A model generated the notes under the pieces. It made no database searches. It was not told the origin of the DNA and saw only the letters and a list, made by a program, of their open reading frames with translations. Positions 1 through 64,000 of a stretch of DNA of 64,000 nucleotides are shown piece after piece; within the stretch, counting starts at the first letter, position 1; each line of letters begins with the position of its first letter. This DNA is from Parcubacteria group bacterium Gr01-1014_8 (GTDB lineage: Bacteria > Patescibacteriota > Minisyncoccia > Phycocordibacterales > UBA2100). A program made the translations under genes and the position numbers. The stretch covers positions 1 through 64,000 of the forward strand of contig VMGC01000001.1 in NCBI GenBank assembly GCA_007376385.1, given 5' to 3'.

Positions 1-119
1 CTCGTACAGCCACAACCATCCTTTCGTGCCTCTGAATATGTTGAATTGCCTCATTCTCCCCTAGTTAGAGGAGTGCCAAATGTATCTGAACTTATTCAGA
101 TATCAGGCTCAAATGGAAA

Positions 120-536
120 TTAATTCACGACCACGCTCTTTGGCATCCGCGCGGCGAAGCACCCGGCGATAAACGCGAGCAACCACGCTATATAGAAGAG
201 GGCGGTGATAGCCGGCAAGGCCAAGGTCTCTGCAGGTTGCCCGACAACTGCCGATAATGTCATAAGGCTTTTGAACGCAAACCATACAAGGATGATAGTG
301 AACAGAATAATGCCTATGGTTCGGCCTGTTTTGAATGTCGGCTCGATGTGACGAGACTTCAGAAACTTTGACGCGACGAAATACGTTGCAGCAACGCTTA
401 CACCGAGCATGAGAAGCACACTCGCGTAAACTTTTCCTAATCCAAACGTGGAAAGTGCGGAAATAAGCCCTGCCGCTGTAAATAGGATTCCTATACTTAC
501 GATGCCTTTCCTGATGTAGCGCGTGTTTGTCGGCAT
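120..536 (-). CDS. hypothetical integral membrane protein (about 4 TM helices)
   Basis: 138-aa ORF with several long hydrophobic stretches (IGILFTAAGLISAL, VLLMLGVSVAATYFV, IGIILFTIILVWFAF, AITALFYIAWLLAFIAG). No recognisable catalytic motif. Confidence 0.45.
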   Translation of the reverse strand: MPTNTRYIRKGIVSIGILFTAAGLISALSTFGLGKVYASVLLMLGVSVAATYFVASKFLKSRHIEPTFKTGRTIGIILFTIILVWFAFKSLMTLSAVVGQPAETLALPAITALFYIAWLLAFIAGCFAARMPKSVVVN

Positions 537-688
537 AACGGTCAGTATAACTGGCGCGCGTGAGCGTCTGTACAGTTGTGTGGACAGATTCTTCTCATGT
601 TTCGAGCCATCGTTCTGTCATTTCCACCCATCCACACAAAAAGCGCCCTCCTTCCCCGCTCTATAGCCTACAATAGAAGAAATCTTGC

Positions 689-2155
689 ATGCAGCCCCTC
701 CCCGACGAATCGTTCGACAAGCCAGCCCTGATGTTCACGGCCAAATTCGTTTTGGGCGTCGCACTTTTAGTGAGCGTCGCGCACTGGGGTACCGCGTTCG
801 GAGCGGAAGCAGTCATTGCCGTCGCGTTTCGGGAAGTGCCGGATATCGAGCAGCAAATAGAGGAGGTGAAAGTATTGCGTGAGCTTCGTTCGTACGGCGA
901 AGTGCGCCTCTTGGAGAAAATGGAGGAATACAAGAGCACGCTTGCCTCCCGCGTCATCGGCAGCACATCCATTGATTCGCTGGTATCGGATGGCAAGTTT
1001 ATCGGTGCGGACCTCTCTGCAATGAAATTGTATTTATTCGAGGACGGACACGCGATAGCAGAGTACGACATCCAGTCAAAAGGAAAACGTGGAAGCCGTT
1101 GGGAAACGCCGACCGGCCTCTATGAAATTCAGACAAAAGAAGAAGACCATTTTTCATCTATCGGCGAAGTACATATGCCAAAAGCGATGCAGTTCTTCGG
1201 AAATTTTTTCATCCACGGCTGGCCATTCTATCCTGACGGCACTCCTGTCTCGGAAGGATATTCAGGGGGCTGCATCCGACTTTTGACTGACGACGCTACA
1301 GAGGTATTTGAATTCGCTGAGTACAGAACGCCGATTTTCGTGTGGGAAGATGATTCATCCGTAAACGCAGAGGGGAGCGCATCATCAACTGCTATTTCAC
1401 TCGGCGAAAAGGCTCTACCGAAAGTTTCCGCGAATGCATTCCTCGTTGCAGATATTAAAACCGGCGAAGTATACGCAGAACACAACGCGGACACAGTTCT
1501 GCCGATTGCATCCATATCAAAATTGATGACGGCGCTCGTTGCGAATGAAACAATTCATTACGACAGAAAATTGGCCGTGACAGCAGACGATAGAAAACAA
1601 ACGGAGGGGACGCCCGGCTCCATCCTATCCGGCGATGAATTCACCGTCGGCGATCTGATTTACGCGCTTCTCATGGAATCGAACAACTCTGTCGCCTACG
1701 CGCTTGCGAGATATAATGGTGCGAACAATTTCTTAGATTTGATGAATGAAAAAGCGCGCGCGATAGGAATGACGCAAACGAATTTCGACGACCCGTCCGG
1801 CATCTCCACAAATAATCGCGCAACAGTCAACGACTTGTTCGTCCTCACCAGATACATCTTCAACAGCCAATCTTTCATTCTGAATGTCAGCAAGGAGAAA
1901 GGAAAAACAATTCTCGCCGAAAGTGGACGAAAATATTCGCTTGGTAATTTCAATGTGTTCGCAGATAATCCTAAATTTCTAGGCGGAAAGACCGGCTACA
2001 CCGATGCGGCCCGCGAAACAATGACAACGGTGTGGGATGTATCCGTGGATGGCCAACCAGCGACCGTCGCCATCATCGTCCTTGGTTCGAGCGATAGAAA
2101 AAAAGATGTGGAAAAATTGCTCGCGTGGTTTAAAGCATCCGCAACAACCGAGTGA
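689..2155 (+). CDS. fusion protein: N-terminal L,D-transpeptidase (YkuD-like) + C-terminal serine-type D-Ala-D-Ala carboxypeptidase (PBP5/S11-like)
   Basis: N-terminal half: HGWPFYPDGTPVSEGYSGGCIRL, the YkuD His ... (S/T)xGC(I/V)R catalytic signature. C-terminal half: SISK (SxxK), SNN (SxN) and KTGYT (KTG) penicillin-binding motifs in canonical order. Hydrophobic N-terminal anchor. True start may be the internal Met near 731. Confidence 0.8.
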   Translation: MQPLPDESFDKPALMFTAKFVLGVALLVSVAHWGTAFGAEAVIAVAFREVPDIEQQIEEVKVLRELRSYGEVRLLEKMEEYKSTLASRVIGSTSIDSLVSDGKFIGADLSAMKLYLFEDGHAIAEYDIQSKGKRGSRWETPTGLYEIQTKEEDHFSSIGEVHMPKAMQFFGNFFIHGWPFYPDGTPVSEGYSGGCIRLLTDDATEVFEFAEYRTPIFVWEDDSSVNAEGSASSTAISLGEKALPKVSANAFLVADIKTGEVYAEHNADTVLPIASISKLMTALVANETIHYDRKLAVTADDRKQTEGTPGSILSGDEFTVGDLIYALLMESNNSVAYALARYNGANNFLDLMNEKARAIGMTQTNFDDPSGISTNNRATVNDLFVLTRYIFNSQSFILNVSKEKGKTILAESGRKYSLGNFNVFADNPKFLGGKTGYTDAARETMTTVWDVSVDGQPATVAIIVLGSSDRKKDVEKLLAWFKASATTE

Positions 2156-2159
2156 AAAA

Positions 2160-2861
2160 TCACTGCGCGGAGACGTCAATCGTTATGTCGTACGGAACGG
2201 ATGTTTGCCCGACTGTGACAGGACACGCAAAGCCCGCGCTAAAGAGATTGCAGTATTTTACTCCGCCATCATCCACGATAACGCTATAAGAACCCGCGGG
2301 GACCGTAATGGAATATGCCCCGTCGGAGCCCGAAACCGTACTCGCAATCGGAGACGAGTACTGATTCGCCTGATACTGTCCAAACGTCACCGGCGAATAA
2401 ATATAAACCGTACGCACAACAGGCGTCATCATGCAATTTCCTCCCGCCCCCGGCATGCAATTCCCGGTGCGCTTCGTGACTGTGCCATACAATTTCGGAT
2501 TCGAGCTGGTGGGACCCATGGCCGTTATCGTCACGGTGCCGACGACAGTAGGCTCGATCCATACCGGCGGAGGAGGCGGGCAATTGCCGTCCTCGGGACA
2601 AGCATATGCGTACCTCAATAGTTTCGCCGTGTAGATTCCGGCAGTCTAATATGAATGGAGTGTATACATCAAGGCGGCCTTTCCTCCTGTGCAATTGTAG
2701 TCCTCCGGTATGCATGAGTATCCGTCGCGAGTCATCTTCTCGGTCGTCCCATCGCCGAAATCAACATAATAGGCGTTCACCGACTCCGAAAACGAGAGAG
2801 GCGAGCGGAATATCACGCTAAGTGGCACGGCGCCTGAGAGCGGGCTCGCGCTCAGATTCAC
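2160..2861 (-). pseudogene. PKD-motif secreted protein gene interrupted by a single in-frame TAG (two ORFs 2646..2861 and 2160..2618 in the same frame)
   Basis: Upstream part carries YYVDFGDGTT, the same PKD-type FGDG(S/T) signature as the neighbouring giant proteins. The frame continues with no other stop through 9 codons into a 152-aa ORF that only starts at a TTG. TAG is a genuine stop in this genome (rpsG ends in TAG). Confidence 0.5.
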
Positions 2862-2916
2862 GCTCCCGGTTTCAGGACGGCGCGATTACCTCAAGTACAG
2901 AGAACAGGCACGAGCG

Positions 2917-3111
2917 ATGATCGATGAACGGGTGAATTATTGGAATCAGTTCTACGATTTTCGATTCGGCCGGATTGCAATAAAGCATACGCGACGCACC
3001 TGGGGAAGCTGCTCTCGGAAGGGGAATTTGAACTTTTCATACTCTTTGCTCTTTTTACCCAAGCCTCTTGCGGATTACATTGTCGTGCATGATATTGTGT
3101 CATTTAATTGA
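2917..3111 (+). pseudogene. remnant of a DUF45/YgjP-like (WLM-type) metal-dependent hydrolase gene
   Basis: 64-aa ORF ...IKHTRRTWGSCSRKGNLNFSYSLLFLPKPLADYIVVHDIVSFN* matches the conserved R-WGSCS-x-G-I-x-N ... DYV(I/V)VHELCHL core of YgjP/DUF45. It lacks the ~120 aa that normally precede the core and terminates inside the HExxH motif. Confidence 0.5.
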
Positions 3112-3224
3112 GCAAAATCACAAGGCAAGCTTTTGGGAACTTGTCGCCAAAACGCTGCCAAATCATCAAGAGTTGAGACGCGAATTACGCAGGTATCTCC
3201 CGAGCAATTAGTTTTCTACTTCCG

Positions 3225-5162
3225 TTATATTCCCAAGAGCTTACTGAACGTTACGATAACCGCTGCGAGGAAACTAATTGGATTAAGACTTGATTGCGGC
3301 GGAGGCGGTGGAGGGTTTTCAGGAGGCGGTGGAGGAGGAGATTCACCTTGTGGTGGTGGAGGAGCAGACCCATCTCCCGGAGGCATTCCCTCGCCGGGCA
3401 TGCCGCTTGGAGGCGGACCTTGGAATTGGCCTTCATACATACCTGGAGGAGGCATCATATGTTCACCCGGCACTCCTTGTCCTCCCATATATTCACCTGG
3501 CGGCATTTCTGGATTGCCTTGCATGTACTTTTCCTGCATCTCGTTATATTTCTGCATGTTCATTTCGTATACACGACGCTCTTCTTCGCTCGCTCCGGGT
3601 CCCGGTGGTTGCGGCATCATCCTCTGGCCTTCTGGCCCACCTGGCCCCGTGCCCCAGAATCCTTGCTCTACGTGCATTCCGCATGATTCCGGATTCTCGC
3701 GGCATTCTTCCTGCATTTTTTTGCACTCTTCATCGGAGGAGCACAGGCGCTGTCCCGGAGGTATTTCAAATCCCCGCCGCTCTATTGCTCTATCCTGGCC
3801 AAAATCGCGGCACAAATCGGGATGTTCTTTACACACAGCCTCGCATTCCTCTCGCGATCTGCATCCGCCGGGGCCGCCCTGGCCGGGCACGCCCATCCCA
3901 GCTCGACCCTCAAAACCACCCGGCGGAAACGGTCCACCTTCCGGCCCACGCATCATCCCGTGCTCTTTTGCGAACTCCATGCACGTTTCCCGATTATCGG
4001 GATTCTCGCAGAACGTTCGACATTCTTCCCCCTTGCATCCGCCTGGACCCCCCATGTTCATAAATCCGCGGCTTCTTTCCGCATCTTCTTTGGACATAAA
4101 TCCATTTTCGACGGCGAACGCCACGCATTCCTCGTGGTGAGACTCATCTTCGCAGTACGTTCTACATTCTTCGCCCTTACATCCTCCGGGACCTGATTTT
4201 CCCATAAAGTTCTTGGCGCGCTCCGCTTCCTCGGCAGTCATAAACCCGTTCTCGACGGCAAATGCTATACACTCCTCTTGATGCGTCGGCTCTTCGCAGT
4301 ATGTTCTGCATGCCTCGCCAATGCATCCTCCCGGCCCGGGCTTTCCGGCAAATTTCTTCGCATGCTCGAATTCCTCATCTGACATCATGCCGTTTTCGTG
4401 AGCGAATGCGATGCACTCTTCCATGTGGCCCGGTTTATCGCAGTATGTTTTACATGCCTGACCCACACAACCTCCGGGGCCAGATTTGCCCGCGAATTTC
4501 TTCGCGCGTTCGGCTTCATCAGCACTCATGAATCCGTTTTCGACCGCGAATTGTATGCACTCTTCGGCATGAGCGGGATCCTCGCAGTAGCGTTTGCACT
4601 CCTCTCCGCGGCATCCGCCCGGTCCGGGCTTATTGCCCATTTTTCGCGCTCGCTCCGCGTCTTCTTTTGATATGAATCCGTTCTCTTCGGCAAACGTGAT
4701 GCACTCTTCGGCATGAGCGGGATCCTCGCAATACGTTTTACATTCGATACCGCGACATCCTCCCGGTCCCGGCTTGCCCGCAAGTTTGATGGCTCGCTCG
4801 GCGTCCTCTTCGTCTATGAGTCCGTTTTCTCTCGCGAAGGCTATGCATTCCTCTACGTGTTCCTCCGCTTCGCAATAGGTTTTGCACTCGCTTGGCCCGA
4901 TGCACCCTCCAGGCCCAGGCTTATCTCCGAGCTTACGCGCGATTTCGATATCCTCTTCGCTCATCAATCCGTGCTCTTCCGCGAAAAGAAAACACGCCTC
5001 GCGATTTTCAGGAACCTCGCAGAACGCTTGGCATGCACTCTTTGATTCGCAATTACCTAATTCTTCGATGGGGAAGGTTATAGTATCTTCCTGCGCGAAT
5101 GTTACCGCCGCAATCCCAAGAATTATCAACGGGAGGGCGACAAAGAGAATTTTCTTCGACAT
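3225..5162 (-). CDS. secreted cysteine-rich tandem-repeat protein (about 10 C-x5-C-x3-C-x8-C + His modules) with Met/Pro/Gly-rich low-complexity region and C-terminal hydrophobic segment
   Basis: 645-aa ORF with N-terminal signal peptide MSKKILFVALPLIILGIAAVTFAQE. Repeats of about 45 aa: GKPGPGGC-G-EC(K/R)TYCE-P-H-EECIAFA-ENGFMS-EDAERAKKFA. The rest is rich in MxxM / PPG motifs and ends PPPPPP-QSSLNPISFLAAVIVTFSKLLGI*. Confidence 0.8.
   Translation of the reverse strand: MSKKILFVALPLIILGIAAVTFAQEDTITFPIEELGNCESKSACQAFCEVPENREACFLFAEEHGLMSEEDIEIARKLGDKPGPGGCIGPSECKTYCEAEEHVEECIAFARENGLIDEEDAERAIKLAGKPGPGGCRGIECKTYCEDPAHAEECITFAEENGFISKEDAERARKMGNKPGPGGCRGEECKRYCEDPAHAEECIQFAVENGFMSADEAERAKKFAGKSGPGGCVGQACKTYCDKPGHMEECIAFAHENGMMSDEEFEHAKKFAGKPGPGGCIGEACRTYCEEPTHQEECIAFAVENGFMTAEEAERAKNFMGKSGPGGCKGEECRTYCEDESHHEECVAFAVENGFMSKEDAERSRGFMNMGGPGGCKGEECRTFCENPDNRETCMEFAKEHGMMRGPEGGPFPPGGFEGRAGMGVPGQGGPGGCRSREECEAVCKEHPDLCRDFGQDRAIERRGFEIPPGQRLCSSDEECKKMQEECRENPESCGMHVEQGFWGTGPGGPEGQRMMPQPPGPGASEEERRVYEMNMQKYNEMQEKYMQGNPEMPPGEYMGGQGVPGEHMMPPPGMYEGQFQGPPPSGMPGEGMPPGDGSAPPPPQGESPPPPPPENPPPPPPQSSLNPISFLAAVIVTFSKLLGI
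3917..4997. repeat. in-gene tandem repeat array, about 135-bp period, about 8 copies (encodes the Cys4 modules)
   Basis: Protein-level periodicity of about 45 aa with near-identical blocks. The antisense strand consequently carries long spurious ORFs (3133..4140, 3290..4063). Confidence 0.7.
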
Positions 5163-5163
5163 A

Positions 5164-5400
5164 TCAGTCGAAAGGATTCAGCTTCACATCCTCGTACGGA
5201 TTTGTTTTAACGTTTTCAAGCGGATTCGTTTCCACTTCGGCGTATGGATTCACCGCCGCTTGCGCCTCTTCCGTGTCATGAGCTTTCAGAGCGCCTTCCC
5301 ATCCGACATCGTAGCCGAAGTAGTATCCTGCTGCGCCTCCGAGGAGCGCTCCGACGACGAGTCCGGCGAGCGGGGCGACAAAGTTTGCGTGTAGTTGCAT
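5164..5400 (-). CDS. small membrane protein with glycine-zipper TM helix and NP(Y/L/F)xxV(E/K)T tandem motifs; co-operonic with the Cys-rich repeat protein
   Basis: 78 aa: PLAGLVVGALLGGAAGYYFG (TM, GxxxG), then NPYAEVETNPLENVKTNPYEDVKLNPFD. Its stop lies 2 nt from the start codon of the downstream gene on the same strand. Confidence 0.55.
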   Translation of the reverse strand: MQLHANFVAPLAGLVVGALLGGAAGYYFGYDVGWEGALKAHDTEEAQAAVNPYAEVETNPLENVKTNPYEDVKLNPFD

Positions 5401-5547
5401 AAAAAATATTGTAGCTTGTAAGTTGCCGTTAAGTATATACGTATTTCAATGGTTTTTTACGGACCCTGTGCATGGTGCAGGGCGTATCCCCTTGAGGCAT
5501 GATGTCGCGATACAATAAGGACATGAATGGCCGGGCGTTTGGCATCA

Positions 5548-5640
5548 GGGGTAAGCGGGTAAACGTAAGCGGTGTCAGGTAAACGGTAAACGAGTAAACG
5601 GGGTAAACGAACGGTGAGCGAACGGTGTCAGGTACCGTTT
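5548..5640. repeat. cluster of short direct repeats (GTAAACG x5, GTAAGCG x2, CGGTGTCAGGTA x2) in an intergenic region
   Basis: Read directly: ggtaagcgggtaaacgtaagcggtgtcaggtaaacggtaaacgagtaaacggggtaaacgaacggtgagcgaacggtgtcaggtaccg. It lies between the stop of gene 5672..7495 and the start of gene 5164..5400 (both minus strand). Confidence 0.6.
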
Positions 5641-5671
5641 TCCTGGATGTGTATGGGACACAGCTGTTACC

Positions 5672-7495
5672 CTACTGCCCCAGCAATTGGAGGATCGCTT
5701 TGAGTGCGGATTCGAGTGCGGTGAGGGCGGAGGCGAGTTGGGAATTCTTCGTGGCGGAGGCGGTGCCGCTGGTGACCGTGAACAGAAGCTCGGCGCTCGC
5801 AATTTCGGTATAGCTTGAGTTCAAGAGCCGCACCCAGAGTTTGTGGTTCCCCGGTGGGAGCGATGTGGGAAGCGTATAGGTATATGCTCCCGATGTCGCA
5901 AGGCCGGTCGCAAATGCATGCGATCCGCCGCTCTCCCAACGTATCCAGAGTGCGACTACGGCGCCGCTTGGAGCGTTTGCGCTTGTCCATGCGATGTTCA
6001 GCGTACCTCCGACTGCAACGCTCGTGCCTGTCTGCGGAGAGGTGATGGTGACGGTGGGCCCTGCAGTCGTACCGCTCGTGACCGTGATCGTTGCGGTGGC
6101 GCGGGTGGTTCCGTCAAGGACAAATTTTGCGGTATATGTTCCAGCGGTTGAGTAGATATGGTACTTTCCACCTCGACAATCGGTCAAATTAGAGCAATTC
6201 CCACTATCAACCTTTGTAGTTGAGCCATCACCAAAATCAAGAGTGCCGTTGAAGATGGAAGCTGGGCCAAACACGTAGACTAGCGCGTTTAGTGGTGCTA
6301 TGCCCGATGAGGGAGTTGCAGTGACAGTATAATTTTCCGTGCCAGTGCTCGTCGTACAGTTCGCATACTGATAGTTCGCGTCTCCTGAGAAAGTACCGTT
6401 AGTGCACGTTCGAGATTGCGATATTGATGAGCAGTTGGCATGCGTGCGAGATGAGTAGAAGGGGTGCGACAGGCCGTGTGGTTTCGTGATGCCGTCGAGT
6501 GTGCAGGAAGCTGCGCCTGGAGCACTTGGTACCCATGTACCGTTTTGACAGATGCCGGGGATGCAGTATGCGGTTCCTGTCGGCATTGGAATACAGGAAT
6601 GATGAGATCCATGGGGGTAGGTTTGACCGTTTGCGATGCATGAGTTGTTCGTATCGGTGGTACTTGCAGCTTGCACGATGCAACGTTCGTATTGGTAGCT
6701 TCCGGATAGAGTGCCGTTCGTGCACATGCGGCTTTCCGAGAGACACTGCTGGCCGCTTGATGCTGTTGCGGATTGGTAGGCGGTGATGGACTCGCCGTCT
6801 TTGACTTCTTTGTTGTTGAACCAGCAGGAGGCATTGGTGGTTGTTTGCGGAGTGACTGTGACAGTCGTATTGCACGTTGCGGCGCCTCCTTGTCCCCAGA
6901 AGGCGCCAGTATAAGTGGTGGTCTGCAGCGGAGAGATTGTTCGCGATCCGGAAGTATCCACCGACCCAATCGAGATAATAAGTCCCTGTGTCGCATTTGT
7001 GCTTGACCAGGTGAGCGTCGATGATTGACCGAGGGTGATCGACGAGGGGTTGGCGTTCAGGGTGCACGTGGGAGCTGGGGGAGGATTTGTGGGGGGCGGA
7101 GGTGGCGTAGTCGCGCCGCATGCCTGTTTGATCGCGGCTCTCGTCAAGGGGCCGACTCTGCCGGTTGTGGGGACGTCGTAGTCGCTTTGGAACTGCGTGA
7201 CGTAGTTCTTGGTTTTGTTCCCGAAGAAGCCGGACATCCAGAGGCCGAGCGGGTTATGGAAGTAGTCCATGAGGAAGTGCTGGAGCTGTGAGACCTGGTC
7301 GCCTGTTACGTGGCGGGCGCAGTCGCTATCCGCAATGTTCTCATCGCAGCTGCCATACCACATGTCTTGCGTGAGGGTGGGGCAAAATGGTGTGCCTCCC
7401 GTCTGCGCCGAGGCTACGGTTGGGAGGGAGGCGAGGGTGGGGACTAGGAGAGCGACGAGACCTAAGGAGATAAATAGCTTGCGCATGGGAGCCAT
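5672..7495 (-). CDS. large secreted cell-wall-binding protein: signal peptide, PG_binding_1-like domain, 4-Cys modules, PKD-type module, conserved C-terminal tail ...LTALESALKAILQLLGQ
   Basis: Signal peptide MRKLFISLGLVALLVPTLASLPTVASA. VSQLQHFL ... GFFGNKTKNYVTQFQ ... GRVGPLTRAAI matches the peptidoglycan-binding domain. LDFGDGSTTKVD ... GKYHIYSTAGTYTAKF is PKD-like. Repeated C ... HG ... C ... RxC(T/N)NGT(L/F)SG ... YQYxxC modules. Confidence 0.85.
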   Translation of the reverse strand: MAPMRKLFISLGLVALLVPTLASLPTVASAQTGGTPFCPTLTQDMWYGSCDENIADSDCARHVTGDQVSQLQHFLMDYFHNPLGLWMSGFFGNKTKNYVTQFQSDYDVPTTGRVGPLTRAAIKQACGATTPPPPPTNPPPAPTCTLNANPSSITLGQSSTLTWSSTNATQGLIISIGSVDTSGSRTISPLQTTTYTGAFWGQGGAATCNTTVTVTPQTTTNASCWFNNKEVKDGESITAYQSATASSGQQCLSESRMCTNGTLSGSYQYERCIVQAASTTDTNNSCIANGQTYPHGSHHSCIPMPTGTAYCIPGICQNGTWVPSAPGAASCTLDGITKPHGLSHPFYSSRTHANCSSISQSRTCTNGTFSGDANYQYANCTTSTGTENYTVTATPSSGIAPLNALVYVFGPASIFNGTLDFGDGSTTKVDSGNCSNLTDCRGGKYHIYSTAGTYTAKFVLDGTTRATATITVTSGTTAGPTVTITSPQTGTSVAVGGTLNIAWTSANAPSGAVVALWIRWESGGSHAFATGLATSGAYTYTLPTSLPPGNHKLWVRLLNSSYTEIASAELLFTVTSGTASATKNSQLASALTALESALKAILQLLGQ

Positions 7496-7583
7496 GTTAG
7501 CGGATGCATGTACATGATGACATGCGGTCGCTCTGCCAGTTGACGGATGAGGCCGTGGTGTGGATAGATATTCTCGGCATTAT

Positions 7584-7838
7584 CTACCGATATGCATCTT
7601 TCCTATCTCTAATATGTCGTACCAAAACAACATCATTTTTATGATCAAAAAGAATTCGATAGTCACCGACACGTTTTCGATATCCTTGAAACGGTGGTTT
7701 CAATTTCTTAATGCCTCTCTTTTGCAGCGGAAATTCCAAGAGTTCGCGCAAGCCTTCAGAAATACGATTGCGCATCGCTTGTGACAAGCGTAAGAAATCA
7801 TCCTGGGCTCGCTTATACAATATGACTTTAGAAGCCAT
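7584..7838 (-). CDS. type II toxin, RelE/ParE family
   Basis: 84 aa; C-terminal GDYRILFDHKNDVVLVRHIRDRKDAYR is typical of the RelE/ParE fold. Overlaps the upstream antitoxin gene by 11 nt. Confidence 0.8.
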   Translation of the reverse strand: MASKVILYKRAQDDFLRLSQAMRNRISEGLRELLEFPLQKRGIKKLKPPFQGYRKRVGDYRILFDHKNDVVLVRHIRDRKDAYR

Positions 7839-8067
7839 GTCGCTTTAGGAATTTCTCGAGTTCTACACCACGCTCACCTTTCTGCTTCTCGCGCAATTGC
7901 ATCAGTTCAAGTGCATCTTCTAGATCCTCGAGATCTTCTCTATTAATGATGGTCGCGACCGGAATGCCGCCCTTTTCTAGCGTGATTCGCTCCCCCTTAA
8001 GTACACGCCGGATGACGGAGCCGAGATTCACGCGAGCCTGTGTGATGGGCATAGTTGAAGTGGCCAT
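7828..8067 (-). CDS. type II antitoxin, Phd/YefM-like
   Basis: 79 aa; N-terminal ITQARVNLGSVIRRV is typical of the Phd/YefM antitoxin N-terminus. Acidic C-terminus. Translationally coupled to the RelE-like gene. Confidence 0.7.
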   Translation of the reverse strand: MATSTMPITQARVNLGSVIRRVLKGERITLEKGGIPVATIINREDLEDLEDALELMQLREKQKGERGVELEKFLKRHGF

Positions 8068-8074
8068 AGATTGA

Positions 8075-8115
8075 TCATGATTGATTAATACTCATCAATC
8101 ATATGTGATTGCAAC
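8075..8115. promoter_or_regulatory. putative TA-operon operator: inverted repeat TGATTGAT-N9-ATCAATCA with flanking GATTGAT direct repeats
   Basis: Read directly upstream (minus-strand sense) of the antitoxin start at 8067: gattgatcatgattgattaatactcatcaatcatatgtgattg. Confidence 0.45.
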
Positions 8116-8127
8116 ATAGTGTCAAGC

Positions 8128-8150
8128 ACACTGCTGCAAAAAGTTTTGCA
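8128..8150. promoter_or_regulatory. perfect palindrome TGCTGCAAAAA-G-TTTTTGCAGCA
   Basis: Read directly. Lies immediately 3' of the orphan tail stop at 8157 (minus strand). Shares the GCTGCA-A(n) core with the palindrome at 19112..19139. Confidence 0.5.
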
Positions 8151-8156
8151 GCAAAC

Positions 8157-8437
8157 CTACTGCCCCAACAATTGGAGGATGGATTGCAGGGTGGATTCGA
8201 GTGAGACCGGGGTGGGGCCCGTCGCAAGGCCAGAGCTGTCGAGGCGAGGAGGGTGAGAAGCGAATACGTGGAGCTTCGCAAGACCTTGAGAGGTTTTATT
8301 TGTGCGTACTCGCGAAAATAAAATCCTCAAGGTGTACTGATCCTGTAAGGATCGCGCAAAATCGTAGCAACGATTTATGCGTGACCGGTGAGGGCGCTGG
8401 CGAGTTGTGAACTGTTCGGAGTAAACGCACCAGTACC
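8157..8437 (-). pseudogene. displaced 3' remnant of gene 8438..9988: about 190-nt structured insertion followed by an orphan copy of the conserved tail (...SLESTLQSILQLLGQ*)
   Basis: 8157..8212 is nearly identical at DNA level to the 3' ends of 5672..7495 and 12169..14901. After the TAG at 8438 the same frame reads GTGAFTPNSSQLASALTGHA*, homologous to ...NSQLASALTALES... of the paralogues. The segment 8211..8398 in between has three hairpins. Confidence 0.55.
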
Positions 8438-9925
8438 CTACCCACCTACGCCGGTGACGGTGACAAGTACATACGTGTTCGTTGTGTCCGGAGATACTGG
8501 CGATGGTGCGAGGCTTGCATAGAGCTTGAAAGACTTGAGAGGCATGTCGGTCGGGACCGTGTAATTGAATGAACCTGACGTGGGGGCGGTTGCGGTCAGG
8601 ACATATTGATTGAGGCCGTCTGTCGACACCATGCTCAATCGGACGATTGACCCAGCCGGCGCGTTCTGCCCCTGCCACGAAATACCGATGACACTCCCGC
8701 GAGCGATGCTCGCGCCCGATTGCGGAGACGTGATGGTGATGGCTGGCGCGCTCTCAACGTCAGTGGCAGTGCAGCTCGCGTACTGGTACGAAGTTGCACC
8801 CGAGAGAACGCCGTTATTACACGTACGGTCGATGGAAAAGGTCTGGCACATCGACCAACTCGAGGCCACGCGCTGCTGGTAGAATTTGCGCGTTTGGCCG
8901 TGTGGCACAGTGACTCCATCAAGCGGGCATGAAGCATTTGCGGTCGGGCAGATTAGCTGATCTTGCGCACACGTCGCGCCCGGCTGCCAGTAGCAACCGA
9001 CAGGAGGATTAGCGTGCTCGCAGATCTGCCTCGGTGCGGTGACGGTGATTGTCGCAACGCCGAGATTGTCAACCTGAGAAGAAACTGTTCGTTTCAGTTT
9101 CGCGATGTAGGTTCCGACGGCTGCATACGTGTGCGAGACGGTGTAGACCTGCGGGCACGAGACGCCCTCCGGCGCGCCGCAGCTCAGGAGATGGAGCGGG
9201 CCGGTCGATCCGTCGCCGAAATCCACGTAAAAGGTCGAAGGCGCGGCGTCTCCGGGATTGACGGTAAATGTGACGGCAAGAGGTGCCTCACCGGATGTTG
9301 GAGAAGCACTGAACGAGGGGTTCGAACTGGTTGTAAGAGATGCAACCATAATCGTCGCGCTGCACGTCGCAACTGCTTGATGCCCCCAGAAGGTGCCGGT
9401 GTAGGTCGCGGTCTGTGTCGGATAGATCGTTTGAGAGCCATGAGGTGCGACCGTGCCAATGCCGCTGATCGTGCCATAGTTCGCGTTCGTGCTTGACCAG
9501 GTGAGGAGGGATGATAGGCCGAGGGTGATGGAGGCCGGCGAGACACTCATGGAGCACTGGGAGTTCGTCGGCGATGGGATTGGTACTGGGTACGAAGTTG
9601 CGGTGCTGCTGCAGACTCTCTGGATGGCTTCTCTGGTTTTGGGGCCCACTCTGCCATAGCCATTAGCGGCTTCGCTTCCCGAACAGATGCCCATCTCCCG
9701 GCACTGGAAGGATCGGACGGCTGCGCGGGTGAGATTGCCAAAGTAGCCGGTCGTGTTGCCTGTTGCGAGATCCCTCGTTTCGATGAGGAAGACTTGGAGT
9801 TCCCGGACATCAGAGCCGGACATGCCGATGGAGAGGTTGCGGTAGAGGTTGGGGCAGGTGGCGGCGGAGGTGAGAGCTGGCAGGAGGAGTGCCACGAGAC
9901 CGAGGGAGAGGAGGAGTTTCTGCAT
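8438..9925 (-). CDS. large secreted cell-wall-binding protein (signal peptide, PG_binding_1-like, PKD-type and 4-Cys modules); C-terminal tail truncated by TAG
   Basis: MQKLLLSLGLVALLLPALTSAAT signal peptide. GSDVRELQVFLIE ... GYFGNLTRAAVRSFQ is PG-binding-like. FYVDFGDGSTG ... HTYAAVGTYIAKL is PKD-like. SCPLDGVTVPHGQTRKFY ... CQTFSIDRTCNNGVLSGATSYQYASC is the recurring 4-Cys module. Start probably the Met at 9925 rather than 9988. Confidence 0.8.
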   Translation of the reverse strand: MQKLLLSLGLVALLLPALTSAATCPNLYRNLSIGMSGSDVRELQVFLIETRDLATGNTTGYFGNLTRAAVRSFQCREMGICSGSEAANGYGRVGPKTREAIQRVCSSTATSYPVPIPSPTNSQCSMSVSPASITLGLSSLLTWSSTNANYGTISGIGTVAPHGSQTIYPTQTATYTGTFWGHQAVATCSATIMVASLTTSSNPSFSASPTSGEAPLAVTFTVNPGDAAPSTFYVDFGDGSTGPLHLLSCGAPEGVSCPQVYTVSHTYAAVGTYIAKLKRTVSSQVDNLGVATITVTAPRQICEHANPPVGCYWQPGATCAQDQLICPTANASCPLDGVTVPHGQTRKFYQQRVASSWSMCQTFSIDRTCNNGVLSGATSYQYASCTATDVESAPAITITSPQSGASIARGSVIGISWQGQNAPAGSIVRLSMVSTDGLNQYVLTATAPTSGSFNYTVPTDMPLKSFKLYASLAPSPVSPDTTNTYVLVTVTGVGG

Positions 9926-9988
9926 GTATGGAATGATACGGGAAAAGTGCGGCGGGGTGGTGCGGGGAGTGGGGATAATGACACGCAA

Positions 9989-11110
9989 CTATTGCAAGAG
10001 AAGTGTTGGTGCTGATTTCCGCGTTACGATCGTCGGCAGTGTTCCAGGAAATTCCGAGAGCCATGCGCGTGAATATGGCGCTTCCCCGGCCCACTTGCAC
10101 TCAAACGCGCGCAACGTCCCCTGCGCGTCTTCGACAAGATCTATTTCCGCGCCCGTTTTCGTCCGCCAGTAATACAGTGTGGCGCGATTGTCTTGACGAT
10201 CCAGTTGCTTCACCCGCTCCGCGATGAAGAAATTCTCAAAAAGGTGGCCTTTGTCCGCGCGGTATTCGAGCGGTTTGAAGTCGTCAATGAGCGCGTTCCT
10301 GATGCCCGTGTCATAAAAATATATTTTGTCGAAGCGCGTGACTTCTTTGCGTTTGTTCTTTCCCAAGGGCGGCAGACGAAAAATGACGAACGCCTGCTCC
10401 AAGAGCCGCACATAACCCATCACAGTCTGCCGGCTCACTTCGAGCTGCTGTGCAAGTTCATTGTAGGAGACTTGCTGCCCAACCTGGAGCGCGAGAAGTT
10501 TCACTAGTTTTTCGACCACCATCGGCTTACGGATCGTCTCGATGCGCAGGACATCCCTAAGGAGATAGTCGCGCGCGAGCGAACGCGCCTCGTTCTCCGG
10601 CAGTGGTGCGGCAATGACCGCCGGATATGACCCAAAACGGATGCGCTCTTCCAGGAGTCGCGATGCCTCGATCGTGCCGATCGACGCCGCATATTCCGAG
10701 AATGAGATCGGATGGAGCGTAAACGATTCGTTCCGCCCGGTCAAAGGCTCGCTCACCGAATTTGATAATTCAAACGACGATAATCCAGTGGCAATGATGG
10801 TGAGATCCGGATAGGTGTCGTGCAGGAGTTTCAGCGAAAGGCCGATGTCTGGCACGCGTTGCGCCTCATCCAATACTACAAGCTGCCCGTCCCCGATGAA
10901 CGATTTCATTTCCGTCGAGGTCTTTCTCGTAAGCGCTTCCCGGATATCGGGTTCGTCGCAGTTCAGATACCTGCTTTTGCCCGTGTATCCTGCTAGAATC
11001 TCCTTAACGAGCGTTGTCTTCCCCACTTGTCGGGCACCATACAGGATGATAATTTTGGATTTGCCAAGGACTGACTCAATCTTCGGTTTTAGATACCTAT
11101 TTATATGCAT
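9989..11110 (-). CDS. AAA-family ATPase, DUF4143-type (Walker A GARQVGKTT)
   Basis: 373 aa. N-terminal P-loop LYGARQVGKTTL and a Walker B-like VVLDEAQ. Overall architecture resembles the widespread 'ATPase AAA + DUF4143' family that is often found in mobile or defence neighbourhoods. Confidence 0.7.
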   Translation of the reverse strand: MHINRYLKPKIESVLGKSKIIILYGARQVGKTTLVKEILAGYTGKSRYLNCDEPDIREALTRKTSTEMKSFIGDGQLVVLDEAQRVPDIGLSLKLLHDTYPDLTIIATGLSSFELSNSVSEPLTGRNESFTLHPISFSEYAASIGTIEASRLLEERIRFGSYPAVIAAPLPENEARSLARDYLLRDVLRIETIRKPMVVEKLVKLLALQVGQQVSYNELAQQLEVSRQTVMGYVRLLEQAFVIFRLPPLGKNKRKEVTRFDKIYFYDTGIRNALIDDFKPLEYRADKGHLFENFFIAERVKQLDRQDNRATLYYWRTKTGAEIDLVEDAQGTLRAFECKWAGEAPYSRAWLSEFPGTLPTIVTRKSAPTLLLQ

Positions 11111-11162
11111 ACTTGCTTTTATGACGCTATATTAGCAAGTATACTGGCGATTGTCAATACTT

Positions 11163-11459
11163 CTACTGCCCCAGCAATTTCAGGATGGATTGCAATGCCG
11201 ATTCGAGTGCGGTGAGGGAGTTGGCGAAAGGCTTCTGCCTCATTGTTCCTGACACTTTATTGGCGTGCAATACCCCGTGGAGTCGGTACTCCGACCCTCG
11301 GGGATGCACACCAAACCCGAATGGGCGGTGGCCCATTCCTATTCCAACACAAAATTCGCGGGAAACCACCGTGGCGTTTTTGCTCGAAGATGAGCGCCCA
11401 CCGGGCGCACTCATTTGAAAGGGCGGCGATTCATCCCCGCTAGCCTGGCTGCGGGGCAT
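11163..11459 (-). pseudogene. orphan copy of the conserved C-terminal tail (...FANSLTALESALQSILKLLGQ*) with unrelated upstream sequence
   Basis: Last 22 codons and about 70 nt match the 3' ends of 5672..7495 and 12169..14901. Upstream residues have no similarity to those genes. Sits between the AAA ATPase and the HepT/MntA pair. Confidence 0.5.
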
Positions 11460-11494
11460 TCTCGCCGTCCAACGAGTAAACGGGCAGCTCGTCT

Positions 11495-11845
11495 TTACTT
11501 TGAGACAGCGAGATACGCCGAAATCTTGTCTTGAACCATGGGCACGTCATCTTTGATGACCCGCCACACTTCTTTGAGTTTGAGACCGAAATATTGATGG
11601 ATGGCCACGTCGCGCAACCCAGCGATTTGTTTCCATGGCACATCGATCGCGGAGCGTGCAACCTGCGATACATTCTTCGCCAACTCGCCGATAACAATGA
11701 GTTGCATGATTATCGCACTCTGCGTCTTCGCATCTGCGTAGAATTCCTCCTCGGAGATGGCGCCTAAGAATTCGGTTACCTTTCCGCAGGCCTGCCGGGT
11801 CAGCTCAAGTGTAATCGAATCATCCTTCATAAATCGTCCGAGCAT
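11495..11845 (-). CDS. hepT: HepT-like toxin (DUF86/HEPN) of a HepT/MntA pair
   Basis: R-x4-H-x-Y motif in RDVAIHQYFGL. Pairs with the upstream minimal nucleotidyltransferase gene. The ORF extends to 11899, but the start probably lies at an internal Met so that overlap with mntA is small. Confidence 0.7.
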   Translation of the reverse strand: MLGRFMKDDSITLELTRQACGKVTEFLGAISEEEFYADAKTQSAIIMQLIVIGELAKNVSQVARSAIDVPWKQIAGLRDVAIHQYFGLKLKEVWRVIKDDVPMVQDKISAYLAVSK

Positions 11846-12113
11846 CTGAATAAATCGCCTCTCGCAGAAGCGGATGTACGGCATCCTCCGTAACGACATC
11901 GACGGGAAGCTGCAGTTCTTCGCTCAAATCCTGCTGCAGGCCGACATGGTCGAGAAGCGAAAACGGCGCGTCTCCATAATCGATGAGAACATCAACGTCG
12001 CTTCCTTCGCGATAATCGCCGCGAGCCCGCGAACCATACAGCTGGGCGCGTTTGATGTTCCATTTTTTGAAGATAGGCTTGGTTTTCTCTGCGAGCGCGC
12101 GTAGGTCATCCAT
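11820..12113 (-). CDS. mntA: minimal nucleotidyltransferase antitoxin (MntA-like)
   Basis: 97 aa; LYGSRARGDYREGSDVDVLID is the GS-x(9-10)-DxD nucleotidyltransferase signature. Confidence 0.75.
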   Translation of the reverse strand: MDDLRALAEKTKPIFKKWNIKRAQLYGSRARGDYREGSDVDVLIDYGDAPFSLLDHVGLQQDLSEELQLPVDVVTEDAVHPLLREAIYSDARTIYEG

Positions 12114-12168
12114 GCTGAAATCCTACCACAAGTGGCCGCTTGAGTGCACGCGCATTTTCTACTCCTTC

Positions 12169-14877
12169 CTACCGTCCCAAGAGTTGCAGGATCGCTTTGA
12201 GCGCAGATTCGAGTGCGGTGAGGGAGTTGGCGAGCTGTGTGTGGTTTTGTGCCGCTGCGGTCGGGGCAGTCACGGTGACCGTGATCGTCTCGTGAGGATC
12301 GTAGGTAAAGCCACCAAAAGTATGAACTGTATATGTGCCAGGGCTTGTGTAGATGTGATCCACCAGATAATACGGGTAGCTAGAATCTGTCCCAGGGTAC
12401 GGCGGAGAATATGGCGGCGTGCCATCACCGAAATCGATTGAGGGAAAGACACCCCCGCTATTTGGCGAGTGCGGAACAAGTAGATGTACTGTGAGGGGCG
12501 CGGATCCAGATGAAGGTACAGCGTTGAGACTATTCAGAACATCGCTGCAGTACGCATACCTATAAGCTGCATTGCCCGAGAGCGTGCCGTTTGTACAGGT
12601 TCGCGACAACGACGAACCAGTAGTGGAACAATTTCCCCAACGATTCGAGTAGAAGATGCGACTCTGACCATTTTGAATAGTAACTCCATCGAGGGTGCAC
12701 GAACTGCCATCGGGTGGTGGGGGCGGATACACTTTCACAATGTAATTCTGCACGCTCCAGCCGTCGATCGTGCTGTTGTCCCAGTCGATCTTCCACCACG
12801 TGAAGCCGTTCGCGCTCTGCGGGCCGTCAATGATGGTTCCCTCTGCCCCTGTCGGCTGTGCGTCGAGGATGGCGCCGCTTGTGGAGGGTGTCGCACGGAC
12901 GTTCACGGCGTCGGTCGCCCGCACCCGATCGCCGATTGCGAATGGGGGTGGGGTGGTGCCGCCAGTTACGTTGACTGCCGCAGTCGCCGTCTCATACCCG
13001 CCGTTCGCTAGGAGTTTGGCGGTGTAGCTTCCGGGAGTGGTATACGTGTGCACGATAGTGCCCGAACAGGGGCCGGTACCGGTACACGATTTCTCCGCTG
13101 CGGTGATCTGATGAATGGGCGTACCGTCACCAAAATTGATACGGAACGCTAAGAGCGTCTGGGTAACGGTAAATGCAAGATTGGTAGCGAGAGGCGCGGG
13201 ACCGGAACTGGGAGTTGCGGTGAGGGTGTTTTGGTTGGTGTGAGGGGCGGTGATGGCTACCGTTGCGCGGACGACGCCGCCAATGAGGAGACGAACAGTG
13301 TATGTTCCGGAGGCGGTATATGCATGACCCCCCGTCGCATACCCGGCGCACATCCCATTGTTGTTGCAGTTTTGGGGCGTGACGGTTCCGTACGGCGATC
13401 CGTCGCCCCAGTCGACCTGGCCCTGGAAAATATCGTTTGGTCCTTTCACGCCAAGCCCGAAGCTGTAAGGCAGTCCGGCAGCGGGAGTGGGGATGAGGGA
13501 ATATGTGTTCGTATTCGACACTTTCGCGATGTAATTCTGCACGCTCCAGCCGTCGATCGGGCTGTTGTCCCAATTTATCTTCCACCAGGTGTAGCTGTTC
13601 GCGCTTTGCGGGCCGTCAATGATGGTTCCCTCCGCTCCTGTCGGTTGTGCGCCGAGGATGGTGCCGCTCGTCGAGGGTGTCGCACGGACGTTGACGGCAT
13701 CGGTCGCCCGCACCCTGTCGCCGACTGCGAATGGGGGTGGAGTGCCGGCGGCGGTGATCGTAAAAGGGATGTTCGTTTGGGCAAGCACTTGATAATTAGG
13801 CATCCGCAACGTGGCATAAATGCCTCCATTGCCTGCTAATAAATACAACTCCGTAGGAGTCCAAACATATGAGCCACTCAGCGGCTGAATTCCCCCGATA
13901 CCATACATCGGGGCACCGTAGGGACCCCACGAAAGGATGACCTGGGCGTTTGCGGGTGCATTCTGCGATTGCCAGGAAATGGTGACGGGATTATTTACTT
14001 GGACCGATGATCCCGACGGTGGCGCGGTGATGGTGATGGAGGGAGAAGTGTTCCCCTCTGGCCATGTGCAGGCTGCGTATTGGTACGAGGTCGCGCCCGA
14101 GAGGACGCCATTATTACACGTGCGGTCGATGGAATTCGTCTGGCATTGGGAGGAAGAAACTTCGTCGCGGTGCAGATAGAATTTACGCGTAGCTCCGTGC
14201 GCCACCGTGACCCCATCGAGCGTACAGGAGGTGCCTGACGTAAGCGGCGAAGTGACAGATATTGAGACTGAAGCCACAGTGGCACCAGCTGTCGTCCGCA
14301 GCGAGGCCGTGTAGGTCCCTGCCGACGCGTAGGTGTGGGGAAATTCGCACCCTCCTCCCGTGTAGCACTCGGGATGCAAATCTTGGGACGCGCCGTCGCC
14401 AAAATAGACTCGATACGTGTTGCCGGTTCCGGAGAACGTGAACGTCACCGCGAGGGGGACAACGCCGGATGTCGGCGAGGCAGAAAACGTCGGAGTCTGT
14501 AACGTTTGCGTATGACACGTAAACCGCGGGCCGATGGTGTAGGGGCCGAGCGGGTTTGAGGCGTTGTTGCTGTGCACCCACCAGGCATACTCCTGGTTCG
14601 GCGAAATGGGGAGGGTGATCGTTGTTTCTCCGCGAGTACTGACGGCATGGACAAAATCCGCGTTCCCCGGAATATTAACGCGAACGCTGTAGTAGGTGGC
14701 GTTCGCGGCCGGCGACCACGAGAGCGTCACCTCATCGCCCGCAGCGTTGCAAATGGCCTGAAGATTTTGCGGCGCGGCGAGTGCATCTGGCCCCCAGGGG
14801 GTTGATGACAGCTGCGCGGACGCGAGCGCGGGAGCGAGAACGAGTGCGAAGCCGAATGCCGCGAATAGTTTCTTCAT
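12169..14877 (-). CDS. large secreted protein: FN3-like, several PKD-type modules, two SH3b domains, 4-Cys modules, conserved C-terminal tail ...LTALESALKAILQLLGR
   Basis: Signal peptide MKKLFAAFGFALVLAPALASA. Near-identical internal duplicates GDRVRATDAVNVRATPSTSG(T/A)IL(G/D)AQPTGAEGTIIDGPQSAN ... WWKI(N/D)WDNS are SH3b-like. YRVYFGDGASQ ... HTYASAGTYTASL, VDWGDGSPYG, INFGDGTPI ... HTYTTPGSYTAKL and SIDFGDGTPP are PKD signatures. Confidence 0.85.
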   Translation of the reverse strand: MKKLFAAFGFALVLAPALASAQLSSTPWGPDALAAPQNLQAICNAAGDEVTLSWSPAANATYYSVRVNIPGNADFVHAVSTRGETTITLPISPNQEYAWWVHSNNASNPLGPYTIGPRFTCHTQTLQTPTFSASPTSGVVPLAVTFTFSGTGNTYRVYFGDGASQDLHPECYTGGGCEFPHTYASAGTYTASLRTTAGATVASVSISVTSPLTSGTSCTLDGVTVAHGATRKFYLHRDEVSSSQCQTNSIDRTCNNGVLSGATSYQYAACTWPEGNTSPSITITAPPSGSSVQVNNPVTISWQSQNAPANAQVILSWGPYGAPMYGIGGIQPLSGSYVWTPTELYLLAGNGGIYATLRMPNYQVLAQTNIPFTITAAGTPPPFAVGDRVRATDAVNVRATPSTSGTILGAQPTGAEGTIIDGPQSANSYTWWKINWDNSPIDGWSVQNYIAKVSNTNTYSLIPTPAAGLPYSFGLGVKGPNDIFQGQVDWGDGSPYGTVTPQNCNNNGMCAGYATGGHAYTASGTYTVRLLIGGVVRATVAITAPHTNQNTLTATPSSGPAPLATNLAFTVTQTLLAFRINFGDGTPIHQITAAEKSCTGTGPCSGTIVHTYTTPGSYTAKLLANGGYETATAAVNVTGGTTPPPFAIGDRVRATDAVNVRATPSTSGAILDAQPTGAEGTIIDGPQSANGFTWWKIDWDNSTIDGWSVQNYIVKVYPPPPPDGSSCTLDGVTIQNGQSRIFYSNRWGNCSTTGSSLSRTCTNGTLSGNAAYRYAYCSDVLNSLNAVPSSGSAPLTVHLLVPHSPNSGGVFPSIDFGDGTPPYSPPYPGTDSSYPYYLVDHIYTSPGTYTVHTFGGFTYDPHETITVTVTAPTAAAQNHTQLANSLTALESALKAILQLLGR

Positions 14878-14969
14878 GCGCGAGATGTTACGAATATGCA
14901 TACATCATGCCATGCGGCCGGCGCTTCGCGCCGGCCGCTTTGCACACCCATGTGGATAGCGAAATTGCG

Positions 14970-15362
14970 TCACGAATGCATCCGATCTGCTACCGAATGC
15001 AACACAAGGGCGTATTCTTCACGAACGCGAACCAGAAGTTTGCTCGCATATTCTTCCCCATAATCGTGTACCATCCTGTTCCGGTCATCGATGATCGCAA
15101 GCAGCACTTCCCCCTCATCCTCGCTCACGAGAGATGCAGCAGACGCCGAGCGTACGACGTCTTTGGGTAACGCCACGTCAGCACCGCGTTCCGCCAAGAT
15201 GCGCTGCAATACTTTCGGCATCAACTCGGCCGCGAGTTCAAATCGCAAAAGGACTGCGTCGCGCTCGGCGTTTTCGGGCAAAGGTTTAAGCGCAAGCGCT
15301 TTTTCCAAAGCCTCTACCGCTTTTCCGAAGCGATGTGTTGTCCTCTTCGCTATGGTATCCAT
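14970..15362 (-). CDS. HEPN-domain protein (nucleotidyltransferase substrate-binding, HI0074-like) - toxin of a HEPN/MNT pair
   Basis: 130 aa, all-helical. R-x4-H motif in DDRNRMVHDY. Overlaps the upstream MNT gene by 13 nt. Confidence 0.65.
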   Translation of the reverse strand: MDTIAKRTTHRFGKAVEALEKALALKPLPENAERDAVLLRFELAAELMPKVLQRILAERGADVALPKDVVRSASAASLVSEDEGEVLLAIIDDRNRMVHDYGEEYASKLLVRVREEYALVLHSVADRMHS

Positions 15363-15679
15363 ACGACGGATTCGTTCTGCAAGACAAAATCACGGAAATC
15401 GGCGTCTGCGGCATCGAGATCGACAACGTCCACTTTGTACGGGATGGGTGAATCATAGAAACGGTCACGCAATTCCGAGAGTTTTTTTTGCGACCTCCCG
15501 TTCCCCACGACGCCGAGATCAATGTCATGAAATTTTTCTTTCCGAACCGAAGAGCCGAAGAGGAAATAACGGTTTGAACCTTGCGGGTCAAACTTCTTAA
15601 CGATGTCTCTCACTTGATTTTCATACCGCAGCTTCGTCATGTGGAAATCATAGCACAACGCGCAGGGCTTCAGGATCAA
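15350..15679 (-). CDS. minimal nucleotidyltransferase (HI0073-like) - antitoxin of a HEPN/MNT pair
   Basis: 109 aa; YFLFGSSVRKEKFHDIDLGVV carries the G(S/G) ... DxD nucleotidyltransferase motif. Confidence 0.7.
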   Translation of the reverse strand: MILKPCALCYDFHMTKLRYENQVRDIVKKFDPQGSNRYFLFGSSVRKEKFHDIDLGVVGNGRSQKKLSELRDRFYDSPIPYKVDVVDLDAADADFRDFVLQNESVVWIP

Positions 15680-15747
15680 GGTGGATTGCCCTCACTCTCG
15701 CTGATTGTGGAGAGTGGCAATGGTGCAAGCTGGTACGTGCAACGGGT

Positions 15748-18700
15748 TCACCCGCCGCACTTGAAAGCTGTGCCGGAGGTATAGGGCCCAAGCACAGCAG
15801 GATCAAAGTTGGCGTGCACCCACCAATTGTACGTCTTCCCCGCGACGACATTCGTCGAGTACGTGGCGACGAGGATGCCGTTGTCTTCGCGATAGAACAC
15901 CGATGAACCCGGCTCGATGAGGCGGACGTGGTAGTGGATGGCGCCGGGCATCGCATCCCACGTGAGCGTCACGTGCGTGCTGTCGGTGCAGGTCGCTTGC
16001 AAATTGGTCGGCGCCACCGCCGGTGCGACGCAGGTAAACGCGGTGCCCATCGTGTAGTCGCCGAGCGTTCCTACTGCCGGATTCGCGTGCACCCACCACG
16101 AGTAGTTCGTCCCCGGCACGACGGATGCGGTGAAGGTCGTCCCCTGGAACCACTCCTCGATCTTGTGGAATATTTGCGATCCCACTTGGATGATGCGGAT
16201 CCCGTAATTCGCGGCACCCGGAGACGCATTCCAGGAGAGCGTGACTTCATCCCCTGCGGGCTTGCACGACGCTTGGAGGCCCGTCGGCGCGGGGACGCTG
16301 ATAACCGCGCAGTCTTTGTATTGGTACTGGTTGTCTCCGCTCCAGATGCCCTTGGAGCACGTCCGCACCTGCGAAACAGCCGTGCAGGTATTCGGCGCTT
16401 GCACGGTTTTTGCGGAATAGAAGGTGTACGATTCGCCGTTCTGCTTCGTGACACCGTCAAGCGTGCATGACTGGTCCACCGGCGCAGAAAGTTGTTTCGA
16501 CATGCGACGTATCTCTTTGTACTGGAAATCGTATGGCGTGCCTCCCTTCTGGCATCCGGTCGTCACATAGATGGTGCCGTCATAATAGTACGCTTCGGGC
16601 ACGTGGTTTGCGGCGCAGCCGGACTCGGCGTCAACGTATCCTTGCGTCGTCCAGTGGATGCCATCCGGCGAGGTCGCCTCGGTTATCTTGCGCGCCTGCC
16701 ACGGATCCTGGGTCGCCTGGTCATACTGCTGTGGAGGGTCGCCGTAGGCGTAGTAGGTGCTGTTTACCTTGATGACATCAGGGTTCGGGAATGCGTACAT
16801 CTGCGGGTTGTCGCCGACGTTCACGCCCGTGAAGGTGCCGGCAAGGAACGCCGATTGGGTCGGGCTTGCAAGCGGCAGCTCCGCGTATCCCATCACGAGG
16901 CCTCCCGTTGTGTTCCAATAGTCGAACCACATCCTGAATTTCCCATTCTCGTACATCAAGGATGGACGGTGATACATGTTGCCGTTCAGGTTGTCCTGTT
17001 TCCCCGCTTCGGTCGGCGACACGAAGTACGGCTTCGTCGCCTTCTGCCAGTGGATGCCGTCGGTCGAGACCGCTGCCATGATCCCCTGGAAATCCTGGTC
17101 GGTGTCTCCCGCCTGGCCGGATGCTTTCCCATCGAGGTCGTTTCCGGTTGCGCTGTAGACCATGTAGTAATCGGCGCCGATTTTCACGACCGACGGGTCG
17201 CCGTTGTGTACCCCATCGTAGTACGTGCTTCCAGCGGTGATGACGGGCTTCCAGAGCGATGCCGTCATCGTCGTATCGTATTGCGGCGTGCCGCCTGAAT
17301 CCCCCTTATACACCTGCCACGAGAGGCCGTTTGCGGAACGCGCATAGAATATCGCATCGCACGGCGTGCCGGGCGTGAAGCCGCCGGGGTTATTGCACGT
17401 GTACGCCGCCCATCCCATAAACCACATCTTGTACGGGTAGCTGGCGTCGGAAACGTCACGGATGATGTGCCCATTGTACAGGTTGAGGAAATTACTCAAG
17501 AGGGTCGTCCCCCGATTCCACTGTGAGGTGACGTTGTTGAGCGTGATGCCGGATGGTATTGACGCCGATTGCACCGAGACTATCGCCGAGCACTGCGCCG
17601 TCCCTCCCGCACCCGTCACGCTTGCCGTGTATGTCTTCGTCGCCGTGATGTTGGTGATCTGCTTTGTTCCATTCACGGGTACCGCGCCGATGCCTTGGTC
17701 GATCGTTGCGCTCGTCGCATTTTGGGATGAGAGGGTGAGTACGGACGAGCCGCCCGGTTGCACGGATTCCGGATTTGCCTTAAGCGTGCACGTCGGCGCT
17801 TGCGTCTGTACTTGCTCACACGATGCGTACTGGTATAGCGAAGAGCCGCTAAGAGTCCCATCCGTACACGTGCGCGATTGCGATACGACACTGCACGTAT
17901 TCGGCGCTTGCACGGTTTTTGCAGAATAGAAGGTGCGCGACTGGCCATGGAGGACGGTAACGCCGTCGAGCGTGCACGAGTCGGTGCCGCTCGTTATCTT
18001 CTGGAGATAGTTTTCAGCAGACCAGCCTGTCACTCCCGGCAAGAAGCCACTCCCATCCCACTTCACCTGCCACCAAGTGTAGCCGTCGGCGCTCTGCGGG
18101 CCGTTCGTAACGACACCCGTTGTGCCTCTCAGTGCCTTGCCGACGATTGACGCTCCGAGGGAGGGCGCCTCGCGGACGTTGAGCGTGTCGGTTGCCTTGA
18201 CCTTGTCACCAATAGAGAATTTTCCCGCGCTCTGCACGCTGCAGCTCGGGTATTGGTAGCTGCCGGAGAGCGTGCCGTTGTTGCAGGTGCGCGTTTGCGA
18301 AACGCATTGTCCTCCGGCGGGAACTGATGATGATTGATATGCGGTGACGGTTCCTCCGTGCAAAATAGTTTGGCCGTTGAACGTGCATGACTGATTCCCC
18401 GGCGTCTGCACCGCAACCGTCGCAGAGCACGCCGCGCTCCCTCCCGCGCCCGTCACTGTCGCTGTGTATGTTTTGGTCGTTGTGATGTTGGTGACGTTCG
18501 TCGTGCCGTTCACCGCGACGGCGCCGACGCCTTGGTCTATGGTTGCGCTCGTCGCGTTTTGCGAGGTGAGCGTCAAGATCGAACTGCCGCCAGGTTGTAC
18601 AGACTCCGGATTTGCCTTCAGTGTACACGAAGGAGCCGTACCGGTTGAGATTTTCTGGAGATAGTCCTCCACGGACCAGCCGGTCGCTCCTGGCAAGAAA

Positions 18701-19068
18701 CCGGAACCGTCCCACTTCACTTGCCACCAGGTGTAACCGTCGGCACTTTGTGGACCAGAGGCAACGGCGCCCATCATGCCTTTCAATGCGACGCCGACGA
18801 TATCCCCTTCGAGGGAAGGCATCGAACGGACGTTGAGGTTGTCCGTTGCTTTGACGCGATCTCCCACTACGAATTTCGACGCTCCAGACGCGGCAGCCAC
18901 CATGCTGTCCGCACCTTGCGAAGCGATGATCTGCGATATTTGCTGATAGAGCGCCTGGACGCGGGAGAGGAGCTGGGCTATTTCTGATTCTTGGTTTGTG
19001 CCAAGGGCGAGAGTAGAGAACGGAAAAGCGAGAACAATGAAGCCGATTATGAGGGATTTTTTAAGCAT
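15748..19068 (-). CDS. giant (1106 aa) secreted multidomain protein: two SH3b domains, 4-Cys modules, Ig-like repeats, GH43/GH32-like beta-propeller region, FN3-like C-terminal repeats
   Basis: Signal peptide MLKKSLIIGFIVLAFPFSTLALG. GD(R/K)VKATD(N/T)LNVR ... GPQSADGYTWWQVKWDGSGFLPG is SH3b, twice. GDPSVVKIGADYYMVYSATGND ... DGIHW resembles the five-bladed propeller glycosidases. PAPTGLQASCKPAGDEVTLSWNASPGAANY and APTNLQATCTDSTHVTLTWDAMPGAIHY are FN3-like. Confidence 0.85.
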   Translation of the reverse strand: MLKKSLIIGFIVLAFPFSTLALGTNQESEIAQLLSRVQALYQQISQIIASQGADSMVAAASGASKFVVGDRVKATDNLNVRSMPSLEGDIVGVALKGMMGAVASGPQSADGYTWWQVKWDGSGFLPGATGWSVEDYLQKISTGTAPSCTLKANPESVQPGGSSILTLTSQNATSATIDQGVGAVAVNGTTNVTNITTTKTYTATVTGAGGSAACSATVAVQTPGNQSCTFNGQTILHGGTVTAYQSSSVPAGGQCVSQTRTCNNGTLSGSYQYPSCSVQSAGKFSIGDKVKATDTLNVREAPSLGASIVGKALRGTTGVVTNGPQSADGYTWWQVKWDGSGFLPGVTGWSAENYLQKITSGTDSCTLDGVTVLHGQSRTFYSAKTVQAPNTCSVVSQSRTCTDGTLSGSSLYQYASCEQVQTQAPTCTLKANPESVQPGGSSVLTLSSQNATSATIDQGIGAVPVNGTKQITNITATKTYTASVTGAGGTAQCSAIVSVQSASIPSGITLNNVTSQWNRGTTLLSNFLNLYNGHIIRDVSDASYPYKMWFMGWAAYTCNNPGGFTPGTPCDAIFYARSANGLSWQVYKGDSGGTPQYDTTMTASLWKPVITAGSTYYDGVHNGDPSVVKIGADYYMVYSATGNDLDGKASGQAGDTDQDFQGIMAAVSTDGIHWQKATKPYFVSPTEAGKQDNLNGNMYHRPSLMYENGKFRMWFDYWNTTGGLVMGYAELPLASPTQSAFLAGTFTGVNVGDNPQMYAFPNPDVIKVNSTYYAYGDPPQQYDQATQDPWQARKITEATSPDGIHWTTQGYVDAESGCAANHVPEAYYYDGTIYVTTGCQKGGTPYDFQYKEIRRMSKQLSAPVDQSCTLDGVTKQNGESYTFYSAKTVQAPNTCTAVSQVRTCSKGIWSGDNQYQYKDCAVISVPAPTGLQASCKPAGDEVTLSWNASPGAANYGIRIIQVGSQIFHKIEEWFQGTTFTASVVPGTNYSWWVHANPAVGTLGDYTMGTAFTCVAPAVAPTNLQATCTDSTHVTLTWDAMPGAIHYHVRLIEPGSSVFYREDNGILVATYSTNVVAGKTYNWWVHANFDPAVLGPYTSGTAFKCGG

Positions 19069-19111
19069 GCGGGGGAGTGAATCAATAATGCAATAAGTAT
19101 GCCATCCAGCC

Positions 19112-19139
19112 CCAGTTTTGCTGCAGCAAAACTGGGGCT
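19112..19139. promoter_or_regulatory. perfect 14-bp-arm palindrome CCCCAGTTTTGCTG-CAGCAAAACTGGGG in the divergent intergenic region
   Basis: Read directly. Located 45 nt upstream of the start of the 1106-aa gene (minus strand) and about 75 nt upstream of the ORF 19215 (+). Confidence 0.55.
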
Positions 19140-19214
19140 GGGTGTGGACAGTTTTTTCGGACGATACTTCCTCGCCGCGACCACCTCACCCGCAACGTTG
19201 CGCGGAACGACAAC

Positions 19215-19580
19215 ATGGTGAGAAAACTCAAGATCCCTCTGCGGGGCGCCTTTTTCACCCATGCTACCATACGTCGCATGTCAGAAGAGCTGAAACAGCC
19301 AAAAGGGAAATTGAGCCGCCGCGCGCTCATCCTGGGAAGTGCGTCATCACTCATACCCAGCGCTGAAGCACAAGATCTGGATCCGAACGAGCCAGTGGAT
19401 GTCACGGATTTTTTTGGAATCTACGGAACACAGCGTGAGCGCGAGCAAGCCGTCGTAGAAGCCTGGAACCGCGTAAGGTCAATGGGGGAAGGTGCTACCG
19501 TGTATTATCTCCCCAAAGACCAGCAAAAACATATGGATTTTGTGAATCAGGAACTACGGCGCTCGACCGAACACCGGTAG
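19215..19580 (+). CDS. hypothetical small exported protein (possible twin-arginine-like signal: SRRALILGSASSL)
   Basis: 121-aa ORF in an otherwise gene-free gap. No recognisable domain. Confidence 0.35.
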   Translation: MVRKLKIPLRGAFFTHATIRRMSEELKQPKGKLSRRALILGSASSLIPSAEAQDLDPNEPVDVTDFFGIYGTQREREQAVVEAWNRVRSMGEGATVYYLPKDQQKHMDFVNQELRRSTEHR

Positions 19581-19591
19581 TCCGTAAGACC

Positions 19592-19990
19592 GTGTGGCGG
19601 CGAGATGGACGAACGGGAGTGCATTTTAATGGCCGCTTCCCGCTTGGTCCTTTGCATCGTGCCGTTATCCATCTCGAGGAAATTCGCGAAGATCTCACGC
19701 TTCTTCGGACATCCGTATACAAAAATCAGGAACGCACTGCGCGCCTTATTCTTGAATGGTCGCGTGGCAACCGGTTCCACCCATCATTTGGCGACCCTGA
19801 CCATGTATGGGGAGTAAGCCTCGCAGGCAGCGGCAGAGGAGAAAATGTCGCGATGGTACAGCTCCCTGATGGCAGCGTGGCAGACATCGCCTTCGGGTAT
19901 CTTATGGGTCCGGCGCCAACGCAGGGGCGAGTCGAGATTGCCGGCGGGATATGGCGCCAGATCATGGTTATCATCGCGACGGGCGGATAG
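19592..19990 (+). CDS. hypothetical protein
   Basis: 132-aa ORF following 19215..19580. No recognisable motif. Coding status uncertain. Confidence 0.25.
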   Translation: MWRRDGRTGVHFNGRFPLGPLHRAVIHLEEIREDLTLLRTSVYKNQERTARLILEWSRGNRFHPSFGDPDHVWGVSLAGSGRGENVAMVQLPDGSVADIAFGYLMGPAPTQGRVEIAGGIWRQIMVIIATGG

Positions 19991-20168
19991 CGTAACAGCG
20001 CACCGGATATCCAGCATCGACACACTCCCCAAACGAGGTAGCGAGAGGCGCGTCCGGCGGCGTAAATCCGAATACCGAAGCAATCGCTTGCCACAGCCCG
20101 ACGAAAAATCCTAAAAAGGAAGGCATATTGCACGCTTGGGCGAATTACGCACGACGCCCTAAGGCACC

Positions 20169-23156
20169 TCAAAGATACGAGACGTTTATCGTTGCAGTAT
20201 ACGGGGTTCCGCTTCCGGGCGGGAAGATCTTCGCGGTGTACGTGCCGGGTAGATTGTATGTATGCGGCCATGAGAGCGAAAACATATAACAATCCGTGGT
20301 CTTATGCGGGATTGGTGCAAGGTCATTGAAGCTCGCAGACGTGCCATCTCCATAGTCGATGCTGTACGGCCGGTAGTCGCACACGTTCATCGAGGAACCG
20401 AACGTAACCGTGAGGGGCGCAGAACCACTTGCAGGCTGGGCGCTTAGGATCTTCGGCGAGTCAAAGTAGATAAGTGCGAAAGTAACAGGCGCGCTGCCGC
20501 ATTGATTGCTGAGGTTGCTACATACTTCTACTGTATAGGTTCCGGCAGGCATTCCTTCGGGTATGCCAAGCGATAGAGAAAGTCTGGTACCTCCGTCACT
20601 CGACGGCACGTTGCTTCCAACGTTCCAGCCTGCATTTCCGCTAACCAGGTTTACGATGTTGGATGTGCCGAAGCCCGTGCCGGTGATCACAACTGGCGTT
20701 GCAATGCTGCCACTCGAAGGCGTGATCGAGAATATGGCCGGCCGTGCCACATTCTGCGCACTGATGGTGAATTGCGGAGACCAATTGTTGACCAGCACAC
20801 ACGATCCCGATGTGCAGCCCGCCTGCGACCCAGCGGCGAGAAGGTACGCATGGATGTTGTGTGTCCCGGGCGTCCAGCTGGGTGGTATGGGCCAGCTGTA
20901 GCTACCTGTTGTTGGGAAGAGCGACGTACCGGGCGTAGGGTTGAGGAGGGCGAAGTCCTGCGCTCCGTTGGGGCCGGGCACCGTGAGCCATAGCGAGACG
21001 CCCGAGCCGGTCGGTGCATTATCGCTCGACCATGAGACGGGAAGTGTGCTGCCGACAGTGTAGCTGCCGCCCGTAGGAGAACTCACCCGAATGTTGGGGA
21101 TGCCAGTGGACGATGTCACGAAGGTGAAGGGCGTGTCACTGAAATCTCTTGCGTACGAACCATCGGCTCCCTGCCACTCGGCGAGAAGATACCACTGCCC
21201 CGGTGCATACCATTTATTTATCTGTGTGTTACCGCTGTCGACGATCGGATCCTGAACCGCCGGGTCGAAGCCGTTCCCCGTCCTCAGCCAGCGGTATTCC
21301 CCTTGTTTCCACAAGTCATCGTTACGCCTCGTAAGGGTGAGTATGATATCGCCCTTGCTCTTTGCGTTGTTGACCACTACCTTGAGCGGCATGAAGTCCC
21401 CGGTGTCATCGGTCGTTCCTATGACGTATGTCTCGCCACCGCTCGGGGCGCTCACGCGGATATCCAGCTTTGACTGATTCACGAAAGAAAACGGCATGTC
21501 GCTCTTGTCGTCTAGATACCCTGACCCGTCGGCTTTTTGACCGGTAATATAAATCTTGAAGATGGCGCCTTGGTCAATGTCCGTTGCAAAGTCTTTAGGC
21601 ATCCATGTATACGAACCAGAAGCGACGATATCCGGTCCCACGTCTTTGTTGATCCACGCTTTCCACATGTCGTTTTTATACAGAGCGATACTCATGTGGT
21701 TAAGACCGACCTGACTCCAATAAATAGTGTGTTTCTGGTCGAGTGGAATAACCTCCCCGCCATTAGGCGTAGTAATCCTCAAGCTCGCGGGCTGATTGGC
21801 ATACATTAGGGTCACGTAATCGCTCACCGTCGAGGTGTCTGAGCGTCTGCAGGTTATGTTCACGTAGTTCGCCGAAACATAATACATGCCGCTCCCTGAC
21901 GGATCTACATTGATATTGCCTACCGTGTCTCCCGGCCTCGCAGTGACACCGTACAGTACGCAACTTGTAACATTTCTGCCAATCCACGAAACGGTGATGG
22001 CGGTATTCACGGCTACTTGAACCGGGCCATCAGAGCCATTTACTTTTAGATCGATTGCGGGTGCGAGTAGCGTGAAGGCTGCGTCAGAACGATCCCATGC
22101 GCCTGTATTGTTGTTGACGACGCGTACATAGTACTGGCCGGGGGGCGGATACTTGCCGACGCTGTTTGCATCAAACACGCGCATATAGGTGTGGATCGAA
22201 GCCTTACCTTCTTCGCGAAGCTGGCCGACTACTGTAAACAGTTCGCTTCCACCATCTCGTCGTTCGAGATACGCAGAGACCTCATGTGCTGGATTTACCA
22301 CCGGGTCGTAACCGTATGGTTTCCAAGTAATGGTGTTCATGACTCCCTCCTCCCACACCTCGCCGCCATTGGGAGACACAACAGTAATCGGATTAGACGT
22401 GTTCCCGCCTGTAACAGTTATCCAGACCAGCCCCACAAGCGTGCGGATACAGCCCGCCGGGCAATCCTGAAGTTCATAGAGCACGGCTTTATACGTGCCC
22501 GATGATGTATATGTGTGTGAGACGCCATCTTTACCCTCTGCCCTCGTGCCGTACTCTGGAGTGCCATCGCCAAAATTGAGCACGTATCCGTCGCCGACCG
22601 CTTTTAAGTGTTCCATGACAAACCAGACAGAAAGTGGAGCAGCACCAATAGTCGGCGTTGCAGAGAGAAAATTTTCTGATAAGTCCGCATTCGCCGCCGC
22701 CTGTGCCCTTCCACACACTTCAGCGATCTTTGCTCGCGTCATACTACCGACAATGCCATATGCGGGAAGACCGTGTTCCTTTTGGAATTGGATGACGTAT
22801 TTCTCGGTCAATTTTCCGAAGTAACCGGTCACGATGTCTTCTTCGTTGAGACCGTAGTATTCTGCAAGAAATATCTGGAGTTCCGTTACCTGCCCCGGGG
22901 GGTTCGTCTGACTATCGCGGAAGGGGCGCTTCATTGTGGTCGAAAGCTGGGGGCAATAAACGCCGGGAGTGGAATCACCACTCGGGTAGTCATCGGTCGT
23001 CGCGGCGCCAAGCACCATGCCGTTTGTCGAGAGACCCCGTAGCTGTGCGAGCACGGACTCAAGTTGTAGGCGGATTTCGTCGAGTGTTTTGGCGGAAGTT
23101 GTCAAAGGCAGGGCAAAGACGACGAGGCAAGCACCCAAAGAAATGTATTTTTTCAT
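20169..23156 (-). CDS. giant secreted cell-wall-binding protein: PG_binding_1-like, PKD-type modules, IPT/TIG-like module
   Basis: Signal peptide MKKYISLGACLVVFALPLTTSA. TELQIFLAEYYGL ... GYFGKLTEKYVIQFQKEHGLPAYGIVG is PG-binding. LNFGDGTPEYG ... HTYTSSGTYKAVL and SIDYGDGTSASF ... HTYNLPGTYTAKI are PKD. IFSITPSSGSIATPVVITGTGFG is IPT-like. Confidence 0.8.
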   Translation of the reverse strand: MKKYISLGACLVVFALPLTTSAKTLDEIRLQLESVLAQLRGLSTNGMVLGAATTDDYPSGDSTPGVYCPQLSTTMKRPFRDSQTNPPGQVTELQIFLAEYYGLNEEDIVTGYFGKLTEKYVIQFQKEHGLPAYGIVGSMTRAKIAEVCGRAQAAANADLSENFLSATPTIGAAPLSVWFVMEHLKAVGDGYVLNFGDGTPEYGTRAEGKDGVSHTYTSSGTYKAVLYELQDCPAGCIRTLVGLVWITVTGGNTSNPITVVSPNGGEVWEEGVMNTITWKPYGYDPVVNPAHEVSAYLERRDGGSELFTVVGQLREEGKASIHTYMRVFDANSVGKYPPPGQYYVRVVNNNTGAWDRSDAAFTLLAPAIDLKVNGSDGPVQVAVNTAITVSWIGRNVTSCVLYGVTARPGDTVGNINVDPSGSGMYYVSANYVNITCRRSDTSTVSDYVTLMYANQPASLRITTPNGGEVIPLDQKHTIYWSQVGLNHMSIALYKNDMWKAWINKDVGPDIVASGSYTWMPKDFATDIDQGAIFKIYITGQKADGSGYLDDKSDMPFSFVNQSKLDIRVSAPSGGETYVIGTTDDTGDFMPLKVVVNNAKSKGDIILTLTRRNDDLWKQGEYRWLRTGNGFDPAVQDPIVDSGNTQINKWYAPGQWYLLAEWQGADGSYARDFSDTPFTFVTSSTGIPNIRVSSPTGGSYTVGSTLPVSWSSDNAPTGSGVSLWLTVPGPNGAQDFALLNPTPGTSLFPTTGSYSWPIPPSWTPGTHNIHAYLLAAGSQAGCTSGSCVLVNNWSPQFTISAQNVARPAIFSITPSSGSIATPVVITGTGFGTSNIVNLVSGNAGWNVGSNVPSSDGGTRLSLSLGIPEGMPAGTYTVEVCSNLSNQCGSAPVTFALIYFDSPKILSAQPASGSAPLTVTFGSSMNVCDYRPYSIDYGDGTSASFNDLAPIPHKTTDCYMFSLSWPHTYNLPGTYTAKIFPPGSGTPYTATINVSYL

Positions 23157-23202
23157 GTTACGAAAGACTACAATGATGCACACAGTATAGCGCACATTAT
23201 TC

Positions 23203-25344
23203 TCACTTCCTCGCCGCAATCACCTCATCCGCCACATTCCTGGGGACAACAGCGTAGTGTGAGAACTCGAGATTCGGGACCGCGCGGCCTTCGGTGAGAG
23301 AGCGCAGCTGTGTCGTGAATCCGAACATTTCTGAAAGCGGGACTTTGGCGGTCACAACACGCGCTTGGCCACGCTCGCCCATCGCTTCCACCGTGCCGCG
23401 TTTCGAATTTATCATGCCGGTCACATCACCCATGAATTTCTCCGGCGTCACGACTTCCAATTTCATTATCGGTTCAAGAAGAACCGGCTTCGCCGCCTTC
23501 ATCGCGTCCTGCATCGCATTGATAGCCGCGAGCTTGAAGGCAATTTCAGATGAATCAACATCGTGGTACGAACCATCGTAGAGATCTACCGATACGTCAA
23601 CAACTTGGAAGCCGGCGAGAACTCCCCTGTCCATCGCTTCTTTCAGGCCTTTCTTGATAGGCGTAATGTATTCCGCCGGAATAACACCGCCCTTGATGTT
23701 ATTGATGAACTCGAAATGGTCTTCGCGTTCGACGTTCGCTTTCACTTTCTTTCCTTCGACGACTGGTTCGAGCGGCTTCACGCGAATTTTCACGTGGCCG
23801 TATTGACCCCGACCGCCCGTCTGCTTGATGTGCTTGTATTCGACATCTGCATTGCCCTGAATTGTTTCGCGATATGCAACTTGCGGCTTGCCGGTCGTCG
23901 CTTCAACAGCGAACTCGCGCTTCATTCGGTCAACAATAATTTCCAAATGCAGTTCGCCCATGCCTGAAATGATGGTTTCTCCCGTCTCAACATCCGACTT
24001 AATACGGAACGTCGGGTCCTCATCAGAAAGTCTTGAGAGTGCGATGCCCATTTTTTCCTGGTCTGCTTTTGTCTTAGGTTCGATACGCATCGAAACAACC
24101 GGCTCGGGAAAAATTATTTTTTCAAGCGCGATGGGGTGGTCCGGGTCGCAGAGCGTGTTGCCTATCTTCACTTCCTTCATACCGACGGCAGCGGCAATTT
24201 CTCCGGCGTACACAACCTTGACGTCTTCTCGCTTATCTGCCTGAAGTCTAACAATGCGTCCAAGCCTCTCCTTCTTATTGTTCGCAGAGTTGTACACTGT
24301 GTCTCCTGCTGCAATACTTCCCGAATAGACACGGAAGAATGACAAAGCTCCCACGAATGGGTCTACCTGCAGTTTGAATACGAGCGCAGAGAACGGCGCT
24401 TCATCAGATGCCGGCCGCGTTTCTTCAGCTCCTGTATCGGTGTTGATGCCTTTCGCTTGAGGGACCTCGAGCGGGCTTGGAAGATAGTCAACAACTGCGT
24501 CGAGTACGAGCTGTACTCCTTTATTTTTGAGAGAAGAGCCCGTGAGAACTGGAAAAATACGGTTCTCAATGACCGCCTGACGCAATGTCTTTCGCAGAAC
24601 ATCGACGGGAATTTCTTTTCCTTCCAAGTAGTCGGTCATCATCGTGTCGTCGTTCTCGACGATGCGTTCGACAAGTTCTTTGCGATACATTTCCGCGTCT
24701 GCTTTGAATTTTTCTGGAATATCGTACGCGATGACTTGTTTACCCATCTCGCCTTCAAATTTGTACGCCTTCATCGACATCAAGTCGATAATGCCCTCGA
24801 AATCTCCTTCGAGCCCGATTGGAATTTGCAGACGAACTGCTTTTGTAGAAAGCCTGTCCAAAATGCTCGCGTATGATTTTTCAAATGACGCGCCCGTTCG
24901 GTCGAGCTTGTTGATGTAACAGATGCGCGGCACTTCCGCCTCCTCCGCATAGCGCCAGTTCGTTTCTGATTGCGGTTCAACGCCGGCAACACCGTCGAAA
25001 ACAACAACTGCGCCATCGAGGACGCGCATGGAGCGCTTCACTTCGGATGTGAAGTCGATGTGTCCGGGAGTGTCAATGATGTTGAATCGCACTTTTTGCG
25101 AGATGTCCGCACCCATGTACGTCGGGTTCCAGAAACAGGTGATGGCAGCAGCGGTGATGGTGATGCCGCGTTCACGCTCCTGTTCCATCCAGTCGGTTAC
25201 CGTATTGCCTTCATGCACTTCCCCAATTTTGTGAGACTCACCAGTGTAGTAGAGAATTCGTTCAGACGTGGTCGTTTTCCCCGCATCTACATGGGCTACT
25301 ATCCCAAAGTTTCTGACTTTCTCGAGTGGATAATCGCGACTCAT
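23203..25344 (-). CDS. fusA: translation elongation factor G
   Basis: MSRDYPLEKVRNFGIVAHVDAGKTTTSERILYYTG (G1 P-loop), DTPGHIDF (G3), INKLDR (G4), and the full five-domain length. The ORF as given extends a further 54 codons upstream, but the canonical start is the Met at 25344. Confidence 0.95.
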   Translation of the reverse strand: MSRDYPLEKVRNFGIVAHVDAGKTTTSERILYYTGESHKIGEVHEGNTVTDWMEQERERGITITAAAITCFWNPTYMGADISQKVRFNIIDTPGHIDFTSEVKRSMRVLDGAVVVFDGVAGVEPQSETNWRYAEEAEVPRICYINKLDRTGASFEKSYASILDRLSTKAVRLQIPIGLEGDFEGIIDLMSMKAYKFEGEMGKQVIAYDIPEKFKADAEMYRKELVERIVENDDTMMTDYLEGKEIPVDVLRKTLRQAVIENRIFPVLTGSSLKNKGVQLVLDAVVDYLPSPLEVPQAKGINTDTGAEETRPASDEAPFSALVFKLQVDPFVGALSFFRVYSGSIAAGDTVYNSANNKKERLGRIVRLQADKREDVKVVYAGEIAAAVGMKEVKIGNTLCDPDHPIALEKIIFPEPVVSMRIEPKTKADQEKMGIALSRLSDEDPTFRIKSDVETGETIISGMGELHLEIIVDRMKREFAVEATTGKPQVAYRETIQGNADVEYKHIKQTGGRGQYGHVKIRVKPLEPVVEGKKVKANVEREDHFEFINNIKGGVIPAEYITPIKKGLKEAMDRGVLAGFQVVDVSVDLYDGSYHDVDSSEIAFKLAAINAMQDAMKAAKPVLLEPIMKLEVVTPEKFMGDVTGMINSKRGTVEAMGERGQARVVTAKVPLSEMFGFTTQLRSLTEGRAVPNLEFSHYAVVPRNVADEVIAARK

Positions 25345-25346
25345 AA

Positions 25347-25625
25347 TTAATTTAGCTTGGTTAACGTTAATCCCACGTTGGTCGAAAGGGGAGGGATTGA
25401 AAAGTGGTTTAAGGAGCTTTTCAAAAGTTTTCCCGTGGAGGAAAGCAGCGAGTTCTTCTGGTCGAGCGTTGAAAACCGTGGGCGACCAAGAAAATAACGA
25501 GTGCACAACGAGTATATTTTCTGAAGTACTCTTGTGGTGTTTTCAAGGAGCGACGTACTCGTCGCGACGACGGGTGCGACAATGCCGAAGTTGCGTACCT
25601 TTTCCAATGGATAGTCTCTAGTCAT
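25347..25625 (-). other. upstream ORF (92 aa) whose first 17 residues (MTRDYPLEKVRNFGIVA) duplicate the EF-G N-terminus; remnant fusA 5' copy or leader ORF
   Basis: Its stop (TAA) lies 2 nt before the fusA ATG. The 5' 51 nt encode the same peptide as fusA but with many synonymous differences. After residue 17 there is no EF-G similarity. Confidence 0.4.
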
Positions 25626-25642
25626 ATATTTACAAAAGAAAA

Positions 25643-25662
25643 ACGCCCAAGGCGTTCCAGTA
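25643..25662 (-). terminator. candidate intrinsic terminator/attenuator between rpsG and the fusA leader ORF
   Basis: Minus-strand sense: AACGCC-TTG-GGCGTT followed by TTTTCTTTTG. Weak (6-bp stem). Confidence 0.3.
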
Positions 25663-25683
25663 ATGTAGCGGAAATCAGCGGAA

Positions 25684-26160
25684 ATGCAACACTACATGCT
25701 AGTATGTCTGGTATTAGACGTTATTGCATCTACCTCTATGTCTATCTCTGTTGAGGGAGCAGGATTTACTCAAAAACAAGAACCGGGGCAGAAGACCCTC
25801 GCTGATTATCAAAAGAAAGCTGAAGCGCTTCTCGTGGCCCCTGACACTGCCGACGACCAGCCGGTGGCAGACCTCGCTGAGGAAATCATGACATGGGCCC
25901 ACAATGGGGATGGTAACGAAGAAGGAGGAAGACCACCGCTTCGCAAGGGCATGACGGAAGCAGAGTACGTGGCCCTCCTCTCGCCACTGGTTGAGCGTGT
26001 ATGCACGTCCCCTTTAAGACGGCCAAACGCCGTTTCGCTACGCAAACAAATTCACATACCGAGCCTACTTCCCGGGTCATTATTTAACAGGATCCAGTCC
26101 TCGCTCACCACCGCCATTGAAGCTAAAAAAGAAAAAGGACCTCAACAAGAGGCATTGTAG
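25684..26160 (+). CDS. hypothetical acidic protein, possibly spurious
   Basis: 158-aa ORF on the opposite strand inside the 840-nt rpsG-fusA spacer. No motif recognised. Confidence 0.25.
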   Translation: MQHYMLVCLVLDVIASTSMSISVEGAGFTQKQEPGQKTLADYQKKAEALLVAPDTADDQPVADLAEEIMTWAHNGDGNEEGGRPPLRKGMTEAEYVALLSPLVERVCTSPLRRPNAVSLRKQIHIPSLLPGSLFNRIQSSLTTAIEAKKEKGPQQEAL

Positions 26161-26181
26161 TCGCTGTCATGTGGTGGGGAA

Positions 26182-26643
26182 CTACCACGCAAAATGCGCG
26201 AAGGCCTTGTTGGCCTCTGCCATGCGGTGCGTTGTTTCTTTCTTCGTGACTGCTTCTCCTTCACCTCTGTGCGCCGCTTTCAGTTCTGTGAGAAGTGCGT
26301 CTGCCATTGGAATTCCTTTCTTTGATTCTGCTGCTTCAACTATCCAGCGAAGGCCAAGCGCAAGCCGGCGCTCTGGCCGGACCTCGCGAGGAACCTGGTA
26401 GTTTGCACCACCGACACGGCGAGAGCGAACCTCTACTGACGGGGATGCTTTTTCGAGCGCGTCTTCCAGTATCAACACTGGATCGCCTTCTTTTTTCAAC
26501 TCCTCCATCACTTTGTAGACTATCTTGCGCGCGGTGTCCTTCTTGCCGCGTTCCATCACATAGTTGACGAGCTTGGAAACTTTTACAGAGCCGTATATAG
26601 GGTCCGGCTGAGGCAAGTGGCGTCGTTTGATAGGTCGTCGCAT
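26182..26643 (-). CDS. rpsG: 30S ribosomal protein S7
   Basis: MRRPIKRRHLPQPDPIYGSVKVSKLVNYVMERGKK... is a canonical S7 N-terminus. 153 aa. Ends in TAG. Confidence 0.95.
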   Translation of the reverse strand: MRRPIKRRHLPQPDPIYGSVKVSKLVNYVMERGKKDTARKIVYKVMEELKKEGDPVLILEDALEKASPSVEVRSRRVGGANYQVPREVRPERRLALGLRWIVEAAESKKGIPMADALLTELKAAHRGEGEAVTKKETTHRMAEANKAFAHFAW

Positions 26644-26646
26644 ATA

Positions 26647-27063
26647 TTATTTGTCGCCCTTTGGCTTCTTTGCTCCATAGAGAGAGCGTCCGCGTCGGCG
26701 CTTATCAATGCCGGCGGTGTCGAGCTTGCCGCGAACTATTGTGTAACGAAGGCCAATGTCCTTCACGCGGCCGCCTCGAACGAGTACAACCGAGTGTTCC
26801 TGCAAGTTGTGTCCTTCCCCTGGAATATACGCCGTGATTTCCATACCGTTGGTAAGACGAACACGCGCTATCTTTCGGATGGCAGAGTTCGGTTTACGAG
26901 GAGTTTTTGTGGTAACACGTGTGCAGACACCTCGCTTGAACGGCGCCGGATAGAATGTCGGACGATTTTTGAGCGTATTGAAACCGCGCCCCAAGGCTGT
27001 CGTCTTCGTTCGACGGACCTTGTCGTGGCGTCCTCTCTTGATGAGTTGATTTATGGTTGACAT
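26647..27063 (-). CDS. rpsL: 30S ribosomal protein S12
   Basis: [12 protein letters not shown] ... PKKPNSA(I)RK ... [14 protein letters not shown]-type sequence, highly conserved. Start taken at the MSTINQ Met. Confidence 0.95.
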
Positions 27064-27074
27064 GACAAACAAAA

Positions 27075-27095
27075 AACCCCGAAGGGTCAGACGAG
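27075..27095 (-). terminator. small intrinsic terminator (ACCC-TTCG-GGGT + T6) downstream of gene 27133..27591
   Basis: Minus-strand sense: gacccttcggggttttttgtttg. Confidence 0.4.
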
Positions 27096-27132
27096 TGTAC
27101 TACGCTCGGATAGTAAATGCAACAAACGTGGC

Positions 27133-27591
27133 TCACGTACCGCTATACATCCGCGCGACAGTTCGTTTTATGAGGAAGTACAAAACAAAATACATGAGCA
27201 CCGTCTGGACTGTCCACGAAACAAGCGACGAAACGAGCAAAGCCCGAAACATTGAAGTAATGGCGTCACTTGGCGCTATCAACATTGCTGCAAGAATGAG
27301 CACGTACAAAAGTACAAAAAGACCAACAGCCCAGCCCGCAACATGAGCAGGATCGTGAGAAGCTTCAAGATACTTCTTTTTATTGATATACCACACACCA
27401 ACCCAGCCTGTAATAATCGTGCTGACAAAACCCGCAATTAGCGGATAAAGTTTGCTCGTGGCAAGAACTGCAGAAAAGGGGGTGAGCAAAATACCCACGA
27501 CAATCGAAAGAAGGATCGAGGCAATAATTACCGCACTTATCAGATGCGCTGCAACAGAAAAGTAACTTCTCTGCATCTCAACATTGTACAC
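27133..27591 (-). CDS. hypothetical membrane protein (4 TM helices)
   Basis: 152-aa hydrophobic ORF. No motif. Confidence 0.5.
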   Translation of the reverse strand: MYNVEMQRSYFSVAAHLISAVIIASILLSIVVGILLTPFSAVLATSKLYPLIAGFVSTIITGWVGVWYINKKKYLEASHDPAHVAGWAVGLFVLLYVLILAAMLIAPSDAITSMFRALLVSSLVSWTVQTVLMYFVLYFLIKRTVARMYSGT

Positions 27592-27633
27592 CGCGTCATT
27601 CTTTTGAATACATTCCTGTGTGAATAGTTCAAT

Positions 27634-28263
27634 CTACATTCCCGCAAGTAATCTAGCCACGGAATAGACTAAATTTCCGAATGCTCCCCCAAGCAAGAGG
27701 ATGACGATCAATACAAGACCCATGCCCATGAATGGGTTGTATTCGAGTCGTGCGCGGAGTTCGTCATATGTACGAGCAAGACCATATGGGAGTAACGCAG
27801 AGAGAACTTTCGAACCATCGAGTGGCGGAATCGGTATCAGATTGAAGATGCCGAGCATGATATTGATGACGACGATGAGAAATAACACGCTATCGAGCTC
27901 GGACGAGAAGAAATTCGCGCGAACAAACACAGCGGCAATAAGCGCAATTGCAAAGTTTGATGCCGGGCCCGCTCCAGCAACAATCGCTTCCCCCCATTTA
28001 GGCGACTTCGTTAGATTGTATGGGTTATATGGTACCGGCTTCGCCCAGCCAAAGAGGATCGGTGAGTGCGTGAGGGCAAGAATCACGGGAAGCATGACCG
28101 AGCCAAATGGGTCGAGATGCTTTATTGGATTAAGGGTTAGACGCCCTGCGTACCTAGCAGTTGGGTCCCCCAGTTTGTCCGCCGCAACCCCGTGCATCAC
28201 TTCGTGGATGACGGCCGAGAACATGATGATAACGATGATAAAAATGCTATCAAACAATTCCAT
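27634..28263 (-). CDS. M50-family (site-2-protease-like) zinc metalloprotease
   Basis: HEVMHG (HExxH) in the first TM helix, then LTLNPIKHLDPFGS and a multi-TM body, as in peptidase M50B. Start taken at MELFD. Confidence 0.75.
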   Translation of the reverse strand: MELFDSIFIIVIIMFSAVIHEVMHGVAADKLGDPTARYAGRLTLNPIKHLDPFGSVMLPVILALTHSPILFGWAKPVPYNPYNLTKSPKWGEAIVAGAGPASNFAIALIAAVFVRANFFSSELDSVLFLIVVINIMLGIFNLIPIPPLDGSKVLSALLPYGLARTYDELRARLEYNPFMGMGLVLIVILLLGGAFGNLVYSVARLLAGM

Positions 28264-28308
28264 AGCGAGAGTGTAACATTTTTTGCTCAAGGTTATACTA
28301 TTAGGGCA

Positions 28309-28923
28309 ATGAAAAACGAGTCCGGAATGGACAGAAGAAGGTTTACGATTGGAGCTGCGCTCGCGATGCTCGGAATTACTGGACGACCCGAAGCGGTGGA
28401 AGCGAGCGAAATTACAAAAGAAGCACTTGAATACCTAAGGTTGCGAGGTTTTACTGTAGCAGGAAAGGGCGCAACAATTTCAATTTTTGACAACGATGGA
28501 CGCGTTGTGAGTGATGGTCCTACTCCAAGAAATATATTTTCCGGAAATGTCGAGCGTTTTCACAAAATTAAACTCTTAAATATGCCGAAGACTTGCGACC
28601 CGTTCCTTGTCGGCACTTTAGGAGCAATGAGCTATATACTCGTTCCACCGAAAAAAGAAGGCCAGAAATTCGCAAAAACCGGAGGACATCACACAATAGT
28701 ATTTTTTGAAGAAGCGGGCTTGTTAGGACTTACGGGAAATGGTCGTTTAGCATTCAAATTGGATGAGAAAACCGGCACGGAAGAACAAATTACTGATCCA
28801 AGAGTTCTTGATTTTCTTCAACGAGAATACTCTGGACGTGGGACACCTGCATCTAAGATGACAGAACGGCAGAATGAGATGGAAAATCTCACTAATTGTA
28901 GTCTCGCCCCATCAATATCCTAA
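28309..28923 (+). CDS. hypothetical secreted protein with twin-arginine-like signal peptide (DRRRFTIGAALAMLGITG)
   Basis: ORF 28192..28923; likely start is the Met at 28309. Confidence 0.5.
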   Translation: MKNESGMDRRRFTIGAALAMLGITGRPEAVEASEITKEALEYLRLRGFTVAGKGATISIFDNDGRVVSDGPTPRNIFSGNVERFHKIKLLNMPKTCDPFLVGTLGAMSYILVPPKKEGQKFAKTGGHHTIVFFEEAGLLGLTGNGRLAFKLDEKTGTEEQITDPRVLDFLQREYSGRGTPASKMTERQNEMENLTNCSLAPSIS

Positions 28924-28975
28924 TATCGATTAGTTTTGCATTTTCGGCACAAATATCGTAAGATGCGCCCCACAT

Positions 28976-29221
28976 ATGGCACGAGTTTGCGACATAACAG
29001 GCAAGAAATCTCAAGTCGGTGGCGGCTACTCAAACCGCACACGTGCGACCAAGTTCAACCCGACGGGCTCTCGCCGACGCTTGGTGAACCTCCAAAAGAA
29101 GACTCTTTTCATTCCAGAACTTGGTAAGAAAATCACCGTAACGGTTTCAGCGAAAGCACTCAAGACAATGCAGAAGCGAGGTGCCTACAAAATTCTCAAA
29201 GAGGCAGGGCTAGTAAAGTAG
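28976..29221 (+). CDS. rpmB: 50S ribosomal protein L28
   Basis: MARVCDITGKK ... GGYSNRTRATKFNPTGSRRRLVNLQKK is a canonical L28. Confidence 0.9.
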   Translation: MARVCDITGKKSQVGGGYSNRTRATKFNPTGSRRRLVNLQKKTLFIPELGKKITVTVSAKALKTMQKRGAYKILKEAGLVK

Positions 29222-29290
29222 GTTGGGATACGTTGCTTCGTCGCAACGGTGATACCGAAGTCCCGTACTAATTTTGGCATTTTTTTGTTT
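29222..29290 (+). terminator. candidate terminator after rpmB (GC-rich imperfect hairpin followed by TTTTGGCATTTTTTTGTTTTT)
   Basis: Read directly: gggatacgttgcttcgtcgcaacggtgataccgaagtccc ... ttttggcatttttttgtttttcc. Confidence 0.4.
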
Positions 29291-29301
29291 TTCCCCGAAT
29301 G

Positions 29302-29327
29302 TGCCGATATATCGGTATATCGGCAGA
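29302..29327. promoter_or_regulatory. AT-rich palindrome GCCGATATATCGG-TATATCGGC (contains perfect CCGATATATCGG)
   Basis: Read directly between rpmB and ORF 29474. Confidence 0.4.
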
Positions 29328-29473
29328 ACATAACTATAGATTTCTCTCAGAAACTGTTTTGCAAAACCATGCCAAAGTTTAGTGCCGGGGCGAGGTGCAT
29401 TTCTGGATCTCAAGAAAGCAGGTTTGATATAAACACTCCCGCTCTAACTGTATCTCGTAGATGATACAGTTAT

Positions 29474-29704
29474 GTGATGCCAAAATTGACTGCGAAATTA
29501 CTATTTGCGCTTTCTGCCGCAAGCTTTGTGATTCCGAGCGTGTTGATTCAAATGTATGAATCTATCGAGCCAATGCCGTACAATCCGGGCACCTTTGTCG
29601 CTAATGACACGATGCAAATACTTCTAAGCACCGGTGACCTGCTCAGTGACCTCGGCATACTGCTATTCGTAGTGGGAATTATTTTGTGGTATCGCGAATC
29701 GTGA
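29474..29704 (+). CDS. small hypothetical membrane protein (2 TM)
   Basis: 76 aa with two hydrophobic helices. Confidence 0.35.
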   Translation: MMPKLTAKLLFALSAASFVIPSVLIQMYESIEPMPYNPGTFVANDTMQILLSTGDLLSDLGILLFVVGIILWYRES

Positions 29705-29708
29705 CAAA

Positions 29709-30578
29709 CTACTTTTTCAAAGTAACCGTGTTCCCATCAGACATGAACGTAACCCTTCTGTTGGTGCACGTATCAAATGTTTGGATCTCGAATCGTTTGA
29801 ATAATTCCACAACCTCTTCGTGCGGATGTCCGTATGTGTTGTCACAGCCGCGCGAAAATACAACATATTCTGGGTCCACAAAACCAACAAAGAGAGGCGA
29901 CGACGATGTCCGCGAACCGTGATGCCCTGCTTTCAGGACGGTAGATCGCAATTTCGAACCGTCAAGACGCACTAAATATTCCTCGATGCTTTCCGGCGAA
30001 TCGCCAGTCAGCATAAAAGCCGTATCGCCATATACGAGCCTCGTTACAATAGAGCCGGTGTTCGTCTCAACCAATGGAACATCACGGTCTGGAAACAAAA
30101 TCTGAATATACGCGTCGCCGCCGATATCGATAATTTGCCCGCGCGCGGCAACTACTTCATTCGCGCCAGCATTTTTTTCTGTTTCGATAGCTTTATTGAA
30201 TGCCGCAAAATCCGTTCCCTCTTCGTCGTGTACACTCGAACGCATGACGGTTGATACTCGATACCGCGTCAGCACATCTGGCAAGCCGCCGATGTGATCC
30301 AAGTCCGGATGTGTGCCGATAACAACATCAAGCGTGCGGTCGAACCATGGCGTCATTTTGGAAAGTTCCCGGAGTACTGCCCGATTTTTCCCTCCATCAA
30401 TAAGCACCTGCTGACCCGTCGGAGATTCGATATAAATAGCATCTCCCTGGCCAATGTTGAGAAACGAAACCGTCAACACCCCAGTATGTGAGGCTTGAGA
30501 AGCTGCGTACCAAATGACAACATTGAGACAAAGTAAGAACAGAACAACAGCGAGCAACATCTTCGCGCTCTTTTGCAT
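29709..30578 (-). CDS. MBL-fold metallo-hydrolase, ComEC C-terminal-domain-like (stand-alone)
   Basis: Signal/TM then LNIGQGDAIYIE ... VLIDGG ... GTHPDLDHIGG ... AGHHGSR, the ComEC beta-lactamase-domain motif set. Confidence 0.8.
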   Translation of the reverse strand: MQKSAKMLLAVVLFLLCLNVVIWYAASQASHTGVLTVSFLNIGQGDAIYIESPTGQQVLIDGGKNRAVLRELSKMTPWFDRTLDVVIGTHPDLDHIGGLPDVLTRYRVSTVMRSSVHDEEGTDFAAFNKAIETEKNAGANEVVAARGQIIDIGGDAYIQILFPDRDVPLVETNTGSIVTRLVYGDTAFMLTGDSPESIEEYLVRLDGSKLRSTVLKAGHHGSRTSSSPLFVGFVDPEYVVFSRGCDNTYGHPHEEVVELFKRFEIQTFDTCTNRRVTFMSDGNTVTLKK

Positions 30579-30673
30579 TCAGAAAGTATACTGCCACGAG
30601 CCGGATCCGGACGTTCCTTCGTATTTCATACTGAATACCGTATACTGGATACGATAATATATAATCTTTTTAT

Positions 30674-31261
30674 ATGGAATACACGGCAAAAACATTCAAC
30701 CTTCCTGAACTTGAGGGAATCTCGAAAAGATCGGTCGAGGAACACCTCGGACTGTACGCGGGGTATGTAAAGAATTTCAATGCAATATCCAGCAAACTCG
30801 TCGAATACGCAAAGGAAGGCTCGGAAAAAAATGCACACGCGCTTTCCGAGTTGATACGCCGCCGCTCATTCGAATTTGGCGGTATGCGTCTGCATGAGTT
30901 GTACTTTTCGCAATTTGAAGGCAGTGCGACTCCGCTAAACGCTGACAACACGCTCGCTAAACAGCTGGAAAAGGAGTATCACGGATATATTCAGGAGTAT
31001 TTCAAAGCGGTAGGCAATATGCGTGGACCTGGATGGGCCCTTCTTTATTGGGACCCTGTCAGCAAACAATTCCTCGCGGGATTTTCTGGCGAGCAACACC
31101 ATGGACATTTTGTGACGCTGCCTATTATCTTGGCGCTTGATGTCTGGGAACATGCATTTATTCTCGACTACGGCGCGCAAGGCAAAGGCAAATATATAGA
31201 TGCATTCTTCAAGAATTTGAATTGGGGTGTTATTGAGAAGCGATTTGAACAGGTAGTGTAA
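30674..31261 (+). CDS. Fe/Mn superoxide dismutase
   Basis: 195 aa; C-terminal LALDVWEHAFILDY matches the D-x-WEHAYY metal-ligand motif of Fe/Mn SODs. HH-containing N-terminal helices. Confidence 0.85.
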   Translation: MEYTAKTFNLPELEGISKRSVEEHLGLYAGYVKNFNAISSKLVEYAKEGSEKNAHALSELIRRRSFEFGGMRLHELYFSQFEGSATPLNADNTLAKQLEKEYHGYIQEYFKAVGNMRGPGWALLYWDPVSKQFLAGFSGEQHHGHFVTLPIILALDVWEHAFILDYGAQGKGKYIDAFFKNLNWGVIEKRFEQVV

Positions 31262-31540
31262 TTTTAAATCGGGGAAGGAGCAGCGTGGCCGCTAGGTCGC
31301 GCTGCTCGGTTTCCTACATCCAAGCCCGAGCTCTATCGCCGCAAGGGCAGAAGAGCAAGCCGCAATCTCTCAACAATGACACCTTCCATGCTGCGTCCGC
31401 TTTCTCGAGCGATCTGCTCGAGCAAGCGATGCAAAACAGTTGGCATTGTCAAATTATTGATAGGTACGGTGACGTTCGGTTCTTTAGACATGAACACCTC
31501 TTCCTTCCCGAAGATTCCTTAGTATCACGTAATCTTCGGA

Positions 31541-33058
31541 TCACCAATTGTTACCATTCGTTTTTTTCCACCAGAGAACGGCGCCGAGCACGATGTAAAG
31601 CAGTGCAAGTAACCAAACATTAAACGAACCGACTGTAATTGTCGCAAACGGTATTTTAGCCGCCCATTCGGCAATGAAAAGAATGTAGGATAGTAAAAGA
31701 TACGCCGGAAAGCCGATGACTGGCGCAAGCGGGCCGGCGACGATACCGAAAACACCGGCGATAAATGACGCGAGCATCGCCCACGGAACTACAATGAGCG
31801 CGAGTAAGTTCGCGGGTAGCGAAACGAGCGAAAATGTCCCGTTTTGATACAAAAGAAGCGGAAGCACGGCAATCTGTGTACCGATAGTTGATGCTGCGAC
31901 CTCGCGAAATCCGAATTTCTCGGTCAGAAACCCTAGCCAGGTTGCCACGATCGGCGAGAAAAAGATGAGTCCTAACGTCGCGATGACGGAGAGCTGAAAT
32001 CCTGGGTCATAAACGAGAATATATGGATTCCACAGGACCATGCCGAACGCCACAACAGCAAGCGCACGCGATGCTAGATACACGCGGCCAGTCGCCTTTC
32101 CAACAGTCGCAATAACCGCCATCGACGCCGCACGCACCGAGGATGACGCAAGACCGGTGATGAGCGCGAAAAATACAGCGACTCCGACACCAAGCGAAAA
32201 GCGAACGTAGCGGTGCGTACGGCGAAACAACCACTCAACAAAACCGATGACAACCATGATGTTGTACCCGGAGAGAACCACGATGTGAATCAAGCCGACT
32301 GTGCGAAATATATCTGTCATCTCACCGCCAAGCGCGCGTTTATCACCTGCAGTAATGCCGCCGGCCAAACCCGCATGCGGTTCTGGAAGCGCCATTCCTA
32401 AACCATATAGATATTGTTGTTTTATCCATATTGCACCTGTCTTGAACGGATTTTTTTGTGCTTCTCCGATTTTCTCAACCTGCGCAAACGCAAGCTCATA
32501 GAGCATGCCGTCTTTTGCAAGATACATCGGATAATTAAATTCTCTCCCCTCGCCCAATTCGCCTGCCTGCGCCGTGCCCCGCGCGGCAGGCAGGAAACTT
32601 CTCGGCAGCCGCAACGTGCCTTCCGCTCTTACGTGGTCACCATATTGAATGTCGGTGAGAAGCGGCGCGACCACAAGCACGCCTGCGGAGATAGTACTGG
32701 TTGCATCCTTGAATATGATGCGCTCTGCATGCATTGAAAGTCTGATGTTACTTTCTCTGTTATCAGGCTCTTCAAATATGTAGCCTTCAAGTACGACCTT
32801 TTCCTGTACCTCTGTATCAACTATGGGTTCAGTCACGAGTACTGCCTCGTGCATTCGTATCAGACCCCCAACTGCCGCAAGAAATGCAACCGATAGTACC
32901 GCGACTTTTTGAGCGCGAGTCACCCATGAATATGCTGCAAGGGAAAGAGCGAGTACAAGGACGAAGGAAATTTCATACCAATCTACGGATACGAGAGAAT
33001 GAACGAAAACTCCGAGAAGAAATCCGCAGACGATAGCCCACAGATGCCAATGGCTCAT
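31541..33058 (-). CDS. comEC: ComEC/Rec2 competence membrane channel domain protein (no MBL domain)
   Basis: 505 aa polytopic; DUF4131-like N-terminus and Competence-domain core (GLIHIVVLSGYNIMVV). Confidence 0.8.
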   Translation of the reverse strand: MSHWHLWAIVCGFLLGVFVHSLVSVDWYEISFVLVLALSLAAYSWVTRAQKVAVLSVAFLAAVGGLIRMHEAVLVTEPIVDTEVQEKVVLEGYIFEEPDNRESNIRLSMHAERIIFKDATSTISAGVLVVAPLLTDIQYGDHVRAEGTLRLPRSFLPAARGTAQAGELGEGREFNYPMYLAKDGMLYELAFAQVEKIGEAQKNPFKTGAIWIKQQYLYGLGMALPEPHAGLAGGITAGDKRALGGEMTDIFRTVGLIHIVVLSGYNIMVVIGFVEWLFRRTHRYVRFSLGVGVAVFFALITGLASSSVRAASMAVIATVGKATGRVYLASRALAVVAFGMVLWNPYILVYDPGFQLSVIATLGLIFFSPIVATWLGFLTEKFGFREVAASTIGTQIAVLPLLLYQNGTFSLVSLPANLLALIVVPWAMLASFIAGVFGIVAGPLAPVIGFPAYLLLSYILFIAEWAAKIPFATITVGSFNVWLLALLYIVLGAVLWWKKTNGNNW

Positions 33059-33375
33059 TCCTCTTTTGGTTTATCCAACTTATCTAGGCGGAGCAGCCTG
33101 AAGACGAAGTAAATGAGCGCAAGAAGGACGAGGAAATCTATCGAGACGGAGACAAAATCTCCTATAGCAAAGGGGCCAACGGTGAATTTCGAAAAACTTT
33201 CCGCACGTCCTAGAAAAATGTTGATGAACGGGTTCACGATGTCGTTCACAAAAGCGGTTACGACTTTTTGTACGGACGTACCGAGAACAAAACCTATTGC
33301 GAGTCCCATCACACCTCGCTCGCGAACAAAATTTACAAAATTAGAGAAGCCGCCTCTGAGCTGTTCTTTCATAAC
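33055..33375 (-). CDS. mscL: large-conductance mechanosensitive channel
   Basis: MKEQLRGGFSNFVNFVRERGVMGLAIGFVLGTSVQKVVTAFVNDIVNPFI is a canonical MscL N-terminal amphipathic helix + TM1. Confidence 0.85.
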   Translation of the reverse strand, partial: VMKEQLRGGFSNFVNFVRERGVMGLAIGFVLGTSVQKVVTAFVNDIVNPFINIFLGRAESFSKFTVGPFAIGDFVSVSIDFLVLLALIYFVFRLLRLDKLDKPKEE

Positions 33376-33376
33376 G

Positions 33377-33820
33377 CTACATCCACACCTCAATAATTAT
33401 TCCCATCACAATAAGCGAGACGAGATAGTATCCGCTCTGAATGAACCAGAGTTTCCACGGCTTTCCATCCCAGAGGACAACGCCGACCGTAACCGGTGCA
33501 ACGAAACCAAGCCACATCCAAAATCCGCTGGTGAGACCCGCCATCAGGCCGCTTGTCTGCATGTAGGAGGTCGCGAACACAAGAACGTGCGAAAGTACAT
33601 ATGCCATTACAAGCGCCCCGATTGCCTGAATGAGATACGTTTTCCACCCTTCCTTTTTCATTTTTTCTCTGCCTGCGGAGATTTCTGCCTCTGTCCATCC
33701 CATTGAAGCGATCCATTGCTTACCCAAGATAGGGCCGAACCACAAAAAACCTAACACCATCGATGAAACTGCCGCGACAATAACTGAAAGATAATTTACG
33801 GATACTTCCATACATCTCAT
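33377..33820 (-). CDS. DUF1761-like membrane protein
   Basis: 147 aa, 4 TM; resembles DUF1761. Confidence 0.5.
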   Translation of the reverse strand: MRCMEVSVNYLSVIVAAVSSMVLGFLWFGPILGKQWIASMGWTEAEISAGREKMKKEGWKTYLIQAIGALVMAYVLSHVLVFATSYMQTSGLMAGLTSGFWMWLGFVAPVTVGVVLWDGKPWKLWFIQSGYYLVSLIVMGIIIEVWM

Positions 33821-33868
33821 TATGCGATTGGCTAATGCAAAAAGTGTAGCACCGGCCCTATATCGGTG

Positions 33869-34276
33869 CTACGCCTGGCTGTCGATTGCTTCATTCACCA
33901 GCTTGTCTGCTTTTTTGTTCTTTTCTCGAGGCACATACGCGAATGTAACTACGCCAAAATCCTTTAAAAGATCCCGAACTTTCGCAACTTGCGGCTTCAA
34001 CGTCGGCTCTTTTATTTTCCAATTACCCATTAGCTGTTCTACAACAAGTTTCGAGTCAAGGTAGAACCGTATGTCGCTTCCGGTAAGTCCGAGTTCGAGC
34101 ATTTTTCCAAGCGCAACAACAACTGCCTCATATTCCGCCCAATTATTCGTTTGATGTGCGCCCAAAAATTGCGCTACTTCAGCGATAACCCTTCCATCCT
34201 TGCGGATAATGACGCCTGCACCAGCAGGTCCTGGATTTCCACGCGCACCTCCGTCGGTATAGATAACCACCGACAT
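33869..34276 (-). CDS. rnhA: ribonuclease HI
   Basis: VVIYTDGGARGNPGPAGAGVII ... NNWAEYEAVVVAL ... D-S-L: the DEDD RNase H catalytic layout. Confidence 0.85.
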   Translation of the reverse strand: MSVVIYTDGGARGNPGPAGAGVIIRKDGRVIAEVAQFLGAHQTNNWAEYEAVVVALGKMLELGLTGSDIRFYLDSKLVVEQLMGNWKIKEPTLKPQVAKVRDLLKDFGVVTFAYVPREKNKKADKLVNEAIDSQA

Positions 34277-34285
34277 ACACTTTTT

Positions 34286-34936
34286 TTACGCGGCAACGTT
34301 TGAGGTAACAGGTACAACTTCACTTGATCTGTGTTCCAGGGTCCGATAGACGTGAGCCATTGCAAGAATGGTGATAGGAATTGTCACCAAAAGACCAACG
34401 AATAGAGCCAGCGCGCCCACAATATTGAGGCCCGCAATCGCAAGAATGAACAAGAGCAACTGCAATCGATGTCCCTTTGTGATGCGTGCGCTTTCTTTCA
34501 TCGCCTCGATGGGACCGAGGCCTTTATCTATGACCAGATAATTCGAGAACATGAGTATCAGCAGCGCGATGATACCAGGAACAATCAGAAGAATGAGACC
34601 AACAATGACAATAGTGCCGTTTAGGATTTTTACGCCAAGGTAGGACCAAAACGGTAATTTATTCCATCCATCAGAGAATTTTACGGTTTCAGCTGCATCG
34701 TGAGATCTTAGAGCAATGTTGACGAGCATCATGTCGACGAAAATCCCGATAACTCCCGCCGCGATCGACACCAAGAATTGCATACCGCCGATATTGCTCT
34801 TCTCTGGATCTGTAACGGTAGAAAGAATGCCATACACAATGAAGAGGCAGACAATAACACCTATGAAAAACCACGGTCGTTTTGTAAATGTATTCCACCC
34901 GAACTTGATAGAATCGCCTATTGAAAATGTATTCAT
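34286..34936 (-). CDS. hypothetical polytopic membrane protein
   Basis: 216 aa, about 5 TM. Confidence 0.5.
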   Translation of the reverse strand: MNTFSIGDSIKFGWNTFTKRPWFFIGVIVCLFIVYGILSTVTDPEKSNIGGMQFLVSIAAGVIGIFVDMMLVNIALRSHDAAETVKFSDGWNKLPFWSYLGVKILNGTIVIVGLILLIVPGIIALLILMFSNYLVIDKGLGPIEAMKESARITKGHRLQLLLFILAIAGLNIVGALALFVGLLVTIPITILAMAHVYRTLEHRSSEVVPVTSNVAA

Positions 34937-35104
34937 ACCCCGTTAGAAAATGTGCCTTTGCGGCAGAAGCCTACCGGCTGCCGCGGCGTAATCGATTAAA
35001 AGCTCGACTGTGTTGATTTGTTTAGTTTGGTGATTTGTTTTCATGCGTTGTACAAGCCTAAGGCACATTTCGTTACGGGGCATAGACGGCACTATATCAT
35101 GGAC

Positions 35105-36781
35105 TTATGTGACTCTCGTTATATCCACAAGGCGGAGCGCAAGGGAGTTTTGCCCCCTAAATGTATCGTGTACAAGAGTGGCGAGAACATCCGATTCCTG
35201 GCCGGGCTGCGGCGCAAAAGCAAAATCGCTGGGCAATCTGAAAAAATCGAAAGCGCGGGCCGTCACGCCAGTCGCAAAACAGGATAATGTGACCTCTACA
35301 TGATTCTTTTCCTTGCCAAAACTTCGCACTGAACCTATCGAGGCTCGTGGGATGCGAAATATGGGCTTCAGATTCCCCAGTCCAAACGGCGCTAAGCGCG
35401 ATACATCTCTAAAAAGAGGAAATGAGATCTCCGAGAGAGCCACAGTGGCGTCGTACTCGTCGCGTTTTTGGATCGTGGCAGCCTCTATTTGAGCAGCCGC
35501 ATTTTTGAGCACATCGTGCAGAGTGTGTACTGCTTCATGTGAGACAGAAAATCCGCCAGAGCCATGGTGTCCGCCATATTCTTCAAATGAAAGGGCGGCG
35601 CGCGAAAAAAGCTCGACCACCGAAATGCTTCCGTCGGAGCGGCATGAGCCTTTCAACTCCCCTTTCCCATTTCTCCCCCACATGCACACAAGTCCACCAC
35701 GTTCGCCTACTATGGAATTTGCAACAAGCCCGAGAAGCGCTGGTTTCCATTCCACATCTCCGAGAACAATGACTTGATCGGCGGATGAAAACCGCATTGA
35801 GACACGTTTTTTTGCTTCTCTCACTATGGAACCGACTGCGCCTTTTCGACGTGCATTTAATTCTTCAAGGTGCGCGACTAATTTTTCCGCATCCCGCGAG
35901 TTTTTTGCGACGAGAAGTTGAAATGCTGTTTCCGGATCACCCATTCGCGAAGCCGCATTAATGCGCGGCGCAAACGAAAAAGATATATCATCTTCAGTGA
36001 GTTCACTTTGCCGCAGGCGAAGTTGTGCGCATAGCGCACGAATCCCCGGCCTCTGCGTTTTTCGAAGAACCGTAAGCCCAAAATACGCAAGGGTTCGATT
36101 TTCACCTACTAAGGGCACCATATCCGCTATGGTCGCAATGGCGACAAGGTCCAGAAGCCACTTCTCCCAGCCTTCGGGAATTGCCGTAAACGCAGCAAGA
36201 TTGCGTTTACGGCCTTCGGTAAGAAGCGCAGACGCTAATTTCCAGGCAACAGCCGCGCCACAGAGGTCTCGGAATGGATAATTTCCCAGTTTAGGATTTA
36301 TGATCGCAAACGCATCCGGCAATGTTTCTTTTACTTCGTGGTGATCTGTCACAATGACGTCAATACCTCTCTGTTTCGCATGACTCGCTCCCTCATACGC
36401 AACGGTACCTACATCTATCGTAATGATGAGCGATACTCCTTTCTTGGCTAATTTCTCTATCGCATCTGTATGAAAGCCATACCCTTCCATATCCCTGTGC
36501 GGAATATAGACTTCGATGTTCTCGTAGCCGATTTTCGCGAACGTGTCATACAAAACGGCTGCCCCGGGGATCCCATCGCAGTCGAAATCGGCGTATAGAG
36601 TGATCTTTTCTTTATGTTGCATCGCAGATAGGATGCGCCCGATCGCCCTATCCATTTCTTGCAGTGCCATAGGATCATGCGTGTCGCGCACGAAGTCTGG
36701 CTGCAAGAACTTTGCAATGGTCTCTTCATCCGTTATTCCCCGTTTTGTGAGAAGCGTACGCACTAACTCAGAAACTTCCAT
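35105..36781 (-). CDS. recJ: single-stranded-DNA-specific exonuclease RecJ
   Basis: DHH-family motifs (ADFDCDGI, HHE) followed by a DHHA1 domain and OB fold. 558 aa. Confidence 0.85.
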   Translation of the reverse strand: MEVSELVRTLLTKRGITDEETIAKFLQPDFVRDTHDPMALQEMDRAIGRILSAMQHKEKITLYADFDCDGIPGAAVLYDTFAKIGYENIEVYIPHRDMEGYGFHTDAIEKLAKKGVSLIITIDVGTVAYEGASHAKQRGIDVIVTDHHEVKETLPDAFAIINPKLGNYPFRDLCGAAVAWKLASALLTEGRKRNLAAFTAIPEGWEKWLLDLVAIATIADMVPLVGENRTLAYFGLTVLRKTQRPGIRALCAQLRLRQSELTEDDISFSFAPRINAASRMGDPETAFQLLVAKNSRDAEKLVAHLEELNARRKGAVGSIVREAKKRVSMRFSSADQVIVLGDVEWKPALLGLVANSIVGERGGLVCMWGRNGKGELKGSCRSDGSISVVELFSRAALSFEEYGGHHGSGGFSVSHEAVHTLHDVLKNAAAQIEAATIQKRDEYDATVALSEISFPLFRDVSRLAPFGLGNLKPIFRIPRASIGSVRSFGKEKNHVEVTLSCFATGVTARAFDFFRLPSDFAFAPQPGQESDVLATLVHDTFRGQNSLALRLVDITRVT

Positions 36782-36811
36782 TCTCCCTATTGTATCTTAT
36801 ACTCAACAGGT

Positions 36812-37219
36812 ATGCCCCAATGTCTTTTTTGCAAAATAATTCGCGGCGAAATACCGACAAACAAGGTCTATGAAGATGAGAAAACATTTGCATTTCTTGA
36901 TATCAATCCAGTGAACCCGGGACACACGCTTGTTGTCCCAAAAAAACACGCAGTGGATATCTTTGAGATGGAGGAGGAAGAGTGGAATGCTGTTATGAAC
37001 AGCGTGCACAAAATTTCGCATGCACTCGAGAAATCAATCGGCCCGACTGGCATCAACCTCGCCATGAACAACCGCTCTGGCGCAGGACAGCTCGTATTTC
37101 ATGCGCATGTGCACATTATGCCGCGCTTCCCGAACGACGGCCACGAATTATGGAAAGGGAAACCGTATAGAAAAGGAGAGGCCGCGAGAGTTGCAGAAAA
37201 GATACGCACGAACCTCTAG
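36812..37219 (+). CDS. HIT-family (histidine triad) nucleotide hydrolase
   Basis: HAHVHIMPR (HxHxHxx) and NPGHTLVVPKKH. Confidence 0.85.
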   Translation: MPQCLFCKIIRGEIPTNKVYEDEKTFAFLDINPVNPGHTLVVPKKHAVDIFEMEEEEWNAVMNSVHKISHALEKSIGPTGINLAMNNRSGAGQLVFHAHVHIMPRFPNDGHELWKGKPYRKGEAARVAEKIRTNL

Positions 37220-37221
37220 CG

Positions 37222-37920
37222 CTAGAAGTATTGATTACACTGCGGTGTCGGGAGCGGAAGACTTTGGACGCACATCCCTGTGTACCATGTTGCTGGTCCA
37301 CCTGGATATGAACGCTGGTATCCGCTGCATCCATGCGTCTGCCAGATCTTACAGTTATACGGCATGTTAGAAGGGTCCGAAGATGACGTTTGCGTCGGTG
37401 CTCCCGCCGGGCAATATGAAGTACACAACCACTGACCTCCCTTGCATTGAAATACAGGCAAAACCGCTGTCCTGTTTGGGCAAATCCCCGATGGAAGACA
37501 CAAACTCACGCCAGTCGAGGCTGTCCAGCCACCTTCTGACGTCATCCCTTCAGCGTATATCTGACCATTATATGTACAGGATGCGCCGGTTGTTGTTTGC
37601 GTTGTTGTCGTTGACGGCTTGCAGGCATAACCAGTCACACAGTTGTACGAGTCGTACGAGACTGTGAGCGCTGTTGAACACGATGGTGGCATGACCAGAG
37701 TGCACCTGTGCGTCTGTGCAACTTGCTTTTGCAGGTTAGCTATCTGCGTTTGCAATTTTGTTATCTCCTGTGTCAATTTCAAGACGAGATCTTTTTGCAA
37801 TTGTATTATCTGCTGGAATAGCGCGATTATCTGCGATTGCAGGTCGGTACTCTCGGCAGCTGACACCATGGGAGCAATGAGAAGGAAGCAAATGCCGATC
37901 GCCGTTAGAAGCTTCGCCAT
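37222..37920 (-). CDS. secreted protein with long heptad/coiled-coil segment and Cys-rich C-terminal half
   Basis: Signal peptide MAKLLTAIGICFLLIAPMVSA. LQSQIIALFQQIIQLQKDLVLKLTQEITKLQTQIANLQKQ, then 12 cysteines. Confidence 0.6.
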   Translation of the reverse strand: MAKLLTAIGICFLLIAPMVSAAESTDLQSQIIALFQQIIQLQKDLVLKLTQEITKLQTQIANLQKQVAQTHRCTLVMPPSCSTALTVSYDSYNCVTGYACKPSTTTTQTTTGASCTYNGQIYAEGMTSEGGWTASTGVSLCLPSGICPNRTAVLPVFQCKGGQWLCTSYCPAGAPTQTSSSDPSNMPYNCKIWQTHGCSGYQRSYPGGPATWYTGMCVQSLPLPTPQCNQYF

Positions 37921-37927
37921 AATTCTG

Positions 37928-39466
37928 CTACGGCGTAATGTTGATATCTTGAGGCGGATAGTAAACACCCGTCACGGTTGGCGGCGTAGCAAGGAGAACA
38001 ATAACATTTCCATATATGTCTGTGGTGAACCACCTGCCCTCGCGGCACATGTACAAATGCTCTGTTTGGAATTGATTTGCGCCCGAGTATGCCCTCTGCC
38101 CATTCGTGAAGACGATCCCATTGGCGCTCACGCAGAGCGAGCCCGTGCCGTACGGAACGTATCCATACTGACTGTCCGAACTCCACATGCCATTTTGACA
38201 GGTGAGTGTCACCGATGATGATCCTGTCAAAAGAGCGCATATATTTTCGTTTGGGAAGTCCCGACATGTCTTACCGTTCCCCCCGGAGGGATACGCAGAG
38301 TCGAACAGATTTGGACCCGGCGGAAGCGTGTACGATTGCCCATTGCCGTACACAGTGCCGTTTATCACACACGAATTTACGTCTCCCGTAAGATACCCTG
38401 AACCGATCGAGGGAATGGCGACCCACGTTCCGCCCATGCACTGCAAGAATGGATAACTTGTGCATGAAGAGCTTGATGATGCAGCGCACGCTGGACTTGC
38501 GGTCACTTCCCCATCAGGGTACGTCTTGCTGTTCAGTTTGCATGAACTCCCTCCGATCCCGATATTCGTAAGGTCCGGATCATTCACCTGAACAGAAAGT
38601 GTCGCGGTCGTATCTGCACCACTCGCGTCTTTGGCAAAAACCACGATCGTGAATTTTCCGGTTGAACTATACGCGTGCGAATAGGAGACGGCTGAGCTGT
38701 ATGGTGTGCCCTCGCGAGAGATGTTCAATAACTGGGAAAGAGAAGAACCCTCATCTCCCCACACAACGCTAAAATTAACCACGTTTCCTTCAGGATCGCT
38801 CCCGCTGACCCTCCATGTATTGCTTTTGTTGATGTCAACGGTTGTGGGACCGACAACGGAAGAAATAATAGGAGGCTTGTTGATGGGCGTTACTGTCGTG
38901 TCGACTGCCGACACACAGGTCCATCCTACATGGCAACCCTTCGGGTCATTGTTCTTTTCCCATGTACCTGTACACGTCAACACTGGCTGCGGTGGCGGTG
39001 TGAGGCACTGATTGCTCGGAGGGGGAGGACGCGTACAGTATGTGCTTATCACATACTGGAACGTTCGAGCTCCAAACACGCCGCCATCCGCCGCCTGTGA
39101 AATAATCCCCACTTTCAGCTGAAATTGAATAAGTCCATTCTCTGTTATTGGCCCGAAAAACCCCGTGATGTCTACACTGAAATATCCCTGACTTTTCAGA
39201 AATAGCTGCAACGCTTCAACATCGCCACCGCTATCGCCGCGTTTCAATGGAAATCGTGATATCGAACAAATAACATTCCCGCCAGCGGGCGGTGCAACCT
39301 CTGTGCTTCCCCCTGCTGCGGCAATTTTTGCTTGCAGCTGTGCGATTTGGGCAAGAAGCACTTCTATCTGCGCTTTTACCTCATCAGCAGTGAGTGCGCT
39401 TGAGATAACTGGAACCAAGATAAGCCCCGCGAGAGATGCGCACAAAGCGCGCTTGAAAGTGCTCAT
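37928..39466 (-). CDS. secreted cell-wall-binding protein (signal peptide, alanine-zipper, PG_binding_1-like, PKD-type module, Cys-rich modules)
   Basis: MSTFKRALCASLAGLILVPVISSA. QIEVLLAQIAQLQAKIAAAGG. GDSGGDVEALQLFLKSQGYF ... GFFGPITENGLIQFQ. VVWGDEGSS ... HAYSSTGKFTIVV. Confidence 0.8.
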   Translation of the reverse strand: MSTFKRALCASLAGLILVPVISSALTADEVKAQIEVLLAQIAQLQAKIAAAGGSTEVAPPAGGNVICSISRFPLKRGDSGGDVEALQLFLKSQGYFSVDITGFFGPITENGLIQFQLKVGIISQAADGGVFGARTFQYVISTYCTRPPPPSNQCLTPPPQPVLTCTGTWEKNNDPKGCHVGWTCVSAVDTTVTPINKPPIISSVVGPTTVDINKSNTWRVSGSDPEGNVVNFSVVWGDEGSSLSQLLNISREGTPYSSAVSYSHAYSSTGKFTIVVFAKDASGADTTATLSVQVNDPDLTNIGIGGSSCKLNSKTYPDGEVTASPACAASSSSSCTSYPFLQCMGGTWVAIPSIGSGYLTGDVNSCVINGTVYGNGQSYTLPPGPNLFDSAYPSGGNGKTCRDFPNENICALLTGSSSVTLTCQNGMWSSDSQYGYVPYGTGSLCVSANGIVFTNGQRAYSGANQFQTEHLYMCREGRWFTTDIYGNVIVLLATPPTVTGVYYPPQDINITP

Positions 39467-39587
39467 TCCATCAATCGTAACGCATAAAACTCATATCTTG
39501 TCCGCATAGTGTGGATTGCAAGCTTACCCCAGCGGTATCTCGTGCGAGAATAGGGTTATTATCCGAATTACTCGTCATTCTTTTTTC

Positions 39588-42449
39588 ATGAAAAAGAAAC
39601 TTATTGTTGGCGTCTTACTTTTTGCGCTTATGCCTATCGCGGTGCTTGCGCAAACGAATGAAGAAAGGATCGCGAGTCTTCTTGCGCAAATAAATGCGCT
39701 CACTGCTCTCCTAGCCCAGATGCAGGGAAACACGCAAACTGCCCCGGCTGCCGGAACGTATGGAATTCTTCGCGGAATTCCATCGCTCGTGCTCACCCGA
39801 AATCTAGGGCCCGGCGATACGGGACCTGACGTATCGCGATTGCAAGCGCACCTCGCACTTGACCCAAATATTTATCCGGAAGGATTAGTGACGGGCGGAT
39901 ATCGCAACCTCACGACTGCTGCCGTCAGACGTTTCCAAATAGCGTGCAATATCATTTCATATGGTGACCCAAACACGACAGGATTTGGACGTGTCGGGCC
40001 GGTGACCAGACGCGCACTTCAGTACGGATGCGCTGGCACTCCAACCCCTATCCTGTATCCAACACCGACTCCTCCGCAATCTTCAATAGCCCCAACGTCG
40101 GGACAACCTCCACTGAACGTCGCGATCACTGCTTCGTTTCCCACCATTTCATGCGACGTCGCGGGCGGAGTGAACCAGATCTACCGGCTACAGCTTGGTG
40201 ATGGCACCTTCCAAGAGCTCTATGTATTCACACAAGGAAGAGTGAGCGGAGAGTGCGGGAGAGTCGTAACGAAAACGGTATACCACTTATATACAAAAAC
40301 CGGGACGCACACCGTCATGTTAGAAGAAATGGGTCCGACAGGGGAAGGAGGGTTCGCCGTTCTTTCATCAAAACAGATAGGAACGGTGCACGTGGGCGGT
40401 ACTGCCACACCAACGCCGCCGCCCGGCACATCATACGGCATCCAAGTGCGCCTCCAGAACGGAACGAGCGCGGTTGCTCGCGGCAACGCACTCCTCATCA
40501 ATTGGGACCCGACTGTCATTATTCCTCCATCAAACGCTGCGGTGCGACTCGAATTGAGGCGCGCATCCGACAACACGCTTGTCGGCGAAGGCGGTATCGT
40601 CAACGACCTTGCGATGAACGGCTCGTATGTGTGGAACGTCCCAGTATTCTCCTCTTCGTGCTCGCTTGGCAATGGCCAGCTGTGTTCCAACCAAATAATC
40701 GACAACCAAGACTACCATATACGCGCTGTGCTGTACCAGCCGCGCGGTTCTTGCTTCGGAACTGCATGCAACAATTCTCCAACAATTCTCGCTACAGGCA
40801 GAACTGATTCATTCACCATCCTGCCCACCGGAAGCGCGACTGGAGGAGCACTGCGCGCTAATCCGTCGTCCGGCTCATCGCCTCTCATGGTTTCGTTCAA
40901 TGCCGATGTAAACGCTACGGGTTCGTGTTCTGCGAGCACCAATTCAATTAACTTTGGAGACGGAAGTCTGTGGGAGAATCTGCAAGTCGCCGCAAATACA
41001 TGCAGGCCGCAGACGTTCGTTGTCAACCACACCTATACAGGAAACGCGACGTACACCGCGAAACTCTACAACGTCGCAAGCTCTTCCGTAACGAACAGCA
41101 CCAATCCGATCCACTCGACCACAATCACCGTTTCTGACGGCAGCGGCGCGGGTGGAATGGGCTCGCTTCTCGTGCACGCAGACGGCAGTGACGGCGCAAC
41201 GTCATTCCCGGATAGTTCATCGACAAACAACACGATCACGCGCAATGGGAACGCCCAAATAGATACTGCTCAATCAAAATTCGGCGGTGCGAGCGCGCTC
41301 TTCGACGGGAGCGGCGATTACCTGTCGGTTCCAGATAGCAGCAACTGGTATTTCGGTACCGGCGACTTCACGGTGGACTTTTGGCTTAGACTTAACGGTT
41401 TAGCGGCAACGAACGGTATATTTGGGCAAGGAAGCGGCAGTAATGCGTACCGAATGTATATCGCGTCAGACGGCAGCGTTGTCTTCCAAGTATGGAACGG
41501 CGGCGTAAACACGATCGTACTCTCCGCAGGAGCAGGCACGTTCTCAACCGGTTCGTGGTATCACCTAGCGCTTGTCCGCAATGGAAATTCATTCGCGCTG
41601 TACAAGAACGGTTCATCGATAGCGAGCGTATCCGACTCGGATGCAATGCCTGATTTCGCAGCGCCATTCACCATCGGCGCGTCGGACGGAACAAGCTTTG
41701 TATTGAACGGATGGATAGATGAATTCCGCGTCGTCAAAGGAAGCGCTGCATGGACATCAAGCTTCTCCGTGCCGACAGCTCCATACGGCAGCAATCCGGT
41801 GGTTGAAGGAAATTCCATCAGCTACAACAGTCCGGGTACATTCACATTCACGACTCCTTCTTCCTACAGTTCCATTACTGTGACGCTCTGGGGTGGAGGA
41901 GGAGGTGGAGGAGGAGGCAACGGTACAGTAGAAGGAAGTGGAGGAAATGGCGCAAACGGCGGTTCATCCACGTTCCAAAGTTTAGCGGCGGCAGGTGGAA
42001 GCGGCGGGAGTGGTGTTGTCGGTGGAGCAGGCGGTACAGCTTCCGGAGGCGATGCAAACACATCAGGAAACTCAGGCGGCAGTGCAAACGGCGTAACGAG
42101 CGGCGCAGGAGGAAGCGCGCCAAATGGCGGCGGAGGGGGGAGCGCGGTTACAAGCGGTAATGGCAATGCAGGCACCGCGCCCGGTGGTGGAGGAGGAGGT
42201 GGAGCATATGCAGGCGGCGGAGGTTCAGGCGGGTATGTACGCAAAACGTACTCATCGGGATCGCTGTCAACTAACTCCTCTGTCTCTCTCGCAGTGGGAA
42301 GTGGTGGTAGTGGAGGAGTAGGGGGTATATGTCATTATGGTGATTTACTCAAAGTCTGCGATCGAAGCGGCGACTGGCCTCCAAGCGGTGGAGATATGGT
42401 CTCTGGTGGCAGCGGCGCATCTGGACGAGTAACGATTACGTGGCAGTAA
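39588..42449 (+). CDS. large secreted protein: PG_binding_1-like, PKD-type modules, LamG/concanavalin-like domain, long glycine-rich C-terminal region
   Basis: MKKKLIVGVLLFALMPIAVLA. IASLLAQINALTALLAQMQ. GDTGPDVSRLQAHL ... GYRNLTTAAVRRFQ. INFGDGSLWENL ... HTYTGNATYTAKL. LFDGSGDYLSVPDSSNWYFGTGDFTVDFWLRL ... YHLALVRNGNSFALYKNG is LamG-like. About 250 aa of GGxG repeats. Confidence 0.85.
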   Translation: MKKKLIVGVLLFALMPIAVLAQTNEERIASLLAQINALTALLAQMQGNTQTAPAAGTYGILRGIPSLVLTRNLGPGDTGPDVSRLQAHLALDPNIYPEGLVTGGYRNLTTAAVRRFQIACNIISYGDPNTTGFGRVGPVTRRALQYGCAGTPTPILYPTPTPPQSSIAPTSGQPPLNVAITASFPTISCDVAGGVNQIYRLQLGDGTFQELYVFTQGRVSGECGRVVTKTVYHLYTKTGTHTVMLEEMGPTGEGGFAVLSSKQIGTVHVGGTATPTPPPGTSYGIQVRLQNGTSAVARGNALLINWDPTVIIPPSNAAVRLELRRASDNTLVGEGGIVNDLAMNGSYVWNVPVFSSSCSLGNGQLCSNQIIDNQDYHIRAVLYQPRGSCFGTACNNSPTILATGRTDSFTILPTGSATGGALRANPSSGSSPLMVSFNADVNATGSCSASTNSINFGDGSLWENLQVAANTCRPQTFVVNHTYTGNATYTAKLYNVASSSVTNSTNPIHSTTITVSDGSGAGGMGSLLVHADGSDGATSFPDSSSTNNTITRNGNAQIDTAQSKFGGASALFDGSGDYLSVPDSSNWYFGTGDFTVDFWLRLNGLAATNGIFGQGSGSNAYRMYIASDGSVVFQVWNGGVNTIVLSAGAGTFSTGSWYHLALVRNGNSFALYKNGSSIASVSDSDAMPDFAAPFTIGASDGTSFVLNGWIDEFRVVKGSAAWTSSFSVPTAPYGSNPVVEGNSISYNSPGTFTFTTPSSYSSITVTLWGGGGGGGGGNGTVEGSGGNGANGGSSTFQSLAAAGGSGGSGVVGGAGGTASGGDANTSGNSGGSANGVTSGAGGSAPNGGGGGSAVTSGNGNAGTAPGGGGGGGAYAGGGGSGGYVRKTYSSGSLSTNSSVSLAVGSGGSGGVGGICHYGDLLKVCDRSGDWPPSGGDMVSGGSGASGRVTITWQ

Positions 42450-42513
42450 GAAAGGAATGCCAAAAACAAAAACCCGCATGTTCTGCGGGTCTTTGTTTTG
42501 CGAGTTACTAATA

Positions 42514-44190
42514 TTACGGACACACGAACTGACAGTTCGGTCCAGTGCGTCCTACCCATGTGCCGTTCGGACATTGCATGGCCTCCTGTGTGCAAGCGGT
42601 ATATATTTCACACTGACCTACGTAGAGAAATGCCGCGCCAGCTGCGTTCATGAAGCAACGATTACTGTATGTCGTCGGACCCGGTGTCGCTAACATGCAT
42701 GCAGGAATGGAATGACGACAGGCCGGCTCCGGCGGTTGACCGCATACCGGCGCATATTCACCGGTGCACGCCATACCGCCAGTCACATTAACCGTTGTTG
42801 AGGTCCTCGCTTCCTGCCCGGAAGCATTTCGCACAACGATCGTCACTGTATACACCCTCGCGAATGAATATGCGTGCGTGAATGTCGTCATTTGTACGAA
42901 CGGGCGTTCTGCCATGGATGCATTTGCAGGGATAGGATACGAGTTCTCGTCGCCCCACCGCACGCTATAGCTTAGCCGCTCATTTTCCGGATCCCATGCA
43001 TTCACATTCCACGTGCCGGTCGTATTCACGACGAGTGTCGTCGGGCCGGAGAAACCGGAAATAACGGGCGGTTTGTTGTTGGGAAATTCATCAAACCATG
43101 CCGTGCAGTACGGTGCTCTGTCGGGAGGAACAGTTCCCGGCGCCGGCGCGCACATCATCGCTACACAAATCGGCTCGCCTCCGGGAAACTCACGGTGGCA
43201 AGAGGTCCCGCATACTTTTCCATCGGTCCAGCGTTTGCACTGCGGATCGTTGGCAGGATCCTGCCAGCCTGCGCGGCACTCGCCTGCGTGCATGAATGAC
43301 GCGCCATCGGCTTCCATCATGCATCTGTTGCTGTATGTCTGTTGGATCGGATTGCACGGTGTCGTTATACAGACAATCGGTTTGGAACCGCACACAGGTT
43401 TATATTCTTTCGTGCACGCGACATCTCCGACATATACCTGGACTTTTCCTATAACTTCCCTGCTTATTGGCGCCATGCAACCTTGGGTTACTCCGCACGG
43501 GTTGCTTGTATGAACCAAGAGCGCCATGTAGGTACCATTGGATGTATACGTATGTGTGTTCGTCCCCGGTCTCTGACACCGATCTGTAGGCGCATAGCAA
43601 TTCGCTGCTGACTCGGTCGAACCATCACCGTACTCGATAATGTAATTATCTGCTGCTGAATGGAATCCGCTGATATTCGTGTAGAAGGTAACAGAAAGAG
43701 GAGCAGCGCCCCGTTGCGGAATAACTCTAAAATTCTCATTGCCCCCGCCGCCGCACCATATTCTGAGACGCTCACGCGACATGGGGCCGAATGCGCCGAT
43801 TGCCTGCACGCCTTCTGCTGCTTGCCACTTTGCCACCGCCTGGGTGGTCATGTGCCCAAAGTAGCCTGTCGCGTTCGCGGACAAATATCCCTGCTCATTC
43901 AAAAACTCCTGCAACGAACGAACGTCATCTCCATTCGTGCCTGTTGTCAAATTTCGAACGAGCACAGAACAGATACGATGCTTTGATGGCATAATCGAAC
44001 CTATAATGGGAGGAACTGGCGGCTGCCCGCGCAGTTCGTTCAGCTGTCTTGTGAGGTCCGCTATCTGGGCCATCAATCGCTGTACCTGGGACTGGAGATC
44101 ATCAACCGTGAGAGCTGAAACCGGCACAATACCGATGGAAAACACGAGCGAAGATGCGATGAGACCTCCTATGAGCGCCTTTTTAACCAT
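42514..44190 (-). CDS. secreted cell-wall-binding protein with PKD-type modules and two Kazal-like Cys-rich domains
   Basis: MVKKALIGGLIASSLVFSIGIVPVSA. LQSQVQRLMAQIADLTRQLNELRG. PG-binding-like GDDVRSLQEFLNEQGY ... GYFGHMTTQAVAKWQ. IIEYGDGSTES ... HTYTSNGTYMALL. EYKPVCGSKP ... TYSNRCMMEADGASFMHAGEC and EYAPVCGQ ... TYSNRCFMNAAGAAFLYVGQC follow the Kazal pattern. Confidence 0.8.
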   Translation of the reverse strand: MVKKALIGGLIASSLVFSIGIVPVSALTVDDLQSQVQRLMAQIADLTRQLNELRGQPPVPPIIGSIMPSKHRICSVLVRNLTTGTNGDDVRSLQEFLNEQGYLSANATGYFGHMTTQAVAKWQAAEGVQAIGAFGPMSRERLRIWCGGGGNENFRVIPQRGAAPLSVTFYTNISGFHSAADNYIIEYGDGSTESAANCYAPTDRCQRPGTNTHTYTSNGTYMALLVHTSNPCGVTQGCMAPISREVIGKVQVYVGDVACTKEYKPVCGSKPIVCITTPCNPIQQTYSNRCMMEADGASFMHAGECRAGWQDPANDPQCKRWTDGKVCGTSCHREFPGGEPICVAMMCAPAPGTVPPDRAPYCTAWFDEFPNNKPPVISGFSGPTTLVVNTTGTWNVNAWDPENERLSYSVRWGDENSYPIPANASMAERPFVQMTTFTHAYSFARVYTVTIVVRNASGQEARTSTTVNVTGGMACTGEYAPVCGQPPEPACRHSIPACMLATPGPTTYSNRCFMNAAGAAFLYVGQCEIYTACTQEAMQCPNGTWVGRTGPNCQFVCP

Positions 44191-44360
44191 ACGAGAGAAA
44201 GAGTGATAAATAATGCCGTAATCATAACAGTTCTGTATGTGTAGACGCGCGTGGGGACATTCCCTTACGGACGGCGTAGAGCGAGCAAAATACAACAAAG
44301 AACTTTTGTATGTTCGAGCCAAGGAGTCCGAACCCTGTCATGTAACGCAGGATTACAGGG

Positions 44361-45737
44361 CTAGAATGTCAGATCTTCCGCCCAATTTGTGTGCGCGCAA
44401 TGTAAATTAATCGCCGTGTCCTCTTGTGCCATCGCACAAACCCCGGGGGCGCCAGCAAAATCTTTACAGATGAGCGAACCGGCTGTTGTTTTGACGGTTT
44501 TGGTTGACATGTGAGAACCACAGGACGAACCAACGAGAGCCATGTAGGTTTGCAATCCCGCCATAGTTGGATTGCTAGCTGGCGGGTAATGTGTCACACA
44601 ATTTGCGCCGGCGGCATCGCATCGATACCATTTGCCGATTACACATTTCAATGTTGGAACTGACATCGGCACACTGCCTTTGAAATACGGATCCGGAGAA
44701 ACGGTATTGCCGCTCGGTACGAGCTTGCTCCCCCAGGGAGTGATGCAGTACGTTACTCCTTCCGGAACAAATATGAGCGAACCCTCCTCGGGAACATCGC
44801 CGTCTGGAGCGGGCGGCTCTGAAATACATCCAGCCCCGCATGCAGGGTCAGAAGCGGCCACGACTTTCACTGTCACTGTTCCCTCTGCCTCTCCTCCCGA
44901 CATATCTCGCACTTTTACCGTAATAATATACGAACCCGTTGAGTAATACGTGTGCGTGAACGAACTTACGGACGAAAATACGCCTTCTCCTGCGAGTTTT
45001 TCGAGCGCATTAAGCGTTGAATTAGCTTCGCCCCATGATACGTGGAATGTGAGGCCGTCGCCATCCGGGTCAGTCGCTTTGATGGCCCATTTTCTCTCTA
45101 TTCCCGCCGCTATTGACGATGGCCCGCTGATATCATGAAGAACCGGCGGACGATTCGGCCCCTTTTGCGGTGCCGCACATTTCCAGGACGCGTTGCAGTT
45201 TTCGTCGTGTACTAATTCCCATTTTACACCGCAGCTTGCCGTCGGCGTTGTTGTCGCTACCGCAGGACAAACTGGCGTAGGCGTTGGAAGGAAAACGGGC
45301 TTCGGTGATAATTTTGCAAGGCATCTCTCCAGGATCTTCGCCCGTGTCCTAGGTCCCACAACGCCCCATCCGTTGAGACTCGGACTACCAAGCCACACGA
45401 TCCCGACATGTGCCTGCCAGTCTTGCACGGCTCTTTCTGTCAGCATCCCAAAAAAACCTGTTATCTCGACATTGAACACGCCTTCTTTTTTTAAGAAATC
45501 TTGCAAGGTCTTGACGTCATCCCCTTGAGATCCTCTCGTCAACGTTCGTGTAAATACCGGACATTGTGTTGCCGAAGGAGGAGCAGCTGGATCTTTAAGC
45601 TGATTTTGCAACAGAGCGATCTGCCCGAGCAATGCCTCTACTTGCGCCTGCATCTCCGGCACCGTGAGCGCCGCAGACACAAACGGAGAAGTGAGACACA
45701 CTGCAGCGACCCCGACAACAAAGGACAAAACACGCAT
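44361..45737 (-). CDS. secreted cell-wall-binding protein (alanine-zipper, PG_binding_1-like, PKD-type module)
   Basis: MRVLSFVVGVAAVCLTSPFVSA. MQAQVEALLGQIALLQNQL. GDDVKTLQDFLKKEGVF ... GFFGMLTERAVQDWQ. HVSWGEANST ... HTYYSTGSYIITV. Confidence 0.8.
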   Translation of the reverse strand: MRVLSFVVGVAAVCLTSPFVSAALTVPEMQAQVEALLGQIALLQNQLKDPAAPPSATQCPVFTRTLTRGSQGDDVKTLQDFLKKEGVFNVEITGFFGMLTERAVQDWQAHVGIVWLGSPSLNGWGVVGPRTRAKILERCLAKLSPKPVFLPTPTPVCPAVATTTPTASCGVKWELVHDENCNASWKCAAPQKGPNRPPVLHDISGPSSIAAGIERKWAIKATDPDGDGLTFHVSWGEANSTLNALEKLAGEGVFSSVSSFTHTYYSTGSYIITVKVRDMSGGEAEGTVTVKVVAASDPACGAGCISEPPAPDGDVPEEGSLIFVPEGVTYCITPWGSKLVPSGNTVSPDPYFKGSVPMSVPTLKCVIGKWYRCDAAGANCVTHYPPASNPTMAGLQTYMALVGSSCGSHMSTKTVKTTAGSLICKDFAGAPGVCAMAQEDTAINLHCAHTNWAEDLTF

Positions 45738-45757
45738 GCATACAGTATGACTTCTCA

Positions 45758-46477
45758 TCAAATAGATTTTTTCCTTGCTGTGGATACGCGCGCGGCAAGC
45801 GCTAGTTCTGCGTACGGAATATCATCGGGACTCGTAATATGAAGTCGGAATGAGATCTCGACAGCAGTTAATGGAATTTTGAATGCCTTTGATGCAGCTA
45901 ACATTGTCTGCGGCAAGCCGTACTCCGTACGACCTTCTAAGAGCACTGGTTCTATTTCGAAAATGCGCGTATCAAGAACGTACAGCCCGACGCCCCCTAC
46001 ACCAGGCCCCCTCGTGTGCTTATCGGCCTCGATGATCTCCGTGATAGTGCCATTGGCATCGATATGCACGCTTGATGACATGTCTAATTCGGGCATGTGC
46101 ATTACGGCGAGAGCCCATTCTTGCTCAATACATTTTCTAACGTCTTCTTTTGTATGAATATCGTCCGCATTGGTCGCAAGAAATTTTCCTTTCAGAATTC
46201 CCTTTGCCTGCAAAAGTGCATCCATAGTTCCCCCCACGGGATTCTCTTGCTCAACGTACGTAATTTTCCTTCCGTTATAGGAATTGCCAAATTGCGCTCG
46301 TATCAATTCTTGCAAGTATCCGACGATGAGTATGACCTCGTCAACTTGATCAGGCAACGCATCAAATTTGTGCTCCAAAAGTGTCTTTCCAGATACTCGA
46401 AGGAGCGGCTTTGGGATATTTTTTGTTTTCTCCCCCATCCGAGTACCCCGACCGGCAGCGAGAATGACAGCCTGCAT
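45758..46477 (-). CDS. sugar-phosphate nucleotidyltransferase (NTP-transferase domain)
   Basis: MQAVILAAGRGTRMGEKTKNIPKPLL is the GxGxR nucleotidyltransferase P-loop. Confidence 0.8.
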   Translation of the reverse strand: MQAVILAAGRGTRMGEKTKNIPKPLLRVSGKTLLEHKFDALPDQVDEVILIVGYLQELIRAQFGNSYNGRKITYVEQENPVGGTMDALLQAKGILKGKFLATNADDIHTKEDVRKCIEQEWALAVMHMPELDMSSSVHIDANGTITEIIEADKHTRGPGVGGVGLYVLDTRIFEIEPVLLEGRTEYGLPQTMLAASKAFKIPLTAVEISFRLHITSPDDIPYAELALAARVSTARKKSI

Positions 46478-46612
46478 ACGTACAGTCTATCCGAGTGCTT
46501 CAATTGCAGGAAGCATTCCTTTCCCCGCATCGACCTTTGGCTTGGCCAAAAATCCTAAATATTTTCGATATCGTTGACAAGACATAGCTGGTTCATGGGG
46601 CAGGCATTTATC

Positions 46613-47752
46613 TCAACCAAGCGCCTCAATAGCAGGCAGAGTACCCTTGAGCAAGTATTCCAACATCGCTCCACCTCCAGTCGAAAGAAAACCCAAATTC
46701 TCTTGTTTTATGCCGGCACCCTCTATTGCTGCTATGGTATCTCCCCCACCTATCACAACTGATGCTCCATCCGCAAATCTTTTCGCCGTTAACGCCGCAA
46801 CAGCGTGTGTCCACGACGTGTAGCCGTCCTCATACAATCCCGTAGGCCCATTCCAGAGAATGAAATTAGCTTTCTCGATGTATGGAGCAATAAGCGCGAG
46901 AGAATCGGGTCCGATATCAACGATTTTGTCGCCATCCTCGACTTGTTCAGGTTTTTTTGTTTGCGCCTGACCATCTTCTCGTTCGACAACGACATCAACC
47001 GGGGCAAGAAAACCAGGATGACTCAAAACTTCTTTTTCGGGCAATTGCGCTGAAATCCGAGACCGCCCAACCGGCAAGCCTCGCGCCTTGAATACATCGT
47101 TGGCAAGCGCTCCGGTAATGAATACATGATCGTATGTCTGCAGAAGTAACTTGATGAGAGGAGCCTTCGTTTCAAATTTTGCCCCCCCGAGAATCGCAAA
47201 CGATGGTCTTGTCGGCGTGCGAGCCTTCCTCAGAACTTCCAATTCCTCTTCGACAAGAAGCCCCGCATATGAGGGCATGAATTTCGGAACGCTGACGAGC
47301 GACGCATGCACACGGTGGTCGACGGCAAACGAGTCGTTCACATATATGTCAGCAAGAGATGCAAGTTCCTTTGCAAGCGACTCGTCGTTCTTTTTTTCGC
47401 GCGGATCACGGCGAATATTCTCAAGAAGGAGCACGTCTCCTTCCTTCATCTCCGCGATCGCTTCGCGAGCCGCATTACCAACAATATCTGGAACATAAAA
47501 TAAAGAAAAATGTTTCTTCATTGCACGGGCAACCGGTGCCATCGAATCTTCAATATCATTGCCAATATGAGAAAGCAAGATGACTTTCGCACCTTTTTCC
47601 GAAAGGTATTGGATCGTCTGCCATCCGCGCTTTGCACGAAAAAGATTGGAGACCTCGCCCGCTGCATCAAGCGGAAGGTTAAGATCTGTGCGCACCAAAA
47701 CGCGCTTTCCTTTCAATTCGCCCTGAGGAATATCGTTGACGGTTTTCATCAT
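46613..47752 (-). CDS. pgk: phosphoglycerate kinase
   Basis: VLVRTDLNLP ... hinge and C-terminal GGGA(M/S)LEYL motifs. 379 aa. Confidence 0.95.
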   Translation of the reverse strand: MMKTVNDIPQGELKGKRVLVRTDLNLPLDAAGEVSNLFRAKRGWQTIQYLSEKGAKVILLSHIGNDIEDSMAPVARAMKKHFSLFYVPDIVGNAAREAIAEMKEGDVLLLENIRRDPREKKNDESLAKELASLADIYVNDSFAVDHRVHASLVSVPKFMPSYAGLLVEEELEVLRKARTPTRPSFAILGGAKFETKAPLIKLLLQTYDHVFITGALANDVFKARGLPVGRSRISAQLPEKEVLSHPGFLAPVDVVVEREDGQAQTKKPEQVEDGDKIVDIGPDSLALIAPYIEKANFILWNGPTGLYEDGYTSWTHAVAALTAKRFADGASVVIGGGDTIAAIEGAGIKQENLGFLSTGGGAMLEYLLKGTLPAIEALG

Positions 47753-48501
47753 GAATTTCCAACTGCTTGTAATAGATGCGCAAATTCTACCGCGTTGATG
47801 CTGGCGCGCCCCACAAGAAGTCCGTGAACATCACCATCTTGAAGCATCGCTCCGGCGTTCGTGGCATCAATGGAACCCCCGTAAAGAATTTTCATCTTAT
47901 GTCCCTCTTGCCCGTATGAATCCACGATGGTTTTTCTGATGAAAATCGACATTTCGTGCATGCTGCGCGGGTCCATTGTTTTATCCGTACCGATCGTCCA
48001 GAGCGGTTCGTACACAATGACCACTTTTCCCAATTTTATGGCAGGGACATCAGTGAACGCAACGCGGATCTGTTCGGCAATAAGCGGAAAATAATCGCCG
48101 CTTGCAGTTCTCTTGGTTTCCCCGACGCACAGAACCGGTATGAGACCGTTTGCAAGCGCAGCGCCGACTTTCTGTCTCGTATCGTCATTTGTTTCTCCTC
48201 GTGCCCGTCGTTCCGCATGCCCGATAAGTACGTACCCCGCTTTTGCATCACGCACTTGTTGTATCGAAATCTCTCCCGTATGTGCCCCGCCTTCCTCAAA
48301 ATGTGCGTGCTGAGCAGCAAAGAGAATACGCCGCGAGCGTGATAAACGCCTCAATTCTCGCAAAAAAAGAGACGGCGGAGCTACGACAAGGGATACATTG
48401 GCTTTTTCTGCGGATTTCTTGGTCGCTTCGAGCAGCAATTTTGCTTCGCGAAACGTCGGTGGGTTCATCTTCCAATTCGCGATCACCAGACACTTCGACA
48501 T
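47749..48501 (-). CDS. tpiA: triosephosphate isomerase
   Basis: MSKCLVIANWKMN ... IGHAERR ... GETxxTxxxG. 4-nt ATGA overlap with pgk. The ORF extends to 48612, but the canonical start is 48501. Confidence 0.9.
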   Translation of the reverse strand: MSKCLVIANWKMNPPTFREAKLLLEATKKSAEKANVSLVVAPPSLFLRELRRLSRSRRILFAAQHAHFEEGGAHTGEISIQQVRDAKAGYVLIGHAERRARGETNDDTRQKVGAALANGLIPVLCVGETKRTASGDYFPLIAEQIRVAFTDVPAIKLGKVVIVYEPLWTIGTDKTMDPRSMHEMSIFIRKTIVDSYGQEGHKMKILYGGSIDATNAGAMLQDGDVHGLLVGRASINAVEFAHLLQAVGNS

Positions 48502-48683
48502 GCGAAGGATTGTAGCATGCGACACTTCACTTACTTCGCTACGTGACATGAGTTCGAAAGGGGCCGGGAAAACTACAGTTTTCCCGTCGAGAAGAGCAGC
48601 GAGTCCGCACATGTGGCGGACGGGCGTTGAGAACCTTCGGTTCTCAATGTGAAATTCCGCAGGTAAATCCGTGGAATTTTACA

Positions 48684-49601
48684 TTATCCCCCGAAAAGTA
48701 TGGTATCCGATATTGTGCGTGTTTTTTGCTTCAAAAACTCAGCTACAGCTGTGAAGAGAATTGCCTGCACGTCCTCTGCACCTGCAGTAAGAGCGGACAA
48801 TTCTTTGTCAACGACCCCGTCTATTTCTGCTGCAAGAGAGCGCGCTGAAAAGTATTTCCGTATGAAAAAACGGTACCACGGAAGACGTACTCGAACTCTC
48901 TCCTCTGATGTCGCGGCTGCACCCACCACCTCTACCCGCACTGGGAACGAGAACGGGATAATAGCAAACAACGCGCCGCGACTGCGATATGTGATCTCAA
49001 ATCGGGATGCGGAGAGAGCGGCTTTCTCAAGCTGCGCGTCGTCGCCCGCAAGTTCTGCTGCAATGAGCGCATAGTACTGGCCAGTTGATAACTTGCCGCC
49101 ATCAATTTTTTCCTTCGCGCGGCCCCTCAATCCTTTCCAAAATTTCAAGATATCGCGTATGTCAGCATTGCCTTGTATCGCCGCCCGGACTTTTTTTCCG
49201 TCGATGGTTACGCTAAAACCGCCTATCGTTCCTCCGCCAATTTTATACTCGTCGCCTGAATCAGTGACCGTGATCGCCCCTTGCTCTACGAGCGTGTTCA
49301 CTACATCCCCTTCCGTCTCGACGATCGGGCCTGGCAGAGGAGACTCCGGGTTACTTTGTGAGTTTTCTTCAGTTTGCTCTTTCTGGTCGATCGGTGTCTC
49401 AGGCAGAGGTTCTTCGTCCGGATTTTGGTTCAGATTCTGTGTTGCACTCCCGCTTCCGGCGGGAACTTCGCTGGTAAGGTCGAGGATTTCTCCTTTTTTC
49501 AAAAAATATTGGTCATTGAACTGGTCCGCAGAAGCGACGCCTGCATTGAATATCAAAAAAAGAAGTAAAAAACAAAAAAATACCCGCATAAAATGCTGTA
49601 G
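48684..49601 (-). CDS. hypothetical secreted protein at the distal end of the pilus cluster
   Basis: Signal peptide MLQHFMRVFFCFLLLFLIFNAGVASA, acidic low-complexity linker, then a globular region. No named domain. Confidence 0.55.
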   Translation of the reverse strand, partial: LQHFMRVFFCFLLLFLIFNAGVASADQFNDQYFLKKGEILDLTSEVPAGSGSATQNLNQNPDEEPLPETPIDQKEQTEENSQSNPESPLPGPIVETEGDVVNTLVEQGAITVTDSGDEYKIGGGTIGGFSVTIDGKKVRAAIQGNADIRDILKFWKGLRGRAKEKIDGGKLSTGQYYALIAAELAGDDAQLEKAALSASRFEITYRSRGALFAIIPFSFPVRVEVVGAAATSEERVRVRLPWYRFFIRKYFSARSLAAEIDGVVDKELSALTAGAEDVQAILFTAVAEFLKQKTRTISDTILFGG

Positions 49602-49615
49602 CATGCGCGAAAATC

Positions 49616-51112
49616 CTATTGCTCTCTCCATAATACAAATTTGTAGTCGGCCGATGCAGATGGAGTAAAAGGCGGTGGTGCGAATGCGAGTATTCGATCG
49701 TAGTTGTCTATACGAAGGTTGTACCCGGAACAATACACGCCCGGGGAACCACAGAGCCATTTGGTGCCGACGCGTTTGTTGGAGATGACCGAGCCATTTG
49801 TCGTGAGTTGTGATTGCTGTACATATCCATCGTATGCCGAAGGTACTTGGTTCGAGCCCGACGTCGTGTAGTAGTTGCGGCCAAATAGCCCCCCTTGCGC
49901 GACAAAAATGCCACGGATCGTCATCTGGTCCGGCGAAACAAGCGGCACGAGAATAGAATCCTCAGCAATGACCGTGAGCCCGGTCGATCCATCTGCTGTC
50001 GCATAATTAACGTTGTTATTCAGAATAACACTCGGCGCGTACGCACCAGTATCTGCCGTAACAATTGTTATTTTTCCTGACACCGTTCCTTCTATCCATG
50101 TTTTTGCGCTGACAAAAATAACCGCGCAATCCGACGGCGGCGTAAATGTGCCGAGTGAAACTTGTGTGGAAATGATGTCGTAATTCATATACCACGTCGG
50201 CGAGTGCCCTCCGTTATACCCCCACACACCTGAAGTACCAGTAACGCGATAGATAGTGACAGTTCCGTTTGAATTGAACACAAGCCTGTATCCGCGCTGA
50301 TCAGAAGCAGCCACTGATGAATAGGTTCCTCCTTGTTGCACATTATCAACTCGCGTGGTTGTGCCGCTGAGCAGTATTCCATCGAGTTGCGCGTAGCCGC
50401 GAAGCGCGCTGAAGTTTGAGCCGATGCCTTCAAAACTTACCTGGGGAACGGGATAACTCCAGAGCGGACTTCCGGTCCCCGCGCCAAATACGCCCGCCGC
50501 ATTATTATTTGTCGGGGAACATCCGAAACTTGCACCACATATCCATGTCGAAACCGAACTTGTGACATCGGAATTATTTGTTCCGTCCATTCTCACGCCG
50601 CCGTTCGAATGATACGGACCCGTGATATTTCTGTCTGATCCCGCCCAGACATTTTGATTCACAATGTGTGAATACTCCGCGACTGAAGGTCGCATATAAC
50701 GCGCAATAAGTGTGCGTTTAAAGACCGGGTTTTGGTCAGCCCTGCCTTCCGATGCGATGTTTGCGTACTGCGGTACGCCGCAGGCAGTATTCAACGTTGT
50801 CGTAACTGCCGCTTCTCCTACCCGCCCACCCTCTGGATCTTCGACGACATACGTAACTGGCGTTTCAAGGCCGGCGCCGGATAGCATGACATTTGGCGTG
50901 TGCACAAGAAACCATCGATAATACTCAAGTCCTGCTTCTGCTATTTGAATTGCCTGTTCCCGTGCGAACAATGCGCGTCCGTACTTGGCCTGCATGAAGC
51001 TGTAGCTCGTTATTGTTCCCAAAATAAGCGCAAAAATACCCATGTATGCAACAACTAGAATGATGGTCACTCCTCGCGACGCACTCCCTTCGTGTTTCTT
51101 TTTTCTGTTCAT
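49616..51112 (-). CDS. PilX-like / large pilus-associated protein with N-terminal TM anchor
   Basis: MNRKKKHEGSASRGVTIILVVAYMGIFALILGTI resembles the PilX_N anchor. 498 aa extracellular body. Directly downstream of two prepilin-type genes. Confidence 0.6.
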   Translation of the reverse strand: MNRKKKHEGSASRGVTIILVVAYMGIFALILGTITSYSFMQAKYGRALFAREQAIQIAEAGLEYYRWFLVHTPNVMLSGAGLETPVTYVVEDPEGGRVGEAAVTTTLNTACGVPQYANIASEGRADQNPVFKRTLIARYMRPSVAEYSHIVNQNVWAGSDRNITGPYHSNGGVRMDGTNNSDVTSSVSTWICGASFGCSPTNNNAAGVFGAGTGSPLWSYPVPQVSFEGIGSNFSALRGYAQLDGILLSGTTTRVDNVQQGGTYSSVAASDQRGYRLVFNSNGTVTIYRVTGTSGVWGYNGGHSPTWYMNYDIISTQVSLGTFTPPSDCAVIFVSAKTWIEGTVSGKITIVTADTGAYAPSVILNNNVNYATADGSTGLTVIAEDSILVPLVSPDQMTIRGIFVAQGGLFGRNYYTTSGSNQVPSAYDGYVQQSQLTTNGSVISNKRVGTKWLCGSPGVYCSGYNLRIDNYDRILAFAPPPFTPSASADYKFVLWREQ

Positions 51113-51115
51113 AGT

Positions 51116-51700
51116 CTATTTCAAGTTCCTAAGCGCCGCGGTCGAGCGAAGTGTTAATTGGTTCGGCAACCGATTTGGATCAACGTTCACAATAACGTTC
51201 ATGGTAATGAAACGCACATACGCTATCTGAGCAAAATTTGTTATCTCTGCACCGTTCATATCGTAGTATTGGAATGTCGTTGTCGCTTGCTCGATGTTAC
51301 GAACTGTCTCAGAAATTACCGATGTCGTTTGGGCTGCACCGTACACAGGAGGATCACCCGTGGGGTCTGTTACGTCACGAAGCAATGAAATGCCTTGCAC
51401 ATAGTATCGCACTCTCTCAATAAGCGGATCTGAATCGATGTCAGCGTAAAACGTAACCTCCTGGGGGCCAACCGCGGCAACAGGATATGCGCCATTTGAC
51501 GCATAGGATATCTCTCGCATCGTTTTCACCATCTCTTCGATGCCGCGCTGCGCTGCATTTACAGCGCTTGCTTGTTCTATAACGTATGTATTCGTGCGAT
51601 AGAAGTAAAGTACCGATGAAACAATGGCGAGCATCGCGAACGTAAAGACAGTAATGGATACCAACACTTCAATAAATGTGATGCCGCGTGAGTAGTTCAT
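51116..51700 (-). CDS. type IV pseudopilin (prepilin-type N-terminal cleavage/methylation domain)
   Basis: MNYSRG|ITFIEVLVSITVFTFAMLAIV: a G|(F/I)T(L/F)IE class III signal with Glu at +5. Confidence 0.8.
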   Translation of the reverse strand: MNYSRGITFIEVLVSITVFTFAMLAIVSSVLYFYRTNTYVIEQASAVNAAQRGIEEMVKTMREISYASNGAYPVAAVGPQEVTFYADIDSDPLIERVRYYVQGISLLRDVTDPTGDPPVYGAAQTTSVISETVRNIEQATTTFQYYDMNGAEITNFAQIAYVRFITMNVIVNVDPNRLPNQLTLRSTAALRNLK

Positions 51701-51701
51701 A

Positions 51702-53906
51702 CTAATTTAATACGGGAGACAGCCGCGAGGTGCCTGAAACGTCGACGTCGGTTGCTGTGTACGGCTGGAATCCGGCAGCTGTTATGTCTATTGAATATGG
51801 GTTACCGCCGCCCACCGAACCACTCGAAAGTTCGATGAAAAAGGCCTGCCCGCAGGAGTCGGTGGTCATCGTGACGTTGTATCCGAGAGAGCGATATAAG
51901 CGCACTGTCGCGTTTGCTATGAGTCCGCCGTTGCCACGAACATCGACGAGCAGCGAGTTTGTCGTGTGCGGCGCAAGAATAAGTTTCGTTGTTGCATATT
52001 CATTCGGTGCAAGGCTCTCCGGCTGCGGCGCACACGAGGAAGCGATGTCATAACCCGTCGAAGCATCCACCGTTGTCGTGTACGTGTCCCATTCGAGATT
52101 GCCGATACCGACGCCTGCCGTCGGACCCGTAGAAAGGGTTGTCGTCGAATACTTATAGAATGTGCCTCCTGGGCCATTCCCTATTGATTTATTACCTTGA
52201 AGACCAAATGTAATGTTTGGAAGAGGAAGAGGTCCCACGTCATGTGTGACTTCCCACGAAAGAACTTCCGGCGTCTCGCTTTCGTTTGCCGTGCCAAGTG
52301 ACGCATGTAAAGAAACACCTGGGTACGTTGTCGTTGAAATACCCGAAATGTCTACCGGCGATAGGCTGAATCCGGAACTATTACCCGGCAGTTCGGAGTC
52401 CGGAATGAGCGAGCTGCCGTCACTGGAGTACAGACGATAGGCAATGTTTGTCTGCGCCGGTCTCGTATCGACAAAGCGGAGTTGCTTCCACCGCACCAGA
52501 TATTGCGGTGCGATGGCTATCGAGCGCGCTTCGCCCGGAGTTGAATATGGTCCGGGCGCACCGACCAATCGCAAAAGTCCTACAGCAACTTCTGTGTTCG
52601 TGGTGGTAGCAATTTGAGAAGCATCCGCAAACGTATCCGTCGTTGTTGATGTCTTTATTTGCTCGAATGTTTGTACATTTTTTATAGAAACCAGATCGAT
52701 AGAGAATGGAAACGAGGTCGTTTGGTTAAGAGCGACTGTCAGATGCCCTGGCGTCGGATTGGTAATTTCTGCCGTTGCATCGTATGTCTGCGAAGTTGAG
52801 TAACCACTTTTTGTGACCACAATCTTGTAGCCAGCGCTGGCTGGAGCTCCGATGATCGTAACAAGTCCATCATTATCGGAAAAAAGAAGCATGTTTACGA
52901 CCGGATTGGTCGTGGCATTGATGACGGTAACCTGTGCATTCGCGACTGGCGCAGATGCTGCGTCCAAGATTGAAAGAGCGAGAGTCCCGCCCGGTACTGC
53001 TTGTTCAATGCCTACCGGCGAGACTCGTGTCGTCAACGCGACTTTTCGCAACCCGCCATTGTGCGCAGACCATGAAACCTCTGTCTTAACCACTTTAAAG
53101 TCCGCTGGATTCGCATTCGTGTCGGCGGCGCCTGTACCGTCCTTCGGATCATCTCCATACAAAATTATGGTACGGCGAATATATGAGATGCCATTCAATG
53201 TTGCTGTCTCCGTCGCCACGATCGCGCCAGATGGAATTCCCCCAACCGTGCCAACAGAATCGTAGGGTAAGCTGCGAATGAATTCTTGCCGTTCGTTCGC
53301 AAGAGCTATCGCCCCCGCACGGGCCTTGTTATTCGTGACAACATCGACTGAAAGCTGAAACGCACCGGAGATACCGACAAATACGAGCATGAGAAGCGCC
53401 GTGCCAACGATGGTATCGATGAGCGTCACGCCGCGCGATTGGCGGTGTTCACGTCGTCTTGAATACATTTCTGGAATGGTTCTTGTTATCACATGTTTTA
53501 ACGAGTCAGTCGTCGGCATAAATACGCCTTTCGGAAGATATATCCGCCATTGTGAATACCCGGGAACCTCGTTCCATCCATGCATCGCAGGAATCTTTTC
53601 GGCCCCCCTGTGCTCTTCGTCCATATGTAAATATAGCAGCCCCGGTTTCTTCGGTGTGGCAGACTCCAAAAGACGATTGGTTTTTTCCATCATCAGAGGA
53701 AACATGCCCCTTCTCTGGAACTCCGGATAAACCATAGTTTGCTCGGAATAGTAATAGCCATCCAAAGAATCAAACTCGCGATATGCAACAGGTATATTGT
53801 CAGATTTTGTGCGCCAGTCGATTCGCCAACCATCTTTTGTATTGCTGATGATTTCTTTCAACTCTGGCAAAGGCTCTTTGCCCGGATGAATCGTCTCGTC
53901 GCTCAT
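51702..53906 (-). CDS. large prepilin-type protein with an about 146-aa GNAT-like N-terminal extension preceding the prepilin cleavage motif
   Basis: ...MYSRRREHRQSRG|VTLIDTIVGTALLMLVFVGI is a class III prepilin signal at residues about 147-175. Upstream VYPEFQRRGMFPLMMEKTNRLL resembles GNAT motif A (Q/R-x-x-G-x-G/A). No stop between. The ORF start lies 3 nt after the pilC stop. Confidence 0.65.
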   Translation of the reverse strand: MSDETIHPGKEPLPELKEIISNTKDGWRIDWRTKSDNIPVAYREFDSLDGYYYSEQTMVYPEFQRRGMFPLMMEKTNRLLESATPKKPGLLYLHMDEEHRGAEKIPAMHGWNEVPGYSQWRIYLPKGVFMPTTDSLKHVITRTIPEMYSRRREHRQSRGVTLIDTIVGTALLMLVFVGISGAFQLSVDVVTNNKARAGAIALANERQEFIRSLPYDSVGTVGGIPSGAIVATETATLNGISYIRRTIILYGDDPKDGTGAADTNANPADFKVVKTEVSWSAHNGGLRKVALTTRVSPVGIEQAVPGGTLALSILDAASAPVANAQVTVINATTNPVVNMLLFSDNDGLVTIIGAPASAGYKIVVTKSGYSTSQTYDATAEITNPTPGHLTVALNQTTSFPFSIDLVSIKNVQTFEQIKTSTTTDTFADASQIATTTNTEVAVGLLRLVGAPGPYSTPGEARSIAIAPQYLVRWKQLRFVDTRPAQTNIAYRLYSSDGSSLIPDSELPGNSSGFSLSPVDISGISTTTYPGVSLHASLGTANESETPEVLSWEVTHDVGPLPLPNITFGLQGNKSIGNGPGGTFYKYSTTTLSTGPTAGVGIGNLEWDTYTTTVDASTGYDIASSCAPQPESLAPNEYATTKLILAPHTTNSLLVDVRGNGGLIANATVRLYRSLGYNVTMTTDSCGQAFFIELSSGSVGGGNPYSIDITAAGFQPYTATDVDVSGTSRLSPVLN

Positions 53907-53908
53907 AT

Positions 53909-55126
53909 TTAGATGACTTCCGACAGTTGGTAGATAGGAGAGATCATCGAGACCGCGAAAAATCCGACTGCGCCGCCGATGAAAATCATCAGGAACGGCT
54001 CGATGATCGTCGACATATCTTTCGTCTTTCTATCGACCTCATCCTCATAATAGATGGCGAGACGCTTTAACATTTCCGTCAGTTGTCCTGTCTCTTCCCC
54101 GACCGACATCATCTCCCCCACAAATGCCGGATACATGTCCTCGCGCCGTGTAAATTCTGCGGAAAGGGGCTCTCCTTTTCCAACGGCCGCCTTTGCCTTC
54201 TGAACTATGTCCTTGAAGTAACCGTTCTGGATAACGTCACTCACGATATCGAGCGACGTTAAGAGGTCAACACCAGACGAGAGGAGCGATGCAAGCGTCC
54301 GCGAGGTACGTGCGGCATTCACTTCTCGAACTAATACCCCAATAAGGGGTACTTTCAAGAAAAACCAATCAGCAAAACGTTTTCCAACAACTGTATGAAC
54401 TGCAAAATAAATCGTGCCGACGAACAATACAACAAGCGCAAGCGCAAGCACCGTGTATTCCACAAGAAAATCACTGATAGCAATTATTGTCCTCGTCGAG
54501 GCCGGCAGATCTGCGCCCATTTCGGCGAATGTCGAGGCCAGCGTCGGTACGACTTTTATCATCATCAAGACGCCAATACCGACAATCGCAACAAGAACGA
54601 TCACTGGATAAATAAGCGCCCCGCGTATCTTCTTTTTGAGGTTGTACATCCTCTCCATCTGGTCGGCGATGACGGTGAGCGATTGAGGCAAGTCCCCCCC
54701 TTCTTCGCCAGCGCGAACCATCGCAATGAAAAGCTTCGAAAATATATACGGGAATTTTGCAAGCGCGGCATGCATCGCGTCCCCTCGCCGCACTTCGCTC
54801 GAGAGCTGCGAAATGACATTCGAGAGTTTTGGATTCCTCGTTTGGCGCTCCAGTACTGAAAGCGCTCGTGAGAGCGCAAGGCCTGCCGTGAGCATAGCGC
54901 CTAAATTTCTCGCAAACAGAATGCGTTCGTATTCCGTGACCGTAGAGATCTTCGCATTCCAGTAGGCGATACTGAGCCACTGATTCGCCCTGTCTTCATC
55001 CACAGAAATGATGCGCCCGCCTTCACGGCGCACGACGCTGTACAATTCGAAACGATCGCGCGCTTCTGCGACGCCCTTATAGACTTCGCCGTCCGGCTTT
55101 TCAGCAGTGTACGTAAACCGAGACAT
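53909..55126 (-). CDS. pilC: type IV pilus assembly platform protein PilC/GspF
   Basis: Two T2SSF repeats and three TM segments. 405 aa. Confidence 0.9.
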   Translation of the reverse strand: MSRFTYTAEKPDGEVYKGVAEARDRFELYSVVRREGGRIISVDEDRANQWLSIAYWNAKISTVTEYERILFARNLGAMLTAGLALSRALSVLERQTRNPKLSNVISQLSSEVRRGDAMHAALAKFPYIFSKLFIAMVRAGEEGGDLPQSLTVIADQMERMYNLKKKIRGALIYPVIVLVAIVGIGVLMMIKVVPTLASTFAEMGADLPASTRTIIAISDFLVEYTVLALALVVLFVGTIYFAVHTVVGKRFADWFFLKVPLIGVLVREVNAARTSRTLASLLSSGVDLLTSLDIVSDVIQNGYFKDIVQKAKAAVGKGEPLSAEFTRREDMYPAFVGEMMSVGEETGQLTEMLKRLAIYYEDEVDRKTKDMSTIIEPFLMIFIGGAVGFFAVSMISPIYQLSEVI

Positions 55127-55199
55127 TCATTCGATTATACCGTCTAAGCAACAGAAAGAAGCGCGTGCTGTACACAATCGCTCACTGTCACAACATGGA

Positions 55200-56939
55200 T
55201 CACTCTGAGATCACGCGCAACACTTCTTCGATGGTAGTGATTCCCTGTACTGCTTTAAAAATACCGTCTTCCGCCATGGAGAGCATGCCTTCACTCCGTG
55301 CCTGTTTTTCAATGGCATCTCCTGTTGCATTTGCCATGACAAGGTCCTTGATGGTCAACGTAACTGGCAAGACTTCATAGATACCGATGCGCCCGTTGAA
55401 TCCTTGCGGGGTTTCAGTTGATCCTTTTGGTTTATAGAACGGCACTTTGTTCCACGTTGCCTCCTTTGCAACAACTTTTTCTTCTTTCAGGGCCTTGAGA
55501 ACCGCCCCCCCGTCAACAAATTTTTCTAATTGGTTCTGTTCATCGCGAGAAAGCTCGTATGGCTCATGTTGCGCCGTCAATTTTCGGACAAGCCGCTGCC
55601 CGATCACCACGCGCAGTGTCGAGACAAGCAGGAATGGCTCCACACCCATGTCGAGGAGCCTCGCTACTGCGCCAGCAGCAGAATTCGTGTGGAGCGTTGA
55701 GAGCACCAAGTGACCCGTAAGAGCAGCGTTTATGGCAAGCGACGCTGTTTCTTTATCTCGAATTTCACCCACCATGATAATGTCCGGGTCCTGACGCACC
55801 AGCGAGCGAAGCCCGGTCGCAAACGTGAATCCTATCTCTGGTCTCACCTGTGTTTGATTCACACGCGCCATCTGATACTCGATAGGATCTTCGACAGTGG
55901 AGATATTTACATCCGGCGTGTTGATGATATCGAGGAGCGTATAGAGTGTTGTCGATTTTCCGGCACCAGTAGGACCAGTCGTGAGTATCATGCCTGTCGT
56001 TTTTCGCATCGCATCATGCATCCGTTCAAGCCCTGTACCGTGAAATCCGATACTTTCCAACGTAAAGCCTGAGATAGAATCGCGAAGAAGTCGCATAACT
56101 ATCTTTTCACCGTAGTACGTGGGGAGGACTGAGACACGAAATGATATCTTCTCTCCCCCAGCTTCTGCTCCGAAGCGCCCATCTTGCGGCAAGCGATGTT
56201 CATCAAGCCGCATATTTGCGAGAACTTTGATGCGTGCAGTGATAGCCGCTGCGGCATGTTTTGGCAATTCCATCGCGTCGTGCAAGATCCCATCGATACG
56301 ATAACGAATAAGAAGCGTATTTTCCAATGGTTCAATATGGATATCTGACGCATTCTGTGCCCCCGCATGGCGTAATAACGTATCCACAATGCGAACGGCT
56401 GAAACGCCCTCGGCCATCTGCCTTAGATCAGCCTCTCCGACATCGCCTTTCTCTTTTTCGAGCGCTACAGTCTCTCTCTTAATAACGTCGCCAAGCGTAT
56501 CCTTGAGACCCTTCTGATACTGTTTGAGCGAGGATTTGACCGAAGCTGCATCCGTAAGACGAGGCAATATTTTTAAACGCGTCTTTTTCTTAATGAAGTC
56601 GATGGCCGCGAGATCGTCAGTGTCGAGCATCGCAACTTCGAGCTCGTCGCCTTTGTGACTGAAAGAGATGATGTTGTTGCGGCGTGCAACAGGCTCAGGG
56701 ATAAGTGCAAGCGTCTCGTACGGTATATTCGTGCCGACCAGCGAGACAAACGGAATACCGAGGATATATGCATAGGTACGGCGAAGCTCATCCTCGCCAA
56801 TAGAGCCCTTCCCTACAAGAATATCGCCGATCGTTTTGCCGCTTTCTTTCGCTTCTAACTCTGCCACGTCAAAATCCTTTTGTGAGACCAGGTTTGCGTC
56901 AGCCAAAAACGATTTCAAGTGTGTATCAGAAATGTACAT
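55200..56939 (-). CDS. pilB: type IV pilus assembly ATPase PilB/GspE
   Basis: N-terminal GSPII_E_N domain. Walker A GPTGAGKSTTLY, Asp box, Walker B, His box and tetracysteine-less C-terminal domain. 579 aa. Confidence 0.9.
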   Translation of the reverse strand: MYISDTHLKSFLADANLVSQKDFDVAELEAKESGKTIGDILVGKGSIGEDELRRTYAYILGIPFVSLVGTNIPYETLALIPEPVARRNNIISFSHKGDELEVAMLDTDDLAAIDFIKKKTRLKILPRLTDAASVKSSLKQYQKGLKDTLGDVIKRETVALEKEKGDVGEADLRQMAEGVSAVRIVDTLLRHAGAQNASDIHIEPLENTLLIRYRIDGILHDAMELPKHAAAAITARIKVLANMRLDEHRLPQDGRFGAEAGGEKISFRVSVLPTYYGEKIVMRLLRDSISGFTLESIGFHGTGLERMHDAMRKTTGMILTTGPTGAGKSTTLYTLLDIINTPDVNISTVEDPIEYQMARVNQTQVRPEIGFTFATGLRSLVRQDPDIIMVGEIRDKETASLAINAALTGHLVLSTLHTNSAAGAVARLLDMGVEPFLLVSTLRVVIGQRLVRKLTAQHEPYELSRDEQNQLEKFVDGGAVLKALKEEKVVAKEATWNKVPFYKPKGSTETPQGFNGRIGIYEVLPVTLTIKDLVMANATGDAIEKQARSEGMLSMAEDGIFKAVQGITTIEEVLRVISE

Positions 56940-57077
56940 AGTTGAGAAACGTCTATTTCTTCAGAATCATGCGCACAATTAGTATATCATTGACACGGAA
57001 TATCCGTCTGATACACTCCTCGTACCTGTTCCGGCCTTGGCCGGAATTTTTATTGAAGGTTATACAACACAATCCAT

Positions 57078-58295
57078 ATGGCACTTTTTGACCTAAAAAC
57101 CTTGAATTCTGCACTCGATGAGCTGCAACAAGAGCGTGGGATTTCTCGCGAAAGCGTTATTGATGCGCTCTCAACAGCGCTCGCCGCAGCATACCGCCGC
57201 GAATACGGGAAACGAGGGCAGATAATCAGAGCATCATTCAATCCAGAGACGGGCGACGTTGAATTCCGCCAAGCAAAGATAGTCGTTGACGATTCGCTCA
57301 TCCGAAAAGAGGGCGAAGAGCCGACTGGGGACGACGACCACCGCTCGCGATTCAATCCGGAGCAACACATCATGCTCGAAGATGCCCAGCGCATACGAAA
57401 GGGCGCGATGCTTGACGAAGAGATCTCATTCCCTCTTGAGGCACGAGATGATTTCGGCCGCATCGCGGCACAAGCTGCAAAGCAGGTCATCATGCAAAAG
57501 ATCCGCGAAGCTGAGCGTGCCTCTATTATTTCTGAATATGGCGAACGCGAAGGAGAGATAGTGACCGGGCACGTGCAACGCTTTGAACGCGGTAATTTGT
57601 ACGTCGACCTCGGCCGCGCGACCGCAATTCTGCCCTACGACGAACAGATACCGGGAGAGCGGTACAGACAGGGAGAGCGCGTTCGCGCGCTTCTTCTGCG
57701 CGTAGACGAGGGAGTTCGCGGGACTTTCATCCGACTTTCCCGGTCTCACCCCCGCTTTTTGGAGAAACTATTCGAAACTGAGGTGCCGGAAATGGCAAAT
57801 AAGATCGTGGAAGCGAAAGGTATCGTCCGCGAACCGGGCAGCCGAGCCAAGATAGCCGTACACTCGAAAGATGAACACGTCGACCCGGTCGGCGCCCTTG
57901 TCGGCCAGAGAGGAGTACGAGTAGCGGTTGTCACCTCTGAACTCGGAGGTGAAAAGATCGATGTTGTCGAATGGTCAGAGAACCCAGCTGACTTCGTAAA
58001 GGAAGCGTTAAAGCCGGCACAAGTTCTTGGTATTCAACTCTTTGAGGAAGAGAGCCGTGCAGAAGTTCAAGTGTCAGAAGACCAGCAGTCACTTGCGATA
58101 GGGAGGGGCGGGCAAAATGTACGTCTCGCCGCACGTCTCACCGGTTGGAAGATAGATATTCGCTCTGCAGCGGGCGGTGAGGTCGGAAAACCGATCGAGA
58201 GCGCGGAAACGTCGATGCTTCCGGAAGGATCAAAAACTGAACCTGACGCAACAAAAGTAGATTCCACAGAAAGCGACGAGAAAAAAGCAGCATAA
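57078..58295 (+). CDS. nusA: transcription termination/antitermination factor NusA
   Basis: NusA N-terminal domain (ALSTALAAAYRRE), S1 domain and two KH domains (GxxG loops: IGRGGQNVRLA). Confidence 0.9.
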   Translation: MALFDLKTLNSALDELQQERGISRESVIDALSTALAAAYRREYGKRGQIIRASFNPETGDVEFRQAKIVVDDSLIRKEGEEPTGDDDHRSRFNPEQHIMLEDAQRIRKGAMLDEEISFPLEARDDFGRIAAQAAKQVIMQKIREAERASIISEYGEREGEIVTGHVQRFERGNLYVDLGRATAILPYDEQIPGERYRQGERVRALLLRVDEGVRGTFIRLSRSHPRFLEKLFETEVPEMANKIVEAKGIVREPGSRAKIAVHSKDEHVDPVGALVGQRGVRVAVVTSELGGEKIDVVEWSENPADFVKEALKPAQVLGIQLFEEESRAEVQVSEDQQSLAIGRGGQNVRLAARLTGWKIDIRSAAGGEVGKPIESAETSMLPEGSKTEPDATKVDSTESDEKKAA

Positions 58296-58318
58296 TCTGC
58301 TATTGTTAGCGGAAATAT

Positions 58319-58903
58319 ATGGCTACTATCGACCAAAAACCCTCGAAGTACATGCTCAACCTTCTGCATGTGCTCCCTGCGTACGCTAATGAAGAAAAAG
58401 GGATCGCAAACGGACTCGTCGAGATAAACACAAACTCCATCAACAAATACGAATTCATCACTGAGTCGGGCCAACTCAAACTTGATCGCGTCGGCTACTC
58501 ATCGCTTACATACCCTGTGGCATACGGGTTGATACCGCAAACATGGGATCAGGATAACGACATGCTCGATTTCATTATTGCAAACGTGACAGAGCCACTG
58601 GTACCAGGTTCGCTCGCAGAAGTACGCGTCATCGGCGTTATGAAATTCGAGGATGGCGGCGAACGCGACGACAAAATAATTACGGTACTTGCTGATGACA
58701 AGCGCATGGACCACATTGGCTCCTACGAGGATCTCGGCGGACACTGGCAAAAAGAAACGGAACACTATTTCGAACACTACAAAGATCTTAAGAAACCCGG
58801 CACATGCAAGGTACTCGGTTTTTTCGACATACCGGAGGCGCACAAGATAATCAAAGAGTGCACGGAGCGATACGAGAAAGAATATAAGCCCAAACTTTCG
58901 TAA
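58319..58903 (+). CDS. ppa: family I inorganic pyrophosphatase
   Basis: Metal-binding Asp cluster (DGDPLD-like DNDMLDFII) and the overall 194-aa PPase fold. Confidence 0.85.
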   Translation: MATIDQKPSKYMLNLLHVLPAYANEEKGIANGLVEINTNSINKYEFITESGQLKLDRVGYSSLTYPVAYGLIPQTWDQDNDMLDFIIANVTEPLVPGSLAEVRVIGVMKFEDGGERDDKIITVLADDKRMDHIGSYEDLGGHWQKETEHYFEHYKDLKKPGTCKVLGFFDIPEAHKIIKECTERYEKEYKPKLS

Positions 58904-59074
58904 ACCGGCATCTGTTTCTGGCTCCTCGGCTCGGCAATGAAAATGAGTACATTTTCATTCCACTCACTCTACGTCGCCAGTAAGTAATCCCCATGCCGCC
59001 GCGCCGTATCGCACAAACCGACGTTTACGTCGTGTTATTCTGATGGCAAATACAACGTTACTCTCATTCATCCT

Positions 59075-59977
59075 ATGAATATCAGATCAACTACCTTCAC
59101 TATTACACTCCTTGGAGTCCTCTGCGCAAGCAGCGCTTTTGCCCATGTTGCGTCCGCACAAGATGCAAACGTAGAAATTGATGCGGACGTCGGTATCTCT
59201 CCCGTCACATTGCCAAACAACCCGTTGAAAAAGCTTCGCGAAAAGGCACAGGGCATCAATAATGCGATACAGGTCCAAAAACAAGAATTCCGCGATGACC
59301 GCAAAGAGTTCATCCAGGAAAAAGCTGACGTAAAAGCCGGGATCAAAGAAGAGCGTAAGGAATTCTGGCAAGACACCGTGGAAGAACGCAAGGCAATGCA
59401 TGCCGAGACAAAGGCAGAGCTCGAAGCCGCAACAACGCCGCAAGAAAAAAAGTCGATCTTGAAAATAGCACAACAACATCGCGCAGAATTTCGCATGCAG
59501 GTGAAAACAGACTCCGCAGCCATGCGCGAGAGTTTCCGAGCTAAACGAAACGATCTGCGCCAAGAAGCGCGCGATCTTATCGCTGATAAATTTGTGATGA
59601 TAATGAATCGGCTTGTCAACGCACTTGAGCGTTTTGACCAGATCCTTGGACGTATCGATTCGCGGATCGAAAAGATGCGAGCGGACGGAATCGATGTCTC
59701 CACTGCCGTTTCTGCTAGTGTCTCCGCTAATCTCTCAGTTGATGCGGCATCCGTTGCAATCGCCGACGCACAGGCAGCTATCGAAGTCGCCGCTTCTTCT
59801 GATACGCCGCGAGACCATTTTGAAGAAGTTCGAACTGCCGTTCGTGCGGCAGTCGATGCAGTAAAGGCAGCACATGAAGCTATCAAGAATGCGCTTCGCG
59901 CGCTGAAAGGCCTCGCAGGGCAAGCAGAAACCTCGGCATCGCTTGAGAGGTCTGCATCAACTGACACATCCAATTAA
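59075..59977 (+). CDS. secreted all-helical coiled-coil protein (DUF5667-like)
   Basis: Signal peptide MNIRSTTFTITLLGVLCASSAFAHVASA, then K/E-rich heptads. The antisense ORF 59068..59973 is S/A/R low-complexity and is rejected. Confidence 0.6.
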   Translation: MNIRSTTFTITLLGVLCASSAFAHVASAQDANVEIDADVGISPVTLPNNPLKKLREKAQGINNAIQVQKQEFRDDRKEFIQEKADVKAGIKEERKEFWQDTVEERKAMHAETKAELEAATTPQEKKSILKIAQQHRAEFRMQVKTDSAAMRESFRAKRNDLRQEARDLIADKFVMIMNRLVNALERFDQILGRIDSRIEKMRADGIDVSTAVSASVSANLSVDAASVAIADAQAAIEVAASSDTPRDHFEEVRTAVRAAVDAVKAAHEAIKNALRALKGLAGQAETSASLERSASTDTSN

Positions 59978-59998
59978 TAACTATTAACCAGGGATACT

Positions 59999-60340
59999 AT
60001 GGAACAAAGTAGCGCTGTCTCTCCGAATATACCTCAGACGCCCCCAGGGCAGGCGCCTCTTCCGCAACGAGAAAAAAGTTCTATCGGACCTCTGATAGGA
60101 ACGCTCATCATCGTCCTCATTATTGCTGCGGGAGGTCTCTATTTTTGGGGCGCAAAGCTAAATAGCATGAATTCAAATAACCTGCCACCTTTGATCCTCG
60201 GTGATGATTCCGCTGGACTTCCACCGACGTCGTCATCTGATTCCGTGGCAGCCATCGAAATGGATGTCTCAGCAACCGATATGGATACTCTTGAAAGAGA
60301 GGTCGGAGCTGACATGCAGGCAATCGACTCATCGATGTGA
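59999..60340 (+). CDS. small single-pass membrane protein
   Basis: 113 aa; TM SIGPLIGTLIIVLIIAAGGLYFW; Pro-rich N-terminus. Confidence 0.45.
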   Translation: MEQSSAVSPNIPQTPPGQAPLPQREKSSIGPLIGTLIIVLIIAAGGLYFWGAKLNSMNSNNLPPLILGDDSAGLPPTSSSDSVAAIEMDVSATDMDTLEREVGADMQAIDSSM

Positions 60341-60407
60341 TCCCCTTCGCACTGGATCTGCGCGTTACCTATGTGCGAGAGTGTCTCTTTTCTGCTATTC
60401 TCTCGCA

Positions 60408-61475
60408 ATGCACGGAGCAAAAAACGTACAGATCTCAAGAGATGAGTCAAACTGGGAACTTGAGATCAAAGCTGAATTTCCCCCCGAAATTCTGCAACAT
60501 TACCGCAAGGAAGCTGTCAGGGATATCGGAAAAAATGCAAAGATAAGCGGCTTCCGTCCCGGCCATATTCCGGAAGCGGTTCTTGTTCGCGAATTTGGTG
60601 AAACCGCGATACTCGAGCACGCCGCAGAACATGCCATTCAGCATGAGCTCCCAGAAATTCTCGCAGCTGAAAAAGCGAATATAGTCGAAGCGCCGCGAGT
60701 TTCTATCGAGAAGCCTGTTTCTGATAAACCGCTCCGATTCACTGCACGAGCTCCCCTTGCGCCAGAAATACATCTTCCTGATTACAAAAAAATAGCCGGG
60801 GTACGGAACGCGAAACAAGAAACAGTAAGTGTCTCCGACGGCGAGCATATCGAGACACAGACACATTTGCGCAGAGAAAGAGCACGCATCGAGAAGGTCG
60901 AGGGGGGCATGGAGCCGGCCCAAGCGGCAGAAGAGGCTCAAAAAGCGAAGATAGAGGACCTTCCTCCCTTGGACGATGAATTCGTAAAAAGCCTAGGTTA
61001 CGCAAGCGCTGAAGATTTCACCCAAAAACTTCGAGAACATATTAAAAACGAGAAGGAGCTGCAGGCAAAGAGCAAGCACCGCGCCGAGCTCATCGACGAC
61101 ATTGTACGCGAATCACGTGTTTCGTACCCCTCAATACTCCGAGAGTACGAACTCGACGATATGGAAGTGCGCATGCGAGGCGACCTCGAGCGCATGGGTA
61201 AAACGTTTGAAGAATATATGTCAGAAACAAAGAAAACCCGTGATGCTATCCGCTTGGAGTGGAAAGAAGCCGCTGACAAACGAGCCAAAATACGTCTTAT
61301 TCTGAGCGAAATTGCCCGTACTGAAAGACTAGAGCCTGACGAACTTGCACTTTCCCACGAGATCCTCCATGCAAAAAAACACCGTGCCCACGCTGACCCA
61401 AATGTGCTGCGCGCGCACATCGCACACGCGATGCGCAATGAAAAAGTACTTGAACTGCTGGAAAAGCTTTCTTAG
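60408..61475 (+). CDS. tig: trigger factor (appears to lack the FKBP PPIase domain)
   Basis: N-terminal ribosome-binding domain with the GFRPGHIP signature and a C-terminal helical arm domain. Only 356 aa from the MHGAKN start. No FKBP-like segment seen. Confidence 0.8.
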   Translation: MHGAKNVQISRDESNWELEIKAEFPPEILQHYRKEAVRDIGKNAKISGFRPGHIPEAVLVREFGETAILEHAAEHAIQHELPEILAAEKANIVEAPRVSIEKPVSDKPLRFTARAPLAPEIHLPDYKKIAGVRNAKQETVSVSDGEHIETQTHLRRERARIEKVEGGMEPAQAAEEAQKAKIEDLPPLDDEFVKSLGYASAEDFTQKLREHIKNEKELQAKSKHRAELIDDIVRESRVSYPSILREYELDDMEVRMRGDLERMGKTFEEYMSETKKTRDAIRLEWKEAADKRAKIRLILSEIARTERLEPDELALSHEILHAKKHRAHADPNVLRAHIAHAMRNEKVLELLEKLS

Positions 61476-61522
61476 CCGTGTTGCAATGAGAGTGCAGAAC
61501 TCTCCCATTAGGTAAGAAAATC

Positions 61523-62053
61523 ATGGAACATACGTCAAAGGCAGCAGAGGCAGAGAAAGCGTTTTTGGCCGCATATGAAAGCCATGCGGACAGCCTATTT
61601 CGCTTCCTTGCCACAAAGGTATCTGATCGCGAGATCGCGCGGGACCTTATGCAAGAAACATTCACGCGTGCGTGGGACTACTGTGTGGAAGGCGGACGGA
61701 TCGAACAATGGAAGCCGTTCCTCTTTCGAACCGCCTACAATCTCGTCGTGGATACGTACCGCAAGAAGCGCACAGTATCATTGGATGCCATGATAGAGGA
61801 CCAAGGATTCGCTATCCCGCACGACGGTGATGTGAAAAGCATCAATCGTGCAGAAATGTCCCGCATCAGAAACGCGATAGACGACCTGGACGATATCTAT
61901 CGAGATGTGCTTATACTTCGCTTTACCGAAGATCTGCCGCCTAAAGAGATAGCGCAAGTACTTCGGCTCTCTGAAAATGTCGTTTCCGTTCGAATACACC
62001 GAGGCTTGGCAAAACTTCGAGAGAATGTGACCGGAGGCGAAAAAAAGATATGA
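61523..62053 (+). CDS. ECF-type RNA polymerase sigma factor
   Basis: Region 2 (ARDLMQETFTRAWDY, FRTAYNLVVD) and region 4 HTH (EIAQVLRLSENVVSVRIHRGLAKLRE). Confidence 0.85.
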   Translation: MEHTSKAAEAEKAFLAAYESHADSLFRFLATKVSDREIARDLMQETFTRAWDYCVEGGRIEQWKPFLFRTAYNLVVDTYRKKRTVSLDAMIEDQGFAIPHDGDVKSINRAEMSRIRNAIDDLDDIYRDVLILRFTEDLPPKEIAQVLRLSENVVSVRIHRGLAKLRENVTGGEKKI

Positions 62054-63300
62054 ATTTTATGGAACACAATATAGAAGAACAAAAACTCGGACGCTTGATC
62101 AAGGCGGCGACTAATATCGAGCTCTCTCCAGAAGCTCGCGCAGAAACGCACGCAGTTCTGAGCGAGTACCTGAAATTCAAACCGATACGAAAAAGCGCTG
62201 CGAGAACACCATTTTCCAAGGTCACAACGATCTTCACGACTGAGCTGCGAATTCATCCAATGCCGTTCATTGCTGCGATCATGGTCATTGTCGTAGGCGG
62301 AAGCACCGCGGGTGCGGCTGAACTATCATTGCCGGGAGATGTCCTCTACCCTATCAAAGTCAACGTAAATGAAGAGGTGCGCGCCGCACTCACGGTCTCG
62401 ACAAGATCCCAAGCCGAATGGGCCATCGAGAGGGCGGAACGCCGCATGGCGGAGGCCGCAACACTCGCGCTCTCCGGCGAACTTGATGAAGAAACGCGGG
62501 CTGATATCGATTCTCGCATCGAGAAACACATACGGGTTGCCGAGGCAGAGAGCGCAGAGCTTGAAGCGGAAAATGATCTTGCTGCTGCGGCAGAAGTCGA
62601 AGCAAGCCTCGGGGCCACACTTCGGGCCCACGAATATGCGCTCACTGATATTCGCGGAGAAATTCATGATGAGAAAAGTCTCGAACAATTTGACGGCGTT
62701 ATCGCAAACGTCAGTGCTCGAGCGCTTCTGATCAGCGGAATAGAAGATACATTAAACTCAAAGATCGCAGAAAAAGCGGAGGACGATGATGAGATCGAGG
62801 GGCATCGCATTGCGGCTCGTACGCGTATTGACGCATCAGTGCGGCAGCTCTCTCGCTCCTCCCGCGTCAGCATCGATACAAAAAGCCGCGCAAAGGCAGA
62901 GATAAGTGCAGCAAATGATACGTACGACGAAGGAGAATCCGCGATTAAAAGCGGCAAGAAACGTGAAGCATTTACGAGATTCAACTCGGCGCTTCGTTCT
63001 GCGATCGAAACACAGGCCTATTTGAACGCGCGAGAAAAATTCGGGGATTTTGCGGTGAAAATTGAAAGTAAGACACAAAAAAATGAGGAGTATTCTGATG
63101 ACAAGGACTCGGATGCCTCAGGTACCCTAATGACGACCATGGAAATCGGAGTGGCATTTAGCACAACAACTGCGACCTCGACAATAACTAATGACAGCGT
63201 ATCTCATCAAACAAATGGGGACAAGGACAACGGCGATGATGATGGCGATAATTCGGACTCCGGCAATGGAGGAATAAAAATCAAAATCAAGGGAGATTGA
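62050..63300 (+). CDS. DUF5667-like membrane-anchored helical protein, putative anti-sigma factor partner
   Basis: Overlaps the sigma-factor stop by 4 nt. Single TM ([18 protein letters not shown]) followed by a long E/A/R-rich helical domain and a D/G-rich tail. Confidence 0.65.
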
Positions 63301-63362
63301 CCCAACTCGGAGCTCCCCAAATATTTTGCACAGAAAAAATTCTGGTGGTAAACTCATTGGAT

Positions 63363-63956
63363 ATGAACACTCAGAAATCGCAGATGCTGGTACCGATGGT
63401 CGTCGAGAAAACGTCGTTTGGCGAACGCGCGTACGACATTTACTCGAGGCTTCTAAAAGAGAGGATAGTCTTCCTTGGCGGGCCTATCGATAGCGATGTC
63501 GCCAATCTTGTCGTCGCACAACTTCTATTTCTTGCTTCCGAAGACGCAAAAAAAGATATTTCATTTTACATCAACTCCCCTGGCGGGCATGTCTCTGCAG
63601 GACTTGCGATCCTCGACACAATGAACCATATACAACCGAATGTTTCGACCGTGTGCGTCGGCATCGCAGCATCGATGGCTGCTGTCCTTCTCTCGTCCGG
63701 AGAAAAAGGGAAGCGATTCGCACTTCCGAATGCAGAAGTGATGATTCACCAACCATCAGGGGGCGCAGAAGGCCAAGCATCTGATATCGAAATAACTGCA
63801 AAGCACATTATCGCAACCCGTGACCGGCTGAATAAGATCCTCGCAAAAAATACCGGGCAAATTCTGAAGAAGATAGAGACCGACGTGGATAGGGATTTTT
63901 TCATGAGCGCCGAAGAATCAGTAAAATATGGTATTATCGACAAAGTACTCCACTAG
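63363..63956 (+). CDS. clpP: ATP-dependent Clp protease proteolytic subunit
   Basis: [33 protein letters not shown] ... catalytic Ser in GIAASMAA, His in MIHQP, Asp downstream. Confidence 0.92.
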
Positions 63957-64000
63957 CTCCGAAACAGGATATTATCGATGTTTTAAGGTGGATATTGGGT

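Follow-up and report, generated by a model that had tools for sequence, protein, structure and literature searches.

Among Kazal-type inhibitors (MEROPS I1; PF00050), the animal proteins Galleria silk protease inhibitor 2 (SPI2; PDB 4hgu/2m5x), infestin and the ovomucoid third domain come closest to the modules described here. Not every domain of this kind inhibits; those of follistatin, agrin and SPARC do not. Ecotin and the oomycete Kazal-like proteins EPI1/EPI10 are secreted or periplasmic inhibitors that serve self-protection. CPR bacteria are described as lacking an outer membrane. Wall targeting can be non-covalent, through the three-helix PG_binding_1 module (PF01471) of the phiKZ gp144 endolysin, SleB and the Streptomyces Zn D-Ala-D-Ala carboxypeptidase, or covalent, as in Braun's lipoprotein Lpp. 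A second inhibitor family, the pacifastins (MEROPS I19; PF05375), is represented by locust PMP-C/LCMI-II (PDB 1gl1/1pmc). A 2026 structural survey independently reported pacifastin-like domains in CPR MAGs and myxobacteria; its published bacterial examples come from Woesebacteria, Uhrbacteria, WS6 and myxobacteria and do not include the gene family described below (PMC13388995).

Locus organization

We analysed a 64,000-nt stretch of the uncultured Parcubacteria group bacterium Gr01-1014_8 (hereafter the window). It contains five adjoining ORFs for secreted proteins, deposited as hypothetical proteins G01um10148_38 to _42:

37222-37920, minus strand: G1, 232 aa (TSC86933.1, G01um10148_38)
37928-39466, minus strand: G2, 512 aa (G01um10148_39)
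39588-42449, plus strand: G3, 953 aa (G01um10148_40), the sole plus-strand member
42514-44190, minus strand: G4, 558 aa (G01um10148_41), the conserved core gene
44361-45761, minus strand: G5, 466 aa from TTG or 458 aa from ATG at 45737 (TSC86937.1, G01um10148_42)

Our domain reading refines the annotation as hypothetical proteins; it does not describe a new kind of system. An earlier, sequence-only reading had proposed five paralogous proteins with signal peptides, one of them on the opposite strand. All five ORFs and their signal peptides are present and only G3 reads from the plus strand, but N-terminal homology extends over G2-G5 and leaves out G1, which has no BLAST similarity to the other four. 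Of the wider interpretation offered there, the shared export, coiled-coil and peptidoglycan-binding cassette, the differing C-terminal parts and the surface location as a natural reading are retained, whereas the alanine zipper, the rarity of Kazal domains and the view of G4 as variable cargo are not. That reading had overlooked the PKD domains of G2-G5, the pacifastin-like module that G4 shares with G1, and the Cys module of ~45 aa found in both G2 and G5. Beyond residue 60, the locus proteins contain even numbers of Cys (12-28). A type IV pilus cluster adjoins the locus, and the genome is of the reduced CPR type. No secreted serine protease was seen within the window.

The N-terminal cassette

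The signal peptides of G1-G5 have a K/R n-region, a hydrophobic core and an AxA-type site (VSA/A, SSA/L, VLA/Q, VSA/L and VSA/A, in that order, with the slash marking the cut). As the sequence-only reading had noticed, a heptad segment follows soon after, beginning 1-6 residues past the predicted cleavage site and comprising 3-4 heptads per protein (7 in G1). Its a/d positions are 71-100% I/L/V/M/F versus 10-21% at the other positions; the core of the helix is thus Ile/Leu/Val/Met, not Ala, and the term "alanine zipper" does not apply. The G4 model places the helix at residues 29-54, with a block pLDDT of ~82-89 over residues 31-50, and the PDB matches of the heptad helix were generic coiled coils or designed ones. 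A short N-terminal heptad helix also lies beside a murein-binding function in Lpp and other short envelope coiled coils. The likeness is compositional only, and the locus proteins differ from Lpp in having no lipobox Cys, no Ala core and no C-terminal Lys for covalent linkage.

A PG_binding_1-like domain had been assigned to four of the proteins, and we likewise find it in four. G2 (32.0 bits), G4 (41.7 bits) and G5 (35.3 bits) score over the Pfam cut-off; G3 scores 17.0 bits, under the cut-off of 23, and is included through homology: in an alignment of 107 aa, its residues 69-171 match the PG_binding_1 region of the window protein encoded at 8438-9925 with 42% identity (E 9e-13). Pfam detects no PG_binding_1 in G1. 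The N-termini of G2, G4 and G5 share 35-38% identity over 117-148 aa (E 2e-14 to 4e-18), and that of G3 is 28-32% identical to them (E 5e-7 to 6e-12), so the similarity reflects real homology and not generic signal-peptide composition. The same layout recurs in relatives' proteins of 429-1470 aa, in which a Cys precedes (in most) and another follows PG_binding_1. This conserved Cys pair, bracketing the domain in most members of the locus family, sets them apart from other PF01471 proteins. They also differ from the PF01471 hydrolases in that PG_binding_1 follows a coiled coil and precedes non-enzymatic display modules. PDB profile matches of the region were SleB, endolysins and the PG-binding domains of L,D-transpeptidases, and a search with the cassette profile was dominated by multi-repeat PG_binding_1 proteins.

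PKD domains occur in G2-G5; Pfam and Foldseek (TM 0.74-0.84 to collagenase PKD domains) support the PKD assignment. The organism makes peptidoglycan, as indicated by a YkuD + S11 carboxypeptidase fusion encoded at 689-2155. With a signal peptide, PG_binding_1 and PKD or LamG but no catalytic domain, a cell-surface location is the natural reading of these proteins. From sequence and fold, we infer that the coiled coil oligomerises and that the PG_binding_1 bundle binds peptidoglycan.

G4, the conserved core gene

G4 consists of a signal peptide (1-26), the helix (27-55), a P-rich linker, PG_binding_1 between Cys74 and Cys146, a PKD-like domain (152-254), Kazal-like module 1, a pacifastin-like module, a PKD domain (372-470), Kazal-like module 2 and a Cys tail (AF2 model, mean pLDDT 81.8):

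43753-43971, minus strand: PG_binding_1, aa 74-146, Pfam E 1.3e-10, with invariant flanking Cys74 and Cys146
43276-43422, minus strand: Kazal-like module 1, aa 257-305, loop C259-T-K-E-Y-K-P-V-C267, P1 = Lys261
43087-43269, minus strand: pacifastin-like Cys module, aa 308-368, CGTSCHR...CVAMMC here versus CNSCSR...CTLRAC in the family consensus
42610-42774, minus strand: Kazal-like module 2, aa 473-527, loop C-T-G-E-Y-A-P-V-C

The PG_binding_1 domain matches PDB profiles of SleB, a YkuD-family protein and endolysins (E 1.5e-7 to 1e-4), and its modelled helices span residues 88-99, 113-125 and 136-145.

Profile and fold searches recovered both Kazal-like domains that the sequence-only reading had placed in this gene. 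The PDB profile matches (E 8e-4 to 0.5) were nearly all Kazal inhibitors, and Kazal_1 matches 70 of 79 G4-family members with a best E of 9.1e-10; the window's own G4 reaches 16.1 bits against the Pfam Kazal threshold of 21 in a match spanning 12 residues. Foldseek on a G4 sub-model gave no matches. An HMM of module 1 matches module 2 at E 1.5e-13, and a 63-nt direct DNA repeat (42611-42673 and 43277-43339, 71% identity) joins the two. The loop of module 1 resembles C-T-L-E-Y-R-P-L-C of OMTKY3, and the TY-x-N-x-C motif is kept. Across homologs, the loop-stabilising residues Thr260 (105/107), Glu262 (106/107), Tyr263 (105/107) and Pro265 (107/107) are nearly or fully conserved, Asn288 is invariant in 79 G4 homologs, and P1 is Lys in 94 of 107 (88%). 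The P1 residue of module 2, which is Gly in this genome and Met/Ala/Leu elsewhere in the family, is hypervariable, as in true Kazal inhibitors. Module 1 lacks the C1-C5 disulfide; SPI2 is likewise described as lacking it. It differs from the animal inhibitors by a 14-aa insert with an additional Cys pair (C274, C279) between C3 and the TY strand, by its sub-threshold Pfam score and by its setting, a bacterial (CPR) 558-aa multidomain protein with predicted wall tethering and putative inhibitory activity.

The supposed rarity of Kazal domains in bacteria is not borne out. A scan of one genome per species with three patterns returned at least 600 stretches, and tblastn confirmed Kazal-only matches in Peribacteria, Gracilibacteria, Absconditabacteria, Magasanikiibacteriota, Hellea, Caulobacterales, Cellvibrionaceae, Ensifer, Paludibacter and archaea. 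The variant with the 14-aa insert is widespread in prokaryotes.

Pacifastin_I matches 54 of the 79 G4 homologs (best E 1.4e-5). In one homolog, the module CNSCSR..G....CTLRAC aligned to PMP-C CNTCRCGADGKSAACTLKAC with an E of 0.0022; of the 11 matches listed, 10 were pacifastin-family peptides. Most G4 homologs share the pattern CN-x-C ... G ... C-T-L-[KR]-A-C with pacifastins, including the reactive-site tripeptide; the G4 family differs in having Arg in place of the fourth Cys and an additional C-terminal Cys. The module is degenerate in the window's G4, which has no Pfam pacifastin match, and in G1, and no structural match for it was obtained. Its counterpart in G1 is as follows:

37225-37380, minus strand: C-terminal module of G1, aa 181-232, with 4 of 6 Cys, a homolog of the G4-family pacifastin-like module

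Among 526 window ORFs, an HMM of G4-family aa 308-368 matches G1 at E 2.6e-9, and BLAST aligns the G1 module to that of most G4 orthologs with 34-38% identity.

Conservation of the slot

In ~19 relatives, a single-copy G4 ortholog is always present in the arrangement TIM-PGK-(NTP_transferase)-slot-HIT-RecJ, where the slot holds 1-4 cassette genes versus five here. We found at least 429 G4 homologs. Identity to syntenic orthologs is 36-57% for G4 versus 48-82% for PGK and 53-66% for RecJ, so that G4 is roughly as conserved as these neighbours. The Kazal gene, previously regarded as variable cargo, is instead a core gene, conserved over its full length and fixed in a slot among housekeeping genes. 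A slowly evolving role in the envelope would fit this better than that of a host-specific effector. G1, G2 and G3 are rare accretions to the slot.

The accessory genes

The other four proteins are laid out as follows:

G1: signal peptide 1-21, 7-heptad coiled coil 23-70, Thr-rich linker, Cys-rich region with 14 Cys
G2: signal peptide 1-24, helix 25-50, PG_binding_1 ~66-144, PKD 196-294, three ~45-70-aa Cys modules 307-483
G3: signal peptide 1-21, helix 22-46, divergent PG_binding_1 69-170, Ig/PKD-like domains, LamG 573-717, Gly-rich tail 721-953
G5: signal peptide, helix 32-57, PG_binding_1 67-147, PKD 203-300, Cys module 337-382

G1 is an orphan gene with no BLAST match to G2-G5 and no relative in metagenome contigs; its only family ties are the heptad helix and the C-terminal pacifastin-like module. 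G2 and G5 are paralogous over their full length, with 29% identity across 455 aa (E 1e-44). The Cys-module HMM matches of G2 are at E 2e-18, 1e-17 and 2e-10, and a search of 5.8 billion proteins returned only 10 homologs of it. Three relatives (L003, L011 and L023) have G5-like genes in the same position as this genome, between NTP_transferase and G4. G3 has only two near-full-length homologs (39% identity, 83-84% coverage) and carries two regions that the sequence-only reading had recognized:

41304-41738, plus strand: LamG / concanavalin-A-like domain, aa 573-717, Laminin_G_3 E 3.5e-22, 79.6 bits versus a cut-off of 27.6
41748-42446, plus strand: Gly-rich region, aa 721-953, 32% Gly

The Pfam profile supports the former and composition the latter. 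Phage structural proteins of baseplate and virion families also match the LamG region, through their own LamG parts. Gly_rich_2 scores 18.1 bits on the tail (E 0.0029), under its cut-off of 24.3. The tail is 38% identical over 206 aa, in a match that is not composition-corrected, to the C-terminus of a 1762-aa cassette protein of L004 that carries a precomputed PF21722 match.

Proposed function and alternatives

Kazal-type and pacifastin-like modules have canonical (Laskowski-type) inhibitor loops, and we therefore propose G4 as a serine-protease inhibitor. The explanation that we consider reasonably probable is that the locus arose by lineage-specific tandem expansion of secreted, non-covalently wall-tethered surface proteins of Patescibacteria (Kaiserbacteria-type), with G4 as a multi-headed inhibitor. 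Sec would export each protein and signal peptidase I would cleave it, leaving a mature N-terminus that is a short, probably oligomerising Ile/Leu/Val heptad helix. After a Pro/Thr/Gln-rich linker, the disulfide-clamped PG_binding_1 three-helix bundle would grip peptidoglycan, and PKD/Ig beta-sandwiches would act as spacers presenting the distal modules. G4, probably the ancestral gene of the slot, would present two Kazal-type modules and one pacifastin-like module and, bound to the wall, may shield envelope proteins against extracellular proteases. The family-wide P1 Lys of head 1 would suit trypsin-like targets; P1 Leu in the pacifastin-like head and Met/Ala/Leu in head 2 would suit chymotrypsin, subtilisin or elastase-like targets. 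In this genome, head 2 has Gly at P1 and the pacifastin-like loop reads CVAMMC after divergence, which leaves head 1 as the only candidate for strong inhibition here. The proposed role is analogous to that of ecotin and EPI1/EPI10; ecotin has an unrelated fold, EPI1/EPI10 come from another organism and architecture, and the G4 heads are predicted to be peptidoglycan-tethered in tandem with PKD spacers. G5, G2, G3 and G1 would reuse the front end or modules with other, probably ligand-binding distal parts (Cys-rich VWC/FnI-like modules, LamG with a Gly-rich domain). G1, which has no wall-binding domain, could be held at the wall only via its coiled coil.

The earlier proposal of wall-anchored adhesins or effectors, with variable cargo for host attachment or manipulation in an episymbiotic lifestyle, seems to us possible but doubtful. 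PKD, LamG and Cys-rich modules are typical of adhesin surface architecture, the accessory members are sporadic and lineage-specific, slot content varies between 1 and 5 genes as expected of host-interaction genes, and the reduced genome and neighbouring pilus cluster would suit such a lifestyle. However, G4 is conserved like its housekeeping neighbours, unlike a diversifying host-specificity factor; moreover, the lineage has no known host, taxonomy is the sole tie of the locus to symbiosis, and binding specificity is not readable from sequence. The evidence on G4 favours a wall-tethered protease inhibitor over an adhesin; an adhesin or effector role of G2, G3 and G5, and the link to episymbiosis, are conjecture. 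We think it unlikely that G4 is instead a structural envelope or matrix protein whose Kazal-like and pacifastin-like modules do not inhibit proteases but serve as disulfide-stabilised units for structure or ligand binding, in the manner of follistatin, agrin and SPARC. The Gly at P1 of head 2, the degenerate pacifastin-like loop, the absent C1-C5 disulfide, the insert next to the loop and the housekeeping context are all compatible with this, but conservation is 98-100% at P2 Thr, P1' Glu, P2' Tyr and the Asn33 equivalent, reactive-site loop residues that serve no structural purpose apart from inhibition. The conservation of P1 Lys also argues for inhibition, as do the best structural and sequence matches, which are true inhibitors including SPI2, and the CTLRAC loop of most homologs, which equals the PMP-C reactive site CTLKAC.

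Since PG_binding_1 is typical of endolysins, SleB and carboxypeptidases, the proteins might also be peptidoglycan hydrolases or hydrolase regulators. This is very unlikely: the matches to SleB, endolysins, L,D-transpeptidases and PG hydrolases are limited to the binding domain, Pfam, NCBIfam and PDB profile searches found a catalytic domain in none of the five proteins, and PKD, LamG, Kazal-like and Cys-rich modules explain the rest of the sequence. A horizontally acquired or phage-derived island is highly improbable, even though GC is 54.7-54.8% across 40-44 kb versus ~48-51% in the flanks, G3 is inverted and its LamG region has phage matches. The high GC coincides with Gly/Cys/Pro-rich coding sequence, and LamG is a generic fold to which the phage matches are confined. 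The slot and its core gene are syntenic over ~19 genomes, and full-length paralogy of G2 and G5 points to in-situ duplication within the locus. No defence or mobile-element signal was found at the locus, nor an integrase, transposase, tRNA or flanking repeats; only short repeats at chance level were present.

G3 and G4 converge, and one further feature lies in the 64 nt that separate them:

42472-42490, plus strand: terminator-like hairpin, a consensus match only

Terminator-like matches are no more numerous in this region than shuffling leads one to expect. The gap of 7 nt after the G2 stop suggests that G1 and G2 are co-transcribed.

Layout of the gene cluster

Five open reading frames, G1 to G5, lie exactly where the sequence-only reading had placed them:

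37222-37920, (-) strand, G1 (232 aa)
37928-39466, (-) strand, G2 (512 aa)
39588-42449, (+) strand, G3 (953 aa)
42514-44190, (-) strand, G4 (558 aa)
44361-45761, (-) strand, G5 (466 aa)

At NCBI the five carry the locus tags G01um10148_38 to _42 of Parcubacteria group bacterium Gr01-1014_8; the window sequence also belongs to a metagenome contig in ENA (ERZ27284378 k139_153431). Database labels for the five are hypothetical, uncharacterised or "peptidoglycan binding domain-containing". The genes were already public and none of the domain types is new; the novelty lies in how they are combined and in the conservation of this architecture. The original observation of a cluster of related secreted proteins is confirmed, and we add to it PKD domains, a pacifastin-like module, a Cys module, a conserved chromosomal slot and the finding that G4 is a core gene.

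G2 and G1 are spaced by 7 nt. G3 and G4 are convergent, and the 64-nt gap between them contains a hairpin followed by a T-run; matches from promoter and terminator scans did not rise above shuffled expectation. G5 starts directly downstream of an NTP_transferase stop codon. Its start is ambiguous (45737-45761): the longest reading frame begins at TTG 45761 and overlaps the NTP_transferase stop at 45758, and gene callers start at ATG 45737, giving 458 aa.

A shared front end for export and wall binding

All five proteins begin with a classical Sec signal peptide with an AxA-type cleavage site, and an amphipathic helix starts 1-6 residues past this site, bearing out in every member the order of signal peptide and heptad segment described from the sequence alone. 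The helix has 3-4 heptads in G2-G5 and seven in G1, and in the AlphaFold model of G4 it spans residues 29-54 (block pLDDT ~82-89 across residues 31-50). I/L/V/M/F occupy 71-100% of a/d positions versus 10-21% of positions elsewhere in the helix, and the PDB matches were generic or designed coiled coils only. The helix is therefore an Ile/Leu zipper and not the "alanine zipper" it had been called. Unlike Lpp, the alanine-zipper lipoprotein, none of the five has a lipobox (no Cys at +1) or an Ala-rich a/d core. The LPXTG motif and hydrophobic tail of sortase anchoring are likewise absent at all five C-termini, which end ...CNQYF, ...DINITP, ...VTITWQ, ...CQFVCP and ...AEDLTF. We rejected PDB 7o92 as a lead for the helix: it matched the G4 N-terminal profile at E 0.45, and the match was not repeated with a helix-only profile. 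That entry comprises solved residues 18-54, the post-signal-peptide segment, of a hypothetical protein of Candidatus Giovannonibacteria (Parcubacteria), and our literature search found no paper on it.

In G2-G5 a Pro/Thr/Gln-rich linker joins the helix to a PG_binding_1-like domain (PF01471, Pfam gathering score 23 bits), so the proposed presence of this domain in four of the five proteins holds, in G2 (32.0 bits), G4 (41.7 bits) and G5 (35.3 bits) by Pfam and in G3 by homology. G3 scored 17.0 bits, under the cut-off; its homology to the PG_binding_1 regions of other proteins in the window is clear, with 42% identity over 107 aa (E 9e-13) to that of protein 8438-9925. G1 gave no PG_binding_1 match. 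In the G4 model the domain forms a three-helix bundle (residues 88-99, 113-125 and 136-145; pLDDT 85-96), and PDB profile searches with G4 matched the peptidoglycan-binding domains of SleB and endolysins (E 1.5e-7 to 1e-4). Two conserved Cys flank the domain in most members; they are invariant in 79 G4 homologs (Cys74 and Cys146), and G3 lacks the first. Among G2, G4 and G5, BLAST identity is 35-38% over 117-148 aa (28-32% for G3). The N-terminal similarity thus persists on alignment and reflects homology rather than signal-peptide composition.

Related genomes encode proteins (429-1470 aa) of the same layout, and within the window protein 20169-23156 shows it as well. A profile of this front end, run with HMMER against 1.84 billion representatives, gave 78,241 matches at E <= 1e-3, a figure that is no front-end-specific census since most are proteins with 5-16 tandem PG_binding_1 repeats. 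The organism makes and remodels peptidoglycan, as the window encodes a YkuD L,D-transpeptidase fused to an S11 D-Ala-D-Ala carboxypeptidase (689-2155, (+) strand).

Distal parts of G1, G2, G3 and G5

PKD domains, missed in the sequence-only reading, are present in G2, G3, G4 and G5. That of G4 scored 34.2 bits against PKD_4 (cut-off 27; PF18911 / PF00801), and Foldseek aligned it with ColG/ColH and archaeal PKD domains at TM 0.74-0.84. With 23.1 bits for G2 and 25.6 bits for G5, the PKD domains of these two narrowly miss the Pfam cut-off; BLAST aligns them with the PKD region of G4 at 30-32% identity (E 6e-17 and 7e-16). PKD regions also gave weak NCBIfam matches to the CPR pilus protein PamR (E 0.007-0.03).

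G2 and G5 are paralogous over their full length (E 1e-44). They carry three copies and one copy, respectively, of a ~45-aa Cys module (consensus SCTLDGvTvxHG...RTCxNGtLSG) that recurs in four proteins of the upstream surface-protein cluster (607, 495, 910 and 1106 aa). It had no Pfam or PDB assignment, with weak VWC/FnI/Sushi-like hints at E ~0.1.

The LamG domain proposed for G3 was recovered by profile search (Laminin_G_3, PF13385, aa 573-717; 79.6 bits versus 27.6, E 3.5e-22). The tail of G3 is 32% Gly. Gly_rich_2 (PF21722) reached 18.1 bits on it (cut-off 24.3; E 0.0029), over aa 748-795 only, and the tail resembles the C-terminus of a protein from another genome (locus L004) that has a precomputed PF21722 match. 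This closest analogue (L004 2402-7690, (-) strand; 1762 aa) adjoins TIM in a relative and consists of a signal peptide, helix and PG_binding_1, a long Ig-like array and a C-terminal Gly-rich domain. For the G3 tail we also considered an ALK-type glycine-rich domain and dropped it, as a PDB sequence search gave no match.

G1 had no BLAST match to G2-G5 and no relative among metagenome contigs. Its last 52 residues match the profile of the module that follows the first Kazal-like module in the G4 family (E 2.6e-9 among 526 window ORFs), which indicates that G1 is built from the same module set; this module HMM is the sole link found between G1 and G4. A ligand-binding or adhesive role of G2, G3 and G5 is a plausible conjecture.

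Kazal-like and pacifastin-like modules of G4

The two Kazal-like modules seen in G4 (head 1, aa 257-305; head 2, aa 473-527) were upheld by family-level profiles. Against Kazal_1 (PF00050 / MEROPS I1; gathering score 21 bits), the window protein itself scored 16.1 bits (E 0.011), in a match confined to 12 residues. The family is large, with at least 429 homologs of G4 (36-62% identity among the matches listed); Kazal_1 matched 70 of 79 at E <= 0.01 (best 9.1e-10), and an alignment of these 79 retrieved Kazal inhibitors from PDB sequences for both modules. The modules show the alpha+beta fold of Kazal domains. They are linked to each other by a 63-nt DNA repeat (71% identity) and by profile (E 1.5e-13). 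Foldseek with the full G4 model against the PDB returned PKD/Ig matches only and was therefore uninformative on the small modules.

The reactive loops read CTKEYKPVC in head 1, near-identical to that of the ovomucoid third domain, and CTGEYAPVC in head 2. Across 107 homologs, the loop residues T, E, Y and P show 98-100% conservation, and Asn288, the Asn of the TY-x-N-x-C motif, is invariant in 79. P1 of head 1 is Lys in 94/107 homologs. P1 of head 2 is hypervariable (Met 33, Ala 28, Leu 16), as is typical of real Kazal inhibitors. In contrast to the classical six-Cys framework (C1-C5, C2-C4, C3-C6), both modules lack C1 and C5, and an additional Cys pair sits in a 14-aa insert. The best match to the G4 Kazal-like module is SPI2, an active inhibitor that also lacks the C1-C5 disulfide.

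Between head 1 and the second PKD domain sits a pacifastin-like module (aa 308-368). Most G4 homologs read C-x6-CNSCSR-x2-PGGPAM-CTLRAC here, and the pacifastin (PF05375 / MEROPS I19) Cys pattern is C-x(9-12)-C-N-x-C-x-C-x(2-3)-G-x(3-6)-C-T-x3-C. Pacifastin_I matched 54/79 homologs (best E 1.4e-5). For one homolog, the module aligned with locust PMP-C (CNTCRCGADGKSAACTLKAC; E 0.0022), and pacifastin-family peptides made up 10 of its 11 listed PDB matches. In the window the module is degenerate (CVAMMC) and we obtained no structural match for it. For the G4 family as a whole, the pacifastin-like assignment is probable; for the window gene it is tentative. Pacifastin-like domains have been described, by structure only, in CPR and myxobacterial genomes in a 2026 paper whose list does not contain Kaiserbacteria (PMC13388995). 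In an Absconditabacteria locus, L038, a pacifastin-like module directly follows a Kazal-like one, which places the origin of the pair before the Kaiserbacteria family.

Kazal domains had been called rare in bacteria, a view that our searches overturn: three patterns, including CT[KM]EYxPVC, gave at least 600 matches with one genome per species. Kazal-only matches confirmed by tblastn came from several CPR phyla, Proteobacteria, Bacteroidota and archaea, and the insert-bearing variant of G4 is itself widespread. A literature search found no paper tying Kazal domains to CPR biology. Kazal-like modules at three Gracilibacteria/Absconditabacteria-type loci (L031, L038 and L078, the last labelled Paludibacter) have in-frame TGA, consistent with genetic code 25.

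A conserved slot with variable paralog content

The gene order around G4 is kept in ~19 distinct Patescibacteria genomes: type IV pilus genes, TIM, PGK, (NTP_transferase), [slot], HIT (opposite strand), RecJ, DUF975, RNase H. Every slot contains a G4 ortholog. G4 stands alone in ten genomes; the slot holds two genes with the shared front end in four genomes, three in two genomes and four in a single genome (L023), and the five in the window are the highest count seen. Three relatives have, as in the window, a G5-like gene between NTP_transferase and G4. There are two near-full-length homologs of G3, ten homologs of G2 and none of G1. The Kazal protein is not variable cargo but a conserved component of the envelope: of the proposal that a conserved anchor presents variable cargo, wall-tethered surface proteins with differing distal parts stand, and G4 as an example of the cargo does not. 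At the same loci, orthologs are 36-57% identical for G4, 48-82% for PGK and 53-66% for RecJ; at such G4 divergence synonymous sites are likely saturated.

A mobile island would be a different origin for such a cluster, and GC is raised to 54.7-54.8% over 40000-44000 (G3 and G4) versus 48-51% in the flanks. Gly/Cys/Pro-rich coding sequence is a sufficient explanation for this rise. We found no mobile genes or bounding repeats at the locus, which does not look like a mobile island, and PADLOC gave no defence-system match. The picture is one of an old conserved core gene with in-situ accretion of paralogs and mosaics.

Just beyond TIM-PGK, the window carries a type IV pilus-like set (49616-56939, (-) strand) of T2SSE/PilB, T2SSF/PilC, a CarboxypepD_reg protein, an N_methyl pilin and a 498-aa protein of no known type. 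The adjacency of pilus genes, TIM, PGK and G4 is kept in those relatives whose retrieved flank extends to the pilus genes (e.g. L002, L003, L005 and L006).

Possible function and significance

Domain content is documented by sequence, fold and synteny; everything on function we infer. In the most economical model, the proteins would be exported by Sec, oligomerise via the N-terminal coiled coil and be tethered non-covalently to peptidoglycan by PG_binding_1 (predicted binding), with PKD domains as spacers that would display distal functional modules, in G4 canonical inhibitor loops. G4 would then be a wall-bound multi-headed serine-protease inhibitor shielding envelope proteins from foreign proteases. 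More speculatively, G1, which has no wall-binding domain, may ride on other proteins via its coiled coil.

In the main rival reading, the G4 modules would be structural units that do not inhibit proteases, comparable to those of follistatin; since head 2 and the pacifastin-like loop are degenerate in this genome, some caution is due. Structural units of this kind sit poorly with the near-invariance of the loop-rigidifying residues (P2 Thr, P1' Glu, P2' Tyr, Pro and the TY-x-N-x-C Asn). That a conserved core gene carries animal-type Kazal and pacifastin-like loops suggests surface protection from extracellular proteases. A wider proposal, unlikely as a whole, would make the G4 family an unrecognised near-universal envelope component of Kaiserbacteria-type Patescibacteria, a peptidoglycan-tethered three-headed canonical serine-protease inhibitor in which the helix shared by slot paralogs oligomerises and docks accessories. 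Its PKD-spaced heads would, on the same doubtful footing, be two of Kazal type (P1 Lys in the first, P1 Met/Ala/Leu in the last) and, between them, a pacifastin-like one (P1 Leu). Equally tentative is the homo- or hetero-oligomeric helix hub on the wall that would carry accessories including G1, which has no PG-binding domain; the slot would then be an evolvable docking array for surface modules.

CPR/Patescibacteria envelopes are barely characterised and their surface proteins mostly annotated as hypothetical. Along with the inhibitor-type loops of the core gene, two further points are testable: that the front end of export signal, coiled coil and PG-binding domain is a recurrent wall-tethering device of the lineage, and that a fixed slot grows from one to five paralogs between genomes. 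If inhibition is true, a class of wall-anchored multi-headed inhibitors is added to bacterial envelope biology, and the debated deep ancestry of pacifastins gains sequence-detectable bacterial relatives. If not, five hypothetical proteins are still better annotated.

Other surface-protein genes in the window

Upstream, at 5672-23219, (-) strand, a first cluster encodes large secreted proteins of 607, 495, 910, 1106 and 995 aa with PG_binding_1, PKD, SH3_3, Big_7 and Kre9_KNH domains. Within it, 9989-11110 (-) encodes an AAA_14 and DUF4143 ATPase with an HTH, and proteins 15748-19068 and 20169-23156 also have a heptad helix after the signal peptide. At 3225-5162 (-), where Pfam gave spurious partial matches only (HepT-like, Nif11), a 645-aa secreted protein consists of ~48-aa Cys-rich repeats (GPGGCxGxxECKxYCExxxHxEECxxFAxExGL), and TRF reports a period of 144 nt at 4528-4847.

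Follow-up and report, generated by a model that had tools for sequence, protein, structure and literature searches.

In-frame fusion of a GNAT-fold domain ahead of a minor-pilin signal in a Parcubacteria pilus operon

How does a prepilin signal come to lie far inside an open reading frame, behind a region that resembles an acetyltransferase? The question was raised by a sequence-only reading of a 64,000-nucleotide stretch from Parcubacteria group bacterium Gr01-1014_8 (hereafter the window), which described such a frame directly after pilC and called its architecture highly atypical. That judgement stands: neither long prepilin leaders and N-terminal extensions nor GNAT-pilin fusions in the literature searched provided a precedent for a GNAT-fold region ahead of a class III-type signal. 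We report here that the arrangement most likely reflects two adjacent genes whose fusion is tolerated, and not a novel mode of pilus production.

The pilus cluster and the prepilin signal

The frame was placed correctly at 51702..53906; it is a single 734-codon ORF starting with ATG and runs on the minus strand, which had been left unstated. It belongs to a cluster on the same strand that opens with the gene for a pilB-type assembly ATPase (55200..56939; Pfam T2SSE, 1.3e-119, plus MshEN), followed by pilC for the platform protein (53909..55126; Pfam T2SSF, 3.7e-61), the fused ORF and two further pilin-like genes. The next minor pilin (51116..51700) starts 1 nt past the stop codon of the fused ORF (51702..51704), reads MNYSRG/ITFIEVLV at its N-terminus (slash, expected cleavage site) and matches Pfam N_methyl (3.7e-5) and, weakly, the NCBIfam models of GspI, ComGE and PilV. 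Downstream of it, a 498-aa pilin-like protein (49616..51112) has a very weak PilX_N match (E 0.15), and a 480-508 aa protein occupies the same position by synteny in two relatives (L001 and L003). Pilus-cluster synteny is kept in these two loci and in L089. Intergenic gaps measure 1-3 nt from the pilC stop through the third pilin-like gene and 73 nt between pilB and pilC. The fused ORF does abut the pilC stop, as had been claimed, with 2 intervening nt and not 3. A motif search of the 64-kb window yielded no plausible peptidase-A24 ORF with GxGDxK; the sole match to this motif lies in an ORF that overlaps a gene of 910 aa and was judged not to be a prepilin peptidase.

The prepilin signal lies inside the ORF, at residues 147-183, where it had been recognised before. 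It consists of the 13-residue leader MYSRRREHRQSRG (residues 147-159; 53430..53468), which contains five K/R against one D/E and ends in Gly-1, and of the hydrophobic alpha1N segment VTLIDTIVGTALLMLVFVGISGAF (residues 160-183; 53358..53429), which begins VTLIDTIVG. By hydropathy, no other segment of the protein is hydrophobic (Kyte-Doolittle >1.6 at sliding-window starts 158-173 only), and this one is invariant between the window copy and a Kaiserbacteria MAG described below. At the cleavage site (RQSRG159/V160TLID), the Gly directly precedes the hydrophobic stretch, and Gly-1 is found in all 68 homologous loci with a locatable signal motif, out of 85 loci examined. Val+1 and Asp+5 differ from the residues of the N_methyl signature (F/M and E); distant homologues of the pilin family have the canonical G/F[ST]L[IV]E, with Glu instead of Asp at +5. 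The fused protein gave no match to PF07963 (N_methyl, IPR012902) at E<=1, and the neighbouring 194-aa pilin does match.

The predicted mature protein (residues 160-734; 51705..53429) is a large minor pilin of 575 aa, compared to ~150 aa for classical pilins. Its assignment rests on ~600 homologues of roughly 580 aa each, beginning at a short leader, and it is 71-72% identical to its closest relatives. Residues 312-385 (52752..52973) form a CarboxypepD_reg (PF13620) beta-sandwich module (Pfam 1.2e-10; score 42 bits, cut-off 32.3), an extra domain that is not specific to pilus biology and stands beside the pilin module, as is characteristic of modular pilins. The architecture PF13620 plus IPR012902 is among the 15 most frequent ones and has several CPR representatives (PMC8179133). 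The large PilX pilins of TM7x (PMC11623550) make a role of this pilin at the tip or as an adhesin likely by analogy. Residues 147-734 are thus of the same kind as modular type IV pilins such as Streptococcus sanguinis PilB, with a signal/pilin module followed by large modules including PF13620. In the known modular pilins, however, the extra module lies at the C-terminus, outside the cytoplasm, and is kept on the mature pilin, whereas the additional module of the fused ORF is N-terminal to the signal and would stay in the cytoplasm and be removed on processing.

The leader can be measured from either of two start codons. Long-leader prepilins (type IVb, Flp1, S. sanguinis PilE; 6-26/30 aa) have a basic hydrophilic leader ending in Gly and share with the fused ORF ~21 hydrophobic residues and an acidic +5; a cytoplasmic location and cleavage by prepilin peptidase are expected for their leader, the longest one cited having 26 aa (PMC4471445). 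Read from the annotated start, ATG 53906, the fused ORF would have a 159-aa 'leader' containing a folded domain, ~6 times the longest in that source; read from an internal ATG at 53468, it has an ordinary 13-aa leader within their range.

A coding region of the GNAT-fold family

The 146 codons ahead of the signal (53469..53906) are free of stops, as noted earlier, while the remaining five frames contain 3-7 stops each; the chance of such an open stretch is ~1.5e-4, whether calculated from base composition or estimated with 20,000 shuffles. This frame has the top codon-usage score among the six. Its value of 0.083 compares with 0.059-0.262 for the 24 training genes in the window, 23 of which score at least 0.116.

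Homology searches with this region alone were at first empty. Residues 1-146 had no match in Pfam and NCBIfam even at E<=10, a word-index search with the 146 aa returned nothing, and a three-sequence profile retrieved only a single ORF (P0121). The family surfaced only in an exhaustive HMMER search, which produced 43 representatives, 42 of them of 105-182 aa and one of 307 aa. The window copy scores 98.6 bits (E 1.4e-28) against the family HMM; Pfam Acetyltransf_1, _7 or _10 is matched by 31 of 41 family members. The N-terminal region of the Kaiserbacteria MAG exceeds the cut-offs of Acetyltransf_1 and Acetyltransf_7 and is related to that of the window (phmmer E 4e-9). An AF2 model based on 41 sequences reached a pLDDT of 91.2 and a pTM of 0.81, replacing an earlier run on 3 sequences (pLDDT 58.7, weak fold matches). 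Foldseek returned 84 PDB matches at E<=1e-3, GNAT-fold in 50 of the 50 listed, with query-normalised TM-scores of ~0.5. A TacT-like, toxin-type GNAT was among them at rank 50 as a merely generic fold match, and no antitoxin-like neighbour was noted. Taken together, family HMM, AF2 model, Foldseek and codon usage establish residues 1-146 as true coding sequence with a GNAT identity at the level of family and fold.

The claim of a GNAT motif A fared differently, in that family and fold were confirmed and the motif itself was not. By alignment, the corresponding residues are Q64-R-R-G-M-F69 (53700..53717), which lack the last G/A of the consensus Q/R-x-x-G-x-G/A; the family consensus is R-G-x-G-x-G. 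The motif is also degenerate in two further copies from related loci (S, where it reads N-R-Q-G-R-R, and L110), and the Kaiserbacteria MAG keeps R-E-K-G-I-G. In addition, Pro replaces the usual Tyr four residues ahead of the GW motif in the window copy. The window copy resembles small single-domain GNATs (Acetyltransf_1, _7, _10; structural neighbours RimI, NatD and SpeG) in belonging to a family with the consensus R-G-x-G-x-G ... G-W and in its predicted order of elements, which is four strands, helix, strand, helix, two strands and a C-terminal helix (residues 133-143); unlike in small GNATs, the model has no helices before the strands, motif A is degenerate and a Pfam match is missing. As judged from the sequence, the window copy has no intact acetyl-CoA motif.

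Relatives, the pilC-pilin junction and the internal start

Could the long ORF nevertheless be an artefact, i.e. a start miscalled over non-coding DNA or an assembly frameshift joining two genes? Nearly all homologues open at the short leader, and the initial word-index query using the 146 aa came back empty, as an artefact would have it. Against this, the upstream region belongs to a protein family, and its coding score exceeds those of the other five frames. A separate ENA assembly record includes a contig with an identical stretch of 4205 nt without mismatch, no homopolymer at the junction is longer than AAA, and a second genome, the Kaiserbacteria MAG (K; L001/P0002), carries the same in-frame fusion on two contigs, one from NCBI and one from Logan. 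The sequence-only reading had regarded the extension as an ORF-calling artefact in the event that homologues start with a short leader and the upstream 440 nt show no coding or conservation signal. The former is the case for ~600 homologues; the latter is not, since these 440 nt carry both codon-usage and conservation signal. An artefact is thus already largely refuted and, in our opinion, hardly credible.

The closest non-fused relative (S; L003) encodes the two proteins separately: a 155-aa GNAT-like ORF (P0121; 1361..1828) overlaps the pilin gene, which starts at 1812, by 17 nt in another frame. In a further locus (L110), pilC, a GNAT-like gene and the pilin start follow each other unfused, which brings the related loci with a GNAT-like gene between pilC and the pilin to four, two of them fused. 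In the window, K and S, 2-7 nt separate the ATG from the pilC stop, and the first residues of the protein are MS[DE] or MKE. Two sister lineages (P4 and P5) have an unrelated minus-strand gene in this place, and the junction genes of other lineages encode CPDase/2H, DUF6197, DUF3800, zinc-finger or MscS proteins. Among 80 loci kept from a GTDB scan, one had a GNAT-like gene, and this was the S contig again; in a metagenome scan for fused forms, none of 19 loci matched residues below 130. Fused forms were absent from the ~100 other pilus loci and from the 43 family representatives. Family members also occur outside pilus operons, between grpE and dnaK or adjoining PHA_gran_rgn genes. The extension carries a conservation signal, but it is not always fused, a point that was to be checked; it is a separate gene in S and absent from ~100 pilus loci. 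On this distribution, the GNAT-like gene appears to have no obligatory tie to pili.

Identity to relatives amounts to just 22-30% for the GNAT parts (30% between the window and K), which are thereby saturated for dN/dS, compared to ~82% for PilC and ~72% for the pilin. In a neighbour-joining tree of the GNAT-like family, whose branches are too long to separate one insertion from several or one fusion from two, the window and K group with the non-pilus members P0122-P0125, and S groups with P0132.

The proposed check for an internal start turned up an ATG exactly at the leader (53466..53468). The window leader aligns to those of S, P4 and P5, which start with Met, and orthologous leaders of non-fused relatives read MIMNRENERG, MIRDRERG and MAHERERG; this ATG is thus the retained ancestral start codon of the pilin. 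It is not preceded by a Shine-Dalgarno sequence. Most window genes lack one as well, with duplex energies near the random-position mean of -2.4 kcal/mol. Since Shine-Dalgarno scoring is uninformative in such a genome, the start was tested by local structure and A-richness. The 22 nt ahead of the ATG have 36% GC and 50% A, and the minimum free energy over -30..+30 is -3.3 kcal/mol, compared to averages of -8.9 for true starts, -9.8 for 133 prepilin-like signal starts in the pilus loci examined and -13.4 kcal/mol for 173 internal in-frame ATGs, only 0.6% of which have an equally unstructured context. From these sequence properties, a normal prepilin is probably still made from ATG 53468. In K, none of the internal codons clearly resembles a start: the surroundings of TTG167 are structured (-18 kcal/mol), and ATG155 (-9.2 kcal/mol) would yield a 20-aa acidic leader.

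The idea of a dedicated 'giant leader' thus gained no support. As the GNAT-like gene is separate in S, its family recurs in unrelated operons and the pilin ATG is retained, the fused reading is probably one of two products.

Origin of the fusion and its meaning

With moderate confidence, we favour an in-frame fusion of neighbouring genes for a GNAT-fold protein and a minor pilin, giving an ordinary prepilin plus a read-through product. A stand-alone GNAT-fold gene would have been inserted between pilC and the PF13620-bearing minor-pilin gene in one Kaiserbacteria-like clade, its 3' end overlapping the pilin start in a different frame, as it still does in S. In the window genome, an indel near this 3' end would have deleted the tail and shifted the GNAT gene into the pilin frame; left without a stop, the GNAT gene would then have become part of an ORF that spans from ATG 53906 to the pilin stop. 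We infer that both starts may be used, yielding the prepilin with its canonical 13-residue basic leader from ATG 53468 and the 734-aa read-through product from ATG 53906, right after pilC. Prepilins insert N-in and are cut by prepilin peptidase after Gly-1 on the cytoplasmic face (PMC4471445, PMC10191384). Inserted in this way, the read-through product would keep its GNAT domain cytoplasmic, tethered by a linker of ~16 residues, and a cut at Gly159/Val160 would release the GNAT-like protein and leave a normal mature pilin. Such resolution by cleavage would render the fusion nearly neutral, which would explain its persistence.

The fusion has outlasted the divergence of the window and K (pilin 72%, GNAT 30% identity), an observation that could point to selection instead of neutrality.

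Fusions of adjacent or overlapping genes via stop loss (Rosetta-stone-type) offer the closest parallel, given the separate state with a 17-nt overlap in a relative and the fused state in two genomes. Here, unlike in other such fusions, the downstream partner is membrane-inserted and processed, and its cleavage site could undo the fusion post-translationally. We know of no described example of a stop-loss gene fusion involving a prepilin.

It is conceivable, though unlikely, that the pilin is made solely as the 734-aa fusion, as an obligate precursor whose 159-residue leader with its folded GNAT domain is removed by prepilin peptidase and set free at the membrane beside the pilus machinery; equally unlikely, the fusion would have been selected for 1:1 co-delivery or for an action of the GNAT domain on the pilin or the machinery. 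Such a precursor would account for a frame held open across many indels in two diverged genomes and for the missing convincing internal start in K, whose pilin may depend on the fused form. The topology would permit cytoplasmic cleavage (PMC4471445, PMC10191384), the ~16-residue basic linker separates the last helix of the folded domain from Gly159, and a GNAT-like gene sits at the same junction in four related loci. Yet the ancestral ATG is retained in the window, where its context is more start-like than that of 99% of internal ATGs, S makes the two proteins separately, P4 and P5 do with an unrelated gene, motif A is degenerate in three of the copies (window, S and L110), the family is also found in unrelated operons, and neither the ~100 other pilus loci nor the 43 family representatives include a fused form.

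Conversely, the GNAT part of the window may be a decaying, functionless remnant, so that only the pilin from ATG 53468 would matter; we regard this as quite improbable, and the same holds for its corollary that any read-through product is rare or degraded. The missing Pfam or NCBIfam match, the altered motif A (QRRGMF) and the Pro in place of Tyr before the GW motif would fit a relic, as would a codon-usage score at the low end of the window genes and a GNAT identity of 22-30% next to ~72% for the pilin and ~82% for PilC. In a relic, however, stops or frameshifts would be expected to build up, whereas the frame is open over 146 codons (chance ~1.5e-4), the spacing of its ATG from the pilC stop and the protein N-terminus match those of K and S, the family HMM gives 98.6 bits, and AF2 predicts a compact fold with a pLDDT of 91. 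A self-resolving polyprotein, in which the peptidase would accept the 159-residue leader with its folded domain and, by cleavage at the cytoplasmic face, free the GNAT-like protein at the site of pilin processing, is decidedly improbable, no less so the proposal that the freed protein acylates new pilin N-termini or the machinery, or binds them as a pseudo-enzyme. If the polyprotein reading were true, the recurrence at this junction (four loci, two of them fused) would point to a functional partnership.

To our knowledge, no bacterial signal peptides other than those of class III are cut on the cytoplasmic side; in principle, anything fused ahead of a class III signal therefore stays cytoplasmic and can be clipped off. 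The window locus and K are thus natural test cases of how long and how folded a leader can be before SRP, the Sec translocon or prepilin peptidase fail. Both loci also illustrate how overlapping genes collapse into fusions in the compact operons of ultrasmall CPR bacteria. The current labels, 'GNAT family N-acetyltransferase' for the 748-aa P0002 and 'hypothetical protein' for the window protein, mask a conserved modular minor pilin that is probably located at the tip. If the fusion is functional, it would represent a novel coupling of a cytoplasmic factor to pilin maturation.

Pilus cluster and the fused reading frame

The minus-strand pilus cluster of the window, which stems from a Parcubacteria MAG, is tightly packed and comprises pilB (55200..56939, T2SSE), pilC (53909..55126, T2SSF), a 734-codon fused ORF (51702..53906), a 194-aa minor pilin matching N_methyl (51116..51700) and a 498-aa pilin-like protein (49616..51112). 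The sequence-only reading had located the fused ORF correctly, tight behind pilC, and had left its strand unstated; 2 nt separate the pilC stop from its ATG. At NCBI, the product is listed as 'hypothetical protein G01um10148_49 [Parcubacteria group bacterium Gr01-1014_8]'. The prepilin signal that had been noticed inside the ORF was recovered behind 146 codons free of stops, for which the chance is about 1.5e-4, the remaining five frames containing 3-7 stops each. Residues 147-183 consist of the basic leader MYSRRREHRQSRG with its final Gly, followed by VTLIDTIVGTALLMLVFVGISGAF, in which the hydrophobic segment, the sole one in the entire 734-aa protein, carries Asp at +5.

A search of 5.8 billion proteins yielded 610 homologues. 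Nearly all of the 120 listed were 560-600 aa long, with a few up to 642 aa, and covered 75-83% of the query, and thus start at a short leader, e.g. MIMNRENERG/VTLIDT or MIRDRERG/VTLIDT (slash after the final Gly). Since more distant members have the canonical G/F[ST]L[IV]E signal, the family is one of bona fide type IV pilins, the close members of which use Val+1 and Asp+5. In this close clade, +1 is Val, Ala, Ser or Met and +5 is Asp (G/VTLID; window 53415..53429), compared to the canonical Phe+1 and Glu+5, a deviation that is the probable reason for the lack of N_methyl Pfam matches in these pilins. The pilin part also contains PF13620, belongs to the modular pilins and is ordinary for its lineage. 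For large minor pilins with accessory domains in Patescibacteria, a role at the tip or in host binding has been proposed (PMC11623550).

Further downstream on the minus strand, a 358-aa ORF (48684..49760) shares 145 nt with the 498-aa gene upstream of it and has a signal-peptide-like segment that begins only after some 60-70 residues. The TIM ORF (47749..48612) encodes 287 aa with a Pfam match from residue 42, the Kaiserbacteria orthologue having 250 aa. The longest-ORF starts of both are probably too far upstream.

The GNAT-fold part

Residues 1-146 gave no match to Pfam and NCBIfam models. They are homologous (E 4e-9) to the N-terminal region of P0002, a 748-aa protein of the same fused architecture from a Kaiserbacteria MAG, annotated 'GNAT family N-acetyltransferase', whose N-terminal region exceeded the Pfam cut-offs for Acetyltransf_1 (28.1 vs 20.7 bits) and Acetyltransf_7. 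An exhaustive HMMER search with a 3-sequence profile against 1.84 billion representatives returned 43 proteins, all of 105-182 aa except one of 307 aa. GNAT Pfam models were matched by 31 of 41 family members, and the family consensus comprises R-G-x-G-x-G and a G-W motif. Two stretches of the 307-aa protein (P0157) matched the profile, suggestive of a tandemly duplicated GNAT-like domain.

Against the family HMM, the window's copy scored 98.6 bits (E 1.4e-28). AlphaFold2, run on residues 1-146 with a 41-sequence alignment, gave a pLDDT of 91.2 and a pTM of 0.81, with the element order four strands, helix, strand, helix, two strands and C-terminal helix. Foldseek found 84 matches in the PDB at E<=1e-3, and the best 50 of 84 were all GNAT-fold proteins, including RimI, NatD and SpeG. 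Codon usage, calibrated on 24 training genes of the window (scores 0.059-0.262), was best in the annotated frame (+0.083) and negative in the other five. The sequence-only reading had foreseen that an ORF-calling artefact would combine homologues starting at a short leader with an upstream region devoid of signal; the former was found, and the latter was not, as the region carries both coding and family signal. Family HMM, fold and codon usage thus show that the extension is no such artefact: residues 1-146 are a real GNAT-fold protein that diverges within its small GNAT family. The same reading had seen a likeness to GNAT motif A in this part. Family and fold bear out the GNAT assignment, while the motif itself is degenerate (Q-R-R-G-M-F, where Q/R-x-x-G-x-G/A is expected). 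In addition, a Pro stands four residues before G-W, where Tyr is usual. Judged from these residues, catalytic competence of this copy is doubtful.

Relatives and origin of the fusion

In a separate ENA assembly record, one contig matches the fused sequence of the window over 4205 nt with 0 mismatches, and the Kaiserbacteria fusion was the same on its NCBI and Logan contigs. This makes an assembly frameshift very unlikely, and an origin of the fusion in ORF calling or assembly is essentially excluded.

The pilins of the two fused loci, of L003 (the closest non-fused relative) and of L089 and L090 form a star-like group of about 70-72% identity, in which those of L003 and L089 are sisters (81.6%); PilC identity among the first four is 80-87%. 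The extension is not always fused, a point the sequence-only reading had raised: the GNAT-like gene is fused to the pilin in two genomes only. L003 has a separate 155-aa gene (P0121) that starts 7 nt past the pilC stop and has 17 nt in common with the start of the pilin gene, which is read in a different frame, and at this position L089 and L090 have an unrelated, conserved opposite-strand gene of 111 aa. A fourth locus with the GNAT-like gene at the pilC-pilin junction is L110, a short contig (1-729) with the pilC 3' end, an unfused copy (P0132) and the pilin start MIHGEIRG/ATLVDT. Its pilin frame is closed by a stop 20 codons in, close to where the contig ends; the cause is either pseudogenization or poor contig quality there. 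The Kaiserbacteria locus has an additional 105-aa gene without Pfam match between pilB and pilC (L001:6410-6727), which is absent from the window, where this gap is only 73 nt.

In 80 loci kept from a GTDB scan, the pilin usually lies 25-130 nt after pilC. Other lineages have unrelated genes at the junction: a CPDase/2H phosphoesterase (L045, L048), a Pfam-confirmed DUF6197 (L012), 118-146-aa ORFs whose C-terminal pattern resembles it by eye (L010, L011, L015, L017), DUF3800 (L038), a treble-clef zinc-finger protein (L056) and MscS (L070). The junction of this conserved Parcubacteria pilus operon therefore looks like an insertion hot spot. The GNAT family HMM found no further match in about 0.97 Mb of fetched loci, and none of 19 metagenome loci matched the N-terminal region of the fused protein. 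Elsewhere, family members lie between grpE and dnaK, with an 8-nt overlap with grpE (L111:4001-4450), and directly after a PHA_gran_rgn gene (L087:1115-1540; L088:436-921), where a transporter-like membrane protein also adjoins; the small family turns up in tight operons of quite different kinds, as an operon hitch-hiker would. Its separate state in L003 and L110, the different genes elsewhere and its presence in other operons identify the GNAT-like gene as one of several cargo genes landed at a permissive pilC-pilin junction.

In the alignment, the leader MYSRRREHRQSRG corresponds to the leaders of L003, L089 and L090, which begin with Met; this makes Met147 the ancestral pilin start. The GNAT tail P[ED]Y.EYL of P0002 and of the non-pilus members P0122 and P0123 is absent from the window's protein; P0002 keeps it (PEYEEYL) and continues with VRSGARG/VTLID, without Met. 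The two junctions differ, and are compatible with one old fusion as well as with two independent ones.

Probable internal initiation and proposed maturation

Most genes of the window have Shine-Dalgarno duplex energies near the random-position mean; in such a Shine-Dalgarno-poor genome, the absence of this motif before ATG 53468, the Met147 codon, says nothing. What sets starts apart here is a low GC content, richness in A and little local structure: true starts and internal in-frame ATGs of the window differ in upstream GC (0.41 vs 0.54) and MFE (-8.9 vs -13.4 kcal/mol). The candidate for the internal start, a search for which had been proposed, is ATG 53468 (GC 0.36, A 0.50, MFE -3.3 kcal/mol); only 0.6% of 173 internal ATG controls were as unstructured and 1.2% as A-rich, and 133 prepilin-like signal starts in fetched pilus loci averaged an MFE of -9.8. 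From these features we infer that an ordinary prepilin is probably still initiated internally.

Prepilins are targeted by SRP/Sec, their leader stays cytoplasmic by the positive-inside rule, and cleavage behind Gly-1 by prepilin peptidase takes place on the cytoplasmic side; cited leader lengths are 6-26 aa, with type IVb pilins reaching about 30 aa (PMC4471445, PMC10191384). A ribosome starting at 53906 would meet no stop and would make a GNAT-leader-pilin product. As the single transmembrane segment of this product follows five Arg, the GNAT domain would remain in the cytoplasm, tethered by about 16 residues past the last predicted helix (133-143), and a cut at Gly159 would separate the GNAT-like protein from a mature pilin of normal form. 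The fusion would then be close to neutral, in agreement with two lineages having kept it and a third having kept the genes separate.

That the pilin is made solely as an obligate giant-leader precursor is favoured by the Kaiserbacteria locus, whose internal start candidates (TTG167, MFE -18.0; ATG155, MFE -9.2 with a 20-aa leader) are weaker than ATG 53468; we consider it unlikely. Quite improbable, too, is a GNAT part that is a decaying relic, to which the degenerate motif A and the fast divergence of this part (22-30% identical, compared to about 72% in the pilin) would point. Most likely, the fusion is no new maturation mechanism but arose incidentally when two overlapping genes collapsed into one. 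The literature searched contained no precedent for a folded cytoplasmic domain that precedes a class III signal in the same frame; an InterPro survey took only the N-terminal IPR012902 motif (PMC8179133) and so would have missed this arrangement. The fused protein is a real, unusual architecture, with which one could test how long a leader prepilin processing tolerates.
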